DNA from: an uncultured Alphaproteobacteria bacterium
GTDB taxonomy: Bacteria; Pseudomonadota; Alphaproteobacteria; RF32; CAG-239
Reading direction: 5' to 3'
NCBI GenBank assembly: GCA_944390905.1
Contig: CALXRR010000001.1
Span: forward strand, 1 to 62,280
DNA length: 62,280 nt
Shown here: one piece after another, positions 1 through 62,280 of the stretch
Numbering within the stretch: the stretch's first letter is position 1
Layout of the letters: every line of letters starts with the position of its first letter
The notes under the pieces: model-generated
The model's database searches: none
Seen by the model: only the letters and a program-made list of their open reading frames with translations
Told to the model about the DNA's origin: nothing
Made by a program: the position numbers and the translations under genes

Positions 1-530
1 GTAAAGTCAGCGGCAAAACTCTGCTCGGCGTGGTTATCTACTCTAACGGCGCCTCCGGCGGCGGCTGGGTAATGACGGTTAAGCCGGTTAAGACCGATAT
101 TGCATGGGGTGGATATGGAACAAATATTTCAAGTTTGCCAGACTATACAAGTTGGAGTACCGCAGCCAAAGACTTTGATAGCTGTGGTAATACCGATAAA
201 ATAAGGGCCCAAGGTAATAGTTCAAAATATCCGGCGGCATGGGCAGCTTATAATTACCAGCCGTCAGGCACACCAACGGGCAAACGTTGGTGTCTGCCTG
301 CGGCTGGCGTAATTAATAGTTTGTACAATAATTTGTCCACTATTAATACTGCTATTAGTAAAGCAGGAGGTACTAAATTAGTAAATGATAATGAACACAT
401 TTGGTCGTCGTCTGAGTACTCTAATAACCACGCGTGGTACTTCTGTACTAATTACACGGGCGGCTTGCGCGACTACGGTAAGTACGGCTACGACCACACC
501 ACCGTTGTTCGCCCGGTGCTCGCTTTCTAG
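1..530 (+). CDS. Secreted DUF1566 (Lcl C-terminal, C-type-lectin-like) family protein, paralog 1; 5' end lies outside the window
   Basis: The frame is open from nt 3 (KVSGKTLLGVVIY...), upstream of the GTG used by the ORF track. It aligns with the C-terminal half of the 16247-17200 product (LLGVVIY, KYPAAW, W-C-LP, WSSSEYS, VRPV-AF-stop). DUF1566 is assigned from remembered family motifs (W.LP...L, WSS, VR.V). Confidence 0.8.
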   Translation, partial: KVSGKTLLGVVIYSNGASGGGWVMTVKPVKTDIAWGGYGTNISSLPDYTSWSTAAKDFDSCGNTDKIRAQGNSSKYPAAWAAYNYQPSGTPTGKRWCLPAAGVINSLYNNLSTINTAISKAGGTKLVNDNEHIWSSSEYSNNHAWYFCTNYTGGLRDYGKYGYDHTTVVRPVLAF

Positions 531-878
531 GCAAATTTTCTCCCCCTGTTGCATAGGGCTGGAGAATAGCCAACAATCCAGTGAATTGTTGGCTGATGAC
601 AGCGAAGACTTGTTGACTTGTAAGAAAGCGATAGCTAACCGAAACAAGTCTTACAAGTCGAGTGACCGAAGCGAAGTTGTTAAACCCACGGCGCAACTTA
701 TGAAGCTAGAAGTTAGAGGGAGTGAGATAATTCACAGTAGATTCTTTTATATCTCACCCACCCCATCCCTCCCTATACAACAGGGAGGGAGCTAAAGGAG
801 CCTCTGTCTAACAAGAGCAAAGATGTAAGCATCGCGAATAATTAAAAAAAGAAAGTAGTAACAACTAAATTAGGGGGG

Positions 879-895
879 CAAGCTGCCCCAGCTTG
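879..895. repeat. H-type hairpin (7-bp stem, 3-nt loop), variant caagctg-ccc-cagcttg, abutting the SD of the 908 gene
   Basis: Perfect inverted repeat read directly. It has the same architecture as the hairpins at 16097, 18063, 18361 and 61973. An overlapping alternative hairpin is ggggca-agc-tgcccc (875-889). Confidence 0.6.
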
Positions 896-907
896 AGGAG
901 AAATGAG

Positions 908-1699
908 ATGAATAAGAAATATTTATTATCCAGTGTAACGGCAGGCATCGCCCTCCTTTATGCTAATCAAGGAATGGCGCAATGTGTGAGCACACAAGAC
1001 TGCGCAACTTTGGGTTATACCGAAACCTCTTGTCCAAATGGAAATGGTGTCAAGTGTCCCTTCGGCAACAAGTGGTTCTGTGGGCGAAGCGATGAACAAT
1101 GTATGGAGTTAGCTTGTGATGAGCTGGGCTTTAAATATGATTGTGTCGGAACTAATATAGCAGGCGGGGAAGGAACTGAGTGCAATGGCAAATATGTGGC
1201 TTGTAAATGCGCTTCAGGGTACGGATGGCAAGATAGCTCTTGTCAAGAAATAGTGATGAATGGTCCTGATGGTGAAGTTTATCGATGCAATGGTTCTGTA
1301 TTGGGAGTAAAAACTGCCGATATGGACTTTTATGTTGCAATGTATGATTCTGGAAAAGTAGAGTATGATGATATTGGAAATACTACATATAGCTTCTGTG
1401 CAGATACACCCGGAGTTATTCCAACAAAAGAACAACTGCTGACAATTTATAAAAATCATGAAAGAATAAATGAATTACTATCACAATATGGTGGAGATAC
1501 ATTTGATGATGAATATTACTGGTCAAATACTTGGGCATATGAAAATTGTGTAGATTCTGTATATGATGAGGAGTGGGGATATTCATGTGTAGTGGCCGTG
1601 CAGGGTTATTATGTGGTTAATTTATTGAATGGCAATACTTCTGAATATGACGAGTATTATGCTTATTTTAAGGTACGCAGGATATTAACTAAGTTTTAG
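908..1699 (+). CDS. Secreted Cys-rich + divergent DUF1566-like protein, paralog 2
   Basis: ATG 908 is preceded by GAGGAG (895-900); the ORF-track TTG at 893 is less likely. A signal peptide is followed by AQCVSTQDCATLGYTETSCPNGNGVKCPFGNKWFC, shared with the 16247-17200 product. The C-terminal half has IPTKEQL and YYWSNT motifs. Confidence 0.8.
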   Translation: MNKKYLLSSVTAGIALLYANQGMAQCVSTQDCATLGYTETSCPNGNGVKCPFGNKWFCGRSDEQCMELACDELGFKYDCVGTNIAGGEGTECNGKYVACKCASGYGWQDSSCQEIVMNGPDGEVYRCNGSVLGVKTADMDFYVAMYDSGKVEYDDIGNTTYSFCADTPGVIPTKEQLLTIYKNHERINELLSQYGGDTFDDEYYWSNTWAYENCVDSVYDEEWGYSCVVAVQGYYVVNLLNGNTSEYDEYYAYFKVRRILTKF

Positions 1700-1818
1700 G
1701 TTTAATGAAGATTTGGGAAAAATAAATATGTTTGTAACTTATGTTTACAAAAGTTTTATTGAATCTTAAGTTTTTGGCCTTAAAATTTGGGTATTGTTGA
1801 CAGTAAAGCGAGATAAAA

Positions 1819-2943
1819 ATGAAAATCGCAAAGTTTATTATGCCCTTGGTGTTAGCCGCCGGTACAGCTAGCGCCTCTGAGACCATTCTTGATGTGGCCG
1901 GCGGAGCGCGGATGCTTTATGGATATTCGGACGTGGCGACGCGATATGAGCCCCTAAACCAAAACAACCATTATCCGGCAAGCGGTTTTTTATATTTATC
2001 CGCAGAACAGGATTTTGATAACGGCTACAGCGCCGCGCTGTATTTGGACCTTATGGCTGCTTCAGACAAAGAAATTCAGAATTTTAATAACGGTAGCTGG
2101 GGCAAAGAAATTTATGCCTCAATATCAGCGCCGTGGGGGCAATGGGTGATTGGTGAAACCTTTAATGCAGCGGTGCAGTTGGCGGTCGGAGCCCCCAGCG
2201 CAGAGCCGCTCGGGGTAAATAACTCCGATATTGTGGATTTTATCAGCAACCCAAACTGGTACCGCCGGAACTCGACTTATACAAGTTTCAAAACCTTGAA
2301 TTCAACCAATATTAATACTGACGGCGTAGCGCCAAAAATATCTTATTATACTCCGGAGTTCTATGGGACAACCGTGGGCGTAACTTATACTCCGGATACT
2401 GACAACCGGCGTGGCTTGGTAAACCGATTTGCCAAATATGCTCGCGATGATGCTTATGTGTTGGCGGCAGTAAATGAGACCGACCTTGGCTTTGCTAACT
2501 TGGCAACCTCTGTGGGGTATGGAATTTACCATAAAAATGATAAAGAGTTTAGCGCCGGTATGGCTTTGCAACGCGGAAACTGGACCGTGGGCGGAAGTTA
2601 TCGCAAGACTTATGTGGACGGCAGCGATTATGCAATTACAACCAACAGCAATGACCCCAAAGCGCCAGATTTGTTTGACAACTACCGCGAAGGCGAGGCT
2701 TGGAACTTGGGAATCGGGTATCGTTTTGGGCCGTTGCAGACGTCGTTGACCTATTTTGAGGCTAAGGCGGAAAATACCGACAACCAAGACAAGATTTTAA
2801 TGCTGGCGAATGAGTTTCAGCTCAACAAATATGTTAATATTTATGCCGCGGCAGCAAAAGTTGATTTTCGCGGCGAAAATGATGATATACGCAACAACAA
2901 TAAAGGTTATGCCTTTGTGGCCGGCGTGGGAGTTGATTTCTGA
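1819..2943 (+). CDS. Outer-membrane porin (general Gram-negative porin family)
   Basis: Signal peptide MKIAKFIMPLVLAAGTASA. Alternating G/Y/N/D-rich beta-strand pattern. C-terminal ...GVGVDF with terminal Phe. Confidence 0.75.
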   Translation: MKIAKFIMPLVLAAGTASASETILDVAGGARMLYGYSDVATRYEPLNQNNHYPASGFLYLSAEQDFDNGYSAALYLDLMAASDKEIQNFNNGSWGKEIYASISAPWGQWVIGETFNAAVQLAVGAPSAEPLGVNNSDIVDFISNPNWYRRNSTYTSFKTLNSTNINTDGVAPKISYYTPEFYGTTVGVTYTPDTDNRRGLVNRFAKYARDDAYVLAAVNETDLGFANLATSVGYGIYHKNDKEFSAGMALQRGNWTVGGSYRKTYVDGSDYAITTNSNDPKAPDLFDNYREGEAWNLGIGYRFGPLQTSLTYFEAKAENTDNQDKILMLANEFQLNKYVNIYAAAAKVDFRGENDDIRNNNKGYAFVAGVGVDF

Positions 2944-3563
2944 TGTCTAATATCTTATTGCTATCTGAAAACAAGCTGTTGGCTGATGATTTGGCCGAGC
3001 AAATCAAACTGGCAGAGCCGGAGTTTGATATATTTGGCGAAGATGACAAGACCGTGCATTTTGATATTATTATTGTTGATGAAGATACCGCCGCACTAAA
3101 AACCGCTTTGCAGCAAAAAGTGCCGGTGTTCTTTTTGACATCAGAAGATGAAGATGAGGTGCGCTTGCCGGCTAACCATATTTTCAGCAAGCCTTTTCAT
3201 CTGTGTGCTTTAATTGATGATTTGCGCGGCTGTATTAATCGTTTTGAAAACAGCAGCGATGGTTTTTTGCGCTTTAATTGCTATGAGCTCCGCCCGATAA
3301 GCAAGGAAATTATTAACCTTAACAACGGCAAAATTATTAAACTGACGGAAAAAGAAGTGGCGGTAATTAAGTACCTTTACAAAACCAAAGACCATATTGT
3401 GTCAAAAAACGAGTTGTTGCAAGAAGTGTGGGGATATAGCCCCGAGGTGTCAACCCATACGATTGAAACGCATATCTACCGCCTGCGCCAAAAGGTTGAA
3501 CAAGGTGATGAGGAATCGCTCCTGATTTTGACCGAAGAAGGCGGGTATAAGCTTAAAATCTAA
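2943..3563 (+). CDS. OmpR/PhoB-type winged-helix response regulator with atypical receiver domain
   Basis: The C-terminus (LTEKEVAVIKYL...VWGY...THTIETHIYRLRQKV...GGYKL) matches the trans_reg_C pattern. The receiver keeps D (IIIVDED), T (FLTS) and K (SKPF) but lacks the N-terminal acidic pair. The start overlaps the porin stop (TGATG). Confidence 0.75.
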   Translation: MSNILLLSENKLLADDLAEQIKLAEPEFDIFGEDDKTVHFDIIIVDEDTAALKTALQQKVPVFFLTSEDEDEVRLPANHIFSKPFHLCALIDDLRGCINRFENSSDGFLRFNCYELRPISKEIINLNNGKIIKLTEKEVAVIKYLYKTKDHIVSKNELLQEVWGYSPEVSTHTIETHIYRLRQKVEQGDEESLLILTEEGGYKLKI

Positions 3564-4359
3564 AATCAGCCATAACCGGAACATGGTCGGAGGGGCGATC
3601 CCAGGCACGTGCCTCAGTCACGATTTGGTAAGCTTGGAGGTTGTCTTTGAGTGCCGGTGTGACCCAGATGTGGTCTAAGCGGCGGCCTTTGTTGTTGGTC
3701 TGCCAATTGGGGTTGCGGTAGCTCCACCAGCTATAAAGTTTTTCCGGCTCGGGGTGAAACTCTCTGGCGATATCAATAAAATCAAGTGATTTACGCAGGC
3801 GCGACAGGCGCTCAACCTCTATGGGCGTATGGGACACTATTTTGAGCAGTTGTTTGTGGTTCCAGACGTCATTTTCACACGGGGCAACGTTGAAATCTCC
3901 GCAGATGATTTTCTTTTGTCCGGCATAGTCGCTACGATGGTTTTCCCAGTATTCGGCAATGTCATCCATAAAGGTTAGTTTATGCGCAAAGGAAAGGTTG
4001 GCTATCGGGTCGGGGATATCACCGCCGGCAGGGATATAAATGTTATCAAGCTCAATATTATTCGGCAAAAAGACGCTGATATGGCGGGCGTCTTCCTTGC
4101 CGACCCAATTATGCTTGCATTTGCCGCAGAAGGCTTGCTTGCTCAAAATCGCAACACCGTTATAGCCGGCTTGGGAGTAAAGCGCAATATGCGGGTAACC
4201 CAGCGACTTTACCTCGTCAAAAGGAAAATCCTCCGGCTTGGCTTTGACCTCTTGCAAGCAAATAATATCCGGATGATATTGCTCAACAAATTTGCGGAGA
4301 AGCTCAAGGCGAATGCGGATGGAATTGACATTCCAAGTGGCAAGGCGGATATTAGCCAT
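3553..4359 (-). CDS. xthA: Exodeoxyribonuclease III
   Basis: N-terminus ATWNVNSIRIR, CLQEVK, and C-terminal SDHVPV, typical of the ExoIII/APE family. Confidence 0.9.
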   Translation of the reverse strand: MANIRLATWNVNSIRIRLELLRKFVEQYHPDIICLQEVKAKPEDFPFDEVKSLGYPHIALYSQAGYNGVAILSKQAFCGKCKHNWVGKEDARHISVFLPNNIELDNIYIPAGGDIPDPIANLSFAHKLTFMDDIAEYWENHRSDYAGQKKIICGDFNVAPCENDVWNHKQLLKIVSHTPIEVERLSRLRKSLDFIDIAREFHPEPEKLYSWWSYRNPNWQTNNKGRRLDHIWVTPALKDNLQAYQIVTEARAWDRPSDHVPVMADFRF

Positions 4360-4362
4360 AAG

Positions 4363-4977
4363 TTACCCCCTCTTACGGTTGAAAGATTTTTTGTTGTCTT
4401 TTTCCTTGAACTTGAACAGCGACGAATCCAGCGGAATATCTTGCTCATAATTATAAAGCGAGACGCTGATTTCGGTGCCTTGTTGGTCAACCAACTTCCA
4501 CTGTTTGAGCTCAAACGGAGAATTGTTAAAAATTAAGGTTATCGGGCTGGTTTCGCCTTTGATATTATATTCTAAAACCGCCTCGGTAGTACCGGCGTCT
4601 TTATAAAAATCAACCAGTTTGATGTTGTGGCCATCGATTTTAATATCATTGGCCAAGATGAGGCTGGCCGGTACGTCATCATAATCAATATGGGTTACTT
4701 GGTCGAGCTCTTTATCATTATAAACAATAAAATTGCCATCGCCGACGATGGTAACATCAACCGGAGCGGCGTATTCCATGCGAATCTTATTGGGCTTGGC
4801 AATGTATAATTCCCCCTCTGATGTGTTGGCATTGCTGGCTATCTGCACAAAAGAGGCCTTAAGCGTCTTGATGTTGTTGAGGTAATTTTCAATCTTGGCG
4901 ATGTCTTCGGCTTTTTGGGCAAACGCTTGTGGCACAAACATTAGTAATGCGGCAATAAATGTAAATATTTTATACAT
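4363..4977 (-). CDS. lolA: Outer-membrane lipoprotein carrier protein LolA
   Basis: Signal peptide MYKIFTFIAALLMFVPQAFA, LKASFVQ motif, size about 200 aa. I chose the ATG at 4977 (AGAGG 9-13 nt upstream) rather than ORF-track 5019. Confidence 0.8.
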   Translation of the reverse strand: MYKIFTFIAALLMFVPQAFAQKAEDIAKIENYLNNIKTLKASFVQIASNANTSEGELYIAKPNKIRMEYAAPVDVTIVGDGNFIVYNDKELDQVTHIDYDDVPASLILANDIKIDGHNIKLVDFYKDAGTTEAVLEYNIKGETSPITLIFNNSPFELKQWKLVDQQGTEISVSLYNYEQDIPLDSSLFKFKEKDNKKSFNRKRG

Positions 4978-5054
4978 GGAAACACCTCTTGTTGGTTTTG
5001 ATGTATTCAATATAATCATTTTTTTGATGATGTAAAAGCAAAAATGTAAATCAC

Positions 5055-5092
5055 CAAAAAAAGAAGCTCCGAAAGGGAGATATCGGAGCTTC
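5055..5092 (-). terminator. Rho-independent terminator downstream of the methyltransferase transcription unit
   Basis: An 11-bp perfect stem, agaagctccga / tcggagcttct (5062-5072 / 5082-5092), followed on the minus strand by a T-run (A-run 5055-5062 on plus). Confidence 0.75.
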
Positions 5093-5326
5093 TGTTTACT
5101 TAATAATACGTGAAGATAAATTGTAGAAATAAAGTTTTTTTAGTCCTCAGAAAACGCTAGGAGTCTCGTTTTCGGCTTGTTAAAATACACCCGAATCCCA
5201 TGCGGATCCTCGTGTGTAGATTTATAATGCTGTGGTGTACTTACAACTTGCAGGATTAATTTAATCGTGGATTTGGACTTTACAAGAGGGGGTAGACTTT
5301 TTGATAGGTCAAGATAACTCAAATAT

Positions 5327-5340
5327 TTTAAATACAGTGT
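5327..5340 (+). repeat. 14-mer TTTAAATACAGTGT, copy 1 (supplies the last codons and stop of the methyltransferase)
   Basis: Exact match to the five other copies. On the minus strand it reads aaa cac tgt att taa = K H C I stop. Confidence 0.9.
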
Positions 5341-6284
5341 TTCATTTCTGCATTGCGGGATTTAAATACACCGTTCTCGTAGCCTTGGATGCTTTTGTCG
5401 GCTTCGGCAAGCTCTAACCGGCGCTCGGCTAAGGCAACGTATTCTTTCTCGCGCTCAATACCGATATAATGGCGGCCGAGTTTTTTGGCCACAACCGATG
5501 TGGTGCCAGAACCTAAAAACGGGTCAAAGACAACATCGCCCTCATTGCTGGAGGCTAAGATTAATTTGGCGACAAGTTTTTCAGGCTTTTGCGTGGGGTG
5601 GGAGGTGTTCTCCGGCATGGACCAGAAAGGAATGGAGATATCTGTCCAGATGTTAGACGGGTAAGTCAGGCGAACCTTGCTATCACCTTGGTCTTGCCAA
5701 TCTTTGGGAGCGCCGGTGTCATCTCGATAAGGCGCTACAACCGGCCGCAAAACCTTAACCGCATCAAGGTTGAAGGTATAATCTGCCGATTTGGTAAAAA
5801 ACCATATGTCTTCAAGGCAGTTCTTCCAGTTGTTTTGGGCGCCCCTGCCCTTTTCTCGCTCCCAAGAAATGCGGTTTTGCAGAATGAAATATTTGCCGGC
5901 GATCTCCGGAATTGAGATTGAGGTCTTCCAGTCGGAGCAGATATAAATGCTGCCGGTGGGTTTTAAGATACGGGGCAGCTTTTTGAGCCATTTATCAAGC
6001 CAGTCTTTATATTCAGCAAAATCTCGCTCCTTAAAAACACTTTTGCCAAAGACTTTGGTTAAATTATACGGTGGGTCTATCACCATTAAGTCAACACATT
6101 CATCCGGCAGGTAATCCAGCGTCTTAAGAGTATCTTGGTGAATGGTTTTATCAAGCACATAATCCAATGATGATTTAAAATTCAGCTTGATGGCGCGCTT
6201 GGCATAGGCCGAGGTTTCCCTTGGCGAAAGTTCAATGGTTTTATTGCGCGGCGCTTTGGTCATCTGTGGACTATTCTTCACCAA
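5328..6284 (-). CDS. Site-specific DNA methyltransferase, beta-class N6-adenine/N4-cytosine (N6_N4_Mtase type), no adjacent restriction gene
   Basis: DPPYN motif IV precedes FDPFLGSGTT motif I (circularly permuted beta order). Alternative start at 6263 (MTKAPRNK) would remove the 14-nt overlap with the upstream HPr gene. Confidence 0.85.
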   Translation of the reverse strand: MVKNSPQMTKAPRNKTIELSPRETSAYAKRAIKLNFKSSLDYVLDKTIHQDTLKTLDYLPDECVDLMVIDPPYNLTKVFGKSVFKERDFAEYKDWLDKWLKKLPRILKPTGSIYICSDWKTSISIPEIAGKYFILQNRISWEREKGRGAQNNWKNCLEDIWFFTKSADYTFNLDAVKVLRPVVAPYRDDTGAPKDWQDQGDSKVRLTYPSNIWTDISIPFWSMPENTSHPTQKPEKLVAKLILASSNEGDVVFDPFLGSGTTSVVAKKLGRHYIGIEREKEYVALAERRLELAEADKSIQGYENGVFKSRNAEMKHCI

Positions 6285-6552
6285 ATTTACTGTTGACTAG
6301 CAGGGTTAAGGCATCAATGGCGGCTTGCGCCTCAGGGCCGGAAGCATTGACCTTGATGGTTGTACCTTTGGCGGCGGCAAGCATCATCAGCCCCATAATG
6401 GACTGACCGCTGACTTTTTGACCGATACGCTCAACCGTAACATCGGCCTTAATATCTTCAATAGCTTTAACAAAGGCTGCCGCGGCACGGGCGTGGAGCC
6501 CTTTTTTGTTTTGAATCTCAAGTTCAACACTAATAATATTGTCTGAGGGCAT
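6271..6552 (-). CDS. ptsH: HPr-family phosphocarrier protein (HPr/NPr)
   Basis: 93 aa. GLHARAAA active-site His region. SIMGLMML motif. Confidence 0.85.
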   Translation of the reverse strand: MPSDNIISVELEIQNKKGLHARAAAAFVKAIEDIKADVTVERIGQKVSGQSIMGLMMLAAAKGTTIKVNASGPEAQAAIDALTLLVNSKFGEE

Positions 6553-6554
6553 CT

Positions 6555-6953
6555 TTAGGCTCCCAAAAGTTTGGAGGCTACATTAATATATTTTTTGCCG
6601 GCTTCCTGTGCGCCTTCGACAGCTTCTTTTAAGCTTTTGTCTTTGCGCAGAGAGGCCAGTTTAATCAGCATCGGAAGATTTATGCCGGCGATAATCTCGA
6701 CCTTGGCTTTATCCATAATGGAGATAGCCAAATTAGATGGGGTGCCGCCAAACATATCAGTCAAGACAATAGCGCCGCTACCGTTGTCTACTTCACTGAC
6801 TTTGTTTAATATCTCGCTACGGCGCATTTCCATATCATCTTCAGGACCGATGCAGACCGCTTTGACTTGGTCTTGCGGGCCGACAACGTGCTGCATAGCT
6901 GAGATGAACTCTTCGGCCAAGCGGCCATGAGTTACTAAAACCAAACCTATCAT
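6555..6953 (-). CDS. PTS EIIA component, mannose/fructose family (regulatory PTS of alphaproteobacteria)
   Basis: MIGLVLVTHG N-terminus with active-site His, LTDMFGGTP motif, 132 aa. Sits directly upstream of the HPr gene. Confidence 0.85.
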   Translation of the reverse strand: MIGLVLVTHGRLAEEFISAMQHVVGPQDQVKAVCIGPEDDMEMRRSEILNKVSEVDNGSGAIVLTDMFGGTPSNLAISIMDKAKVEIIAGINLPMLIKLASLRKDKSLKEAVEGAQEAGKKYINVASKLLGA

Positions 6954-6970
6954 TATTTACAGACCTTTCG

Positions 6971-7390
6971 TTATTTTTTGATTCCGCTGCTCCAGATTTT
7001 GACGGCGCCAAAGCTCTTAATCAGCTCTTCACGGCTCTTGGCTTTGACAATCTCATCAGCGCGGGTGCGGCGGCCGTTGATGACAATCTCTTCAACATTG
7101 TCAACCGGAACACCATAAGTGCGGTTAACCATTTTGCCCTCAAGCTCGACTATCAGCACAAACTCTGCCTCAGCCAACGGGCCTTTGGTTTCTTCGTGGA
7201 TATCCTCCAGCAAAACCGACAAACGGTCATCTCGGCGGAGTAATGCCGTCTTTTTGCCGTCATATTCCAAAACAGGATCCTTCGGGGCTCCGTCGCGGGC
7301 ATCTATAAAAATAGCCAGCTCGCCGTACTTGTTCTCAATAATCTCATAAAAATCCTGTTTTTCAATCAATGTGTAATACTGGTTTTCCAT
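6971..7390 (-). CDS. Hypothetical protein (139 aa), first gene of the EIIA(Man)-HPr unit
   Basis: Clean ORF, 17 nt upstream of the EIIA gene on the same strand. No motif I recognise. Confidence 0.6.
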   Translation of the reverse strand: MENQYYTLIEKQDFYEIIENKYGELAIFIDARDGAPKDPVLEYDGKKTALLRRDDRLSVLLEDIHEETKGPLAEAEFVLIVELEGKMVNRTYGVPVDNVEEIVINGRRTRADEIVKAKSREELIKSFGAVKIWSSGIKK

Positions 7391-7472
7391 ATTATGTGAC
7401 CTTTTTATATTGAACGCAAATTTGTTATATGTTATATCATATTTGATAATAAGTCAATTTTGAGTTAATAAA

Positions 7473-9254
7473 ATGGAAAAAACACCGCTAAAATTTCTGT
7501 GGCATTACATTAAAATTTTCAAATGGTTTTTTCTGGCGATGTTTGTGCTGTTAGCAATCGCGACAATCTGCGGGCAGCTATACCCTTTGTATTTGGCCAA
7601 AATTTATGATACTGCCGCCGGCAAGGTCGAATCGCCAACTTATTGGCAGGATATTTGGCGCTTTGCAATTATCGGCTTTGGGCTGGGCTTGGCGAAGGTT
7701 TTGTTGTTTGATGCAACTTTCTTTTTGGCGGCAAAGTTCTTTCCTGAGGCGAAAACTCTTGTGTCGCAAGATACTTTTGACCATGTAAACAGCTTGTCTA
7801 TCCGCTATTTTAATGAGGAGATGTCAGGTAGAATCGCCACCAAAGTCAACCAGCTGCAGAAAAATATTATTATGGTGTTTAATGAGATGATGCATTCGGT
7901 ATCATCTTTATTATTCCTTGGCTTTGCGGTGTTTATTATCAGCATGATGAACTTTTATTTTATGGTGGCGATGCTGGTATGGATGGCAATGATTGTGGCG
8001 GTGGCATATGTTTTGGGAAGTAAGCGCAGAGCTCTTGCTCAAGAAGTAGGCAAGCAAGAGAGTATGGTCGGCGGAATGATTGTCGACAGTCTGTCAAATT
8101 ATAGCGAAGTAAAGAGTTTTGCCAATTTTCATCTTGAAAAGCTGAACCTGCTTAAACATCTGAGAGGGCTGCGCAAAGCCGAGAGCAAAGAGCAACTGAT
8201 TAAAGCTTATATTCATTTGGCGTTGAATTTGGTGGCGGTGTTATCAATGCTCGGGTTTATGTTTTTGGCGATTTGGGTGTTCAAAAACAAATGGATTGAT
8301 ACCACGCAATTTATTTATGCCAACACGTTGTTTGCTATGTTGGCAACGATTGTGTTTGACCTGACATGGCTGTACAACAACCTTTCAAGCGTAATGGGAA
8401 ATATTCGCTCTGCCTTGGAAACGCTTTCCGTTGAGCCGGAGATTAAAGATTCATACAAGGCTAAGCCTCTGCAAACCGACAAGGCGGAGGTTGTGTTTGA
8501 CAAAGTACGCTTTGCTTATGCCGGCAAAAATCCGATTTTTAATGACTTGTCTCTGACAATCAAAGCCGGTGAGAAAGTCGGCTTGGTCGGTTCATCAGGT
8601 GCTGGAAAGTCTACTTTTGTTAAGTTAATATCGCGCTATTATGATGTGGACGGCGGAGCCATAAAAATCAACGGGATTGATATTAAAGACATAACCCAAA
8701 ATTCTTTACGCAAAAATATTGCCGTGATTCCGCAAGATATAAGCTTGTTTAATCGCTCCTTGGCGGACAATATTCGCTATGGGCGACCCAACGCATCTGA
8801 TGATGAAGTAAAAGAGGCCGCGGCAAAAGCTTCTGCCGCTTTGTTTATTGATAAAATGCCGCAAGGATACGAAACCATTGTCGGAGAGAGAGGCGTGGTG
8901 CTTTCCGGCGGAGAAAGACAGAGAATCGCCATTGCCCGCGCAATTTTGAAAAATGCACCGATTTTGATTTTTGATGAGGCGACATCAGCCCTTGACAGCA
9001 GCAGCGAAAGGCATATTCAGGAATCGCTCAAGCAATTGATGCAAAACAAAACCGTAATCGCCATTGCCCACCGCTTGTCTACCCTAAAAGAAATGGATAG
9101 AATACTGGTGTTTGACGATGGCAAAATTATTGAGCAGGGAACGCACGAAACCTTGTTGCGCCGCAAAGGAGTTTATTATAAACTATATAATATGCAGGCT
9201 GACGGGTTTATGCATAGCGGAAATACGCCATCGTCCAATCAAACTACTTTGTGA
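7473..9254 (+). CDS. ABC exporter, fused permease/ATPase (MsbA-like type I exporter)
   Basis: N-terminal six-TM-type hydrophobic half. Walker A GSSGAGKST, signature LSGGERQR, Walker B ILIFDEATSALD. Confidence 0.9.
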   Translation: MEKTPLKFLWHYIKIFKWFFLAMFVLLAIATICGQLYPLYLAKIYDTAAGKVESPTYWQDIWRFAIIGFGLGLAKVLLFDATFFLAAKFFPEAKTLVSQDTFDHVNSLSIRYFNEEMSGRIATKVNQLQKNIIMVFNEMMHSVSSLLFLGFAVFIISMMNFYFMVAMLVWMAMIVAVAYVLGSKRRALAQEVGKQESMVGGMIVDSLSNYSEVKSFANFHLEKLNLLKHLRGLRKAESKEQLIKAYIHLALNLVAVLSMLGFMFLAIWVFKNKWIDTTQFIYANTLFAMLATIVFDLTWLYNNLSSVMGNIRSALETLSVEPEIKDSYKAKPLQTDKAEVVFDKVRFAYAGKNPIFNDLSLTIKAGEKVGLVGSSGAGKSTFVKLISRYYDVDGGAIKINGIDIKDITQNSLRKNIAVIPQDISLFNRSLADNIRYGRPNASDDEVKEAAAKASAALFIDKMPQGYETIVGERGVVLSGGERQRIAIARAILKNAPILIFDEATSALDSSSERHIQESLKQLMQNKTVIAIAHRLSTLKEMDRILVFDDGKIIEQGTHETLLRRKGVYYKLYNMQADGFMHSGNTPSSNQTTL

Positions 9255-9281
9255 CAATTTTGAACTTATAAGGAGTAGTCC

Positions 9282-10781
9282 ATGCTGACATTAAAGCACC
9301 TGAAAATTAATTCTTTTAATGAAAATTTGGCTTATATGCATCGGGACTGCATAGCTTATAAAATAGATGATATTAATGCCTTGGTCAAAATCGAGGTGCA
9401 TGGCGGAATGCGAACAATCTATGCTTTTTTGCAGATTGTTGATGATGACAAAGTGGTAAAACCCGACGAATTAGCACTCAATACCGAGGCTTTTGCCCAA
9501 ATCGGGCTGCCGGAAGGGGCTAAAGTATCCATTACCCTATCAGCTCCGCCGCCAAGCCTGACCTCTATCAAACGCAAAATTGCCGGAAACATCTTAAGCG
9601 CCAGCGAATATAGTGCAATTATTGATGATATCACCAAAAAGCGTTACTCAAATATGGAAATTGCGGCGTTTTTGGTGGCGTCAGGCTCGTTTATGTCTTC
9701 ACCGGAAGTATTGTCTTTGACCGAGGCGATGATTGGCGAGCATACTCTTGATTGGAGCGGAAAAGATATGGTGGTAGACCACCATTGTTTGGGCGGCGTA
9801 CCGGGGAACAAAACTGATATTATCATTACCGCGATTGCGGCAGCTTATGGTTTGACTATGCCTAAAACCGCATCGCACTCCTTGACATCTTGCGCGGGCG
9901 TAGCAGACACGATGGGGGTGTTGACCAATGTGGATATTGATGAAAAAAAGCTGCGCCTCCTGATTGAAAAAAATAATGCCGCAATTGCAAGTTATGATGC
10001 CTTGGATATTGCGCAGGCAAGCAAGATTATCAGCGCTGTTGAACGACAAATCGGCTTTGCACAGCATGAGCATATTATCGCCTCAATCTTAGCGATAAAA
10101 ATGGCAGCAGGAGTGACGCATTTGTTGATTGATATTCCGGTGGGGCCGCGTTCCAGAATCAAAAGCTCTGCCGAGGCTATGCGCATCAGAAAACTGATGG
10201 AGTTTGTCGGGGATATGCTGTCTTTGGAGATTGATACGGTTATTACCGACGGAAGCGAGCCAATAGGCAACGGCGTTGGTGCCGTGTTGGAGGCGCGCGA
10301 CGTGATGAAAGTGCTTAAAAATGCTCCGGACGCACCGCAAGACCTGAAAGAAAAATCGTTGTTCTTGGCCGGACGAATCCTTGAGTTTGACCCCAAATTA
10401 CGCGGTGGACAAGGATATAATGTGGCGGCAGACATTTTAAATTCGGGTCAAGCTCTGGAAATGATGAATAGAATAATTATATCTCAAGGGAAAGCCCCTC
10501 AACCTCAGTTGGGAAAGCTGACCAGAGATATTATTGCCAATTCTTCGGGGGTGGTTGATGCCATTGATAATGCCAGAATTACAAAAATAGGCGTTTTGGC
10601 AGGAGCCGCTCAACATCCGGGTGCTGGTATTGATTTGTTCAAAAAAGTCGGTGATTCGGTTACTCAAGGTGAAGTGTTATACCGAATCCATGCTTGTAAT
10701 TCTTCTGATTTTGCTTTTGCCAATTCGGTGGTCGATGCTTATACGGGCTACGAAATTGCTACTTTTGACGAAGAAGGTTAA
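9282..10781 (+). CDS. Thymidine phosphorylase family protein, type 2 (long N-terminal form related to archaeal AMP phosphorylase)
   Basis: N-terminus ...NLAYMHRDC... as in the 'putative thymidine phosphorylase' family. Glycosyl-transferase-3 core (DHHCLGGVPGNKT, TSCAGVADTM). About 500 aa. Confidence 0.8.
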   Translation: MLTLKHLKINSFNENLAYMHRDCIAYKIDDINALVKIEVHGGMRTIYAFLQIVDDDKVVKPDELALNTEAFAQIGLPEGAKVSITLSAPPPSLTSIKRKIAGNILSASEYSAIIDDITKKRYSNMEIAAFLVASGSFMSSPEVLSLTEAMIGEHTLDWSGKDMVVDHHCLGGVPGNKTDIIITAIAAAYGLTMPKTASHSLTSCAGVADTMGVLTNVDIDEKKLRLLIEKNNAAIASYDALDIAQASKIISAVERQIGFAQHEHIIASILAIKMAAGVTHLLIDIPVGPRSRIKSSAEAMRIRKLMEFVGDMLSLEIDTVITDGSEPIGNGVGAVLEARDVMKVLKNAPDAPQDLKEKSLFLAGRILEFDPKLRGGQGYNVAADILNSGQALEMMNRIIISQGKAPQPQLGKLTRDIIANSSGVVDAIDNARITKIGVLAGAAQHPGAGIDLFKKVGDSVTQGEVLYRIHACNSSDFAFANSVVDAYTGYEIATFDEEG

Positions 10782-10787
10782 TACTAT

Positions 10788-11741
10788 ATGGATAAAATCA
10801 GAATTGCTGTTATCGGGGTCGGCGACAGAGGCCTCGAGCACTTGGACTGTCTGTTGTCTAAATTCAAAAATGAGGTAACTATCTCTGGAATCTTATGCTC
10901 GACACCGGAATCTACTCAAGAAAAAGCTATGGATTTAAGGCTACATCCTTTTGCTTCTTTTGAGGAAATTTCAAAGGATAATACCGATGCCGTAATTATT
11001 GCTACCAAATCTAACAAACATACTCTATTTGGGCGGATGATGCTGCAAAAAGGTTTGCCGGTATTAATTGAAAAGCCTTTTACCACCAATCTGACCGAGG
11101 CTAAAGATTTGACTTTGCTAGCTAAGCAAAAAAATACTTTTGCCATGGTGGGGCATGCCGAGCATTTTAATCCGGCTTATCAAGAGTTATGCCGGCAGGC
11201 TGTCTTTCCGTTTCGGGATTTGAAGACATATCGCTTAACCAAAGAAACTCCTCAAAAATATGATGCCAGCGTGGTGTTGGATTTGATGATTAATGAGCTT
11301 GGTATGATGCCGGTGATTGCCCCGAAGAAAAAACCCAAAATCCGTACCAAAGTTATGCGCCGTAACCACTGGCAAGATGAATTGTTTGTCGGGTTGTTGT
11401 TTAATACAGGTTGCGAGGCGGACTTGTTGGCTTGTCGACGTGCTAAAAAAGAAAAACAGCTAATGATGCTTAAAGACAGGCGATGCGACTATTGGCAAGT
11501 AGACTTTAGCAATAATACTTTGATTAAAAATGATGTTGTGGTGTTTCAGGACCAAGAAAATTCGGCCCTAAAAAACGAGCTGAGCAACTTTATTAACTCC
11601 GTACGCGGAATTGAAAAGCCGCAGACTGATGCCGAATATGCGCTTAAAGCGATGAGAATGGCGTTCAAAATCGAGGATTATAGCAGAAAAGAAGAATTAC
11701 GGATGAACAAAAATCACAAATTTCTGGTCACTTCTTTGTGA
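10788..11741 (+). CDS. Gfo/Idh/MocA-family NAD(P)-dependent oxidoreductase
   Basis: N-terminal Rossmann motif IRIAVIGVGDRG and the EKP motif (VLIEKPF). Confidence 0.7.
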   Translation: MDKIRIAVIGVGDRGLEHLDCLLSKFKNEVTISGILCSTPESTQEKAMDLRLHPFASFEEISKDNTDAVIIATKSNKHTLFGRMMLQKGLPVLIEKPFTTNLTEAKDLTLLAKQKNTFAMVGHAEHFNPAYQELCRQAVFPFRDLKTYRLTKETPQKYDASVVLDLMINELGMMPVIAPKKKPKIRTKVMRRNHWQDELFVGLLFNTGCEADLLACRRAKKEKQLMMLKDRRCDYWQVDFSNNTLIKNDVVVFQDQENSALKNELSNFINSVRGIEKPQTDAEYALKAMRMAFKIEDYSRKEELRMNKNHKFLVTSL

Positions 11742-11777
11742 TTTTTTTAGTTTTTTATAAAAAAATTGTTCCATACT

Positions 11778-11806
11778 CTTGCGGCGGTGATATATGCTCC
11801 TTATAT
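11778..11806 (+). promoter_or_regulatory. RpoH (sigma-32)-type heat-shock promoter upstream of dnaK
   Basis: CTTG (11778-11781), a 17-nt spacer, then CCTTATAT (11799-11806). This fits the remembered alphaproteobacterial consensus CTTG-N17-CCTATAT. It lies about 55 nt before the ATG. Confidence 0.55.
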
Positions 11807-11859
11807 AACGTTAATAGAGAGAGTAAAAATTTCTAAACAAACATGAGGATGTAAAAAAA

Positions 11860-13767
11860 ATGAGCAAAATTCTTGGTATTGACTTGGGTACTACAAACTC
11901 TTGCTTTGCCGTTATGGATGGCAAAGACCCGAAAGTCTTGGAAAACAGCGAAGGCGCCAGAACAACTCCGTCCATGGTTGCTTTTACTGATACTGAGCGT
12001 TTGGTCGGTGCTGCGGCTAAGCGTCAGGCTGTTACAAATCCGGAAAACACTTTGTTTGCAATCAAACGTTTAATCGGACGTCGTTTTAATTCTCCGGAAG
12101 TGGAAAAAGACAAGAAACTGGTTCCGTTCAAAATTATTGAAGGTGAAAACGGTGATGCTTGGGTTGAAGCAAAAAACCAAAAGTATGCTCCGTCACAAAT
12201 CTCGGCTTTTGTTTTGCAAAAACTCAAAGAATATGCCGAAGCTTATCTTGGTGAAAAAATCGAAAAAGCGGTTATTACCGTTCCGGCTTACTTTAATGAC
12301 TCTCAACGTCAGGCTACTAAAGATGCCGGTAAAATCGCCGGACTCGATGTTTTGCGTATTATCAACGAGCCGACTGCTGCCGCTTTGGCTTATGGTATGG
12401 ACAAGAAGACTTCAGGCACAATCGCTGTTTATGACTTGGGTGGCGGTACATTTGATATTTCAATCTTGGAAATCGGCGACGGCGTATTTGAAGTAAAATC
12501 AACCAACGGTGATACCTTCCTCGGTGGTGAAGACTTCGACCAGCGCTTGGTAAACTACTTGACCGATGAGTTCAAGAAAGAAACCGGTATCGACCTTAAA
12601 AATGACCGCTTGGCTTTGCAACGTTTGAAAGAAGCTGCCGAAAAAGCTAAAATTGAGTTGTCTTCAGCTACGCAGACCGAAATCAATCTGCCGTTTATTA
12701 CCGCTGATGCTACCGGCCCGAAACACTTGAACATGAAACTCACCAGAGCTAAGTTTGAATCTTTGGTTGATGACTTGATTGAAAAAACGGCTGAGCCTTG
12801 CCGTAAGGCTTTGGCTGATGCAGGCCTTAAAGCTAATGAAATCAGCGAGGTTATTTTGGTCGGCGGTATGACCCGTATGCCGAAAGTACAAGAAAAAGTT
12901 AAAGAAATCTTCGGTAAAGAACCGCACAAAGGTGTTAACCCTGATGAAGTTGTGGCTATGGGTGCTGCTATTCAAGGCGGTGTTTTGGTCGGCGATGTTA
13001 AAGATGTTTTGCTCTTGGATGTTACCCCGTTGTCTTTGGGTATCGAAACCTTGGGCGGCGTATTTACACGTTTGATTGACCGTAACACCACTATTCCGAC
13101 ACGCAAGTCTCAGGTATTCTCTACGGCTGAAGACGGTCAGACAGCGGTTACTATTCGCGTATTCCAAGGTGAACGTGAAATGGCTGCCGACAACAAGCTG
13201 CTCGGCCAGTTCGATTTGGTTGGTATTCCGCCTGCTCCGCGTGGTATGCCGCAGATTGAGGTTACATTCGATATTGATGCCAACGGTATCGTAAATGTAT
13301 CGGCTAAGGATAAAGCCACCAACAAAGAGCAAGCTATCAGAATTCAGGCCAGCGGCGGTTTGTCTGATGCTGATATTGAAAAGATGGTTAAAGATGCTGA
13401 GATTAATGCCGAGGCTGATAAGCGCAAGAAAGAGTTGGTTGAAGCCAAAAACCAAGCTGAGAGTTTGGTCAACTCTACTGAAAAAACGCTTAAAGAGCAT
13501 GGTGATAAAATCTCTCCGGCTGAAAAATCTGCCATTGAGACTTCTATTGGCGAGCTGAAGACGGCTATTGAGGCTGAGGATTTGACCGTAATTAAGGAAA
13601 AGACCGAAGCTTTGATGCAGGCTTCTATGAAGCTGGGTGAAGCTATGTATAAAGCTCAGCAGGCTCAGGCTCAACAAGGCGCAGCTCAAGGGCCTGATGC
13701 AGGTGCCGAGGCTGAACAGCCGAAAGATGAAAAAGTAGTTGATGCTGACTTTGAAGAAGTTAAGTAG
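11860..13767 (+). CDS. dnaK: Molecular chaperone DnaK (Hsp70)
   Basis: [17 protein letters not shown], full-length Hsp70 with acidic C-terminus. Confidence 0.98.
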
Positions 13768-13790
13768 TCAATAGCTTAAAGCATAAGAAA

Positions 13791-13825
13791 AAGAGCTTAC
13801 CTAACAAAGGTAAGCTCTTTTTTTG
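13791..13825. terminator. Bidirectional rho-independent terminator between dnaK and the convergent HAD gene
   Basis: Stem aagagcttacc / ggtaagctctt, loop taacaaa, A-run before and T-run after. Confidence 0.8.
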
Positions 13826-13831
13826 GTGTTT

Positions 13832-14677
13832 TCAAAAATGGTCCAGAACATGGTCTGCAATGATTCCGCGGTGGTGCATATATTCACCCATAGAATCTAT
13901 TGAGGTCGGCTCCATGTCATAGCGGCTTACACCGGTGTTGACTAAGGCTGTCTTGATGCCGGCGTTAATTCCGCCCAAAATATCGGTTTCCAGCGCGTCA
14001 CCGACCATCAGAATTTGCTCTTGCGGGGCATCAATATCTCGCAAGGCTAAATTAAACAATCGCTTATCAGGCTTGCCAAAGTATTCAACCTTGCCTCCGT
14101 GGCTCTTAATGTATTCGGCGATGCTGCCGGCGCGCAGAACCATTTGCGTATGCCCGCAAGTATGGCTTTTGCGATCAGCGTTGACACAAATGCATGGCTT
14201 GCGTAAGGCTAGGATTTGATTGAGTTCGCCTTCAAAAGGAGAAAGTCCGTAGACCTCTTTCCAGTGGCCGCAACTGAACAAAAACGGGTTGCCGATATAC
14301 ACAAAATCAGCCGACACATGGCGCGGAACAAACGTATATTTGCTATCAGCAAACAAGCCCTCGTCCAGATGTCCGATAACTGAATATTTGAGCTTCTGGC
14401 TGTCGTGGCTGAAAATTTGGTGTGCCAAATCCCCAGAGGTTACAAAGCGATGATAATGTTTGCCTGCAAACAAGCCCTTATTTTTATAAATCTCGGCAAC
14501 TCGCGGGGAAAGTTGCGGATAATTTGATAAGATAATGACTGTTTTACCGGCTTTTACCAAATGCTGCAATGTATCCAACGCATTGGGATAAAAGCTGTTG
14601 CCGTCCCAGATTGTTCCGAACAAATCAATCAAAAAAACTTCATAATTCTGACTGATACTTAATAAATTTGTTTCCAT
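13832..14677 (-). CDS. HAD-superfamily hydrolase, subfamily IIA
   Basis: METNLL... start at 14677. FLIDLFGTIWDG motif I variant. GDALETD motif near the C-terminus. The ORF-track extension to 15187 runs antisense into dnaJ and is rejected. Confidence 0.8.
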   Translation of the reverse strand: METNLLSISQNYEVFLIDLFGTIWDGNSFYPNALDTLQHLVKAGKTVIILSNYPQLSPRVAEIYKNKGLFAGKHYHRFVTSGDLAHQIFSHDSQKLKYSVIGHLDEGLFADSKYTFVPRHVSADFVYIGNPFLFSCGHWKEVYGLSPFEGELNQILALRKPCICVNADRKSHTCGHTQMVLRAGSIAEYIKSHGGKVEYFGKPDKRLFNLALRDIDAPQEQILMVGDALETDILGGINAGIKTALVNTGVSRYDMEPTSIDSMGEYMHHRGIIADHVLDHF

Positions 14678-14776
14678 AATATATATTTTAATAATAAAAC
14701 CATGGGCTCGCTTGTAGCATAATATGTATAAAATGTCTAGTTTTTTATTAGATTTTGGATTTTTTGTGATTTTGGG

Positions 14777-14806
14777 CTTGCGTTTTAGCTCAAAACAACC
14801 TAAATA
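14777..14806 (+). promoter_or_regulatory. Possible RpoH-type promoter upstream of dnaJ
   Basis: CTTG (14777-14780), an 18-nt spacer, then CCTAAATA (14799-14806). A weaker match than the dnaK promoter. Confidence 0.3.
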
Positions 14807-14848
14807 AAGCCTAGGATTTGTTGAATCATTGGATAAAGATGTGACGTT

Positions 14849-15994
14849 ATGGCTACTGAAACCGACTATTATGAACTGCTGGAAGTGTCTAAAACCGCCA
14901 GCGGGGAAGAAATTAAAAAAGCTTATAGAAAATTGGCGATGAAATATCATCCGGACAGAAACCCCGGTGATAAAGAGGCTGAAAATAAATTCAAAGCTAT
15001 TAATCAGGCTTATGACGTGTTGAAAGACCCTCAAAAACGCGCCGCTTATGATAGGTATGGGCATCAGGCTTTTGCTAACGGCGGTATGGGCGGCGGAAAT
15101 CCATTCAATGGTTTTGACTTTAATTTCGGCGGCGGGTTCTCGGATATTTTCAGTGATATTTTCTCTGATTTTATGGGCGGCGGACAACGCAGCTCAGCTC
15201 AAAACTATGCGCAGGACGGCGCGGATTTGCGATATAATCTGGAGATTACGCTGGAAGAGGCATTCAGCGGCGTAGAAAAAGAAATTAAAATCCCGACTAC
15301 CGTGCCTTGTGAAGACTGCAACGGGCATGGCACCGCTGACGGAAAAGAGGCTCCGATTTGTCCGCATTGCAAAGGCAGAGGCAAAATCAGAACTCAACAC
15401 GGATTTATGATTATGGAGACAACCTGCCCCAATTGTCATGGTGAAGGGCGCGTGGTTAAAAATGCCTGCAAAAAGTGCCATGGCGAAGGGGTTATCCATA
15501 GCGAAAAAGTGCTTAAGGTTAAAATTCCGGCCGGCGTGGAAGATAATACCCGTATGAGGATTGCCGGTGAAGGACAAAGCGGTATCAGAGGCGGCGAAAA
15601 CGGCGATTTGTATGTGTTTATATCCGTCAAAGAGCATGAGTTGTTTATGCGCGACGGAGCTAACTTGTATGTAAAAGTGCCGATTTCGATGACTTGTGCA
15701 GCTTTGGGCGGAAAAATCGAAATTCCGGATATTAACGGTGAAAAGATTGAGGTTGAAGTGCCGGCCGGTACCCAGACCGACCAGCAAAAACGCTTGAGCG
15801 GACAAGGTATGACGGTTTTGCGCTCGGCCAAGCGCGGTGATTTGTTTGTGAAATTCAGAGTAGAAACCCCGACCAACCTGACCCAACGCCAGAAAGAGCT
15901 GCTGGAAGAGTTTCGTAATATCAGCAAAGATGAAAACTGCCAGCCCGAGGCTAAAAGTTTTTTTGATAAAATTAAAGACCTGTTTGCGGCTTAA
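14849..15994 (+). CDS. dnaJ: Molecular chaperone DnaJ
   Basis: J-domain with HPD, a G/F-rich region, and four CxxCxG zinc-finger repeats. Confidence 0.97.
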
Positions 15995-16000
15995 AGACAA

Positions 16001-16039
16001 TAAACCCCGAGAATACTTGAAAAGTTCTTCGGGGTTTAT
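16001..16039 (+). terminator. Terminator-like hairpin after dnaJ
   Basis: taaaccccga ... tcggggttta arms (10 bp) around a long loop, followed by a T-rich stretch. Confidence 0.5.
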
Positions 16040-16060
16040 TGTATGTATAACACTATCCTT

Positions 16061-16096
16061 GCCCCTGTTGAGAATCTAGAAAGCAAACACAGGACG
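16061..16096 (-). pseudogene. Relic of a DUF1566-family gene: last 6 codons plus stop (RPVFAF*) and 15-nt 3' flank only
   Basis: The minus strand reads cgt cct gtg ttt gct ttc tag followed by attctcaacaggggc. The 18-mer gcccctgttgagaatcta (16061-16078) is identical to 62048-62065, which is the stop plus flank of the 62063-62280 paralog. Confidence 0.7.
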
Positions 16097-16168
16097 GAAG
16101 CGGGTGCCGCTTCACCCACTAGGTTAGTTGTTACTTGTTCTGCGTTTTAATTAGTCGCGATGCTTGCA
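16096..16168. repeat. A-type composite repeat (H hairpin gaagcgg-gtg-ccgcttc plus about 55-nt tail), copy in 'forward' orientation
   Basis: 26/26 identity with 61972-61997. About 70% identity by eye to the reverse complement of 18011-18082 and 18310-18380. Confidence 0.75.
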
Positions 16169-16193
16169 TGGTGTCGGTGTTGAGTTCTTGACA

Positions 16194-16228
16194 CTGGATC
16201 CCCGGGACAAGCCCGAGGATGACAGTGC
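16194..16228. repeat. B-type hairpin repeat (..ggatccccgggacaagcccgaggatgacagtgc..)
   Basis: Imperfect 9-bp stem atccccggg / cccgaggat. Related copies are at 17697-17730 (inverted) and 18182-18223. It resembles the '...DPR.KPEDD...' pseudo-ORF palindromes I remember as common in alphaproteobacterial intergenic DNA. Confidence 0.6.
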
Positions 16229-16246
16229 CGGTAGAGGGATAAAAAC

Positions 16247-17200
16247 CTAGAAAGCCATGACCGGACGGACGGAGGTGCTGTAGTAGCTGGAGGCCTTATC
16301 GTTAGTGCCAATATCAAACAAATCCCCCGTAGTGGCGCCGAACTCCCACACGCGGTCACTGGAGTACTCAGATGAAGACCAAACGTTCTCATAATAATAA
16401 CTTCCATTGTTGTATACCTTTCCTAGGATTGTTCCTCCAGCAATGCAAATACCGGCATTGACTTTGGCAAAATTGGTGGAATTATTGATGTTATTTAATA
16501 AGCCACTTGAAGGTAGGCACCAGCTTTTACCGCTTGGGGTGCCTGTTGGTTTATAATTCTTAGCTACCCATGCCGCCGGATATTTTGAACTACTGCCATA
16601 TGCGGTAATAATATCAGTATTGGTACAGCTGGCTTGTATATCTGTCGGAGTTGAAGTATAGTTAGTAAGCCTCGGAATATCTTTAGATTCCGTAGACCAC
16701 ATGGTGCCTACGCCTACCTGAACCGGCTTAACCGCTATAATCCAGCCGTTTTGTCCAGCGGATTTTTCATAAATAACCACACCCAGCAGGGTTTTAGAGC
16801 TTAATCTATCTTGTGAGCAAGTGCCGTCACTGTAATACAAAGCACCGATGACGCAGTTCGCGGTGCCATCTTCACATTGTTGAGACGAATCGTTCCAGGC
16901 GTAACCGGATGCGCAGGTGCAGGAGGTATATTTACCATTACAAGCCTTACTGCCGCCACCGGTTTGGTTGGAGCCGGTGCAGGTGAGCGTAAAACCAAGG
17001 TCATTACAGATTTCTGACTCGGATTTGAAGCATGCCCATTTGTTGCCAAACGGGCATTTGACGCCAGAGCCGCCGGAGCAAGAGGTTTCGGTATAGCCTA
17101 AAGTTGCGCAGTCTTGAGTGGCGACGCACTGGGCAAAAGTTAAATTTGGGATTAAGGACAGAGATGTCCCGATAAGTAGAAAAAGTTTAGTATTAGTCAT
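16247..17200 (-). CDS. Secreted Cys-rich + DUF1566 family protein, paralog 3 (complete, 317 aa)
   Basis: Signal peptide, then AQCVATQDCATLGYTETSCSGGSGVKCPFGNKWAC. A further Cys-rich spacer, then the DUF1566-type domain (KYPAAW, SWCLPSSG, VWSSSEYS, VRPVMAF-stop). Confidence 0.85.
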   Translation of the reverse strand: MTNTKLFLLIGTSLSLIPNLTFAQCVATQDCATLGYTETSCSGGSGVKCPFGNKWACFKSESEICNDLGFTLTCTGSNQTGGGSKACNGKYTSCTCASGYAWNDSSQQCEDGTANCVIGALYYSDGTCSQDRLSSKTLLGVVIYEKSAGQNGWIIAVKPVQVGVGTMWSTESKDIPRLTNYTSTPTDIQASCTNTDIITAYGSSSKYPAAWVAKNYKPTGTPSGKSWCLPSSGLLNNINNSTNFAKVNAGICIAGGTILGKVYNNGSYYYENVWSSSEYSSDRVWEFGATTGDLFDIGTNDKASSYYSTSVRPVMAF

Positions 17201-17204
17201 TTCA

Positions 17205-17272
17205 CAACACCCTTTGTCTTAGTAGTTAAAAACAACGTCCACTCTTTGATGACAAAGGGCGGACGGGTGTTG
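17205..17272 (-). promoter_or_regulatory. 5'-leader hairpin that pairs the SD region of the 16247-17200 gene with an upstream anti-SD
   Basis: In the mRNA sense, ccctttgtc pairs with gacaaaggg, which contains the AAGGG SD 9 nt before the AUG, and caaca pairs with tgttg. An alternative register uses gggtgttg / caacaccc. Read directly from the sequence. Confidence 0.45.
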
Positions 17273-17696
17273 CAAACCGTAGAGATATTTACGGCCCGGC
17301 ATTTTCAAGCCAAGGCTCTTATAGTACCGGCACCCGCCCCAAGAGGCATATAAGCACCGGTAATCATTATTTTAAGTCGTTATACCTAAACGACTATATC
17401 TCCAAAAGGGTTTGCACGCCCTGACGGACAAACTTTGCCCGCTAATCAAAATTCTAGCATAACAGAGCTTAAAAATCAATGAATAAGTCTTGAGAGTTAG
17501 AAATATCTTGAAATGGCGGCGGTATTGGGTGTTATTTGACTAATTTTGTCCAGTGTTTTTTGGGGAGGTAGGGGTAAAGGGATGAGTAAAAAGGAAGTTA
17601 GGGGATGGAATGGAAGAGTATAGAAGGAGGCGGAGCGGGGATGGAAGTTAGTCGGTATTGGGTTTGGTGGAGTGGAGTAGAATAAAAAATATTATC

Positions 17697-17730
17697 AACT
17701 GTCATGTTCGGGCTTGACCCGGACATCTAA
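17697..17730. repeat. B-type hairpin repeat, inverted copy
   Basis: atgttcggg-cttga-cccggacat, a 9-bp stem with one G-T pair. Confidence 0.6.
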
Positions 17731-17740
17731 ACGCTGGTTT

Positions 17741-17823
17741 GAGTTAGAGTTTGTTAGTAGTTTAGGCTCCGGCATAGCCGGAGGCACAAGCTCTACCAGC
17801 TTGTGTTGGATGGTTTTTTATAA
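17741..17823. repeat. Composite repeat, diverged A-tail plus R1 double hairpin
   Basis: 17767-17805 (ctccggcatagccggaggcacaagctctaccagcttgtg) is 39/39 identical to 18079-18117. It contains the hairpins ctccggc-ata-gccggag and cacaagct-ctacc-agcttgtg. Confidence 0.8.
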
Positions 17824-18010
17824 GGTAAGTTGTGAGATAAAGATTGTGTGTTTAATTTAGGTAAGATAATCTATCGCGTCTAATTTTGTCCAAGAGACTA
17901 AGAGATGAAGAGAAGAAAGAGGGTAATAGGAAAGTTAAAGATAATATTTAGAAACAAAATCCCGACCCTCTCAACAGCTAAACTGGGTGGAGTTCAACGG
18001 CCTCGGGAGT

Positions 18011-18134
18011 GAGCAACGCGACTACTTGAAACATGGGATAAGTAACAGCTAAGTTAGGGGATGAAGCTGGCACAGCTTCTCCGGCATAGCCGGAGGCACA
18101 AGCTCTACCAGCTTGTGGTGGATGGTTTTTATAA
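18011..18134. repeat. Composite repeat: A-tail + H hairpin (gaagctg-gca-cagcttc) + R1 double hairpin (most complete copy)
   Basis: 18018-18056 is 39/39 identical to 18316-18354. The H hairpin is at 18063-18079 and R1 at 18079-18117. Confidence 0.85.
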
Positions 18135-18181
18135 TGGTATAATCTTAGGATTAAACATGGATACTTTATCTAAATTAAGCA

Positions 18182-18223
18182 TAGATCCTGGGGCGCGCTG
18201 CGCTTGTCCGAGGATGACAGTGC
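18182..18223. repeat. B-type repeat, partial/diverged copy
   Basis: It shares ..gtccgaggatgacagtgc with 16211-16228; the 5' half is diverged. Confidence 0.5.
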
Positions 18224-18309
18224 AAGATGATAGGCAGGCGGCAATATCTAAGCAACGCGATTTTCTGGGCACGAAACAAACCACAGCTAACCTAGGGCTC
18301 CACGAGCAT

Positions 18310-18380
18310 CGTGGAGCGACTACTTGAAACATGGGATAAGTAACAGCTAAGTTAAGAAGTGAAGCTGGCACAGCTTCTTG
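18310..18380. repeat. Composite repeat: A-tail + H hairpin (second tandem-like copy)
   Basis: Identical 39-mer plus the identical 18-mer gaagctggcacagcttct (18361-18378), preceded by the hairpin ctccacga-gca-tcgtggag (18298-18316). Confidence 0.85.
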
Positions 18381-18446
18381 CGCAGGAGAGGAGGGTAATT
18401 TTGGGAGGTGGGGTTGCGGCAAGAAAAATTGTGTCGTTTAGCCTAA

Positions 18447-19514
18447 TTATGCTTGCTCTTTTTTGGATTTGAGCTGGCCGCAGGCTGCCAGGATATCTTG
18501 TCCGCGGGGGACGCGTATCGGTGCGGCAAAGCGGTTCTTTTGCAGTTCTTTAGAAAAAGCGATAATCCGGCTCTTGGGGCTCGGCTCATAAGCACACCCC
18601 GGCCATGGGTTAAACGCTATCAAGTTGAACTTGGCATTAATCTTAAACTTGCGCATCAAGTCTATCAGCTCGTGGGCATCAGCCAGAGAATCATTAAAAT
18701 CTTTAAGCATAAGGTATTCAAAAGTAACAAAATGACTGCCGTCAAGTTGTTGATACTCATGACAAGCGGTCAAAACTTCCTCTAACGGGTAGCGCTTGTT
18801 AATAGGCATAATCTGTGAGCGTTTCTCATTATTGGGGGCATGCAGGCTGATTGCCAGTTTGACGCCGGTGGCTTGAATCATCGGCACAATATTGGGAGCT
18901 ATCCCTGATGTAGACAAAGTGATGCGACGTTTGGAAATGGCTATACCATCGCCGTCGGTCAAAATCTTGAGGGCTTTGATGACGTTGTCCATATTATGCA
19001 GAGGCTCACCCATGCCCATAACCACGATATTGGAAAGGTAGCGGGTTTCGTCTTTGGGTGATGGCCATTCATGATAAGCATCGCGAGCGGCCATAAACTG
19101 ACCGACAATCTCTCCGGCGGTCAAGTTGCGGGTGATTTTTTGGCTGCCGGTATGACAGAATTTGCACCCAACCGCGCAGCCCACCTGTGTGGAAATACAG
19201 ACGGCGCCGCGGTCTTCTTCCGGAATATAAACCGTCTCGATACGCTGGCCGTCGGGAAACTCAAACAACCACTTGTGGGTTTTGTCAGCAGAAATCTGTT
19301 CGGTTATGATTTTGGGGCGAGTAATTGAACAGTGTTCCTCAAGCTTGGCGCGGAAGTCTTTGGAGAGGCTGCTCATTTGCGCAAAATCAGTTGCGCCGTG
19401 GTAATAGAGCCACTGCCACAATTGTTTGGCGCGGAAAGGTTTTTCACCCAAATCAGCAATAAAAGATGAAAGCTCCTCTTTGCTCAAGCCGATGAGTTCT
19501 ACTTTATCAGTCAT
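18447..19514 (-). CDS. rlmN: 23S rRNA/tRNA (adenine-C2)-methyltransferase RlmN (radical SAM)
   Basis: CAVGCKFCHTG radical-SAM cluster motif, GMGEP, C-terminal ACGQL. Start set to the ATG at 19514 (MTDKVELIG), 4 nt after the upstream stop. Confidence 0.92.
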   Translation of the reverse strand: MTDKVELIGLSKEELSSFIADLGEKPFRAKQLWQWLYYHGATDFAQMSSLSKDFRAKLEEHCSITRPKIITEQISADKTHKWLFEFPDGQRIETVYIPEEDRGAVCISTQVGCAVGCKFCHTGSQKITRNLTAGEIVGQFMAARDAYHEWPSPKDETRYLSNIVVMGMGEPLHNMDNVIKALKILTDGDGIAISKRRITLSTSGIAPNIVPMIQATGVKLAISLHAPNNEKRSQIMPINKRYPLEEVLTACHEYQQLDGSHFVTFEYLMLKDFNDSLADAHELIDLMRKFKINAKFNLIAFNPWPGCAYEPSPKSRIIAFSKELQKNRFAAPIRVPRGQDILAACGQLKSKKEQA

Positions 19515-19518
19515 GGGG

Positions 19519-20046
19519 TTACTTTCGGCCGCACTTGGCGTTGATGGCCTTATAAGCACTCATAAAGCCGCTCAGCGAATAAGTATCCTTAGTTTCGGTA
19601 CCTTTAGAAGACACGCCGCGGACTATCATTCTTTGACCTTTTTTCATGGCGTCAACAAGCTCTTTGTCGGCAGTCTCATTAACCGCCCAAGCTTTATCTC
19701 CGTCGGTGAAAATGTCACTAATCGTTTGGGTGCCGATTTTGACCTGAACTTTGGCTCCGGGTTTATAATTATAACCAGCGACAAAGTTGACCACGTCAAA
19801 GCTATGTTCTGAGGGGCGATGTGTCACTACAACGTAAATATCTCCACGCTTGGTATATTTGCCCTCGTCCTTTTTGGGAGTGGAGGCTATATAACAAATG
19901 CGGCCTTGGCTGTCATCAGCATAGTAGGCTACCCAATCGCGATATTCGCCTATTAACTGAGGGCCTTTGGGTGCAGAAGACTCTGCCGCAGTGGCGCATA
20001 AACTCAAAACCAGACTTGATAAAAATATATATTTTGCTTTTAACAT
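19519..20046 (-). CDS. Invasion-associated locus B (IalB)-family periplasmic protein
   Basis: Signal peptide MLKAKYIFLSSLVLSLCATAAES. Conserved W.AY...C.I and SL.GF..A pattern of the IalB family. Confidence 0.75.
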   Translation of the reverse strand: MLKAKYIFLSSLVLSLCATAAESSAPKGPQLIGEYRDWVAYYADDSQGRICYIASTPKKDEGKYTKRGDIYVVVTHRPSEHSFDVVNFVAGYNYKPGAKVQVKIGTQTISDIFTDGDKAWAVNETADKELVDAMKKGQRMIVRGVSSKGTETKDTYSLSGFMSAYKAINAKCGRK

Positions 20047-20145
20047 TACAGAATACCCACAAATCAAATTTACTTTTGTTAAATTGTAATTGAAATATCT
20101 ATAAAAAATGTTAATTTCTAATCAAATATTTTGGATTTGGTAAAA

Positions 20146-21390
20146 ATGATTAGAGACTGTTATATAGATATTAATAAACTGGTTAAAGATAAAAGTATAT
20201 TTAAACTGTTTCGCGCGGTGGAAAACCATGGCGGAACTTTGCGCTTTGTCGGCGGGGCTGTCCGCGATGTGATTGCTAAACTGCCGGAACATAACTTTGA
20301 CCTTGACTTGGCTACCGATTTGTCACCGGAAGAAGTGGTGGAAGCCTGCGAAGAAAAAAACCTCAAAACCGTGCCTATTGGGCTGAAATTTGGTACTGTT
20401 GGTGTCGTTATCGGTGATAAAGTGGTCGAAGTGACATCTTTACGAAGAGATGTGGTTACTGATGGGCGACATGCCGAAGTAGAGTTTACATCTGACTGGG
20501 AGGCTGATGCTTCAAGGCGCGACTTGACTATCAACGCCGTATATGCCGACGAAAAAGGAAATGTGTTCGATTATTATAACGGAATCGATGATATTGAAAA
20601 CGGGCGCGTAAGGTTTATCGGCAATGCTTTACAGCGAATCCATGAAGATTATTTGCGAGTACTGAGGTTCTTCCGCTTTTATTCAATATTTGGAAGAGGC
20701 GAGATTGACAACAAGGCTTTGCAGGCTTGTATGGAGTGCCGTGAAGAGCTCCAGCAATTGGCTATTGAGAGAATCCGTGATGAAATGAGCAAGTTGGTGA
20801 TGACGCCCAAGGCGGTCGAAACCCTTAAAATTATGTTTGATAACGGCATTTTGGAATATATCTTGCCGACGGCAAAGCATTTGGACTGTTTGGCTTTTTT
20901 GATTGAATTGATACAAAAGCACAATATTGCCCCTGATGCTATGCGGCGCTTGTTTGTAATGTATGATCCTGATGAAAAACTCGCCGAAAACTTGTCTGCT
21001 CGTTTGAAATTCAGCAAAAAACAGCGCGAAATGTTTATTCGTTGGGCGGTAAGGAATCCGGAGTTATCAGAGTTTGTTGACCATAAAGGCCTGCGAAAGC
21101 TGTTATATACTTATGGAAAAGAGTTTTGCTTTAACAAACTATTGTTGATTTGTGCGTTAAATAAGCATGAACCGGAAAACTTTGATGAAATTGTAAAAAG
21201 CATTAACAACTGGCAAATTCCAGAGTTTTCAATCAAAGGAAAGCATATTTTAGAATTGGGAATCGAAGACAATCGCAAAATCGGAGCTATCTTGGGCAAG
21301 CTTGAAGAGATGTGGATTGAAAGCGATTTTAAGCTGTCGGAAAAAGAGTTATTAGTTTTAGCCAAAGATATGGTTGTTTCTGCGGCCTAA
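20146..21390 (+). CDS. cca: tRNA nucleotidyltransferase (CCA-adding enzyme) / poly(A) polymerase family
   Basis: GGAVRD, DLDLAT, RRDLTINA head-domain motifs. ATG 20146 is preferred over TTG 20131. Confidence 0.8.
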   Translation: MIRDCYIDINKLVKDKSIFKLFRAVENHGGTLRFVGGAVRDVIAKLPEHNFDLDLATDLSPEEVVEACEEKNLKTVPIGLKFGTVGVVIGDKVVEVTSLRRDVVTDGRHAEVEFTSDWEADASRRDLTINAVYADEKGNVFDYYNGIDDIENGRVRFIGNALQRIHEDYLRVLRFFRFYSIFGRGEIDNKALQACMECREELQQLAIERIRDEMSKLVMTPKAVETLKIMFDNGILEYILPTAKHLDCLAFLIELIQKHNIAPDAMRRLFVMYDPDEKLAENLSARLKFSKKQREMFIRWAVRNPELSEFVDHKGLRKLLYTYGKEFCFNKLLLICALNKHEPENFDEIVKSINNWQIPEFSIKGKHILELGIEDNRKIGAILGKLEEMWIESDFKLSEKELLVLAKDMVVSAA

Positions 21391-21737
21391 AAAGCGTTAG
21401 GAATATGGCGCAAGCGGAACGGAAACGCGAACAAAACCGCATCAAAGCGGATGTCGTAGTGTTGATAGATTTGATGTTTGGCTAAAAAATTGGCGGCAGC
21501 AGTGCGAATCCGTTTTTGCTGAGCGGGGCTGATGGCATAAGCGGCAGAGGTGATATCTTTACGTTGTTTGACCTCAACAAAGGCCAGAGTATTGCCCCTG
21601 ACGGCGATAAAATCTATCTCTCCGGCGGTGGTGCCGCGGCCGGTGATGTAATTGTGAGCTAGAATCCTCCAGCCATGCAGTCTGAAATACCAGCGCGCGG
21701 CTAATTCAGCCAGATGTCCGCTAAGATTGTGCTGCAT
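21387..21737 (-). CDS. yraN: YraN-family (UPF0102) endonuclease-like protein
   Basis: GEIDFIA...VEVK motif, about 116 aa. Adjacent to rsmI, as in many proteobacteria. Confidence 0.85.
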   Translation of the reverse strand: MQHNLSGHLAELAARWYFRLHGWRILAHNYITGRGTTAGEIDFIAVRGNTLAFVEVKQRKDITSAAYAISPAQQKRIRTAAANFLAKHQIYQHYDIRFDAVLFAFPFRLRHIPNAF

Positions 21738-22578
21738 TTTTTAATTCATCTTTGATTTTGAGAGCTTTTTCGTAGACTTCGTTTTTATTAACGCCATAGA
21801 GTTCGACGATTTCTTTAACCGAGGTTTTGAGGTTTTGCCTTAAAAGTTTTTCGCGGAGAAGAGAATCCAAATCTATATCAGCATTCTTTTCTTCAGCGGC
21901 GGGCGGAGCAACCATAAAAACCATTTCGCCTTTGGGTTCTTGCGCGGAAAAATGCTCTATCAGCTCAGCGGCACTGCCAAGGCGGCTTTCTTCATACATT
22001 TTACTAATCTCGCGGCAGACACACATCTCTCTGTTGCCAAAAACAGCCGATGCTGCGGTAAGTGTTTTGATTATGCGGTTGGCGGTTTCATAAAACACGA
22101 GTGTGGCGTCGATATTTTTGAGTGAGGAAAACAGCTCCTCGCGGGCTTTATCCTTATTGGGAACAAAGCCTGAAAACATAAACTTATTGGTTGGCAAGCC
22201 GGAAAGCTGTAAGGCGCAGATTAAGGCGCAGCAACCGGGCAAAACCGTAACATAAATACCTTGTTCGCGGCAGCGGCGAATCAGCTTATATCCGGGGTCG
22301 GAGATTAACGGTGAGCCGGCGTCGCTGATTAAGGCTATGGATTTGCCCTCCTCAGATATCAGGCGAATCAGCTTATCGGCCTCTTTATCCTCATTATAAT
22401 TTTGGTAACAAATAAATTGCTTTTGAAGGCTCAAGCCTAAAAGTGTAAATAATTTTTTGCTTACCCTAGTATCTTCACAGGCGATAATATCCGCAGAAGA
22501 CAAGACTTCTTGCGCGCGGGGAGAAATATCTCCGAGGTTGCCTATCGGGGTGGCGACTATATATAATCCGTTTTGCAT
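21721..22578 (-). CDS. rsmI: 16S rRNA (cytidine1402-2'-O)-methyltransferase RsmI
   Basis: LYIVATPIGNLGDIS N-terminus, CEDTR motif, tetrapyrrole-methylase fold size. Confidence 0.92.
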   Translation of the reverse strand: MQNGLYIVATPIGNLGDISPRAQEVLSSADIIACEDTRVSKKLFTLLGLSLQKQFICYQNYNEDKEADKLIRLISEEGKSIALISDAGSPLISDPGYKLIRRCREQGIYVTVLPGCCALICALQLSGLPTNKFMFSGFVPNKDKAREELFSSLKNIDATLVFYETANRIIKTLTAASAVFGNREMCVCREISKMYEESRLGSAAELIEHFSAQEPKGEMVFMVAPPAAEEKNADIDLDSLLREKLLRQNLKTSVKEIVELYGVNKNEVYEKALKIKDELKNAAQS

Positions 22579-22650
22579 TAGTTATTTCTTTACTTTGTTG
22601 GTGTTTTATTCTAAATCATATAAATAGAAGTTTATTTCAGTCGGGATAAA

Positions 22651-24138
22651 ATGCAAGTGCTAAAAAAATATTTGTTATTCTTATGCTGTTTGTGGATGGG
22701 TGGATGCCAGTCCTCAAACCAACCGAGAAATTTGTCGGTTTCGGACTTTAATCAAGAAGCTTATGACGCTTTGTCTTTAACTGAATCAAACACTGAAATA
22801 CAAGACGGTAATTTTAGGGTCGGTATGCTGTTGCCGTTGACCGGACAAGCTGCAACCTATGGGCAGGGACTTAAAAATGCGGCATTGCTGGCTTTGGATG
22901 ATGTTAAAACCGATAATTTAGTCTTGCAGTTCTACGACACAAAAAGTACCCCCAGCGGGGCTAGAATCGCCGCAGAAAATGCTATTGCGCAAAATGCTCA
23001 AATGATTATCGGACCTTTGATGAGCTCTTCAGTACAAGCTATTGAAGATGAGACAACTTATCGAGAAATTCCGGTAGTGGCTTTTTCAACCGATGCTTCC
23101 GTATTAAGGCCGCAAGTTTATACTCTGGGGTTGTTGGTGCAAGAGCAGGTAAACCGTATCATGGCTTATGCCATAAGCCGCGGAAAGCAAAAATTTGCCC
23201 TACTGCTGCCTGATGATGAAACCGGTATGGCTATTGCCAAGGCTGCGGTGCGTACATCAATCAAATATAACGCAAATATTACCAAAATTGCTTTTTATAC
23301 TCCTGGTACTACTGATTTTTCGGCTTCGGTTAAAGCTTTGGTGGATTATGACAAACGCAGCGCGAGACTGGCAAAAGTCAGAAGTTCGTTGCAAGCTATG
23401 AAAGGCAACGCCAGTGCTCAAAAAGCTTTGAAAAGAATCGAAAGATTGCAGGCTTTGGGCGATGTGGATTTTGACGCTGTAATTATTCCGGAATCCGGTG
23501 CCAGACTGAAATCGGCTTTGGCGATGTTTGGGTATTATGACGTATATTCTCCGCAGGTGCGTTTCCTTGGAACAAGCGTATGGGAAAATACAGACCTTAG
23601 CCGAGAAACAATGGCTTATGGCTCATGGTATCCGGCTTTATCAAGAGCTCACAGTGCTTATTTTGCCAATAAATATACCGAAACATTCGGTGAAAAGCCG
23701 GCCAGCATCTATTCTTTGTCTTATGATGCGGTGGCACTGGCTTCAGCTATTGCAAGAAAGCAAAACGCAAATATTGAAAGCATGATTACATCAAGCGACG
23801 GGTATATCGGCATTAACGGCGTGTTCAGAATCTTTGCTAATGGGACTAATGAGCATAGCCTTGAGGTGCTGGAAGTCAGCAACGGTGGGACTAAAATCGT
23901 CTCTGAAGCGCCCAAACGATTTGATGCTCCTTTTTACGGAGTTGACCCTAACAGCGAAATCGTTCTTTATGACGGATATCATGCTCCGGAGATATATGGC
24001 AAAAACCAAGAAGCCGTCCAAATTGCTATCTATGGCAGAGTGCTGGATTATCAATACATGCCGGTAGAATATTCCGGAAAAAGCGAATTTGAAATTGTGC
24101 GCGATGCCTTAAAACAGCATAATGTGGTGCTGCCATAG
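22651..24138 (+). CDS. LpoA-like penicillin-binding-protein activator / periplasmic-binding-fold lipoprotein
   Basis: Lipobox-like ...WMGGC. Type-I periplasmic binding fold pattern. Divergent from rsmI-yraN, matching the conserved rsmI/lpoA/yraN neighbourhood. Confidence 0.65.
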   Translation: MQVLKKYLLFLCCLWMGGCQSSNQPRNLSVSDFNQEAYDALSLTESNTEIQDGNFRVGMLLPLTGQAATYGQGLKNAALLALDDVKTDNLVLQFYDTKSTPSGARIAAENAIAQNAQMIIGPLMSSSVQAIEDETTYREIPVVAFSTDASVLRPQVYTLGLLVQEQVNRIMAYAISRGKQKFALLLPDDETGMAIAKAAVRTSIKYNANITKIAFYTPGTTDFSASVKALVDYDKRSARLAKVRSSLQAMKGNASAQKALKRIERLQALGDVDFDAVIIPESGARLKSALAMFGYYDVYSPQVRFLGTSVWENTDLSRETMAYGSWYPALSRAHSAYFANKYTETFGEKPASIYSLSYDAVALASAIARKQNANIESMITSSDGYIGINGVFRIFANGTNEHSLEVLEVSNGGTKIVSEAPKRFDAPFYGVDPNSEIVLYDGYHAPEIYGKNQEAVQIAIYGRVLDYQYMPVEYSGKSEFEIVRDALKQHNVVLP

Positions 24139-24199
24139 TAAATAATTTGCGATATTCATAATTTTTTCCTTGAAAAAGGGGACTTTTTCGGGAATATTA

Positions 24200-24296
24200 G
24201 AGAGGGAGGACGTCGGGTTAGTCGGTCGCCAATCCGGTCAGGTTCGGAAGAAAGCAGCCGTAACGATGCGGATTAAGGTCGATGCTCCTCCTCTCT
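24200..24296 (+). ncRNA. ffs: Signal recognition particle RNA (4.5S RNA)
   Basis: ggtcaggttcggaagaaagcagcc matches the conserved SRP domain IV sequence. The closing stem is agagggaggacgtcg / cgatgctcctcctctct, followed by a T-run. It is located upstream of dnaX, as is usual. Confidence 0.85.
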
Positions 24297-24327
24297 TTTT
24301 GATTGGTTCTGGTTGGTTTTAGAAAAA

Positions 24328-26076
24328 ATGGCTCAAGAGAATAACAGCGATAATCAATATGTGGTTTTGGCACGAAAGTATCGTCCGCAGAATTTTGATG
24401 ATTTGGTCGGGCAAGATGCTTTGGTGCAGACATTAACCAATGCCATTAATAACAACCGTTTGCACCATGCTTATATTTTGACGGGAATCCGCGGTGTGGG
24501 CAAGACTACCACCGCCAGAATTATTGCCAAAGCTCTGAACTGCACCGGCTTGGACGGTAAAGGCGGGCCGACCGTTCACCCTTGCGGTGTGTGCGAAAAC
24601 TGCAAAGCTATTACTGCCGGACGCCATATTGATGTGATGGAGCTTGATGCTGCATCGCGTACGGGTATTGATGATATCAGAGAGATTTTGGATGGGGTAC
24701 GCTATAAGCCAACTAACGCCCGCTACAAAATATATATCATCGACGAAGTCCACATGCTCTCCAAAAGTGCGTTTAATGCTTTGCTCAAAACTCTGGAAGA
24801 ACCCCCTTCTCATGTGAAGTTTATTTTTGCAACCACCGAAATTCGCAAAGTACCGGTAACGATTTTGTCTCGCTGTCAGAGGTTTGATTTGCAGCGAATT
24901 TCAGTTGATGATTTGGTCGGGTTGTTCAAAAAAATTTTGGGTAATGAAAATATTAAGACTGATGATGAAGCCTTGCAGATGATTGCTAAAGCGGCTGAAG
25001 GTTCTGCTCGCGACGGAGAATCAATGCTTGACCAAGCGATATCGCTCGGCGGCGGCGTGGTCAAAGTCGATGTCGTCAAAAACATGATTGGCTTAGCTGA
25101 CCGAACACAGACTTTTGAGCTGTTTGAACAGTTGACTTCAGGAAATATGGATAAAGTCATTACTCTATTGCAAGAGCAATATAAAAACGGGGCTAATCCA
25201 TATCAGATTTTGCAAGATTTGGTCAGCGCTACTCATTTGGTGGCCAAAACCAGAATTATTCCAAACTCTATTGAGGCTCCAAGTGTGGCTGAAGAAGAGC
25301 GCATTTTTGCCAAGAAGATGGCCGCGGTGGTTCCGGTTGCAGTACTGTCTAAAATGTGGCAGATGATGCTCAAAGGCTTAAATGAGCTGCAGATTGCTCC
25401 GGTACAGATTGACGCTCTGGAAATGATTTTAATCCGTATTGCTTATGCGGCCAACTTGCCGACGCCGTATGAAATTTTAAATGACGTAAAAAAAAACTCT
25501 AATTTAACGGCTGTTGCCGGTGCTCGCCCCCTGCCCCAAGTAAATGCTACAGGTGCTGGCTCTAAACCGGCTGAAAGCAACCTTGCTCAACCCGAAGATA
25601 CGGAGGGTGGCAAACAATCCAGCAATTTTTTTAACAAACCGGAGGACTTAATCCAGTATTTGGAAGGGTGCCGCCAGTTGTTGATGGTATATTCACTCAA
25701 AAACGATGTGGCGTTTGAGGATTTTCAAAACGGAGCCATCAAAATCAGTGTGTCGGAAAAAATTAATCCTGACTTTATTATGAACCTGCATAAAATTTTG
25801 CTGGACGCTACCGGAAAAAACTGGAAAATAGAAATTGTTAAAGGGAAACTCGGCCAGACATTGTTCCAAAAAGAAAATGCCAAAGTCGAGGAAGACAAAA
25901 AAAGTATTATGGAATACCCCTTAGTGAAGGCGATTATGGCTGAATTCAAAGGGGCTAAAATTGAGACAATTACCCGCAAAATTATGGAAAGTGATGACGA
26001 TGAGGAAGAGGTTTCCTTTGAACATAGCGGAGATGATACTGGTTTAATTTTTGATGAGGATAAAGACGATGCTTAA
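24328..26076 (+). CDS. dnaX: DNA polymerase III subunit tau (and probably gamma)
   Basis: GIRGVGKTT Walker A, CxxCxxC zinc module, DEVHMLS, SRCQRF. ATG 24328 (MAQENN) is preferred over TTG 24313. Confidence 0.95.
   Translation: MAQENNSDNQYVVLARKYRPQNFDDLVGQDALVQTLTNAINNNRLHHAYILTGIRGVGKTTTARIIAKALNCTGLDGKGGPTVHPCGVCENCKAITAGRHIDVMELDAASRTGIDDIREILDGVRYKPTNARYKIYIIDEVHMLSKSAFNALLKTLEEPPSHVKFIFATTEIRKVPVTILSRCQRFDLQRISVDDLVGLFKKILGNENIKTDDEALQMIAKAAEGSARDGESMLDQAISLGGGVVKVDVVKNMIGLADRTQTFELFEQLTSGNMDKVITLLQEQYKNGANPYQILQDLVSATHLVAKTRIIPNSIEAPSVAEEERIFAKKMAAVVPVAVLSKMWQMMLKGLNELQIAPVQIDALEMILIRIAYAANLPTPYEILNDVKKNSNLTAVAGARPLPQVNATGAGSKPAESNLAQPEDTEGGKQSSNFFNKPEDLIQYLEGCRQLLMVYSLKNDVAFEDFQNGAIKISVSEKINPDFIMNLHKILLDATGKNWKIEIVKGKLGQTLFQKENAKVEEDKKSIMEYPLVKAIMAEFKGAKIETITRKIMESDDDEEEVSFEHSGDDTGLIFDEDKDDA
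25488..25507 (+). other. A9 slippery run in dnaX with nearby stops in both alternative frames (candidate gamma-producing recoding/transcriptional-slippage site)
   Basis: A-run at 25488-25496. The -1 frame reads aaa ctc taa (stop at 25500-25502). The +1 frame reads act cta att taa (stop at 25505-25507). Confidence 0.5.
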
Positions 26077-26389
26077 TATTCAAGGAATTATGAAACAAGC
26101 TCAAGCCATGCAGAAAAAAATGGAAGATATGCAAAATCAGCTTGCTCAGCAAGAAGTTGAAGGCTCCAGCGGCGGTGGTATGGTCAAAGTGACCCTTAAC
26201 GGTAAATTTGAAATGAAAAAGCTGGAAATTGATAAGTCTTTAGTGGTGGCTGATGAAGCTGACATCTTAGAAGACTTAATCGTGGCCGCACATAATGATG
26301 CCAAAAATAAAGTTGAAGCAATGATGAGTGACGGTATGAAAAATGTGACCGGCGGTATGAATATCCCCGGATTGAAACTTCCTTTCTAG
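26069..26389 (+). CDS. ybaB: Nucleoid-associated protein YbaB/EbfC
   Basis: MKQAQAMQKKM...GGG.V.V..NG motif. The start ATG overlaps the dnaX stop (ATGCTTAA). Confidence 0.9.
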   Translation: MLNIQGIMKQAQAMQKKMEDMQNQLAQQEVEGSSGGGMVKVTLNGKFEMKKLEIDKSLVVADEADILEDLIVAAHNDAKNKVEAMMSDGMKNVTGGMNIPGLKLPF

Positions 26390-26403
26390 AGGGCTGAAAA
26401 AAA

Positions 26404-26997
26404 GTGGCCGGAAAAGATATTGAAAAACTGGTAAAACTAGTGGCTAAACTCCCAGCGCTCGGAACGCGATCTTCTCGGAGAATCGTGTTGCAGCTACTGA
26501 AAAAAAGAGAAACGCTGTTTTTGCCTTTGATTGAGGCGATGCGCGAAGTGGCAGAAAATGTTAAAACTTGCGAAATCTGCGGCAATTTTGACACCGAATC
26601 ACCCTGCCCGATTTGTGCCTCAGAAACCCGCGATCCATCAACCATTTGCGTGGTGCAAGATGTGGCTGATTTGTGGGCAATGGAGCGCGTGGCAATGTTC
26701 AAAGGAAAATATCATGTCTTGGGTGGTATTTTGTCTGCTTTGGATGGCGTGTCTCCGGAAGACTTAAATATCGAAAAGCTGTTTACACGTATTGAGCGCG
26801 ACGGTATCAAAGAGGTGATTCTGGCGCTGCCGGCGACTATTGACGGACAAATTACTGCTAACTATTTGATTCAAAAGCTCAAAAATTTTAATATTAAAGT
26901 ATCTACTTTGGCGCAGGGGATTCCTGTCGGAGCTGAACTGGATTATATGGACGAAGGAACAATCCAACTCGCGCTTAATTCTCGAAAGGTGTTGTAA
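26404..26997 (+). CDS. recR: Recombination protein RecR
   Basis: LPALGTRSSRR helix-hairpin-helix, C4 zinc finger (CEICGN...CPIC), Toprim domain. Confidence 0.95.
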   Translation: MAGKDIEKLVKLVAKLPALGTRSSRRIVLQLLKKRETLFLPLIEAMREVAENVKTCEICGNFDTESPCPICASETRDPSTICVVQDVADLWAMERVAMFKGKYHVLGGILSALDGVSPEDLNIEKLFTRIERDGIKEVILALPATIDGQITANYLIQKLKNFNIKVSTLAQGIPVGAELDYMDEGTIQLALNSRKVL

Positions 26998-27770
26998 TGA
27001 AAAGTTATGATATCATATTGCCATTGGGGACTTATTGTGCGGCTTCTTACCATTTAAGGCACAATAATTTGCAAGTAGAGTCTTATCCTTTGGATTGGGT
27101 TATAATCGGAAATGTTAAAATCGGAGCTGAAATTATAGCTAACGATTTTAAAGACTTTTTTGTTAAAGAGCGGCTGGTGCGTAAAGATGGTGAAAGCGGT
27201 AATCACATTCCTTATGTGCAGAAGCCTGAAAACTATTCGTTCTTTCATTGCATAGATAAAGATTTGCCTTTTGATGAGGCCTGCGCTAAGGCTAAAGCGA
27301 TGTTTGACCGTAGAATTAAACGGCTGTATGAAAATGTCGGAAAAGCTAAAAATGTGCTGTTTTTATCTGCTCATAATCAACCGTTTAAAGAGCAAGATGC
27401 TATTGATGCTCTGGATATATTGGAAAAGAAATTCCCCGGAAAAAATATCGATCTAATCGTTGTTGATTGCAAAGATAATTATAAAGGTGTTGAAACTGTA
27501 CGTATTAATAATCATATTGATTTGATAAAAATGGAATTCCATACCGGAAAAGATATTTATTCTGATAAACAAGAGGAATTTACTCAAATCTTAAGTGATA
27601 GAAGATTGGGATCAGCTTGGCAAAGAATGGGGCGCAAGTGGAATAATGCTACATTCAAAATCAAACGATTTGTTGTAAACACATTATGCTGTCTTATCCC
27701 AAATAAAAAATGGCGCAAGTCTATTCGTCGTAAGTTTGATGTTTCGACGCAGATGTTTGAACGCAAATAG
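26997..27770 (+). CDS. DUF1796-like protein (putative papain-like cysteine peptidase family), copy 1, with basic CC-IP-K-R tail
   Basis: The N-terminus LPLGTYCAASYHLR...SYPLDWV matches my memory of the DUF1796 signature (.LG..C......L.....YPFDW). The ATG overlaps the recR stop (TAATG). Confidence 0.6.
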   Translation: MKSYDIILPLGTYCAASYHLRHNNLQVESYPLDWVIIGNVKIGAEIIANDFKDFFVKERLVRKDGESGNHIPYVQKPENYSFFHCIDKDLPFDEACAKAKAMFDRRIKRLYENVGKAKNVLFLSAHNQPFKEQDAIDALDILEKKFPGKNIDLIVVDCKDNYKGVETVRINNHIDLIKMEFHTGKDIYSDKQEEFTQILSDRRLGSAWQRMGRKWNNATFKIKRFVVNTLCCLIPNKKWRKSIRRKFDVSTQMFERK

Positions 27771-27778
27771 AGGTAAAA

Positions 27779-28555
27779 ATGAAAAAATATGACTTGTTTA
27801 TACCTTTAGGGTGTTTTTGCCTGCCATCGCATTCTTTACGAATGAGCAAACTGCAGTTTGTGTCTTATCCATTTGATTGGGTCGGATGTGATGATGTGAC
27901 CAAGTTTATTGATTATATGGATAATCATTTTCAAGGATTCTTCCAAAAAGAGAATCTTGAATTGGTCGGGGATGTTATCGGCAACCATATAAGCTATAAA
28001 GATACCAAAAACGGCTTGTTGTTTCCGCATTGTATGGATAAGGATTTGCCTTTTGATGAGGCTTATGACAAAGCCAGAGCTACTTTTGACCGAAGAATTG
28101 AGCGTTTGTACCAAAATATTGCTCAGGCGAAGAAAATTTTGTTTTTCAACGTATGCTACAAAACATATAAACAGCATGATTTGACTGACTTGCTGGATAG
28201 GCTGCGGAAGATGTTTCCAGACAAAGATATCAGCTTGTTAAGAGTGAATTTGTCGCCTGATTTTGGTGATAAGGTAGAGTATAACGAAGTTAGTCCGGAT
28301 ATTTTGGTGTATAATGTAAATTATGATATGGATAAAAATATTTATACCGACCGAGATACCGAGATGGCGCAGATTATGGCTGACTTTAGGATGCGCCCAA
28401 GTAAAAAGGCTGTTGAATATAAGTTAAATGAGGTTGGATTCGCCATTAAGCGTTTTTTGGTAAATTGCTTGTGCTGTTTGGTGCCGATAAAGAGAATCCG
28501 CCATAAAATAAGGAAGAAATTTAATATTTCAACCAAGTTCTTTGACAAAAACTAA
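27779..28555 (+). CDS. DUF1796-like protein, copy 2 (tandem paralog)
   Basis: Collinear with copy 1 (IPLGCFCLPSHSLR...SYPFDWV, CMDKDLPFDEAY.KA.A.FDRRI.RLY). AGAGG lies before the ATG, 8 nt after the copy 1 stop. Confidence 0.6.
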   Translation: MKKYDLFIPLGCFCLPSHSLRMSKLQFVSYPFDWVGCDDVTKFIDYMDNHFQGFFQKENLELVGDVIGNHISYKDTKNGLLFPHCMDKDLPFDEAYDKARATFDRRIERLYQNIAQAKKILFFNVCYKTYKQHDLTDLLDRLRKMFPDKDISLLRVNLSPDFGDKVEYNEVSPDILVYNVNYDMDKNIYTDRDTEMAQIMADFRMRPSKKAVEYKLNEVGFAIKRFLVNCLCCLVPIKRIRHKIRKKFNISTKFFDKN

Positions 28556-28789
28556 ATATTATATACAAAAGTGTAGACAATTTTTTGAAAATTCCTCTTT
28601 ACTTTATCTTAAATTTGTGGTATTAGTATAACTATACTATGGAGTTATCCATAGTTGTACCTGAGAAGGTACGGGGCTGTCGTAAGCCTCTCATATTGAG
28701 TCCGGTGTTGGATATAACATCGTCAAATTGTCTATACAAATTTTGTAGAGGCATGATTATATCCTCCTTTGATTGTGTGACGCGTCCAC

Positions 28790-28900
28790 GGTCGGGGAGC
28801 CGCAAGTATATGTTCAGAAACAGTGTCTGGCAATTGGGGACATAGGTTTTAAAAATTTGCGGAATCATCTGACTCAATATGATTTACGAACTCTCCGACC
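28790..28900 (+). promoter_or_regulatory. Structured leader: hand-folded three-way junction (P1 28790-99/28891-900; P2 28800-05/28857-62; P3 28863-68/28879-84)
   Basis: All pairings were read directly. P1 is 10 bp with one G-U. P2 and P3 abut each other and P1 without linker nucleotides. No known riboswitch consensus recognised. Confidence 0.35.
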
Positions 28901-28922
28901 ACCTTCTTACGGTGGTTTTTTT
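28898..28922 (+). terminator. Intrinsic terminator 28 nt upstream of the 28950 start codon (attenuator, or 3' end of an upstream sRNA)
   Basis: accacc-ttcttac-ggtggt followed by TTTTTT A TTTT. The 5' arm shares 3 nt with the 3' strand of P1. Confidence 0.6.
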
Positions 28923-28949
28923 ATTTTAGATAAATTTAGGAGATGTGTG

Positions 28950-31064
28950 ATGAGTACACAAGAAGAAAAAGAAATTATTAATAAATGGAAAGAAGAAATA
29001 GCCTATTATGAAGAGCGTAATAATCTTTCTGAGCGATGGGGACTGCTTTCAGATATGGTTCTTGATGCAGAAGATTATCCTGAAATTGCCAGAGAGTTGT
29101 CAACAATGTATTTAAACGCGATTGACAAGCTTGATGCCAAAGAGCGCAATCATATGTTTAAAGAAAATTTTTATAAAACAAGATCATTAGGCAGATTAGA
29201 TTATAGAATCTTTGATGATGTGTTGAAATTTGCTGATGAAAGAAAGATTCCGTTGCATATTAATCTTCAGGATCCTGTTCGATATGACTTCATACGAGAT
29301 AGCCTTTTTCAGGCGATGGAGAGAGGTATAGTATCACCAAAACTTTTGATGAAGAATGTATTCTATGATAATTTAGATGTAATGGCTTTTTGTGTAGCTA
29401 AAGACCCTTCTTTGGTAGAAGACTTTTTGAAAGCTGATAAGGCCGTTAAAGAAGATAAAGACCAATATAGAAGATATACATACGATTCTGAAGCTTTGTA
29501 TCAATTATCAACACAATTGGATAAGCTACCGGAAAAAATGACTCCGTGGTTGGTTGATGAAATTAGAAAATTTAATAGTGGGGATCTTGATGAATACATA
29601 CCTAAAACATTTTTTAATATTGTTCGTAACGATGTTAAATATATGACTGAATATCAAAAAGGTGGTTATAAGCTCTTAAACAATAAAGATGCAGAGTTTG
29701 TGGCTAAAATTTATGAAGATTTGCAAAACAGAGTTCCGGATACTTTGACTGAAAAAGATGTCAAGAAAAACAGACCGATAAGCTCTTTGACTAAAGAGGA
29801 ACAAGAATTATCTAAAGCCTGTAAAAAACTGTTACAAAGTTATGAAGGCAAAAAAGCTCTGAAAGTCAAATTGGCTAAACAATATCCAATGAGTGCTGAG
29901 GCTATTCGTGTGGGCAAAGATGATTATATCAGTATGTGCATCAATAATCTGGAAAATCCGGAAAAAGAAAATATCCGTTCAATTTTGAATCGATTGGAAG
30001 CAATAGGAGCCAAAACTTATGAGGACTTTGCCGATGCGGTTGATTTCGTACATAGAAGAGATATGTGCCGAAAGGTTTGTCGTGATTTTAAAAAGGCTCA
30101 ATATGAAAAGCATCAACAAAACCTTGGTGATGATAATTTTGTCTTTTTCCTTGATGATGATCAGTTGTCTTATGGTATGGCAGAAGCCGGTATTAAAGAT
30201 AAAAAAACGGCAGAAAAAGTCGTGGATATGTTTGTTAATTTAAACGACAGACCGGAAACTTATGGTTCTTCTTTAAATCGTTTTTATCCAAAAGATTTGA
30301 AAGATGCGGTTGACGTGGAAGAGTGGATGTATCCGATAATCAAGCATGCTGTATACAGCGAAGTTGTTAATCCTAGCCGCTTGGGCGGAGGCCAAGAGTT
30401 GTTTGCCGCTTGCAAGGCCTGGAAAATCAATCCCAGAATGCCTAAGGCTATTGCCGAACAAGTTGGTGAAATGTCTTTGGCTAAGCGTATGGTTGCCGGT
30501 GCCATTGTTGATGATATGGGAAGAGAGCAAGTTAGACTTCGGTACATAGATGTACCTCGTCTTCAACCTGATTATTGGCTGAGCGAAAATCCTTTATACT
30601 TTCCTAGAATGAACCACAAAAAAGAGCTGATTCCGGAGTTCTGGAAAGAAATGTCTAAGGCTCAGGAGATGTCTTTCGGTGAGGCGATGAAGACTTATAT
30701 CCCCGATACGCCGATTAACCGCAAACGTTTTGTAGCGGCGATGTTGGAAGAAATGGGCGTCGAAAACACCGAGGCTAAGTATCAGCAGACATACAAAAAC
30801 TTGGAAGAAAACGGTAAGTTTGAGGAATTTTTGGCTTCTGACTCAAAAGAACAGAGACGGGAAAGAGTAGAAAGAATCAAACAAAACAAAGCTAAAGTTC
30901 AAGAAAACTCAACCAAGAAGAAATCTATCCGAGAGGCTATTCGCGAACGCTTGGCTAAGAAAAACATTATTCCGGAAACAGGTGCTTTTGGCGAAGGCCA
31001 TAAGATTACCACCAACAAGGATATGTCTCAATTTAAGGCTTTTGTGGATGAAAAATCTCGCTAA
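28950..31064 (+). CDS. Orphan 704-aa hydrophilic protein, no recognisable domain (effector-like)
   Basis: ATG 28950 has AGGAG 7 nt upstream. The ORF-track start at 28773 would read through the terminator. The protein is Lys/Glu-rich with no signal peptide or TM segment. The DNA is visibly more AT-rich than its neighbours. Confidence 0.75.
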   Translation: MSTQEEKEIINKWKEEIAYYEERNNLSERWGLLSDMVLDAEDYPEIARELSTMYLNAIDKLDAKERNHMFKENFYKTRSLGRLDYRIFDDVLKFADERKIPLHINLQDPVRYDFIRDSLFQAMERGIVSPKLLMKNVFYDNLDVMAFCVAKDPSLVEDFLKADKAVKEDKDQYRRYTYDSEALYQLSTQLDKLPEKMTPWLVDEIRKFNSGDLDEYIPKTFFNIVRNDVKYMTEYQKGGYKLLNNKDAEFVAKIYEDLQNRVPDTLTEKDVKKNRPISSLTKEEQELSKACKKLLQSYEGKKALKVKLAKQYPMSAEAIRVGKDDYISMCINNLENPEKENIRSILNRLEAIGAKTYEDFADAVDFVHRRDMCRKVCRDFKKAQYEKHQQNLGDDNFVFFLDDDQLSYGMAEAGIKDKKTAEKVVDMFVNLNDRPETYGSSLNRFYPKDLKDAVDVEEWMYPIIKHAVYSEVVNPSRLGGGQELFAACKAWKINPRMPKAIAEQVGEMSLAKRMVAGAIVDDMGREQVRLRYIDVPRLQPDYWLSENPLYFPRMNHKKELIPEFWKEMSKAQEMSFGEAMKTYIPDTPINRKRFVAAMLEEMGVENTEAKYQQTYKNLEENGKFEEFLASDSKEQRRERVERIKQNKAKVQENSTKKKSIREAIRERLAKKNIIPETGAFGEGHKITTNKDMSQFKAFVDEKSR

Positions 31065-31075
31065 GCTTTAAGCCA

Positions 31076-31113
31076 AAAACAAAAAAACCGGAGCTAACAA
31101 CTCCGGTTTTTTT
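31076..31113. terminator. Bidirectional rho-independent terminator between the orphan gene and cvpA
   Basis: A-run, then ccggag-ctaacaa-ctccgg, then T-run. Confidence 0.85.
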
Positions 31114-31117
31114 GTGG

Positions 31118-31867
31118 TTACTCGATATTTTCTATCAAGCGGTCAAGGTTGGCGCGTTCGTTGTTGTTATAGCCGTCAAAATTCTTTTCAGGCTGCTTGG
31201 CCGCTTTAGGATGCGATTTTTTGACCGCTGGCTGTGCTAATTTTTCAAAAAGGATATCCGAATCAGTTTTGCCGGACTTCTTCTCTGTGGTCGTTTTTTG
31301 CGCCTTAGAATCGGTCGGCTGCTCGGCGGCGTCATCGTCTTTGAAAAACTCGGAGTTTTGAGTCTTGTCTTTTATCTTATCTAAGGTCGCCTCCGGTATT
31401 AGATTTTCTATCGGTTTAGCAAAGCTGCCGGCCAAATTAAAGTATTTGGAATCCTTAAATAATGGTGACTGCTTCTCAGGCGGGACTATCCAGCTTACCA
31501 AAATATAAAACAGTATTATCAGCAAAAAAGCGCGGACAATTCCAAAAAACAGCCCTAACATTCTATCAAGCCCGCTGAGCTTGCTGGTGCGGATTTTGCC
31601 AACAAGCTTGGCTGTCATTAATATCCAGCAGACCAAAAAAACTATCAATATAATTAATGAGGTTAATATGCCGGCAACCGTCCCGTTGGATACAAAATTC
31701 ATCATGAAGGGATTGAACACCGGAAGCAGATAAATTATTGCCACACAGCCTAAAACCCAGCCCACAATTGATAATACCTCTTTCATTAAGCCGCGGCTAA
31801 CCGCAATTAAGGCTGAAATGCCGATGACGATTAATATTGCAATGTCCAGATTGTTTAACTGGTGCAT
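31118..31867 (-). CDS. cvpA: CvpA-family membrane protein (colicin V production protein) with charged C-terminal extension
   Basis: Four hydrophobic segments and an N-terminus LDIAILIVIGISALIAVSRG typical of CvpA. Downstream of radA, as in many alphaproteobacteria. Confidence 0.8.
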   Translation of the reverse strand: MHQLNNLDIAILIVIGISALIAVSRGLMKEVLSIVGWVLGCVAIIYLLPVFNPFMMNFVSNGTVAGILTSLIILIVFLVCWILMTAKLVGKIRTSKLSGLDRMLGLFFGIVRAFLLIILFYILVSWIVPPEKQSPLFKDSKYFNLAGSFAKPIENLIPEATLDKIKDKTQNSEFFKDDDAAEQPTDSKAQKTTTEKKSGKTDSDILFEKLAQPAVKKSHPKAAKQPEKNFDGYNNNERANLDRLIENIE

Positions 31868-31878
31868 TTTAACTCTCC

Positions 31879-33252
31879 TTAATTAAACCAATTTACCAGT
31901 CGTTGAACATTCCCTATCTCGTATATCGACATATCGGGAATGCTGTGATTCTTGTCTTTCTTAAACAGATTGGCCGGCATTATCGCGCTCTTGAAGCCCA
32001 GCTTGTGAGCCTCTTTAAGCCTTGCGTTGCCCTGACTTACCGCGCGAATCTCTCCGGACAAACCTATCTCGCCAAAAATTACCGTATCAGCCGGAAGGGG
32101 CTTGTTGGTCATTGATGAGATGACAGCCATCGCAACAGCCAAGTCGGCCGCAGGTTCTGTTATTTTTAGGCCGCCGGCGATGTTCAAGTAAATATCCTGC
32201 GAGCTCAAGTTCATGCCGCAGCGAGCCTCCAAAACCGCCAAGACCATCGACAAGCGGTTGCTGTCCCAGCCGACAACCGCACGCTTGGGGCTGGCATAGC
32301 TGGTGGGGCAGACCAAAGCCTGAATTTCAACCAAAACCGGACGCGAGCCCTCGATGCCGGCAAAAACACAACTGCCCGAAACATTACCTTGTCTTTCTGC
32401 CAAGAATAAAGCGGAGGGGTTTTCAACCTCTACCAGGCCTTGGTCCTGCATCTCAAAAACGCCGATTTCATCAGTGGCACCGTAACGGTTTTTAACTGCA
32501 CGCAAAATGCGGAAATGATGCCCGCGTTCGCCCTCAAAATAAAGAACGGTGTCAACCATATGCTCCAAAACCCTTGGGCCGGCAATGGCTCCTTGTTTGG
32601 TTACATGGCCAACCAAAAACAGCGTAAAGCCTTTGCGCTTGGCCAGCTTGATGAGCTCATAGGCACAGGCTCTGACTTGGGCAACACTGCCGGGGGTGGA
32701 TTCAACCTCATCAAGGTACATGGTTTGGATGGAATCGATAATCACCACCGCGGCCTTGGATTTTTCTAAACTTGCTATAATATCTTTGACCTCGGTTGCG
32801 CTGGCTAAGTGAACAGGTGTTTGCTCTAGCTTAAGTCGTTTGGCGCGAATCCGCACTTGGTCGATGGCCTCTTCTCCGGAGATGTAGTAACACTCGGGTT
32901 TATCCGGCAGAGACGATATACTGGCACTGACTTGCAAAAGCAATGTGGATTTGCCGATGCCGGGGTCGCCACCAACCAAGATAACTGAACCGGGGACCAA
33001 GCCGCCGCCGCAGACGCGGTCAAGTTCTTTGATATTGGTATGCAAGCGAGTGAGCGCCGTTTCTTCTCCGGTGAGGCCGACAAACTCTATTTCTTTGCCT
33101 TTTTTGCGAGGGGCAATATTGGAGAACCCCTCTCCGCCAACCTGCTCTTCAACGATGGTGTTCCACTCGCCGCAAGCATCACACTTGCCTTGCCACTTGG
33201 GATAAACAGCTCCGCAGTTTTGGCAGGCAAACTCCGTAACCTTTTTTGCCAA
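31879..33252 (-). CDS. radA: DNA repair protein RadA/Sms
   Basis: N-terminal C4 zinc finger, GDPGIGKST Walker A, KNRYG motif, Lon-like C-terminal domain. Confidence 0.95.
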   Translation of the reverse strand: MAKKVTEFACQNCGAVYPKWQGKCDACGEWNTIVEEQVGGEGFSNIAPRKKGKEIEFVGLTGEETALTRLHTNIKELDRVCGGGLVPGSVILVGGDPGIGKSTLLLQVSASISSLPDKPECYYISGEEAIDQVRIRAKRLKLEQTPVHLASATEVKDIIASLEKSKAAVVIIDSIQTMYLDEVESTPGSVAQVRACAYELIKLAKRKGFTLFLVGHVTKQGAIAGPRVLEHMVDTVLYFEGERGHHFRILRAVKNRYGATDEIGVFEMQDQGLVEVENPSALFLAERQGNVSGSCVFAGIEGSRPVLVEIQALVCPTSYASPKRAVVGWDSNRLSMVLAVLEARCGMNLSSQDIYLNIAGGLKITEPAADLAVAMAVISSMTNKPLPADTVIFGEIGLSGEIRAVSQGNARLKEAHKLGFKSAIMPANLFKKDKNHSIPDMSIYEIGNVQRLVNWFN

Positions 33253-33255
33253 GGC

Positions 33256-34020
33256 TTAGACCTCCACTTTTATCGGCCCTTGCGAGCTGCCGTTGATGAA
33301 TTGTTTGACGTATGGATTATCAGTCTTTTCAAGCTCTTTAACCGTACCCTGCCAGATGATTTTGCCCTTGTAAAGCATGGCTATTCTATCAGCGATTTTG
33401 CGGGCGGAAGCCATGTCGTGCGTAATTGTCAAAGCTGTGGCTCCCAAGCCGCGAGCAGATTCAATAATCAAATCATTAATCACATCTGCCATTATCGGGT
33501 CAAGTCCGGTGGTCGGCTCATCAAAAAAGATTATCTCAGGTTTGGTGGCTATGGCGCGGGCTAAGCTGACGCGCTTTTGCATACCGCCGGAAATCTCGCT
33601 CGGGTATAAATCTGCCACATCGGGAGCCAGTCCAACTTGGCGCAAAACTCGAACTGCCTCGGTTTTGGCTTGTTTGCGCGGCATTTTTTGGTTTTCTAAC
33701 AGACCAAAAGCAACATTTTCCCACACGGTTAAACTGTCAAACAAGGCTCCGCCCTGAAACAGCATGCCCATCTTGGAATGCAGAGCATCTTGAGTGCGGC
33801 GGTCGGCTCCGACGGTTTCTTCCCCGTCAATTTCGATAGAGCCGCTGTCCGGCGTCAATAGACCTTGAATGCATTTTATCAAGACTGATTTGCCGGTGCC
33901 GGAACCACCGATTACAACCAATGATTCGCCCTTGTTGAGCTCTAAATCTATACCATCAAGAACTACCTTTTTGCCAAAGGCTTTGTGAAGATTGCTGATT
34001 TTTATTTTTACTTCTGACAT
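33256..34020 (-). CDS. mlaF: ABC transporter ATP-binding protein MlaF-type
   Basis: GGSGTGKSV, SGGMQKR, IIFFDEPTTGLD. Adjacent to the MlaE-type permease. Confidence 0.85.
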   Translation of the reverse strand: MSEVKIKISNLHKAFGKKVVLDGIDLELNKGESLVVIGGSGTGKSVLIKCIQGLLTPDSGSIEIDGEETVGADRRTQDALHSKMGMLFQGGALFDSLTVWENVAFGLLENQKMPRKQAKTEAVRVLRQVGLAPDVADLYPSEISGGMQKRVSLARAIATKPEIIFFDEPTTGLDPIMADVINDLIIESARGLGATALTITHDMASARKIADRIAMLYKGKIIWQGTVKELEKTDNPYVKQFINGSSQGPIKVEV

Positions 34021-34038
34021 TTGTTATCTCCGCGCCGG

Positions 34039-34827
34039 CTATTTTGCAAAAAACAGTTCGGTAAGAATGTAGTTGAATACCAAAATCAAGATTGAGGCAG
34101 AGACAACCGCATTGGTCGTGGCCTCACCTACGCCTTGAGCTCCGCCCTTAGATTTATAGCCGTTATAGCAGCCCATCAAAGTAATGATAAAACCAAATAC
34201 CGAGGCTTTAACAAGGCCGGAGATGATGTCAATGGCTTCCATATTCTGCAGAGTGGAATTGATGTAGTTGGCCGGATTAAAGCCCAGCTTATAAACGCAG
34301 ATTACATAACCGCCGAAAATACCTATGATATCACCGATAAACACTAACAGCGGCAGAACGATAATACCGGCAATAATGCGCGGAGCTACCAAATATTTGA
34401 ACGGGTTGGTGGAAAGCGTAACCAAAGCATCAATTTGCTCGGTAACACGCATAGTACCGATTTCAGCGGCCATGGCAGCACCAATACGGCCGGCAACCAT
34501 TAAGCCTGATAACACCGGTGCCAGCTCTCGGGTAACCGAAATCAGAACAACCGAAGCAACTGAGCTCTCAGCTCCGAAACGGGCAAAGCCGGTATAACTT
34601 TGCAAGGCGATAACCATACCGGCAAAAATGGTGGTTAAACCTACAACCGGCAGAGAATAAAAGCCGATGTCCAAAAATTGGCGGCCTAAAAGTTTTAGGT
34701 AAAAAGGTGGAGTGATGCAATTGTAAAGCGAGCGGGCGATAAACAAGGTTAAATCACCGAAACGGGCTATAAACTTAACCAGCGGCTTGCCCAATGCCCG
34801 CAAAAAGTTTTGAATATAAGTCAACAT
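34039..34827 (-). CDS. mlaE: ABC transporter permease MlaE-type
   Basis: About 260-aa polytopic protein with the ELAPVL and MRVTEQIDAL motifs of the MlaE family. Confidence 0.85.
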   Translation of the reverse strand: MLTYIQNFLRALGKPLVKFIARFGDLTLFIARSLYNCITPPFYLKLLGRQFLDIGFYSLPVVGLTTIFAGMVIALQSYTGFARFGAESSVASVVLISVTRELAPVLSGLMVAGRIGAAMAAEIGTMRVTEQIDALVTLSTNPFKYLVAPRIIAGIIVLPLLVFIGDIIGIFGGYVICVYKLGFNPANYINSTLQNMEAIDIISGLVKASVFGFIITLMGCYNGYKSKGGAQGVGEATTNAVVSASILILVFNYILTELFFAK

Positions 34828-34889
34828 GGCCTTGTTATTCCTTATCTTTGGTACAAAAATCTGATTGCAGTGTAGGCCAAATGCTTTAA

Positions 34890-35312
34890 TTAATCAAGCA
34901 AACTCTCTGTTTTTATAACAATCTTATCAATGGCGGAGGTCTCAAAAGGATAAAGTTTGAGCAAAGGTATGGGGCAACCGCCCAAATCATAAAATTTATT
35001 TTCGGGCAAGCGCTCAACCTCGCTTGGAGTTTTTACCAACTCAACGACCAGAGAAACTTTAACTCTTTTTGCATGCGGAAAATTGCAGATGCCAACCCCC
35101 CTCACCTCTAGTTTGCCAGCGATACTCTTGGGGCAAGAGGCAAATGCTCTCTGGTTGCTTATTTCAATATCTGTACGGTCATCGGCAACCAAAACAGCCC
35201 CGCAATGACGAATCAGCCGCAGAGCTAAGTCTGACTTGCCGGCCCCAGGTGCACCCATCAGCAAAACGCCGCGGCCGTTTAAACTGATGCAAGTGGTGTG
35301 AATATTCATCAT
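34890..35312 (-). CDS. hprK: Short HPr kinase/phosphorylase (C-terminal catalytic domain only, alphaproteobacterial type)
   Basis: GVLLMGAPGAGKSDLALRLI P-loop and LEVRGVGI motif. 140 aa. Confidence 0.85.
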   Translation of the reverse strand: MMNIHTTCISLNGRGVLLMGAPGAGKSDLALRLIRHCGAVLVADDRTDIEISNQRAFASCPKSIAGKLEVRGVGICNFPHAKRVKVSLVVELVKTPSEVERLPENKFYDLGGCPIPLLKLYPFETSAIDKIVIKTESLLD

Positions 35313-35770
35313 TGGCAGAATTCCTTAGACAAGCGCTCGGCTAAGCTAGGAGAAGAAGTTTGGATATTAATATTCCGCCCTGCTCCTTGCGGCGTGATGG
35401 TAATACGCGCGCAACTTTTGGGCAGGTAACCACCCATTTTATCAGGCCACTCTATCAGGCTGACGCCCTCGTAAAGAGCTTCTTCCATGCCGAGTTCAAA
35501 AATCTCTTCAGCGGATTTGAGGCGGTATAAATCAAAGTGATAAATGCAGAAATCAGGCGCATCATAAAGCTGGACCAGCGTAAAAGTCGGGCTGGGGACA
35601 TCAACATCTCCACACGCTGATTGGATAAAGGCTCGAGCCAAAACGCTTTTGCCCATACCCAAAGTACCAAACAAGGCAAAGCAATCACCTTGTTGGGCTA
35701 TATGTGATAATTTTGCCCCTAGAGCAGTGGTTTCAGCCTCTGAAGTGGTATAAATATCAATATTAAACAT
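35309..35770 (-). CDS. tsaE: tRNA t6A37 biosynthesis ATPase TsaE
   Basis: GTLGMGKSVLAR, SPTFTL and HFDLYR motifs. Confidence 0.9.
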   Translation of the reverse strand: MFNIDIYTTSEAETTALGAKLSHIAQQGDCFALFGTLGMGKSVLARAFIQSACGDVDVPSPTFTLVQLYDAPDFCIYHFDLYRLKSAEEIFELGMEEALYEGVSLIEWPDKMGGYLPKSCARITITPQGAGRNINIQTSSPSLAERLSKEFCQ

Positions 35771-36686
35771 CTAACAATCTCTTCTTTTTGCGGGTGGGGG
35801 CTTTGATAATTTTTATATCCGGCTGCTGCGCCTGTTGGGCTCGCCAATCCCACGGCATATAAAATTTGCCTTCCCATAGGCCTCGATGCTGCAGTTGGGC
35901 TTCTTGTTCATAAGGAACATATATGTCCGTATATTTAAGATATGCTACTGCCCAGCCGGCATTAACCAATGCCGCGCCTAAGTCATAGTCTCCTAATGTA
36001 CAAGTGCCGACCATATTGCCATGATCGTCTTGCTGCATAATTCGGCACTCAAGAGTATAACCATTTATCCAGCTCCGTAGCCAGTTGCCGGCAGCTAAGC
36101 CGCATTTATATGACCGTCCTTGCGAGTTGGCGCACATTTGGTTGCTCTCGGGGGCATCAATACCATACAAACGTAAGTATTTGCCGTTGAATTTTAAGGT
36201 ATCGCCATTGATGACTTGAGCTTCACCATAAATAACAGGAAACTCTTCAGGATTAACCTGTACTGAGGCTCCGGAAACATTAAAATAATTCATAAACTGG
36301 GAAACAGCACCCTCTTCTTCCGGAATAATGTTATCTCCGAAGTTTTCTGTCGGGCTGAACGGATTTTGCGGATTGGAACGATTGGTCGGTGTGGCTTGTC
36401 CCATAAAATTGCGCAAATTGTTGCCGACATTGCTTATTCCGCCGCGAAAACCACCTATAGCATAAATGATAAAAGCTATGATGCCGAAGATAAGCATGAT
36501 TGAGGGTATACACCCCATGGCTCTCCAAGCAACCCTCGTGAACATATATAAAATTATCAAACCGGCGATGAGCCCGACAAAACCTCCGCCTTGAAGCAAA
36601 AGGCTGTTGCTTTGGGTGCCGGCGCCGCCCCAAAGAATGAGCACAAAGGCAGCAATACCCAGCAGAACTTTTTTCAAAAACATCAT
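35763..36686 (-). CDS. Membrane-anchored staphylococcal-nuclease (thermonuclease)-like protein
   Basis: N-terminal TM segments. SNase core GDT...LRLYGIDAPE ... RGLW. Confidence 0.75.
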   Translation of the reverse strand: MMFLKKVLLGIAAFVLILWGGAGTQSNSLLLQGGGFVGLIAGLIILYMFTRVAWRAMGCIPSIMLIFGIIAFIIYAIGGFRGGISNVGNNLRNFMGQATPTNRSNPQNPFSPTENFGDNIIPEEEGAVSQFMNYFNVSGASVQVNPEEFPVIYGEAQVINGDTLKFNGKYLRLYGIDAPESNQMCANSQGRSYKCGLAAGNWLRSWINGYTLECRIMQQDDHGNMVGTCTLGDYDLGAALVNAGWAVAYLKYTDIYVPYEQEAQLQHRGLWEGKFYMPWDWRAQQAQQPDIKIIKAPTRKKKRLLDV

Positions 36687-36749
36687 GAGCGGTATTCCTC
36701 AATAATTAAATTTATGCACACAGGTTAGCGCCATTGGGTAAATATATGG

Positions 36750-37346
36750 TTACTCCAGATATTTTTTATAACCTTCAACGGTAATCCACTCAATAGGAGA
36801 GCCGTGTTGATAATAACTGCCTGATTGTTCCAGTCTTTGATATTCTGATTTATCCCTCCAGCCTATAATCTTGGCCGGATTGCCGCCGACAATGGCGCAC
36901 TCAGGTACAGACTTGGTAACAACAGAACCGGCCGCAACTATGGCTCCATCATCAATACGTACCCCGCTTAAAATAATACAATCAGTTCCTAACCAAACAT
37001 TTTTGCCAATGCTTACCGCTTGTTTTATGCCGATATTATCAAAAGGAAGTCCTTGGGCTCCGTGGTAATGGTGGTTGGTGGTAAGAATAGTATTGTTGCG
37101 GCTGACGGCGGTGTTGTCGCCTATACTTACGCCACCTTCGGCAAAAATCTCTACACCTTTACCGATATAAACATTTTTGCCTAAATGCATTTGCTCCGGA
37201 CTATGCAACATGGCTCCGCGGCAGACTTTTTGCTCAGGGTATTGCGGAAGGTACAAAAACTCATGTTGGTATTTTTGACGGAGCTTTTTGCGGACAGATT
37301 TGAACGGTATTAAATTGATTAAAAATTTTTTGAGTTTAATGGGCAT
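36750..37346 (-). CDS. Hexapeptide-repeat (LbH) sugar O-acetyltransferase
   Basis: Repeating [LIV]G hexapeptides and ..GGNPAK.. near the C-terminus. The N-terminal tail is FLINLIPFKSVRKKLRQKY. Confidence 0.8.
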   Translation of the reverse strand: MPIKLKKFLINLIPFKSVRKKLRQKYQHEFLYLPQYPEQKVCRGAMLHSPEQMHLGKNVYIGKGVEIFAEGGVSIGDNTAVSRNNTILTTNHHYHGAQGLPFDNIGIKQAVSIGKNVWLGTDCIILSGVRIDDGAIVAAGSVVTKSVPECAIVGGNPAKIIGWRDKSEYQRLEQSGSYYQHGSPIEWITVEGYKKYLE

Positions 37347-37358
37347 TGGAAGTTCCTT

Positions 37359-38312
37359 CTACTTTATCCAAGTTCTGACTCTTTTGCGCAAAGAGCGGGG
37401 GTAAGTAAACCACAGCAAGACCTTGACAAAGGGACGCAAAATGCCTTTGAAAACCCTTATCAAACGGCGGCGCAAAAACTCTCCGCCAAAGCCGGATTTG
37501 TTGATAAAGTAAACATACTGCGGGTCAGGAAAGATACGGTTCCAGACTTTGACAACGCGGCCGGCATAGTGGATAATTGATGGTTTTTTGACGGCAGAAA
37601 AAAGCTCGTGGTCATTGTAAACCAATGACAGCCACTTATACTCGGGTGACTTTTTGCCATCGTAATAAAGACCTTCAAGCACGCAATATTCAAACGGAAC
37701 AGCTCCGATTTTATCACAGCCTAAGTTTAAGACATCAAGGTCATACATTTTGATACGGGGGCCGAAGTCTTTTAAAACCTGCAAGAACTTGGCGGTCATA
37801 TTATCATCTCGCATTTTGCGCAGATTGACCAGCATAAACCCCGGCATATAAATATATTCATTTTTATTTTCAGGAAAATGCTCGTGAATCTGCTTGGGAG
37901 CAGAGCTGCGCTCAGCTATAATACCGCTCCAATAGACACCTTCAATATCCGTGCTATAAATTTCAGCCATATCACGCTTAAACAAGACGTCAACATCTGA
38001 CCAAATAACCTTATCATAGTCGGGTATAAAATCTTGAATAATCAGGCGGTAATAGGTGGCAATGCCGCTCCATCCGGTTGGAGCATCCTTAAAATAATCA
38101 TCCGGAATATGCACCCAATGCAGAGCGAATCCGTCGTAGGTGTTTTTTAAGGCCTCAATTTTGGCTTTGGCTGCATCGCTAAGGCCGGAGTTAAAGATAA
38201 AAATATCATAAAAAGTATGGGCATCGCGGCTCTCTAAAAGCGAGCTAATTGCCACACCGGCCGGTAAGGCATAGTTGTCATCAAAAGCAAAGACTATCGG
38301 TATTTTTTTCAT
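37359..38312 (-). CDS. Glycosyltransferase family 8 (LPS/glycan alpha-hexosyltransferase type)
   Basis: IPIVFAFDDNYALPAGVAISSLL N-terminus and a DxD (WSDVDVLF). About 317 aa. Confidence 0.8.
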   Translation of the reverse strand: MKKIPIVFAFDDNYALPAGVAISSLLESRDAHTFYDIFIFNSGLSDAAKAKIEALKNTYDGFALHWVHIPDDYFKDAPTGWSGIATYYRLIIQDFIPDYDKVIWSDVDVLFKRDMAEIYSTDIEGVYWSGIIAERSSAPKQIHEHFPENKNEYIYMPGFMLVNLRKMRDDNMTAKFLQVLKDFGPRIKMYDLDVLNLGCDKIGAVPFEYCVLEGLYYDGKKSPEYKWLSLVYNDHELFSAVKKPSIIHYAGRVVKVWNRIFPDPQYVYFINKSGFGGEFLRRRLIRVFKGILRPFVKVLLWFTYPRSLRKRVRTWIK

Positions 38313-39508
38313 TAATTATCTTTCATTACATCAGCTATGGTTTGGGCTAAGTTTTGTTGTGACTTGGCGGCAACTTGGGCTGCGTGTTGGCGCAAGTGGG
38401 ATAACTTGGATTGGTAAGTGTCTTTATCCATAGCGATAGCCTCTTTCATGGCTTGGTAGAGCGCATCGCCTTGGTAAGTTACGCTGTCTTGGTCACTAAA
38501 GCCATAGATATCAGCAAAAGTTGATTCTATCAGCATTGGCTTGTTTAACCCTAAAGAAAGCTGCTTGGAACCGGTAGTGGTGCCGTCTTTATAAGCGTCT
38601 TGGGCTTTGCTTTCAGGGTCAAGCAGTGCCAAAAGAAAGTCGCTTTCCATACAATTTTTATACATATCAGGAAAGTTTAAGCGCCCTAATTTGCTAATAT
38701 GCGATTGCAATTCCGGCGGGATATCCATACCGCCGGAGCCAATAACCACAACCTCAAAATTGTGCTCGCCTTCGTCAATCAGCTTTTTTATAGAATCCAA
38801 AAGCTGGGTGCAGTTGCGGGTGTTGGGCGAGAGACGACCTATCATCACAAAGCGGGTTTTGGGATTTTTGATATGTTCTTTGACTTCACCAAAATAAATC
38901 GGGCAGAGGAGCTTGGCTTTGTTTTCAGCTAAAGGAAACTCATTCAATACAAAAAGGCGCTTGCCGATATAGCGCTTTTTTTCATTATAAGCCAGAAGGT
39001 TGCGGCAGTTGTGATAGATGCAGAGGCTGCCATACTTGGACTTGGGATCAAAACCCAGATAATCATAGTAACGCTCTTTGGTCTCTTGATAGTCAAAAGA
39101 GGAGATGAACACAAAGTCGTATTCCTGTACCTTGGGGCTTTTTAAGACTGATTTAATACGCCATTTTTGCAGAGGGTAAATGTTGGGCAATTCTGATTTT
39201 TTGAACAAGGCAAACGGGTTTTCTTCATAGTTGCCAATACGCATAATCACATCAACGTTGTAGCCCAAGTCCTGCCAATATTTGACAAAGCCGGGGACGA
39301 CCTCGCCGTGATAGTTGTTGGGCTCAATGACCAAAACGCTCTTAGCGGCGACTTTGTGAGTCAAAAATTCTTGGTAAAAATGATTATATTTCAAATAGTT
39401 AGCACGTATTTTAGACCAATCTAGCTCTTTGAGCGAGGCAATAGCTTTTTTGCGGGGACGGCGAAAAGGAATCCAGCAACAGAGCAATTGGGCAAGATGT
39501 TTTTTCAT
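38312..39508 (-). CDS. Putative glycosyltransferase (unclassified; GT-B-like C-terminal half)
   Basis: In an operon with the GT8 and acetyltransferase genes (1-nt overlap). N-terminal tail LLCCWIPFRRPRKK. RFVMIGRLS...VVVIGSGG pattern. Family not recognised. Confidence 0.5.
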   Translation of the reverse strand: MKKHLAQLLCCWIPFRRPRKKAIASLKELDWSKIRANYLKYNHFYQEFLTHKVAAKSVLVIEPNNYHGEVVPGFVKYWQDLGYNVDVIMRIGNYEENPFALFKKSELPNIYPLQKWRIKSVLKSPKVQEYDFVFISSFDYQETKERYYDYLGFDPKSKYGSLCIYHNCRNLLAYNEKKRYIGKRLFVLNEFPLAENKAKLLCPIYFGEVKEHIKNPKTRFVMIGRLSPNTRNCTQLLDSIKKLIDEGEHNFEVVVIGSGGMDIPPELQSHISKLGRLNFPDMYKNCMESDFLLALLDPESKAQDAYKDGTTTGSKQLSLGLNKPMLIESTFADIYGFSDQDSVTYQGDALYQAMKEAIAMDKDTYQSKLSHLRQHAAQVAAKSQQNLAQTIADVMKDN

Positions 39509-39601
39509 GGCTCACCTCTTAGTAAAGTGGATAGATAATATCTATTTGTAACAGACAAAATGCTTAAGGTCAATAAACTAAAAAATCTATGCAAGACTCA
39601 T

Positions 39602-39628
39602 AAAAAAAAGAACGCCGAAGCGCTCTTT
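39602..39628 (-). terminator. Rho-independent terminator after the small Cys-rich gene
   Basis: Minus strand agagcgc-ttcg-gcgttct (one G-U pair) followed by T8. Confidence 0.75.
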
Positions 39629-39654
39629 AGTATGAATGAGGTATAAAAACAACC

Positions 39655-39885
39655 TTATTTTTTGCTGTAGCAATGGCAGTGGCAGATGCCGTCACGCTCG
39701 ATATCGCTGCGGCAGAGCTCGGAAATGCAATAACGGGCTGAATTGCTGCTGTCACAAGGGCAACGCTGCCATTCACCCTCGCCAAACATTTTGGTTTTGG
39801 CACGGGCTACTTTTTCAATATTTTCAGTCGGAGTATAACCGGCAGCTTTGCATTTTTGCATCATATTTTCTAAAATATCAGTCAT
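39655..39885 (-). CDS. Small Cys-rich protein resembling the ferredoxin-thioredoxin reductase catalytic (beta) chain
   Basis: CPC ... C ... C ... CHCHC spacing recalls the FTR catalytic-subunit pattern CPC..CPC..CHC. 76 aa. Confidence 0.4.
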   Translation of the reverse strand: MTDILENMMQKCKAAGYTPTENIEKVARAKTKMFGEGEWQRCPCDSSNSARYCISELCRSDIERDGICHCHCYSKK

Positions 39886-39896
39886 TTAAGTTTCCT

Positions 39897-40916
39897 TTAG
39901 TCTATTATCTTCATGGTGAATTTTTCAGAATCACCATTTGCGGTTTTTAAGGGTTCTACTTCTGCGGAAGAAGTAAATCCGGCGAATGAGTTATTTTTAC
40001 GTTTTTGTTCCAAAATGTCAATAATCATATCAAGTTCAGCAACAGAACCGTATTGCAAAACAACTTTGCCGCCACCCTGTTTGTTGGGTGAAATGCTGAT
40101 TCTGAGACCTAAAGATTTTTTTAAGTCTTTTTCAATATCAGCAATGTCGGAATCTTTTTCAAGCTTGGCTGGTTTGCTCTGAGTGCCGTTTTTGAGCTTG
40201 TTGACAAGGTCTTCAACCTGACGGACGTTTAAGTCTTTTTTGATAATCAGTTGAGCAAGTTCTTCAGCGTTTTCTAAACCTACAAGATTGCGGGCATGGC
40301 CGGCTGACAATTTGCCCTCTTTTACCAGATTTTGCACAGATTCCGGCAGGCTTAACAAACGCAAAGTATTGGCTATGTGGCTGCGTGATTTGCCGATGAT
40401 TTGTGATAAGGCTTCTTGAGTATGAGAAAACTCATCAATCAAGCGCTGCAAGCCTTCGGCCTCTTCAATGGCGGAAAGGTTCTCGCGCAAGAGGTTTTCA
40501 ACCAAAGCAACCTCTAGGACTTCCTTGTCATCCATATCTTTAATAATGACCGGAACCTCTGACAAGCCGGCAAGCTTGGAAGCACGCAAACGACGTTCTC
40601 CGGCTATCAGCTCATAACCTGAAGATACCTTACGTACCAACAAAGGCTGCAAGACGCCCTTCTCTTGAATAGAAGCAGAGAGAGCTTTTAAGGCTTCTTC
40701 ATCAAACTCGGTACGCGGCTGATAGGGGCTGGGTGCAATCTGGTTGATGTCTACTTTAAGTGTTGAAGCAGCTGGTGTTGTTGTGCTTTCTGCCTGTGGG
40801 GCAGGGGTATCATTTAAGGCGGCGTTCAAATCCAAATCATCATCACCGAGCAAAGCGCTAAGACCGCGCCCTAAGCTCTTATGTTTGCCGTGATTGTGAT
40901 TATCGTTTTCTGACAT
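39897..40916 (-). CDS. parB: Chromosome partitioning protein ParB
   Basis: GLSALLG, QPRTEFDEEAL..L..SI...G.LQPL.VR, GERR box, HTH region. Confidence 0.95.
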   Translation of the reverse strand: MSENDNHNHGKHKSLGRGLSALLGDDDLDLNAALNDTPAPQAESTTTPAASTLKVDINQIAPSPYQPRTEFDEEALKALSASIQEKGVLQPLLVRKVSSGYELIAGERRLRASKLAGLSEVPVIIKDMDDKEVLEVALVENLLRENLSAIEEAEGLQRLIDEFSHTQEALSQIIGKSRSHIANTLRLLSLPESVQNLVKEGKLSAGHARNLVGLENAEELAQLIIKKDLNVRQVEDLVNKLKNGTQSKPAKLEKDSDIADIEKDLKKSLGLRISISPNKQGGGKVVLQYGSVAELDMIIDILEQKRKNNSFAGFTSSAEVEPLKTANGDSEKFTMKIID

Positions 40917-40941
40917 TAGTTTTTCCTTATTACAAACGTGG

Positions 40942-41721
40942 TTAGCAAGCTAGTAATTCTTTTTCTCTTTTTAAGACCTCTCCGGTGAGGCTGATATAAG
41001 CCTGTGAACCGGGGCATTTGAAGTCATAAATCAATACCGGTTTGCCGTGAGAAGGAGCCTCAGAAATACGGACGTTGCGCGGGATTACGGTTTGATAAAC
41101 CTTTTTGCCGAAAAAGCTGCGCACATCGTCTTCAACCATTTGGCTTAAGTTGTTGCGCTTATCATACATGGTTAAAACCACTCCCTGCAAATCAAGCGTC
41201 GGGTTAAACTTCTTTTTGATGATATTAATATTGCGGATTAAGTCGGTGACACCTTCAAGCGCCAAAAATTCACACTGCAGCGGAACAATAACCGAGTTGG
41301 CCGCAACCAAGGCATTGATAGTAACAAGGCTTAAAGACGGCGGGCAATCAATCAAAATATAATCGTAATTAACCGCATAGTTAGTAATGGCCTTTTTGAG
41401 GGCGAATTCTCGCTCCGGCATATCAACCAATTCAACCTCAGCCCCGGCAAGGTCAGCTGATGCCGGAATAATCGAGAAATTAGGAATCTCGGTCCAGACA
41501 ATAGCCTCGGTCAATTTGCAAGCCCCAACCAAAACTTCATAAGAAGAATACATACGCCCTTTCTTTTCAATCCCCATTGAGGTAGTGGCATTGCCTTGAG
41601 GATCTAAATCAATAACCAAAACTTTTTTTCCGGTGGCAGCCATAGCCGTGGCAACATTGACCGTGGTCGTGGTTTTGCCGACTCCACCTTTACGATTAGC
41701 TATCGCAATTATTCTGGGCAT
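40942..41721 (-). CDS. parA: Chromosome partitioning ATPase ParA/Soj
   Basis: Deviant Walker A NRKGGVGKTTT, DLDPQGNAT. Confidence 0.95.
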   Translation of the reverse strand: MPRIIAIANRKGGVGKTTTTVNVATAMAATGKKVLVIDLDPQGNATTSMGIEKKGRMYSSYEVLVGACKLTEAIVWTEIPNFSIIPASADLAGAEVELVDMPEREFALKKAITNYAVNYDYILIDCPPSLSLVTINALVAANSVIVPLQCEFLALEGVTDLIRNINIIKKKFNPTLDLQGVVLTMYDKRNNLSQMVEDDVRSFFGKKVYQTVIPRNVRISEAPSHGKPVLIYDFKCPGSQAYISLTGEVLKREKELLAC

Positions 41722-42347
41722 TAGTTTCTCCTTTTTAATGATAAATCAGTTATAACTAAAACAACTCCTTCGGCGCTCGATTCACTCGGATAAACATCAT
41801 AACTAAAATTCCAGTGTTGTTGAGCGGCGGAAAGTTCTTCTTGATATTTTTTGCCTTTGGGGAAAATACACTTGGTTCCTTTATGGCAAAATTTGAAAGC
41901 GTATTTAAGCAAGTCATCTAACGAGCTCATGGCACGAGAGGTGATGACATCGGCTTTTTGAGCGGGCAGGTTTTCAATGCGGTCATTTAAGACTTCAACA
42001 TTATTAAGCCCGAGTTCAGAAGCAACGGCGTTTAAATACAGTGTTTTCTTTTTGATACTTTCAACTAATTTGATTTTTAAATACGGTGTTCTGGTTTGCA
42101 AAACAACCGCCAAAACCAACCCCGGGAAACCTGCTCCGGAGCCGAAATCATACATTAATTTTGCAGTATCGGGAATAAATTTAAGTAATTGCAATGAATC
42201 TAAAAAATGACGATTCCAAGCATCAGGCAATGATGCATTGCTTACTAAATTAAACTTATTTTGCCATTCGTTAAGAAGGCGCTCATAAGTCTTTAGCTTT
42301 GACAATGTTTCACGTGAAACAGAATATTTTTCAATTAAATTTTCCAT
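41721..42347 (-). CDS. rsmG: 16S rRNA (guanine527-N7)-methyltransferase RsmG (GidB)
   Basis: VSRETL, DFGSGAGFPGL SAM motif. Conserved gidA-gidB-parAB order. Confidence 0.93.
   Translation of the reverse strand: MENLIEKYSVSRETLSKLKTYERLLNEWQNKFNLVSNASLPDAWNRHFLDSLQLLKFIPDTAKLMYDFGSGAGFPGLVLAVVLQTRTPYLKIKLVESIKKKTLYLNAVASELGLNNVEVLNDRIENLPAQKADVITSRAMSSLDDLLKYAFKFCHKGTKCIFPKGKKYQEELSAAQQHWNFSYDVYPSESSAEGVVLVITDLSLKRRN
42031..42044 (+). repeat. 14-mer TTTAAATACAGTGT, copy 2 (inside rsmG; read as K-T-L-Y-L-N)
   Basis: Exact match. Confidence 0.9.
42306..42321. promoter_or_regulatory. parS centromere site (TGTTTCACGTGAAACA), inside the rsmG 5' end
   Basis: Perfect 16-bp palindrome identical to the canonical parS consensus. 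It encodes VSRET. Confidence 0.9.
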
Positions 42348-42472
42348 AGAAATATTTATATAAATTTTCTAGGGATTTTAAAACTATTTTTCACGAGTTA
42401 TGAACATCAAAATACATGCAAATAATATATTTTAAATTCAACAACTTAAACATTGTTTCTTGAATCTTTTGA

Positions 42473-43309
42473 TTAAATTTTTATTTCAGGTTTATATCGG
42501 TTTTTATAATTGATAGATTGGAGCAAGTTTTCAGCTAGGTCAAAACAATAAGCAATATGTTCAACCGTATGAGCATCATCACTAACAATCAGCGGAACTT
42601 GACGATTGTTTAACTCTTCAATCATCCAAAGGTGAGGGTGCTGCTCGCCAACTTTGCGCCAGCCGCTGGTGTTTAGCTCATAAGGCTGATTATATTCGGC
42701 AAGGGTATCGATTACTTTGCGCTTCCAGACATCCCATTTGGGCTCAACTCCAAGGTTAAACAGTTTGCAGACATCTAAATGAGCTATAAAGTCAAAATAT
42801 CCGCTCTGGATAGATTCGATAATGTTTTGCCAATAGTTAACCATAAGTTCTTCAACCATAGAGGATGAACAATTTGATTCTTTCAGGTGATACAAGTTCA
42901 AAACCAAACTTTCATCTGCAGTGCGGATGCAGTGAGTCGAACCAATCAAATAATCAGGCTTGGCAGCCGAAATGATTTCTTCAAAGTCATCACGCCAACG
43001 ACGGGAAGGAAAAAAATCTACCTCAAAACCGGCATAGACTTTTATCGGCGCGGTTTGGGCTTTTTCTTTAATATCATTAACAACGGCGGTCATTATCTCT
43101 TTGTTTTTTTGCTTGTCAGCATGGAACATTTTATCATTTTTTTGAGCCTCAGAGCTGGTATGCATATTGGGGTGGTATATCAGGTGGTTGGAGATACCTA
43201 ATTCTGTATATCCGGCCTTATAGGCAGCATCAATCATCTCGGATACAGAGTTGTGACCGTCAAACAAACCAAAGCTGTTGGTATGTGTATGGTAAGAAAA
43301 AGTTTGCAT
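42473..43309 (-). CDS. PHP-domain phosphoesterase (histidinol-phosphatase HisJ-like family)
   Basis: YHTHT N-terminus with later conserved H/D residues (GSTHC, IAHLD, SDDAH). Confidence 0.7.
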   Translation of the reverse strand: MQTFSYHTHTNSFGLFDGHNSVSEMIDAAYKAGYTELGISNHLIYHPNMHTSSEAQKNDKMFHADKQKNKEIMTAVVNDIKEKAQTAPIKVYAGFEVDFFPSRRWRDDFEEIISAAKPDYLIGSTHCIRTADESLVLNLYHLKESNCSSSMVEELMVNYWQNIIESIQSGYFDFIAHLDVCKLFNLGVEPKWDVWKRKVIDTLAEYNQPYELNTSGWRKVGEQHPHLWMIEELNNRQVPLIVSDDAHTVEHIAYCFDLAENLLQSINYKNRYKPEIKI

Positions 43310-43337
43310 TAAATCCTCCTGATTACAGGAGGACAGA

Positions 43338-43961
43338 TTACTTAGAAATGCTTAAAATTTCATAAATATCGCGTTGGCATTTTTCATCAAAATATGATTT
43401 TAGGTCATATAATTGTTGGAGGATATGAGCTTGCGCCTCGGGGGTGGTGTTATAGCGCTTGGCAATATCGGCCAGACGATCTTCAAAACTACAAATACGC
43501 CCTTTATTATTAAGCATATCAATCATAGCGATTAGTTTATCATAATCGTTAAAGGTAAAGTCTTTCATTATCTCGCGGCTTTCAGCGAGGTAATCCTTAA
43601 AATGGATATAATCTTCATCTTTGAAGTCAGGAGTATAAAAACTATGAGTCATACAAACCTGAGCAATTTCATCATACCCCAAAGACTTCATATAACGATA
43701 GCCGACAATGCCATGGAAGATGTTTTCGTTCCATTCATCAATCATGCGGCCGCAATCGTGGAGCAGCCCCATGGCATAAGCCTTGCGCCACTCCAGAGTT
43801 TTGGTCTTTTTTGCCAGAGCCTCGGCAATCTTGGCAACCAGACGGCAATGAGCACGAAATGAGGGTTCCATATTGCCAACAAAAGGGTGCTGGGTGGCAT
43901 TACGGACTTCAATGACTTTTTCAAAAATCTGTTCAGCTTCGGCAATAGTCGGAAAACTCAT
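43338..43961 (-). CDS. HD-domain metal-dependent phosphohydrolase
   Basis: H...LLHDCGR motif. About 207 aa. Confidence 0.7.
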   Translation of the reverse strand: MSFPTIAEAEQIFEKVIEVRNATQHPFVGNMEPSFRAHCRLVAKIAEALAKKTKTLEWRKAYAMGLLHDCGRMIDEWNENIFHGIVGYRYMKSLGYDEIAQVCMTHSFYTPDFKDEDYIHFKDYLAESREIMKDFTFNDYDKLIAMIDMLNNKGRICSFEDRLADIAKRYNTTPEAQAHILQQLYDLKSYFDEKCQRDIYEILSISK

Positions 43962-43990
43962 AATAGAACCTCTTTAAATATAATAAGCAG

Positions 43991-44004
43991 TTTAAATACA
44001 GTGT
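43991..44004 (+). repeat. 14-mer TTTAAATACAGTGT, copy 3 (immediately 3' of the mnmG stop)
   Basis: Exact match. It abuts the stop-codon complement at 44005-44007. Confidence 0.9.
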
Positions 44005-45861
44005 TTAAGCTTTTTTGATAAAGCCTAAAATGGCAGCAATAGCGGCCGGAGTAACCCCTGGGATACGAGAGGCCTCACCAATGGTTGACGGTTTGACTTT
44101 GGTTAGTTTTTGAACCATCTCTCGCGACAAGCCACCGATGTGACTATAATCTATATCATCACGGATTTTTAATTTCTCATCTTTTTTGAAGACTTCAATA
44201 TCTGCCTCTTGGCGTTTGATATAACCGGAATAACGAGCCTCAATTTCAAGCTGCTCAAAAATATCATCAGGCATAGATGCCAGCTCCGGCCAAAAATGGT
44301 TGATTGTTTCACGTGAAACAGAATCATATGACATTAAATTATATGCCGTGCGTTTGGTGCCGTTCTGCTTTACTTTTAAACCTATGTTTTCAATATCAGC
44401 GTGCTTGGTGCTGAGCTCTTGAGTAAGAGTGCGGTACTTGTCCAGAGCAGCTTTTTTAGCTTTAAATACAGTGTATCGTTCATCACCAACAACGCCAATA
44501 TCGTGCCCTTTTTCAGTCAGGCGCAAGTCGGCATTATCAGCTCGCAATAATAATCTGTATTCAGAGCGAGAAGTAAACATACGGTATGGCTCATCGACCC
44601 CTTTGGTGATTAAGTCATCAATCATTACACCGATATAGGCCTCACTACGGTCAATGACAAACTCTTGACCGTCGCCTTTGGCTTTAAGCGCGGCATTGAT
44701 GCCGGCAACAACACCTTGGGCAGCGGCTTCTTCATAACCGGTAGTGCCGTTGATTTGTCCGGCCAAGAAAAGTCCGGGGGCTTTTTTGAGCTCCAAGCAA
44801 TGGTTGAGCTCTTGCGGGTCAACATAGTCATATTCTATGGCATAAGCATAGCGCAGAATTTTGACGTTCTCCAGACCTTCCATGGTATGAATAAAAGCTT
44901 CTTGAACATCTGCCGGCAGAGATGTCGATATACCATTAGGGTAGACAACATCGGTATTATAACCTTCAGGCTCAAGAAAAATTTGGTGACTGTCACGATC
45001 AGGAAACTTAACAAGTTTATCTTCAATACTAGGGCAATAGCGGGGGCCGATGCCTTTAATTAAACCAGAGAAGAGGGCGCATTTTTCAAAGTTATCACGA
45101 ATAATTTGATGGGTGCGCAAATTGGTACGAGTTACACCGCACTGAATTTGCGGCTGAGGCAGGCTTTCAGTCAGAAAAGAAAAAGGTATCGGATTAGCAT
45201 CACCGTCTTGTTTGGGCAAGATATCCCAATTGATGGTTTTGCTGCTTAAACGTGCCGGCGTGCCGGTTTTTAAGCGGCCGACTTTTAAGCCTAAATCGTT
45301 TAAATACGGTGTTATACCTGTACAACTAACATCATTAACACGGCCGCCGATAGTGGCTTGATGTCCGGTAAACATTACACCATTCAAAAATGTACCGGAG
45401 GTTAAAACAACTGCCTTAGATTTGATGGTTGAGCCATCAGCCAAAATGACTCCACAGACCTTATTATGTTCAATCAGCAGTCCTTCAACCGCAGCCTCAA
45501 TCAAAGTCAAATTGGGTTGAGCTTGCAGGGCTTCAAGCATATAATGGCGATAAAGTTCTCGGTCAGCTTGAGCACGAGGGCCTCGAACAGCCGGTCCTTT
45601 AGAGGCATTAAGCATACGAAACTGTATACCGGCTTTATCAATAACACGTCCCATTAAGCCGTCAAGGGCATCAATTTCACGCACAAGGTGGCCTTTGCCC
45701 AAGCCGCCAATAGCCGGATTGCATGACATTTCACCAATGGTGGATAGTTTATGGGTAACCAGAGCGGTTTTGGCTCCCATACGGGCTGACGCAGCGCAAG
45801 CCTCACAGCCGGCATGACCGCCGCCAACAACGATTACATCAAAATCTTGATTGTTATTCAT
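44005..45861 (-). CDS. mnmG: tRNA uridine-5-carboxymethylaminomethyl synthesis enzyme MnmG (GidA)
   Basis: [17 protein letters not shown] motif. Full-length GidA pattern. Confidence 0.97.
44305..44320. promoter_or_regulatory. parS centromere site (TGTTTCACGTGAAACA), inside mnmG
   Basis: Second perfect copy. It encodes VSRET within [10 protein letters not shown]. Confidence 0.9.
44461..44474 (+). repeat. 14-mer TTTAAATACAGTGT, copy 4 (inside mnmG; read as Y-T-V-F-K)
   Basis: Exact match. Confidence 0.9.
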
Positions 45862-45974
45862 TTCTCATAAAGCCTTTATTGATTTTGTATCAGGTTTTAC
45901 AACAGCTTGCGCCTGATTGCAAGTCTTATTTTGGCAATAGGAGGTTGATTTTAAACGATTTTTATTTAAACAAG

Positions 45975-45988
45975 TTTAAATACATCGT
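45975..45988 (+). repeat. Degenerate copy of the 14-mer (TTTAAATACATCGT, 12/14), mnmE-mnmG spacer
   Basis: Same strand, 29 nt upstream of copy 5. Confidence 0.5.
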
Positions 45989-46016
45989 TCAAATAGAGCA
46001 TAAAAACAAAACAAAG

Positions 46017-46030
46017 TTTAAATACAGTGT
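46017..46030 (+). repeat. 14-mer TTTAAATACAGTGT, copy 5 (abutting/overlapping the mnmE stop)
   Basis: Exact match. The last T is the first nt of the stop-codon complement (46030-46032). Confidence 0.9.
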
Positions 46031-47373
46031 TATTTGCCTATACAGAAACTACCGAAGATTTTATCTAAGATTTCATCAACCTCTATGCGGCCGGTGATTT
46101 TACCGATTTCTCTGGCAGCTAAGCGGATATCCTCAGCGGAAAGCTCTATCTCTTTATCAAGGTTAAACAGTTTTAAGGAGGTGAGGGCAGAGGACAAAGC
46201 TTCACGATAACGAGCACGGGTTATCAGAATATTAGAGTTAGAAGTAAACTTGTCACTGATAATATTGCCAATAGTGCTAAGCAAGCTATCAATACCTTGT
46301 TGGTGTTTGGCAGAAATAACCAAATTGCCAGCCGAAAGTAAAGATGAACATTGCTCAGCGGTAAGGTTGTCACTCTTATTAGCAACGTACAACATTTTAT
46401 TATGGAATGTTTTAGCAATATTATCAAACACTTGAACGGTGTCTTGTGAGGCATCATACAAACAAATCAGTAAATCAGCGTCTTGGATTTTTTGATAAGC
46501 TATCTCAACCCCTTGGCGCTCAATGGCTTCCTCGGTTTCACGAATGCCGGCGGTGTCGGTAATAATCACCGGATAACCATTCAAATCAAGGTGGATATCA
46601 ATAGCGTCTCGGGTAGTGCCGGCAATATCTGAGACAATTACGACATCACGCTTGGCTATGGCATTAAGCAAGCTGGACTTGCCGGCATTGGGGCGGCCGA
46701 CAATAACAACCCGAAAACCTTCACGCAATCTTTCTCCGATATTATCTGAGGCAAGGTGGTGTTCTATGGATTGGCGAAGTTTAAATACAGTGTTATTGAT
46801 ATCAGCAACAACGGTTTCAGGTATCTCTTCATCCGGAAAATCAATATAAGCCTCAAGATGAGCCATAATGTTAACCAGCTGCTCGCGCCATTCTTCATAC
46901 AGATTTTTTAAGCTGCCTTCCATTTGGCGCAGGGCATATTTTTGCTGGGCTTGGGTTTCAGCATCAATCAAATCAGCCAGACCCTCAGCCTCGGTTAAGT
47001 CCATCTTATGATTATAAAAGGCTCGTTTGGAAAATTCTCCGGCCTCGGCCATGCGAAAATCAGGAATCCGGCTCAGATTGTCCAGAACACTCGAAATCAC
47101 GGCGCGGGAGCCATGGGTATGCAGCTCGATGATATCCTCTCCGGTGAACGAATTTGGCCCCTTAAAATATAACAATAGGCATTTATCTAAGGTATCAACT
47201 CCGGAAAGTGATTTTAAATCAAGGAAATAGGCATAGCGGGCCTTGAGCTTGGAAGTGTCAAGCTTGGTCATTTGACGCACGACATCCAACGCCTTGCTGC
47301 CGGAAATGCGAATCACCGCTACTCCCGATTTGCCCAAAACGGTTGAAAGTGCATAAATGGTCTTGTTATCCAT
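46030..47373 (-). CDS. mnmE: tRNA modification GTPase MnmE (TrmE)
   Basis: GRPNAGKSSLLN G1 motif, DTAGIR G3 motif, C-terminal FCIGK. Confidence 0.97.
   Translation of the reverse strand: MDNKTIYALSTVLGKSGVAVIRISGSKALDVVRQMTKLDTSKLKARYAYFLDLKSLSGVDTLDKCLLLYFKGPNSFTGEDIIELHTHGSRAVISSVLDNLSRIPDFRMAEAGEFSKRAFYNHKMDLTEAEGLADLIDAETQAQQKYALRQMEGSLKNLYEEWREQLVNIMAHLEAYIDFPDEEIPETVVADINNTVFKLRQSIEHHLASDNIGERLREGFRVVIVGRPNAGKSSLLNAIAKRDVVIVSDIAGTTRDAIDIHLDLNGYPVIITDTAGIRETEEAIERQGVEIAYQKIQDADLLICLYDASQDTVQVFDNIAKTFHNKMLYVANKSDNLTAEQCSSLLSAGNLVISAKHQQGIDSLLSTIGNIISDKFTSNSNILITRARYREALSSALTSLKLFNLDKEIELSAEDIRLAAREIGKITGRIEVDEILDKIFGSFCIGK
46780..46793 (+). repeat. 14-mer TTTAAATACAGTGT, copy 6 (inside mnmE; read as N-T-V-F-K)
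   Basis: Exact match. Confidence 0.9.
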
Positions 47374-47574
47374 AATACCTATCCTTAAAAAATTTTTTAT
47401 TGCATGACTAAGGTATAGTAAACTTCAAAATTTTATGCAAGTTTTAAAAATCGCGTTTTTAGGGACTCTACAGCGCTTGTTTATCTAAAGTTAACCAAAC
47501 TATCATAGACTGAGCTAAATTCGCTTGTACGGGCTTTATACGGACTCGATTTTTTTCTAGTTTGGATTGTAAAA

Positions 47575-48249
47575 ATGAATAAAAATATTTATAAGTTGAT
47601 TATATGGGATTTTGACGGCGTAATCGCCGACTCTGAAAAAATTTGGTTGGAGAATCGAAAAAACTTTTTTCGTGACCGTTTGGGGGTGAACTGGGATTTT
47701 GAGGAAGTTAATCGGCTGTTCGGCGGGCAAGCTGACAAAACCAAAAGAGATACTCTCCTCAAAATGGGATACCCGACCGATGATAAGTTTTGGGGAGACG
47801 TGCTCCAAATTGATACGCAATATATGGAAAAACACGGCTTGGAAGTAATGCCGGGGGTGATGGATATTTTGAAAAATAACCACATAAAACAATGTATTGC
47901 TACCGGCGGAATTTTAAGCAAAACCTTGCTGAAGCTGAAAGCGATTAATTTTGGTAACATAATCCCTAAAGAACATATTTTTACTGTGGACTTGGTAGAA
48001 AAAGGAAAGCCGGAGCCGGATTTGTTTTTATATGCCGCCAAAGCTATGGGTGAAAAACCTGAAAATGCTGTGGTGATTGAGGACTCTATTGCCGGTATGA
48101 CTGCCGGACTAAAGGCAAAAATGACCGTCATTGCCTTCCTTGGTGCAAAAATGTACCAAAATCATGATTATATTAATAAGGTGAAAAAACTCGGTGTGGC
48201 CAAGATTTGCTTTGATATGCAAGAGGTAAAGCAATTTTTGCAAATTTAA
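47575..48249 (+). CDS. HAD-superfamily hydrolase, subfamily IA (phosphatase / beta-phosphoglucomutase-like)
   Basis: IIWDFDGVIADSE motif I. KGKPEPD and IEDSIAGM motifs. Confidence 0.8.
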   Translation: MNKNIYKLIIWDFDGVIADSEKIWLENRKNFFRDRLGVNWDFEEVNRLFGGQADKTKRDTLLKMGYPTDDKFWGDVLQIDTQYMEKHGLEVMPGVMDILKNNHIKQCIATGGILSKTLLKLKAINFGNIIPKEHIFTVDLVEKGKPEPDLFLYAAKAMGEKPENAVVIEDSIAGMTAGLKAKMTVIAFLGAKMYQNHDYINKVKKLGVAKICFDMQEVKQFLQI

Positions 48250-48325
48250 TATTTGACAAAAAGGTTTGTTGTCTATATGCTACTCACCATTATTTTATTT
48301 TTATAACTTATAATTTTTTTATATT

Positions 48326-48970
48326 ATGATGGATACCAGAAAAATTGCTGCAATTTATAATGGCGGCGTGCAAGCTTATCGGGAAATGTTGGATATTTTG
48401 GAATCTGTACAATTAATCCAAGATGTTGAATTACGAGACAATTATTTGTGCGTTGATCATTCAGCTGAAAACATGATTAAAAGTGCTCACAAGATTTTTG
48501 TTAAGGAGTTTCCGGAAAGTTTTGCGGAATGTATTAATAGTGATGTCTTTGATATTGAGGCTTTTTATAAGCTGATTGATGAAAATCATGAGATTATTGC
48601 ATGCTGTGAAGACAAGTTTTTTGATTTTGTTAAACAACATGTGGAGACTAATGTCGGCGGCTTGAAACATACTTTGATGTTTAATTGGAATTGGACATCT
48701 ATCTATGGTGCTTTAAGTTGTGAGCAAATAAAAGAGTATGTTAAAGAAACAAAATCTCCGGCTTTTGAAAAAATGGTGCTGGCTATTGCTCGGCATATTG
48801 ATTTGATTCAGGCTCAAAAGCAGCAGATGGCGATTTTATTCTTCAAAAATGCAGCGGAGTTTGATTATCCTAACTTTAAAGAAAGAATAATTGAAGATTT
48901 GCAGAAAAATCAGTCTTTTGAAGCTTGGATAAACGAGGCTATTGAAACCTTAAAAAAAGGAGAAGTTTAA
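48326..48970 (+). CDS. Hypothetical protein (214 aa)
   Basis: Clean ORF with its own terminator. No recognisable motif. Confidence 0.6.
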   Translation: MMDTRKIAAIYNGGVQAYREMLDILESVQLIQDVELRDNYLCVDHSAENMIKSAHKIFVKEFPESFAECINSDVFDIEAFYKLIDENHEIIACCEDKFFDFVKQHVETNVGGLKHTLMFNWNWTSIYGALSCEQIKEYVKETKSPAFEKMVLAIARHIDLIQAQKQQMAILFFKNAAEFDYPNFKERIIEDLQKNQSFEAWINEAIETLKKGEV

Positions 48971-48988
48971 CACTTCTCCTTTTTTTTA
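48959..48988 (+). terminator. Rho-independent terminator (the stop codon lies in the loop)
   Basis: ggagaagt-ttaac-acttctcc followed by a T-run. Confidence 0.75.
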
Positions 48989-48998
48989 TTTATTATAC

Positions 48999-50252
48999 TT
49001 AACTATTCATATTATTGAAAAAGTCGTGGTTGTCTTTGGAGACCTTTAACTTATCAAGCAAAAATTCCATACCGTCGGTCATGCCCATCTGCATCAGGAC
49101 GCGACGCAAAACCCACATCTTGGATAAGGTTTGACGGTCAACCAAAAGCTCTTCTTTACGTGTACCGGAACGGGTAATATCAATGGTAGGAAATAGTCTT
49201 TTATCAACCAATTTTCTATCCAAAATGATTTCAGAGTTGCCGGTACCTTTGAATTCTTCAAAAATAACTTCATCCATGCGTGAACCGGTATCAATCAAAG
49301 CAGTGGCAATAATCGTCAAAGAGCCGCCTTCTTCAACATTGCGGGCTGCACCCAACAAACGTTTGGGGCGTTGGAGAGCATTGGCGTCAACACCTCCGGT
49401 CAAAACCTTGCCTGAAGAGGGGATGACGGCATTGTAAGCACGGCCTAAACGAGTGATGGAATCGAGCAAAATAACAACGTCTTTTTTGGTTTCAACCAAG
49501 CGCTTGGCCTTTTCAACTACCATTTCGGCTACTTGAACATGGCGAGCGGCCGGCTCATCAAAGGTAGATGAGATAACCTCGCCTTTAACCGAACGAGTCA
49601 TGTCGGTTACTTCTTCAGGACGCTCATCAATCAGCAGAACCATGAGGTAAACCTCGGGGTGATTAGCTGCAATCGCATGAGCAATATTTTGCAGCATAAC
49701 TGTTTTACCGGTGCGCGGCGGCGCTACTATCAGACCTCGTTGGCCTTTACCTTGCGGGGCTATTAAATCTATGACACGAGTAGTATAATCTTTTTCACCG
49801 CAGATAATATCAAAGTTAAGCTTTTGAGTTGGATACAACGGTGTAAGGTTGTCAAAATTAACTCTGAGTTTGGATTTTTCAGGGTCTTCAAAGTTAATAC
49901 GATTGATTTTGGTTAGTGCAAAATAACGCTCGTTATCTTTGGGAGCGCGGATTTCGCCTTCGACAGTGTCTCCAGTGCGAAGACCATATTTTTTGACTTG
50001 TTGCGGAGAAACATATATATCATCCGGACTGGCCAAATAATTGGACTCCGTTGAACGCAAAAAACCAAAACCGTCGGGTAAAACTTCAATAGTGCCGTCA
50101 CCTAATATTACTTCATCATCTGAGGCGACTTTTTTTAATATGGCAAAAATCAGGTCCTGAACACGCATGGAAGATGCGTCTTCAATGCCGAGTTCTTCAG
50201 CTTGGGTAAGCAAGGCCTTGGGAGATTTTTGCTTGAGCTCTTGTAAATGCAT
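48999..50252 (-). CDS. rho: Transcription termination factor Rho
   Basis: N-terminal Rho_N, cold-shock-like RNA-binding domain, PPRTGKT Walker A, full length. Confidence 0.97.
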
Positions 50253-50388
50253 TAATTAACCTTATATTTGTGATTATTTATTTAAGAATGAATTGTTTGG
50301 CAGGGATGATGATATTGAATATTGTCCCTTGTTGATTTGTTTATAGGATTTAAATTGGAAAGAGTCAATTGTTTGTTTTGATGAAAGG

Positions 50389-50397
50389 TTATGCACA
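50389..50397. promoter_or_regulatory. DnaA-box-like 9-mer TTATGCACA (1 mismatch)
   Basis: Compared with TTATCCACA. Confidence 0.4.
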
Positions 50398-50462
50398 GAC
50401 CGACCTGCCCTATCATTTAAATTTTAAAATTTTAGTAGTGATTTGTATATGCCTGTGAGTTA

Positions 50463-50471
50463 TGTGGATAA
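50463..50471. promoter_or_regulatory. Perfect DnaA box (TGTGGATAA = complement of TTATCCACA)
   Basis: Exact 9/9 match. Confidence 0.6.
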
Positions 50472-50487
50472 GTTTTAAAAGGCTCTC

Positions 50488-50502
50488 TTAATACGCTGTT
50501 AA
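50488..50502. promoter_or_regulatory. CtrA-type box TTAA-N7-TTAA
   Basis: ttaa tacgctg ttaa read directly, 17 nt from the perfect DnaA box. Confidence 0.4.
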
Positions 50503-50714
50503 TATTTTTTTAACGAATCGATGTCTAAATTTAAAGAAATTAACAAAATGTAAATTTTTCTGTCGAGTCAGGCCTTGTAAAGGACTATTTTTAGCGACTC
50601 TAAAAAAAATTTTTTAAACGCTGAAACCGAATCTGTATAAGGCTTGTGGGTAAGTCTGTAGAATAAATTTTACATTACGTGGATTAATTTGTATAAATGT
50701 CTAAAAATGATGAG

Positions 50715-50723
50715 TTATACACA
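50715..50723. promoter_or_regulatory. DnaA-box-like 9-mer TTATACACA (1 mismatch)
   Basis: Compared with TTATCCACA. Confidence 0.35.
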
Positions 50724-50778
50724 GAATGAAGAGAATTTGTGCATAAGTATCGTAACTCTTTGTTTTGAGGATGGTTTT

Positions 50779-51360
50779 ATGAAAATTGTAGCAATTACGG
50801 GCTCTATCGGATGTGGTAAAACAACTTTATCTAAGCAGGCTAGGTCTTTAGGTATGGTTGTCTTTGATGTCGATGGATGGGTGAGGCGTTTGTATAATAA
50901 AAAAGGATTTATTAAGGTGGTCGCAAAGGCTTTTCCGGAAGTTAAAAACGGTGAGGGAATCGATAAACGAAAGTTGAGAAATGTCGTTTTTAATCATCCT
51001 CTGGAGCTTAAAAAGCTTGAGGCGCTTATCCACCCATTCTTGAAAGATAATTTACGCTCAATTATTCGCAAAAATGCAAAACGTCAGGGAATCGCTTTTA
51101 TTGATGTGGCGTTGTTGTTTGAAATGGGATGGAATAAATATTGTGATGCGGTGATTGTCGCTGATGTCGATTATGAAATTCAGAAAAAAAGAGTGATGGA
51201 ACGTGATAATGTTTCTGCTGAGGATTTTGAAAAAATTAATCGCGTGCAGATGTCTAATCAGCAAAAAAAGTTGATGGCCGATGTGGTGGTGGATACTAAT
51301 AAACCAATAAATGTGCTGCGCGCAGAAATGGCTGAAATTATAAATGAGTTGGGGTGTTAA
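50779..51360 (+). CDS. coaE: Dephospho-CoA kinase
   Basis: MKIVAITGSIGCGKTT P-loop start with GAGGA 7 nt upstream. The ORF-track start at 50689 is unlikely. Confidence 0.9.
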   Translation: MKIVAITGSIGCGKTTLSKQARSLGMVVFDVDGWVRRLYNKKGFIKVVAKAFPEVKNGEGIDKRKLRNVVFNHPLELKKLEALIHPFLKDNLRSIIRKNAKRQGIAFIDVALLFEMGWNKYCDAVIVADVDYEIQKKRVMERDNVSAEDFEKINRVQMSNQQKKLMADVVVDTNKPINVLRAEMAEIINELGC

Positions 51361-51369
51361 AAAAAAGTT

Positions 51370-52074
51370 ATGGTAAACCAGATTAGAGAGATTGTATTTG
51401 ATACGGAAACAACCGGTTTTCATCCGGAAGAGGGCGATAAATTAGTGGAAATCGGTGCTGTGGAGCTGATTAATCATCTGCCGACGGGGGTGACTTATCA
51501 TCAATATATAAACCCTGAGCGCGAAGTGCCTGAAGATGCGTTTAAAATCCATGGTTTGAGCTATGATTATTTGAAAGATTTTCCGACTTTTAAGGAAGTG
51601 GCTCAAGGTTGGGTTGACTTTGTAGGCGACGGTATTTTGGTGGCTCATAATGCTTCGTTTGATATGAAGTTTATCAACTTTGAGCTCAAAGGACAGGGGT
51701 ATGAAGAGTATCCTTGGGAGAGGGTGGTCGATACTCTGGAAATCGCCCGCAAAAAATTCCCCGGATCAAGAGTGAATCTTGATGCTTTGTGTAAGCGTTT
51801 TGGCGTTGATAATACGGCACGTACTTTGCACGGTGCTTTGCTTGATGCTCAGTTGTTGGCTGAAGTATATTTGGAGCTGTTGGGCGGGCAAGAACCTTCA
51901 ATGTTGATGGATGAAAAGCCGGTGGAACATCATCATGTGGAAGCTATGGTTGCTAAAGGTGATGAGAATCGAAAGTTTAGACCGGCGCGAGATTTTCCGT
52001 TAACTGAAGAAGAGATAGCCGCACATGAAGAGTTTATTTCAACTAAATTGACTAATGCTTTGTGGAAAGCTTAG
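51370..52074 (+). CDS. dnaQ: DNA polymerase III subunit epsilon (3'-5' exonuclease)
   Basis: Exo I IVFDTETTG, Exo II VAHNASFD, Exo III HGALLDA. Confidence 0.95.
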   Translation: MVNQIREIVFDTETTGFHPEEGDKLVEIGAVELINHLPTGVTYHQYINPEREVPEDAFKIHGLSYDYLKDFPTFKEVAQGWVDFVGDGILVAHNASFDMKFINFELKGQGYEEYPWERVVDTLEIARKKFPGSRVNLDALCKRFGVDNTARTLHGALLDAQLLAEVYLELLGGQEPSMLMDEKPVEHHHVEAMVAKGDENRKFRPARDFPLTEEEIAAHEEFISTKLTNALWKA

Positions 52075-52625
52075 CCTCTTTTGCGGCGAAGCAAAATATA
52101 TAATGCACCGTTGCCGCCTTTGGCTTCTGACGGATGTTTATAAGCTAATATCAAAGGGCGGATTTCCGGTGAATTTAGCCAGTTGGGTACGGCTATCTTT
52201 AATATGCCACGAGCTGCAAAGATATCATCGTCTTGATGTGGATTTATGCCCTTGCCGGTAATGATTATTATGCAGCGTTTATTGGCGGCGTAAGATTGTT
52301 TAACGAAATTTATTACTTTGGTATAGGCTTCTTTTTCGGTGTTGCCGTGGAGGTCTAATACGGCTTCAACCTTAAACTCTTCTCGTTTGAATTTTTTGGC
52401 GGTTTGGTTGTCGATGTTAGCGGTGGAATCGATGACCAATTCAGTGCTGATTGATTTTAGTTCTGATGCTGAAATATGTGTATCTGATGGTTGGTCTATA
52501 ATTAAAGGAGCGGTTATCGGTTCAGGATAATCTTTGGGTAGTTTTTGCACATCTTTGATAGATTCTTCCCACTCGGTGAGGTCATATTCAGGCTGTTTTA
52601 GGTTCAGTTTCTGCAGGTGTTTCAT
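52071..52625 (-). CDS. Smr-domain protein
   Basis: LDLHG...IIITGKG...L Smr motifs in the C-terminal half. Confidence 0.8.
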   Translation of the reverse strand: MKHLQKLNLKQPEYDLTEWEESIKDVQKLPKDYPEPITAPLIIDQPSDTHISASELKSISTELVIDSTANIDNQTAKKFKREEFKVEAVLDLHGNTEKEAYTKVINFVKQSYAANKRCIIIITGKGINPHQDDDIFAARGILKIAVPNWLNSPEIRPLILAYKHPSEAKGGNGALYILLRRKRG

Positions 52626-53112
52626 TGCTAGATGATTCCGGTTGGTTATTGTTGTCGGTCATGTAATGCGAATAATGTTTGATGATGAAGTCTTTCCACT
52701 CACCGTCAGGGGCGGCGCAACCTTGTTTTTTGTTATTTGAGGATACTAAAACGATGCCTCCGTGCTGCCATAAAGTTTGGCAATGTTGGTAATCGCTGGT
52801 TAGGTATTGTTTGGTGCGCTCTAGCAAATGGTGATGGAGTTTCTTTTGATAATAAGAGGTGTGGAGCATTAATAGTCCGACGATAACTAAGAGCCCAAAG
52901 ATAACATTAAAGCATAGGATTATCAGTAGTCCGAGCAGGGTGTAACCAAGAATGGGAAGAAGGTTTTCCCAAGGGTTGTAAACCGGTGAACCGGGGCGAT
53001 TGATTTGGCTGCAATCAAGATATAGTTGCAAATCGTTATTATCAAGGGCTCGGGTCAGAGCTTTGTATATTAATTGGTCTGCTTTATTGGGCGGAGTTAT
53101 TTTGGCTGTCAT
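52588..53112 (-). CDS. Hypothetical membrane protein (174 aa)
   Basis: It has a central hydrophobic stretch long enough for one or two TM segments. It overlaps both neighbouring genes (mltA and smr) on the same strand. Confidence 0.55.
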   Translation of the reverse strand: MTAKITPPNKADQLIYKALTRALDNNDLQLYLDCSQINRPGSPVYNPWENLLPILGYTLLGLLIILCFNVIFGLLVIVGLLMLHTSYYQKKLHHHLLERTKQYLTSDYQHCQTLWQHGGIVLVSSNNKKQGCAAPDGEWKDFIIKHYSHYMTDNNNQPESSSNETPAETEPKTA

Positions 53113-54274
53113 TAGTGGTCTCCAAATAGGTATGAGGTAAGAATATATAATATCTTCCTTTTGAGTTCATTTTGCCGGCTTTTTCCAAGACTTCATCTGC
53201 TCCGGAGCCCCAGAAGTAATCTCCGCGGACACAGCCTTTGATGGCGCTGCCGATGTCTTGAGCTACGACGAGTTTTTGCAAGGGTTCTTTATCAGGGCCG
53301 GTGGTGTCAAGCCATAATAAACTGCCGAGAGGTATGTAGCTGCGGTCTACGGCCAAACTACGGCCGGCATGGAGCGGAACCCCGTGTGCTCCGAGCGGAC
53401 CTTCGGTGTTGAGAAGGCGATGAAAAATAAAACGGTCGTTTTCATGGTAAATTTCATCAGCTTTGTCAGGGTTGTTTTGAAGCCATTTTTTGATGTGTGA
53501 CATTGAGGCTTTTCCAGGTTTGAGTAATCCTTTGGAAAGGAGAATCGAGCCAATGCCTTTGAATGGATGTCCGTTATTGTCGGCGTAACCTACGCGAACT
53601 TTGCGCCCGTCATCAAGAGTGGCAACTGCCGAGCCCTGAATTTGCATTATGTTTATATCTATTTTACTGTCGGCCCAGAGAATAACCGGAGCGTTAATTG
53701 GTTGAGAATCGATTTGTTGCCGAGTGTAATAAGGTACGAGTTTTTGGTTTTCAACTCTGCCGACATAGCGTTTGCTGGGAGCTGAAGCGTCAAAATCGTG
53801 CGGGTTGAACTCTATCAGGTCAAAAGGTTTGCCGTAAACAGGGTATTGATATGGTCCGTGTTTGGTTAGAGAGGCGTTAAGTGATGATTCATAATAAGAG
53901 GTGAATTTGCCTTCAGCTGAGCCCTGGCAACTGACTTGATAAGGAGTGAAATGTTCTTGAATAAAGTTGCGAAATTCTTCAGTGTTTTGGGGTTGGAGGT
54001 TGATGAAATCGCGGCAGATATTTTGGTAAACAGATGTTGAAATCTTAGCTTTGGAATTAGAAAGGTATTCCGTATTTTCGTTTAAAATACGGAGGCAAGA
54101 ATCGTTAAAAGGGGCAATTGCCAAAGCTAAATTGTCATTCTGCCAGTTAGGGAGAGCGTCAAATGATACGGCGGTAAACTCTATTTCCGGTTGAGGCAGA
54201 GTTTGCGGAGTTTGTTGCTCTTCACAGGCGACAAGAGATAAAATAAGACTGAGATGTAAAAGTTTTTTTATCAT
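53084..54274 (-). CDS. mltA: Membrane-bound lytic murein transglycosylase A
   Basis: Lipoprotein-like N-terminus (LVAC). MltA and 3D domain pattern (SLAVD...IPLG, AQDTG-like QDIGSAIKG). Confidence 0.85.
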   Translation of the reverse strand: MIKKLLHLSLILSLVACEEQQTPQTLPQPEIEFTAVSFDALPNWQNDNLALAIAPFNDSCLRILNENTEYLSNSKAKISTSVYQNICRDFINLQPQNTEEFRNFIQEHFTPYQVSCQGSAEGKFTSYYESSLNASLTKHGPYQYPVYGKPFDLIEFNPHDFDASAPSKRYVGRVENQKLVPYYTRQQIDSQPINAPVILWADSKIDINIMQIQGSAVATLDDGRKVRVGYADNNGHPFKGIGSILLSKGLLKPGKASMSHIKKWLQNNPDKADEIYHENDRFIFHRLLNTEGPLGAHGVPLHAGRSLAVDRSYIPLGSLLWLDTTGPDKEPLQKLVVAQDIGSAIKGCVRGDYFWGSGADEVLEKAGKMNSKGRYYIFLPHTYLETTNDSQNNSAQ

Positions 54275-54942
54275 GATTTTTTAGTAGATGTTAGCAGCCA
54301 GTTGGGGCTGGTGGAGGTTAAAGCTTTTTCAAAAGTCCAGATATCGGTGATGTTTTGGATATATTGTTCATCTCCTTCAATGACTTCACCTTCTTTGTTT
54401 TTGAGGATATTGACCTGTTCGGAAATAAATTTGACCGTGATGGTGATAGTGTCATCAGGAGAGATTTGAGCATGGGTGATTTCGGCTTCATCGAATCCGA
54501 TAATATCGGTTTCAGCGGTAATGCCTTCAGCTTGGCGTTGTTCAATGACTTGTTTGAACTTTTTAGCCAAATCTTTAGATACCAGCATTTCAAGAGTTTC
54601 GGTATCACCTTGGCTGAATGATGAGACTATCATTTCAAAGGCTTTTTTGGCGCTGTCTAAAAATTTGTTGCGGTTGAAATTGGGAATCTTGGTTAAAACT
54701 TTGTCGGTCTCACTGGCTGATTCAGGTAGAATTTCTGTGTTTTCTTCAGGATGAGATGGCGATGGTGTTGTATCAGCCTTTTTTACGATTATATCAATGA
54801 TTTTGGCGGCTTTTTCTTCAGCGATTTTCTTTTCAGTCTCGGTGGGGCGTGTGCCTAAAATGCTGTAAAGCTTGTGGAACAGAAAAAGTATTACCAGAAG
54901 CAAAATAATGATATCTACGTATTGCGACATAGTTTTCCTCAA
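54271..54942 (-). CDS. Tim44-like domain protein
   Basis: N-terminal TM segment. The C-terminal Tim44-like domain ends ..IWTFEK......PNWLL. The conserved neighbourhood with secB and mltA is as in alphaproteobacteria. Confidence 0.8.
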   Translation of the reverse strand: MRKTMSQYVDIIILLLVILFLFHKLYSILGTRPTETEKKIAEEKAAKIIDIIVKKADTTPSPSHPEENTEILPESASETDKVLTKIPNFNRNKFLDSAKKAFEMIVSSFSQGDTETLEMLVSKDLAKKFKQVIEQRQAEGITAETDIIGFDEAEITHAQISPDDTITITVKFISEQVNILKNKEGEVIEGDEQYIQNITDIWTFEKALTSTSPNWLLTSTKKS

Positions 54943-55010
54943 ATAGTTGGTTGTCAGTATATTCTTTGTATTATATAGCGTTTTTTGCTTTGATTATCAA
55001 CTATAATTAT

Positions 55011-55038
55011 TTGACCTTTGAGCATATTTGGGTATAAT
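55011..55038 (+). promoter_or_regulatory. Near-consensus sigma-70 promoter for secB (TTGACC-N16-TATAAT)
   Basis: Read directly. The -10 element ends 34 nt before the ATG. Confidence 0.55.
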
Positions 55039-55071
55039 GTGGTTAATTTTTTAATTTAAGGAGATGTTTTG

Positions 55072-55581
55072 ATGAGTGACGATAATGTTAAAACCGCTAA
55101 TGATAATCCGGATCAAGATAATAACAATCAGCAACAGCAGCCGCCGATTGTTATTCATACGCAATATATCAAAGATTTGTCTTTAGAGATTCCTCATGCA
55201 CCGGAAGTATTTAGAAATCTTAATCAGGCGCCGGCGGTAAATATTCATGTTGATGTAAATGCTAACCATATGCATGAAAACTTTTTTAATGTTGAACTGC
55301 GTATTGCCATGGATGGTGATTTGATTGATGAGAAACTGTTTATTTTGGAGATGAAATACGCCGCGGTGGTATCTTTGAATATTCCGCAGGAACATGTTGA
55401 GCCGGTATTGTTGGTTGAAATTCCGAGAATGCTTTTCCCATTTGCTCGCAGTATTGTGACTAATGCTTTGGTGGATGGCGGGCTGCCTCCGTTTATGCTG
55501 AATCCGATTGATTTTATGGCGATGTACCAGAATCGAAAAGCTCAGCCTCAGGCTCAGGAAAGACCGGTACAACCGGAATAA
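55072..55581 (+). CDS. secB: Protein-export chaperone SecB
   Basis: QYIKDLSLE.P and LLVE.PR.LFPFAR motifs. AAGGAG lies upstream. Confidence 0.93.
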   Translation: MSDDNVKTANDNPDQDNNNQQQQPPIVIHTQYIKDLSLEIPHAPEVFRNLNQAPAVNIHVDVNANHMHENFFNVELRIAMDGDLIDEKLFILEMKYAAVVSLNIPQEHVEPVLLVEIPRMLFPFARSIVTNALVDGGLPPFMLNPIDFMAMYQNRKAQPQAQERPVQPE

Positions 55582-55604
55582 TCCATATAAAAATAATAAA
55601 TGAT

Positions 55605-55631
55605 AAAAGGAGCTTTTTTAGCTCCTTTTTT
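55605..55631. terminator. Bidirectional terminator between secB and xerD (overlaps the xerD stop)
   Basis: aaaaggagct-tttt(t)-agctcctttt flanked by A and T runs. Confidence 0.6.
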
Positions 55632-56523
55632 GGTGTAAGGGGTGGTTTTGCAATACGGTTTTGATGAGACTGTCATCAATGATATGGGTATAAATTTCAG
55701 TAGTGGAGATACTGCTGTGCCCAAGCATTTGTTGAACAGCGCGAAGGTCAGCGTGGTTGTTGAGCAAATGAGTGGCAAAAGAGTGGCGCAAAGTATGTGG
55801 TGAAATTTTTGATGGAGAAATACCGCAGCGAGCGGCAAGCTCTTTTAGGTCTTTATAAAAGGCGTCGCGGGTAAAGTGGCCAGAGCGGCTGCGGGAGGGA
55901 AAAAGCCATTGCGATTTGCGGCCGCGTTTGAGAAAGTTGTCTCTAAAATCAAGATAAACCAAAATGCTTTCAATGGCAGAGGAGGCTATAGGAATCAGGC
56001 GTTCTTTGCTGCCTTTGCCGCGGATGAGGATTTGTTTGCGCTCAAAATTAATGCAGTTTTCCGGCAGGGTAACAAGCTCAGAAACACGGAGACCGCAGGC
56101 ATACATAAGTTCTATCATAACGGACATTCTTTGCCAGCGAATCTCAGAGCTGTTGCGAGAGGTGTCTATGAGTTGTTTTATCTCTTCAGCCGAAAGGTAT
56201 TTAGGTAAAGGTTTTTGTTGCTTGGGTGATAAGATATTGCCGGTCGGGAGGGTGGAAATATCTTTTTCAGAATAAAGGAATTTGAAGTATTCTCTCAAGG
56301 TTGAGATTTTACGGGCAATGCTTTTGGCGGCGAATCCGTCAGCTGAAAGGCTTTTGATGAAAGCGGAGATGTCGGCTTTGGTGATATCTGAAGGTGATGA
56401 TTTGGGGCAGTTGGCCCAAAATTGTTCCAGGTCTCGGCGGTAAGCCTGCAAGGTGTTGTCTGAAGCACCACGCTCGGCCGACATCATTTCTAAAAAGTCT
56501 TCAATTTGCTCGCCGGATGACAT
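55618..56523 (-). CDS. xerD: Tyrosine site-specific recombinase XerD (XerC/D family)
   Basis: R...HxLRHSFATHLL...LGHSSISTTEIYTH catalytic motifs. Divergent from aroK, as is common in alphaproteobacteria. Confidence 0.9.
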   Translation of the reverse strand: MSSGEQIEDFLEMMSAERGASDNTLQAYRRDLEQFWANCPKSSPSDITKADISAFIKSLSADGFAAKSIARKISTLREYFKFLYSEKDISTLPTGNILSPKQQKPLPKYLSAEEIKQLIDTSRNSSEIRWQRMSVMIELMYACGLRVSELVTLPENCINFERKQILIRGKGSKERLIPIASSAIESILVYLDFRDNFLKRGRKSQWLFPSRSRSGHFTRDAFYKDLKELAARCGISPSKISPHTLRHSFATHLLNNHADLRAVQQMLGHSSISTTEIYTHIIDDSLIKTVLQNHPLHQKRS

Positions 56524-56666
56524 TAGTTGTCCAAAAAGCTGTTGTCTAAGGTTTGTTCAACATGCTCTTGTTTTATCGGGGCTTCGTGTGATGCTACAAA
56601 AAGCAGCAATGCTAAAAATGCGATTAAGCCGATATAAATCCATAAATTTGATTTTTTCTGTCTCAT
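56523..56666 (-). CDS. Small single-TM protein (47 aa) translationally coupled to xerD (TAATG)
   Basis: MRQKKSNLWIYIGLIAFLALLLFVASHEAPIKQEHVEQTLDNSFLDN. Below the ORF-track size cut-off. AAGG lies about 9 nt upstream of the ATG. Confidence 0.4.
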   Translation of the reverse strand: MRQKKSNLWIYIGLIAFLALLLFVASHEAPIKQEHVEQTLDNSFLDN

Positions 56667-56764
56667 CTTTTATGCCTTTTTAAAAAAGTCTATTGCTAAA
56701 TCAGGAATCTGTTTATATATTTAGCATAAATATTTTGAAAGAACCATAAAAAAATAAAAAAGTG

Positions 56765-57307
56765 ATGATAAAAAAGAATAATAAAATAATTCTGCTTGTC
56801 GGTTTGATGGGCAGCGGTAAAACCAGTGTCGGGAGACGCCTGGCTAAAAAGCTGAACCTGCCTTTTGTGGATGGGGACCAAGAGATTGAAAAAGCGGCAG
56901 GATTGTCGTTGATTGATGTGTTGAAATGTTTTGGCGAAGAAGAATATCGCGCCGGAGAAGCTCGCGTAATGAAGCGATTGTTGCAAGGCGAGCCTTGTGT
57001 ATTAGCCTCCGGCGGAGGGTCTTTTGTTGCGGAGCAGACCAGAAAGTTGGCTAAAGAGCATGCTATTACGGTTTGGTTGAAAGCTGATGTTAATGTGCTC
57101 TATAACCGCACGGCCGGACGCAAGCATCGCCCTTTTTTGGAAGGTGATGACTCCCATTTGCGCAACAAATTAGAGGAATATATCAAAGAGGAATATCCCT
57201 TTTATTCAGAAGCAGACATTGTCGTCGAGACCAAGGAAGAGGCAGTGGAAAATACTGTGTTGCGTGTAATCGAAGCCCTAAATAAAGTTTACTCTGTGGT
57301 CGATTAG
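56765..57307 (+). CDS. aroK: Shikimate kinase
   Basis: LVGLMGSGKTSVGR P-loop, DGD, GGG motifs. Confidence 0.9.
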   Translation: MIKKNNKIILLVGLMGSGKTSVGRRLAKKLNLPFVDGDQEIEKAAGLSLIDVLKCFGEEEYRAGEARVMKRLLQGEPCVLASGGGSFVAEQTRKLAKEHAITVWLKADVNVLYNRTAGRKHRPFLEGDDSHLRNKLEEYIKEEYPFYSEADIVVETKEEAVENTVLRVIEALNKVYSVVD

Positions 57308-57422
57308 TACAGATTTTGCGAGTTAAAGAAATGCTCACGTACTTTTTTAACTCAGGAATCTAGGCTCGCGGTGGTTGCGGTTGCTCCCTTGCTTGCCAAG
57401 ATTTTCTGAGATGTTACAGATG

Positions 57423-57446
57423 AAAAAGCAACGTCGGTTGCTTTTT
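57423..57446. terminator. Terminator-like hairpin in the aroK-downstream spacer
   Basis: aaaaagcaac-gtcg-gttgcttttt, a 10-bp stem with A/T runs built into the arms. Confidence 0.4.
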
Positions 57447-57609
57447 CACTTAGCCATTGCTGCGGTACTTTTGCTCTTGACGCCTACTATTCAACTCATT
57501 AAACATACTTTCTTGACCTGAGAACTTGATTGTGCGTTGTAATTTTTCCGGTCAGAAAAATGTTGTATCTAACGCACTCTTTACAGTTTTCTGTTTACTC
57601 TGTGTTTGT

Positions 57610-57637
57610 AAAAAAAAAGCCCGCGGTTTAGCGGGCT
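57610..57637 (-). terminator. Rho-independent terminator of the ADP-dependent kinase gene
   Basis: Minus strand agcccgc-taaacc-gcgggct followed by T9. Confidence 0.8.
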
Positions 57638-57656
57638 TGGTTAGTTTGGGTTCCGG

Positions 57657-59054
57657 TTAGCGTGCGCCGACCAGTGATATGGACGAGATGGTGTCACCCA
57701 TGCCGACTAAGGTTACCGGTTTTTCTACCAGAATCGTCGGAATGGCGATAACATCGTGGCCGTCAACTTCTGCAATGCCGGTGCTCAAAAGTTCAGGCTT
57801 ATGCAAGTGTTCAGCCAAATCTTTGAGCTCGTTTAAGCCAACGTCTGATACCTTTTGACCTTGAGCCCAGAGCAGGTTTTTGGAATCATTAATACTACCG
57901 GTGCCGGCTTTGCCTGCCGCAACAGTGGCGGCTAACATCATACCGCGGAGGTTGGCTTCAGGCGTGATTTTGAATCCTTTGTCCTGAATGGTGATATAAA
58001 GTCCGAACATGTGAAGCTGAATACGCGGGGCTTTGATATGTTTTTTGATGTTCATTAAAGCATCAAACATATTGATACTGTGAGTATCTTGGTTGCATTT
58101 TTCAGCCAAATCTTCAAAGTCGGTAACTTCCAAAATATCAATTGCTTCACGCTCGTTAATACCTATCGAATCGACAATCGGGGCGATTTTTTTGATGATG
58201 GCTTTGCGGACGGCAATATCTTGAGTAGATGCAATTTCAAGGTGGACGAGGTCGCCGTTATGTTTCCATTGTTGGATAATCGGGATTACGTCATCTTGCA
58301 GTTTGACGCCGTTGTTGCGCTCGGTCAAAGCATGAAAACCTGACAGTACGATGTAGTCAACCGGCTCTGTGGAGAGTTGTTCGATAAAATGTTTATCCAT
58401 AACCAAGTGGAGGTTCAGAGGATCATAAGTGGCAATAAAACGATTAGACTTGGGGCAAGTGAAGGTTTGGCCGTCAATGGTGACGCTGTCGCCTTTGTCA
58501 AACTCCAGAATCCAGTGAATCAGTGGAATATCAACCTCACGATTAATACTATATGCCGGTTGAGCGCGGCCGTGTTCATCAAACGAAAGCAGGTTATCAA
58601 GCTTTAAGAACTGTTGAGCCTGAAGCTCCGGCAGAGAGTTGGTGTGAGCATAGACTTTTTGCACGCCGGTGACAGCCAAAGCATTAGCCACAATGCCGCC
58701 TTGACCGCCCATTTGCAAGCGGTCGTAGCCCAAGTTTTCAACCATCCAGTCATAAACCAATTTGTCTTCGGTGAGCCATTCTTCAGCTATGCCGCGGCTA
58801 AAGCATCTGAACAAGCCTTTGAGGACATCATCGGCATTTTCGAGCTTGGTGCGAGTGATGTTTTGCAGGTCTGATAATGAAAGGCCGAGTTTGGCGGCTA
58901 AGTCGGCAATTTTGCTGCCTTTGATTTTTAAGACTGCGTCGACGTTGGTATTAAATGCCGTAGCGACGGATTTTACTTGTTGCATATTTTGCAGGCTTTG
59001 CGGTACGGTTTTGAACTTTTCAAGCCAGATGTTTTTTAGTTCTTCGTTATTCAT
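57657..59054 (-). CDS. ADP-dependent sugar kinase family (ADP-dependent glucokinase/phosphofructokinase type)
   Basis: N-terminal AFNTNVDAV and C-terminal VGMGDTISS motifs, as remembered for the archaeal/eukaryotic ADP-GK/PFK family. About 465 aa. Confidence 0.7.
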   Translation of the reverse strand: MNNEELKNIWLEKFKTVPQSLQNMQQVKSVATAFNTNVDAVLKIKGSKIADLAAKLGLSLSDLQNITRTKLENADDVLKGLFRCFSRGIAEEWLTEDKLVYDWMVENLGYDRLQMGGQGGIVANALAVTGVQKVYAHTNSLPELQAQQFLKLDNLLSFDEHGRAQPAYSINREVDIPLIHWILEFDKGDSVTIDGQTFTCPKSNRFIATYDPLNLHLVMDKHFIEQLSTEPVDYIVLSGFHALTERNNGVKLQDDVIPIIQQWKHNGDLVHLEIASTQDIAVRKAIIKKIAPIVDSIGINEREAIDILEVTDFEDLAEKCNQDTHSINMFDALMNIKKHIKAPRIQLHMFGLYITIQDKGFKITPEANLRGMMLAATVAAGKAGTGSINDSKNLLWAQGQKVSDVGLNELKDLAEHLHKPELLSTGIAEVDGHDVIAIPTILVEKPVTLVGMGDTISSISLVGAR

Positions 59055-59066
59055 AGAATCCTCTTA

Positions 59067-60185
59067 TTATTGGTTAAGATTATTATTTTCAGGGTGGACA
59101 TAATTGAGTTTCATCAGAGCCAGTGAATAGGTCGAGATTTGGCCGATGGCTTGGTGAAATGCCGTATATTCGGAAGCGGCATTAATCCAGTTGTCAAGCT
59201 CCGGATATTCTTGACGCAAGGCTTGGTTTTCGGGCTGGGTAAGAATCGATAATGCAGCTGAAAACTCTTGTTTATCGACATCATTTTTAGCAGACAGCAT
59301 GGTATCCGGTTGTTGGGGAACATCAGCCTCGGCTTGGTCGGTGCGCTTGACGCTGACGTATTCGCTAAGTTTCATGTTGAGGCGTTCTTTCCAGTCTTTG
59401 CTGGCGATGGCTTTGTCTTGCTCGGCTTTGCTTATGGTATTATAAAGGTTATCAAAATCTGCCGTAAGGCTTGCAGCGGAGGGAAGCCGGCGATGAGCAA
59501 AACGCAATATCTCGCTGATGGGGGCTTGTAAATCAGGTTCGGAATTGACAAGTTGTGACAATACTTCAGCCTCGTAAGGGAAGGTATTGCCGCGAGCAGA
59601 TGCATCTTTTATCATCATTACGGTAGTGAGAATTAGTGCCCCTTGGTCTGAGATTTTGGCCATGTTATCAAGTCTTTGTTCAAGCTTGTCAAGGCGGTTG
59701 ACGAGCCCTAAAACAGTGGCGGAATCGGCCTTGGCATCAAGCAAGGCGAGGTTTTGTTTTTCAAAATTGGTTAGGCGCTCGTTGAGTTGAGCTATTTCGG
59801 CCGAAGGAGCGGCCTCAACAGCAGGTTCGGCTTGATTCAAGCGGCGTTCGAGTTCGCTTAAGCGATTGTTGAGCCGGCGCAGGCGTGATATTTGTTCATC
59901 ATCTTGGCTTTGCGGTGCCGAAACAGATGTGGGTTGGCTAAAGCGGCCTACGATATTGTAGACTATTTCAGGGCGGAGCCAGAGATATCCGATGACAAGC
60001 AGAAATATTGCCCATAAAATGATGCGGGCAAAAATCAGCCCCAAGCGGCGTGATGATGTCGGGTGGGAGGTCGGGTCAGAGGTCGGTGCCGGTGTGGATG
60101 CAGGTAGGGCGGAGGTTGGCTCTTTGTCGGAGGAGGCGGATTTGTTTTTTGACATTGAAAAATCCTTTACAATATTACTTGGCAT
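59067..60185 (-). CDS. Membrane-anchored coiled-coil protein, possible alphaproteobacterial Mic60 (mitofilin)-like protein
   Basis: S/T/P-rich N-terminus, one TM segment (LGLIFARIILWAIFLLVIGYLWL), a long heptad-like region, and a C-terminal conserved-looking block. Divergent from tsaD. Confidence 0.4.
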   Translation of the reverse strand: MPSNIVKDFSMSKNKSASSDKEPTSALPASTPAPTSDPTSHPTSSRRLGLIFARIILWAIFLLVIGYLWLRPEIVYNIVGRFSQPTSVSAPQSQDDEQISRLRRLNNRLSELERRLNQAEPAVEAAPSAEIAQLNERLTNFEKQNLALLDAKADSATVLGLVNRLDKLEQRLDNMAKISDQGALILTTVMMIKDASARGNTFPYEAEVLSQLVNSEPDLQAPISEILRFAHRRLPSAASLTADFDNLYNTISKAEQDKAIASKDWKERLNMKLSEYVSVKRTDQAEADVPQQPDTMLSAKNDVDKQEFSAALSILTQPENQALRQEYPELDNWINAASEYTAFHQAIGQISTYSLALMKLNYVHPENNNLNQ

Positions 60186-60255
60186 ATAAAAATTTATAGT
60201 GTATATAATCTTAAATAATTATAAAAAAAGCAATAAGATATTTGGAATAATACTG

Positions 60256-61332
60256 ATGATTGTTTTAGGAATCGAAAGCAGTTGTGATGAAACCGCCGCC
60301 GCCGTGGTGAATGATAAGCATGAGATTTTGGGCGAAAGCGTATTGTCACAGGAAGAGCATAAAAAATATGGCGGCGTGGTGCCGGAAATTGCCGCACGCG
60401 CACATTTGGAGCATATTGATGAGATTATTGAACTGGCATTGAAAAAAGCCGGCGTATCTTTGCAGGATATTGATGCGGTGGCGGCTTCAAGCGGGCCGGG
60501 GCTGATTGGCGGAGTGGTCGTTGGGGTAATGGCTGCCAAAGCAATAGCCTTGGCTTTGGACAAGCCGTTTGTGGCCGTAAACCATTTGGAAGGGCATGCT
60601 TTGACCGCGCGATTGACTGCCGGTGTTGAATATCCGTTTTTGTTGTTGTTAGTCTCCGGTGGGCATTGTCAGATTTTGATTGTCAAAAATGTCGGCGATT
60701 ATCAGCGACTGGGGACAACCATTGATGACGCTGCAGGTGAGGCTTTTGATAAAGTGGCAAAAATGCTCGGGCTGGGATACCCCGGAGGGCCGATGATTGA
60801 AAAATTGGCGGCGCAGGGTGATGAAAATCGCTTTAGTTTGCCGCGGCCGCTGCAAAATTCAGGCGACTGTAATTTGTCTTTTTCAGGATTAAAAACCGCA
60901 GTGCGCAAAATAATCGAATCATATGCGCCGGACGGAATGGTGGAGCATGCTATTTTGCCAAAGCAAGATGTGGCTGATGTTTGCGCTTGTTTTCAGAAAG
61001 CGGCGACCGAATGTTTGTTGATGAAGCTGGAAAAAGCAATCAAGATTTTTAAGGAAAAATACCCCGAGGCTGAAGATTTGGTGGTTGCCGGAGGTGTGGC
61101 CGCGAATACTTATTTGCGGGAATCGATGGAGCGTTTGGCTAAGCGGTATAATATGACTTTTGCGGCGCCTCCGGTTCGCTTTTGTACCGACAATGGTGTG
61201 ATGATTGCTTGGGCCGGACTGGAGCGCTTTAAAAATGGATATACCAATAGTTTGGACTTTAAGCCTCGTCCGCGTTGGCCTTTAGATGAAAATGCACCCA
61301 AAGCGGTTGGTGCCGGAGGAGTTAAAGCATAA
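60256..61332 (+). CDS. tsaD: tRNA N6-adenosine threonylcarbamoyltransferase TsaD
   Basis: VLGIESSCDETAAAV, HLEGH, GGVAAN motifs. ATG 60256 is preferred over ORF-track 60199. Confidence 0.95.
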   Translation: MIVLGIESSCDETAAAVVNDKHEILGESVLSQEEHKKYGGVVPEIAARAHLEHIDEIIELALKKAGVSLQDIDAVAASSGPGLIGGVVVGVMAAKAIALALDKPFVAVNHLEGHALTARLTAGVEYPFLLLLVSGGHCQILIVKNVGDYQRLGTTIDDAAGEAFDKVAKMLGLGYPGGPMIEKLAAQGDENRFSLPRPLQNSGDCNLSFSGLKTAVRKIIESYAPDGMVEHAILPKQDVADVCACFQKAATECLLMKLEKAIKIFKEKYPEAEDLVVAGGVAANTYLRESMERLAKRYNMTFAAPPVRFCTDNGVMIAWAGLERFKNGYTNSLDFKPRPRWPLDENAPKAVGAGGVKA

Positions 61333-61964
61333 TGCGGAAAAAAGCCGAAATCTTAGAGATTATGCGCTGTTTTGAGCAAAATGACCCGAATCCGCGTTGT
61401 GAGCTGAACTTTAGCAATGCTTATACGCTGCTGGTGGCGGTAGTATTGTCAGCGCAGTCAACAGATAAAGGTGTCAATAAGGCGACGGAAGAGTTGTTCA
61501 AAGTGGCAGATACACCCCAAAAAATGCTGGCTTTGAGTGAGGATAAGCTCAAAGAATATATCAAGACCATTGGCTTATATAACAACAAAGCCAAAAACAT
61601 TATGCTCTTGAGTAAAGAATTGGTGGAAAAATTTGGCGGAGAGGTGCCGGAGAATCGTGAAGATTTGCAGAGTTTGGCCGGCGTGGGGCGTAAGACGGCT
61701 AACGTGGTGCTGAATGTGTGGTTTGGCAAACCGGCGTTGGCGGTGGATACGCATGTGTTGCGCTTGGCACAGCGCTTGGAGTTGAGTGATGGTAAAACAC
61801 CGCTGGAGGTGGAGCAAGATTTGCTCAAGGTATTGCCCGAAGAATATGTTAAGCGGGCGAATCACTGGCTGGTGTTGTTTGGGCGCTATGTGTGCAAGGC
61901 GCAAAAGCCGGAATGTGAAAAGTGTTTTTTGCGGAATTGGTGTAATTGTGCAGACAAACGCTAG
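61332..61964 (+). CDS. nth: Endonuclease III
   Basis: HhH-GPD (LAGVGRKTANVVL), catalytic D, C-terminal 4Fe-4S cluster C..6..C..C..5..C. Confidence 0.93.
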   Translation: MRKKAEILEIMRCFEQNDPNPRCELNFSNAYTLLVAVVLSAQSTDKGVNKATEELFKVADTPQKMLALSEDKLKEYIKTIGLYNNKAKNIMLLSKELVEKFGGEVPENREDLQSLAGVGRKTANVVLNVWFGKPALAVDTHVLRLAQRLELSDGKTPLEVEQDLLKVLPEEYVKRANHWLVLFGRYVCKAQKPECEKCFLRNWCNCADKR

Positions 61965-61971
61965 TCTAGCT

Positions 61972-62010
61972 GGAAGCGGGTGCCGCTTCACCCACTAACC
62001 TAGCTGTTGA
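61972..62010. repeat. A-type repeat, partial copy (H hairpin gaagcgg-gtg-ccgcttc plus start of tail)
   Basis: 26/26 identity with 16096-16121. Confidence 0.8.
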
Positions 62011-62015
62011 TGGAT

Positions 62016-62053
62016 AGGGGCAGAGAAACGAACTGCGTTCGTACCGTGCCCCT
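62016..62053 (-). terminator. Nested hairpin 10 nt downstream of the paralog-4 stop (terminator-like, no clear U-run)
   Basis: The outer stem is aggggca / tgcccct. It encloses the inner hairpin acgaac-tgc-gttcgt. Confidence 0.4.
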
Positions 62054-62062
62054 GTTGAGAAT

Positions 62063-62280
62063 CTAAAAAGCGAGCACCGGGCGAACGGAGCGGCTGCTGT
62101 TGTAGTAGTCCTTATAGTAGTCGCCCATACCGAACGAACCACTCGTACCGGCGCCGAAGCCCCACGCGCCGTCGTCGGAGTACTCAGACGACGACCAAAC
62201 GTACTCATAGGAAGAAGAGGTACCAAATCCTATTTTTTTACCTCCGGCAGTGGTGATGCCGGCGTTGACTTTGGCGAAAT
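62063..62280 (-). CDS. DUF1566 family protein, paralog 4; only the C-terminal 72 codons are in the window
   Basis: Not in the ORF track because it has no in-window start. The minus strand reads ...AKVNAGITTAGGKKIGFGTSSSYEYVWSSSEYSDDGAWGFGAGTSGSFGMGDYYKDYYNSSRSVRPVLAF-stop (stop complement at 62063-62065). Confidence 0.8.
   Translation of the reverse strand, partial: FAKVNAGITTAGGKKIGFGTSSSYEYVWSSSEYSDDGAWGFGAGTSGSFGMGDYYKDYYNSSRSVRPVLAF

Follow-up and report, generated by a model that had tools for sequence, protein, structure and literature searches.

The question raised by this locus is why a rare 15-base word, (A)ACnnnGTATTTAAA, should recur in nucleotide-identical form within and between the housekeeping genes of related uncultured gut bacteria. 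In the window, by which we mean the whole 62,280-nucleotide stretch that was analysed, the first-pass annotation had reported six exact 14-mers, all on the plus strand, and one 12/14 copy. A scan of the window found all of these again: exact TTTAAATACAGTGT, which is the motif on the minus strand, lies at 5327, 42031, 43991, 44461, 46017 and 46780, and the 12/14 copy at 45975. Near copies were also detected at 42076 and 45299 (one mismatch each) and at 5361 (two mismatches), plus a weaker match at 29103, on the opposite strand. With up to 2 mismatches allowed, there were 11 matches in the window against 0.75 expected, and 0 of 100 shuffles reached 11. The 14-mer is real as a motif, but it is one variant of the degenerate ACnnnGTATTTAAA. 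When 62 instances were aligned, GTATTTAAA was invariant, AC lay five bases upstream, and the R-S-Y spacer between them was semi-degenerate, giving the consensus (A)AC-R-S-Y-GTATTTAAA; such a bipartite consensus is typical of a protein site. The motif is asymmetric, with an information content of about 26 bits, and we agree that it is neither a terminator nor a palindromic operator. Using a position weight matrix trained solely on relatives, the 10 strong copies in the window, all on the minus strand, scored 21-29 bits, while shuffled windows gave 0-2 matches at 12 bits or more. The flanks of the window copies are unrelated and showed no alignment with each other, which rules out a longer repeat built around the 14-mer and, with it, a mobile repeat.

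The proposal that the cluster is tied to the parS region was borne out, as two perfect parS sites fall inside it. The genomic setting is as follows:

39897..47373, minus strand, gene block parB-parA-rsmG-PHP(HisJ-type)-HD-mnmG-mnmE, host of cluster 1 (Pfam and NCBIfam)
42306..42321, no strand, perfect parS TGTTTCACGTGAAACA in the rsmG N-terminus, conserved in relatives
44305..44320, no strand, perfect parS TGTTTCACGTGAAACA in the mnmG C-terminus, conserved in relatives
50389..50746, no strand, cluster of DnaA boxes, putative oriC, in the rho-coaE spacer and first coaE bases

Eight of the 10 strong copies are located in mnmE-mnmG-HD-PHP-rsmG, a 5.6 kb segment that contains both perfect parS sites, and the remaining two form a second cluster where a CcrM-like methylase gene ends. 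This second cluster, and a site in polA of relatives, had been missed. The gene block of cluster 1 is syntenic in L122-L125, and the motif cluster coincides with 2-3 parS sites and begins about 3 kb from the DnaA boxes. In the window, the eight copies of cluster 1 are 3.6-8.4 kb away from the DnaA-box cluster, which holds the sole perfect TTATCCACA of the window; the rho-coaE spacer has the sole perfect DnaA box in L122, L123 and L125 as well. GC skew in the window was ambiguous and did not confirm the putative oriC, which leaves it uncertain in which direction the cluster is replicated.

The copies in the window, with scores from the weight matrix of relatives, are:

46780..46793, minus strand, exact motif (ACACTGTATTTAAA on minus) in mnmE, codons ~194-198 (NTVFK), 28.8 bits
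46017..46030, minus strand, exact motif overlapping the mnmE stop (TAA-CACTGTATTTAAA), 28.8 bits
45975..45988, minus strand, motif ACGATGTATTTAAA between mnmE and mnmG (spacer), 42 nt away from the 46017 copy, 21.1 bits
45299..45312, minus strand, motif ACACCGTATTTAAA in mnmG at aa 184 (ITPYLN frame), 26.4 bits
44461..44474, minus strand, exact motif in mnmG at aa 463 (RYTVFK), 23.6 bits
43991..44004, minus strand, exact motif directly 3' of the mnmG stop, HD gene start 30 nt downstream, 27.0 bits
42076..42089, minus strand, motif ACACCGTATTTAAA in rsmG at aa 87 (TPYLK), 25.3 bits
42031..42044, minus strand, exact motif in rsmG at aa 102 (KTLYLN), 45 nt from the 42076 copy, 27.9 bits
29103..29116, plus strand, borderline motif ACAATGTATTTAAA in ORF 28773-31064 (function unassigned), 15.7 bits
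5361..5374, minus strand, motif ACGGTGTATTTAAA in the C-terminal ENGVFK tail of the CcrM-like DNA methylase, 24.5 bits
5327..5340, minus strand, exact motif providing the stop of the CcrM-like methylase (KHCI-TAA), 25.7 bits

Since it scores only 15.7 bits, the 29103 copy, which is the sole one in the window oriented against all others, may be a chance match.

The reading frames given by the first-pass annotation (KTLYLN in rsmG, YTVFK in mnmG, NTVFK in mnmE and KHCI-stop in the methylase) were correct, as was its observation of two copies adjoining the stop codons of mnmE and mnmG. From this it had placed the constraint on nucleic acid and not on protein, which we can confirm because synonymous sites are frozen: in 13 of the 15 codon columns within the motif all 7 species had the same codon, versus 56 of 631 columns elsewhere (Fisher p = 7e-12). 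Within a variable stretch of MnmE the motif moves by 21 nt or duplicates, and where it is lost the peptide is retained through different codons. The mnmE copy at 46780 is found at this site in 11 of 12 species; in L019 it has moved by 21 nt, and in L100 and L124 it is doubled. The arrangement at the mnmE stop is also present in L046, L122 and L123. In mnmG, the copy at aa 184 has the same nucleotide string in 10 of 10 species; that at aa 463, which lies 154 nt transcriptionally upstream of the mnmG parS, is conserved in 6 of 8 species, and L215 retains the DVFK peptide with different codons. The copy following mnmG has counterparts in L122, at the mnmG stop, and in L123, at HD stops. The core ACNNNGTATTTAAA at rsmG aa 87 occurs in 13 of 13 species (ACACCG in 12, ACGCCG in L123), as does the copy at aa 102. 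The methylase tail ENG[IV]FK is conserved as protein, its motif form occurring only in relatives at least ~82% identical; L310 and L311 have the stop-plus-motif arrangement at the same place in the methylase.

Conservation in related genomes had been suggested as a check, and the array was found to be common to at least 20 uncultured relatives, Alphaproteobacteria of gut or rumen with GC contents of 27-51%, each with 6-10 copies, all co-oriented. In five genomes, the mnmE-rsmG interval contained 40 copies in 30.5 kb (1.3 per kb) versus 3 in 117 kb of flanks (0.026 per kb), figures that hold for the origin-proximal part of the genome from which the sampled DNA comes. Exact 14-mer matches in the genomes of related species were nearly all inside the mnmE-rsmG cluster. 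Relatives have 1-3 further copies in the polA linker, the 21-kb polA loci carrying exactly one each, and a genome would perhaps hold 10-25 copies in total, mostly within one 6-kb block. The motif was absent from parA and from rho, which is about 90% identical between species. Tandem duplicates occur as 21-nt units in mnmE and, in L157, as a run of three units in the polA linker, which fits selection for extra sites. Unbiased copies on both strands, a longer mobile repeat or absence outside the window had been set beforehand as outcomes that would speak against the motif, and none of these occurred.

Within each cluster all copies point one way, and convergent operons make no exception. The four copies within 3.3 kb in L311 and L312 share a single strand, two of them being antisense to their host regulator and porin genes, and L310 shows the same pattern; the host gene does not set motif orientation.

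Our preferred reading, held tentatively and at rather less than even confidence, is that the motif forms an oriented array of binding sites for a putative sequence-specific protein on centromere- and origin-proximal DNA. We infer both the binding of protein to duplex DNA and a role in organising the centromere/origin region. (A)AC-R-S-Y-GTATTTAAA would be the recognition site of this DNA-binding factor, and selection would retain a dense array, about one site per 0.7 kb and 6-10 copies over 5-7 kb of parS DNA beside the putative origin, plus a few satellites in the polA linker, at the end of the CcrM-like methylase gene (3') and in the convergent operon that directly follows this gene. Sites lie where the coding sequence permits: in variable loops, in linkers between domains, at stop codons or within short spacers. 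Because the site is asymmetric and co-oriented even across convergent genes, the bound complex would interact directionally with DNA-tracking machinery (RNA polymerase, the replisome, or ParB/SMC), and might serve it as a guide or as a polar barrier. Another option is that the sites are turned so that the complex lets the dominant traffic through. Among the explanations offered by the first-pass annotation, a site for an ori-domain organiser survives best; a site for a nuclease, recombinase or methyltransferase, which it also listed, is a less likely candidate. As with parS/ParB, matS/MatP, ram/RacA and NBS/Noc, there are between a handful and dozens of high-information sites in one chromosomal region, many of them intragenic and conserved across species, and the array overlaps the parS sites themselves. 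However, parS, matS, ram and NBS are palindromic, dimer-bound and without orientation, whereas this motif is asymmetric and co-oriented within a cluster. In this it resembles Ter/Tus, RTP-Ter and eukaryotic CTCF-type sites, polar barriers with asymmetric sites of ~15-20 bp at which orientation matters and which are often intragenic and grouped in a common orientation, although Ter sites form two opposed groups around the terminus and the motif lies beside parS and the putative origin.

Strict shared orientation is more characteristic of elements that are read on one strand, such as ops, Chi and KOPS, and counts against an array of protein sites, as does the fact that every copy is co-directional with a plausible transcript. 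The main rival, which we regard as possible but doubtful, is an element coupled to transcription, read on the non-template strand or by the elongating polymerase in the manner of ops/RfaH or a NusG pause. Along the mnmE-rsmG operon and a few others it would bring in a factor of elongation or termination, or cause it to pause. All 40 cluster copies, plus those in polA, the methylase and parB, are on the sense strand. Three antisense copies lie downstream of a convergent operon, directly so in L310 and L311, where its stop is 2-22 nt from that of the neighbour, leaving no room for a terminator and making a read-through path likely. Several copies directly follow a stop codon at places without a predicted hairpin terminator. 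GTATTT in the motif resembles the T-rich NusG pause motif. Like ops and other non-template signals of the NusG family, the motif is rare, highly specific and oriented, measures 12-15 nt, is independent of frame and translation and has internal variable positions, and its AC-nnn-GT could fold as a mini-hairpin comparable to the hairpin described for ops (PMC5995543). Against this, ops-type elements occur singly in the 5' leaders of long accessory operons, whereas here 6-10 copies lie mainly in the coding sequence of core housekeeping genes, some of them antisense; L122 has an opposite-strand gene within the supposed operon, and the motif is unrelated in sequence to GGCGGTAGnnTG. A target at the RNA level, for a small RNA seed or an RNA-binding protein co-regulating the mnmE, mnmG, rsmG, polA and methylase mRNAs, is unlikely. 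Coding copies called in the cluster, polA and methylase genes are all sense-strand, synonymous sites are conserved as in small-RNA sites within coding sequence, and the R/Y degeneracy at positions 3 and 5 could be tolerated by G-U wobble, but the other positions lack wobble-type variation, and in three strong copies the motif runs antisense to the host gene. Moreover, known small-RNA targets do not resemble a set of 8-10 sites per operon with tandem triplets, ~300 kb of clade sequence yielded no complementary RNA gene, and an Rfam search was empty.

The first-pass annotation had proposed a DNA-uptake-like signal; an uptake sequence, maintained by transformation-driven molecular drive and biased to genome-maintenance genes, is very improbable and close to refuted. 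Like the Neisseria DUS and Pasteurellaceae USS, the motif is an asymmetric, contiguous word tolerated in every frame and conserved as nucleotides in core genes (polA, DNA methylase, parB, mnmG), where different species have it at homologous positions. Uptake sequences number hundreds to thousands of dispersed copies (PMC2817400), whereas outside the 5-7 kb cluster the density is 40-50 times too low, with a single copy per polA locus. Orientation is uniform instead of mixed, equally conserved neighbours such as rho and parA lack the motif, its sequence is dissimilar to known DUS/USS, and a Pfam scan of window ORFs of at least 150 aa (a few listed ORFs left out) revealed no competence gene. The suggested KOPS/Chi-like architecture word falls short in the same way; KOPS and Chi share the co-orientation on one strand but are 5-8 nt long and occur every few kb genome-wide. 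Both were rejected because the copies are too rare and too clustered. A translational recoding signal is the least credible reading, and extremely improbable. The motif includes U-UUA-AAC, and UUUAAAC is a classic -1 slippery heptamer, here in tRNA/rRNA-modification genes and in a slip-competent phase at mnmG aa 184 and in both rsmG copies. The tRNAs that read UUA and AAA are substrates of MnmE and MnmG. Yet the motif is found in each of the three frames, in spacers and behind stop codons, three copies are antisense to their genes, slippage would not require AAC three bases upstream, and the polA frame breaks of L307 and L308 lie away from the motif. A site for a recombinase, transposase, homing enzyme or nuclease, att- or target-like and kept in conserved genes, is quite unlikely. 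The motif is asymmetric, 14-17 bp long, often at the 3' ends of conserved genes, and its inner ACRSYGT is a partial palindrome; mnmE (trmE) is an island target in other bacteria, and accessory genes adjoin copies (a tRNA_bind gene in L122, 1-3 HD paralogues). However, no copy at more than 20 loci was occupied by any element, targets inside essential coding sequence would be dangerous, and active direct-repeat sites would delete essential genes. The only recombinase of the region scores as an ordinary XerD/XerC, and this also separates the motif from Bacillus XDS (SMC unloading by XerD), which lies at the terminus and not at the centromere, but which is likewise asymmetric and half-site-like, bound by a single protein and clustered in one domain. 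The 3' part of the motif, GTATTTAAAC(T), matches what we take to be the XerD arm, TTATGTAAACT, at 9 of 11 positions, a weak likeness for AT-rich sequence.

A motif search of the window recovered all six exact plus-strand copies of TTTAAATACAGTGT listed in the first-pass annotation, which start at 5327, 42031, 43991, 44461, 46017 and 46780, together with its 12/14 copy at 45975. Copies that had been overlooked were found at 42076 and 45299 (one mismatch each), at 5361 (two mismatches) and, on the opposite strand, at 29103 (weight-matrix position 29100), the last being borderline at 15.7 bits. This gave 11 window matches with no more than two mismatches against 0.75 expected, and 0 shuffles reached 11. 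When a weight matrix trained on relatives only was applied, with the window sites left out, ten minus-strand sites scored 21-29 bits (maximum 29.5), and the strong copies all lay on one strand. The 60-nt flanks of the window copies were dissimilar, with no likeness beyond about 3 nt on either side, and a longer mobile repeat with the 14-mer as its core, a possibility that the annotation had raised against its own reading, is thus ruled out. Eight of the strong copies fall among the following genes (Pfam and NCBIfam assignments) and sites:

39897-40916, minus strand, parB
40942-41721, minus strand, parA
41721-42347, minus strand, rsmG
42306-42321, perfect parS in the rsmG N-terminus
42473-43309, minus strand, HisJ-type PHP protein
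43338-43961, minus strand, HDIG protein
44005-45861, minus strand, mnmG
44305-44320, perfect parS in the mnmG C-terminus
46030-47373, minus strand, mnmE
48999-50252, minus strand, rho
50389-50746, five DnaA-box-like sites over the rho-coaE spacer and the start of coaE

In every genome, sampling covered DNA no further than about 60 kb from the putative origin. From the start of mnmE to the end of rsmG, in the window and in four loci fetched from other genomes (L122-L125), 40 copies in a single orientation were counted in 30.5 kb (1.31 per kb), compared with 3 copies in 117 kb (0.026 per kb) outside that interval, which confirmed the proposed clustering at parS. Most copies lie within coding sequence. 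Those of the cluster are directed away from the DnaA-box cluster, and there were no copies in rho, in parA, or in the 3-12 kb examined beyond the DnaA boxes. Within the origin-proximal DNA sampled, copies comprised this cluster, a second cluster about 45 kb away at the methylase gene, and polA beside gyrB, and a genome may have some 10-25 copies in all, one block accounting for a third to a half. The array was found in uncultured gut and rumen Alphaproteobacteria, putatively of the order RF32, with genomes of 27% to 51% GC, so that the conservation in related genomes which had been suggested as a check is present. One fetched locus (L067) has an extra exact copy near the mnmE N-terminus, at about amino acid 39, and a one-mismatch copy in inverted orientation 127 nt from it (5318 and 5445), the only inverted pair seen. 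A contig labelled Bacteroidaceae (L096) has parA and parB 82% and 68% identical to those of the window and carries the rsmG motif pair, and is therefore probably mis-binned. In a distant organism labelled Eubacteriales (L041, MnmE 32% identical), one exact 14-mer in mnmE has the opposite orientation and is probably a chance occurrence.

Judged from its sequence and surroundings, the DnaA-box cluster is probably oriC, in a hemE-less form of the alphaproteobacterial origin neighbourhood. The sole perfect TTATCCACA of the window falls within it, the rho-coaE spacer also carries the only perfect DnaA box in L122, L123 and L125, and the neighbouring coaE, dnaQ, secB, Tim44, mltA and smr are canonical alphaproteobacterial origin surroundings. 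GC skew was estimated after plus-strand genes had been separated from minus-strand genes; the strand-independent skew on the plus strand was positive in all three window parts (about +0.10, +0.05 and +0.23), and there is therefore no switch of sign at the putative oriC. A leading/lagging assignment from skew was dropped, since skew in the relatives is almost wholly a gene-orientation effect and that of the window is anomalous. A third parS, with one mismatch, occurs in the mnmE N-terminus of two relatives (L124 and L125, at 10168). Between mnmG and rsmG there are one to three paralogous HDIG genes and a HisJ-type PHP gene, the number depending on the species (window 42473-43961; L123 13266-15416; L124 13850-16578).

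Seeding on the invariant 9-mer in the window and orthologous loci gathered 62 instances, with the consensus (A/T)-A-A-C-R-S-Y-G-T-A-T-T-T-A-A-A-(C/G)-(T), or AACRSYGTATTTAAA as a degenerate search word. The motif holds about 26 bits over 15-17 positions and consists of a strict 9-mer and a strict AAC with three semi-free positions between them, AC standing five bases upstream of nearly every GTATTTAAA in the loci examined. No dyad spans the whole motif, and partial palindromy is limited to the sub-elements ACRSYGT and TTTAAA. Chance matches dominated a scan of the genome collection with the 14-mer. About 11 alphaproteobacterial matches were among the matches listed; seven of these were the orthologous locus (five the rho-mnmE-mnmG locus of other species, two rsmG and parB) and the remaining four (L009, L061, L068 and L078) were compatible with chance. 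Further orthologous loci were obtained through MnmE homologues and a paired-motif scan of metagenomes, and a pair-pattern scan of viral contigs returned unrelated repeats only.

Selection acts on nucleotides at the motif sites. At five orthologous positions (mnmE amino acid 194; mnmG 184 and 463; rsmG 87 and 102) 14 nt are constant and the adjacent codons vary freely; ACA CCG TAT TTA AAx was present in 10/10 mnmG and 12/13 rsmG sequences (ACG in L123). When only columns with an invariant amino acid were counted, in three genes and seven species, all species used the same codon at 13 of 15 columns inside the motif versus 56 of 631 elsewhere (Fisher's exact p = 7e-12). CCG and TTA codons fixed across genomes of 27-51% GC represent DNA-level selection overriding codon choice, and motif-frozen codons matter for gene-tree and dN/dS analyses of mnmE, mnmG, rsmG and polA in this clade. 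The part of MnmE that contains the motif is poorly conserved; L019 has the motif shifted 21 nt upstream, and L100 and L124 have it twice. A peptide explanation fails because the motif is read in three frames, as TPYLN, as NTVFK or as the source of a TAA stop, and also occurs in spacers. The peptide N-x-V-F-K in particular is ruled out by the TPYLN frame and by stop-codon, spacer and antisense copies, and L215 keeps a DVFK peptide, encoded as GAT GTT TTC AAA, with the motif absent. The earlier view that the constraint is on nucleic acid rather than protein is thus supported by the frozen codons, the three frames, and the spacer and antisense copies. A programmed -1 frameshift site, which requires an in-phase slippery heptamer and a stimulator in a coding sequence, was also rejected, only the frame-A copies being in phase and the rest being in frame B, stop-supplying, non-coding or antisense; frame independence, with non-coding and antisense copies, excludes peptide and recoding readings together.

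Several known classes of repeated word were compared with the motif. DNA uptake sequences (DUS/USS) occur in both orientations at comparable frequency. They are found genome-wide at about 1 per kb, whereas the motif reaches that density only in the cluster, and their orientation is mixed, whereas all 40 cluster copies are on one strand. Uptake sequences number hundreds to thousands of copies per genome (PMC2817400). Uptake also depends on competence machinery with a sequence-specific receptor; no comEC, dprA or pilQ was found among the window ORFs of at least 150 aa that were scanned, all but a few of those listed. KOPS/Chi-type polar words are short (5-8 nt) and frequent genome-wide, in contrast to a motif of this length and information content that is rare outside its clusters. 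Such words also run with replication on both chromosome arms. Rarity in the DNA sampled, extreme clustering and absence from equally conserved neighbours exclude the uptake, KOPS and Chi-like candidates of the first-pass annotation. REP, BIME and MITE elements are mostly intergenic, and their copies either share extended flanks or bear terminal inverted repeats; a mobile short repeat of this kind is ruled out by the dissimilar flanks and by the coding location of most copies. Iterons are evenly spaced tandem direct repeats beside an initiator gene, and were rejected because copy-to-copy spacing ranges from 21 to 1915 bp without phasing and the origin-like region has ordinary DnaA boxes. Compared by eye, the DnaA box, CtrA (TTAA-N7-TTAA), IHF, LexA, PhoB and marbox consensuses did not fit, and a promoter and terminator scan gave no consistent tie to the motif.

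We infer both a factor and a function for the motif. The strict 9-mer and AAC, the roughly 26 bits, the concentration in one block, tandem amplification on a local scale, and a location where coding constraints are loose argue for a site at which a sequence-specific factor would occupy high-affinity copies, with selection favouring many of them in one region. Since that region is where ParB loads, beside the putative origin, the best reading, which we hold tentatively, is a predicted oriented protein-binding array on centromere- and origin-proximal DNA. It may accordingly belong, with the same caution, among domain-specific binding-site arrays. The parS, matS and ram-type arrays confine multiple conserved copies to one chromosomal region, a pattern that the motif may share, as far as the origin-proximal DNA sampled goes, but those sites are palindromic for a dimeric protein and the motif as a whole has no dyad. 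Uniform orientation within a cluster, even across convergent operons, implies that the bound factor would interact directionally with machinery tracking along the DNA. To our knowledge, no oriented accessory sites are known for the ParB-parS centromere, and a literature search by sequence string and topic found no description of the motif or of an oriented accessory array at a bacterial centromere. If protein-bound there, the array would be an unrecognised orientation-dependent part of bacterial chromosome organisation beside ParB-parS; its hosts are a widespread uncultured gut lineage, and the motif is compact enough for direct testing. It is rather doubtful that the motif and a candidate protein act together as a polar boundary or guide, equivalent in bacteria to CTCF or Ter. 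In that role they would set the limits or the direction of the zone in which ParB/SMC are loaded, for instance by letting RNA polymerase and the replisome pass one way while ParB clamps or SMC were confined at the centromere. Such an element would add a new level to the control of chromosome segregation in Alphaproteobacteria, and would be a new kind of system.

Because the orientation of the motif always matches a plausible transcript, sense or read-through, and because the replication direction is insecure, an ops-like element read on the non-template strand is a serious rival, if an unlikely one. The copies in the main cluster, polA and the methylase gene are on the non-template strand; three copies, in the methylase loci L310 and L311/L312, are antisense to their host genes, though in a likely read-through path. 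However, an ops element occurs once per long operon, in its 5' leader, with the consensus GGCGGTAGnnTG, whereas the motif has 6-10 copies, mostly in coding sequence and dissimilar to it. Such an element would call for a specialised NusG paralogue, and none was encoded among the window ORFs scanned. That the motif is a target at the RNA level we consider improbable, and an Rfam 15 covariance-model search found no known RNA family at it; a sub-threshold U6 snRNA match in mnmE (46297-46401, 24 bits where the gathering score is 44, E = 0.015) was judged to be chance. A recombinase or nuclease site is very improbable, and the recombinase encoded in the window looks ordinary. By proximity, ParB is suggested as a binder of the predicted array, and two other candidates are:

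2943-3563, atypical OmpR-family winged-helix regulator, 206 aa
55618-56523, XerD/XerC-like recombinase

The N-terminal half of the OmpR-family regulator has no receiver-domain model match. Its gene adjoins a Porin_4 gene, is kept beside the methylase and polA loci in relatives, and itself holds a motif copy in L311.

In the second cluster, a CcrM-like N6-adenine DNA methylase gene takes its stop codon from the copy at 5327, in line with the K-H-C-I-stop reading of the first-pass annotation, and close relatives have one copy in an ENGVFK tail and one at the stop codon. The methylase loci L311 and L312 have four same-strand copies in 3.3 kb. Two of these are antisense to their host genes, the regulator and porin genes, which are convergent; L310 has one such copy. 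The methylase locus L309, which comes from a more distant relative and shares a 261-kb scaffold with L125, had no copies. L311 and L312 also have a type II-C CRISPR-Cas9 locus beside the porin gene (14616-19428 and 14619-19891), with a cas9 of 1001 aa, cas1, cas2 and 36-nt repeats GTTATAGCTTCCTTTCCAAATCAGATATGCTATAAT at a 66-nt period. The repeat bears no relation to the motif, and a reading as Cas9 seed plus PAM was set aside, since conservation of the motif extends far beyond that of any CRISPR locus.

In polA, the linker joining the 5'-nuclease to the remainder of Pol I has one to three copies (three tandem units in L157), and PolA homologues have xN[TA]VFKxx at about amino acid 300. Two 21-kb polA loci, L307 and L308, contain exactly one GTATTTAAA each, at the linker site. 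In both, polA (10001-12704 and 10001-12749) is split into two overlapping ORFs by a +1 frame break. Since the break follows the motif by 150 nt in L307 and precedes it by 70 nt in L308, programmed frameshifting was rejected, and the breaks are probably assembly indels. Many PolA homologues from the protein search end near the linker. Compared with L307, the window has a synteny break at about 21400-21700, where RsmI and LppC adjoin a poly(A)-polymerase-like gene from which, in L307, they are separated by about 16 kb including polA and gyrB. In the genome of L125 the methylase locus has the opposite orientation to that in the window and neighbours rpsT-dnaA-dnaN-recF. A low-GC island of the window at 26000-31100 (35-39% versus 43%) contains two genes of the DUF1796 papain-like kind; the borderline opposite-strand copy of the motif lies there in a 763-aa ORF without a family match.
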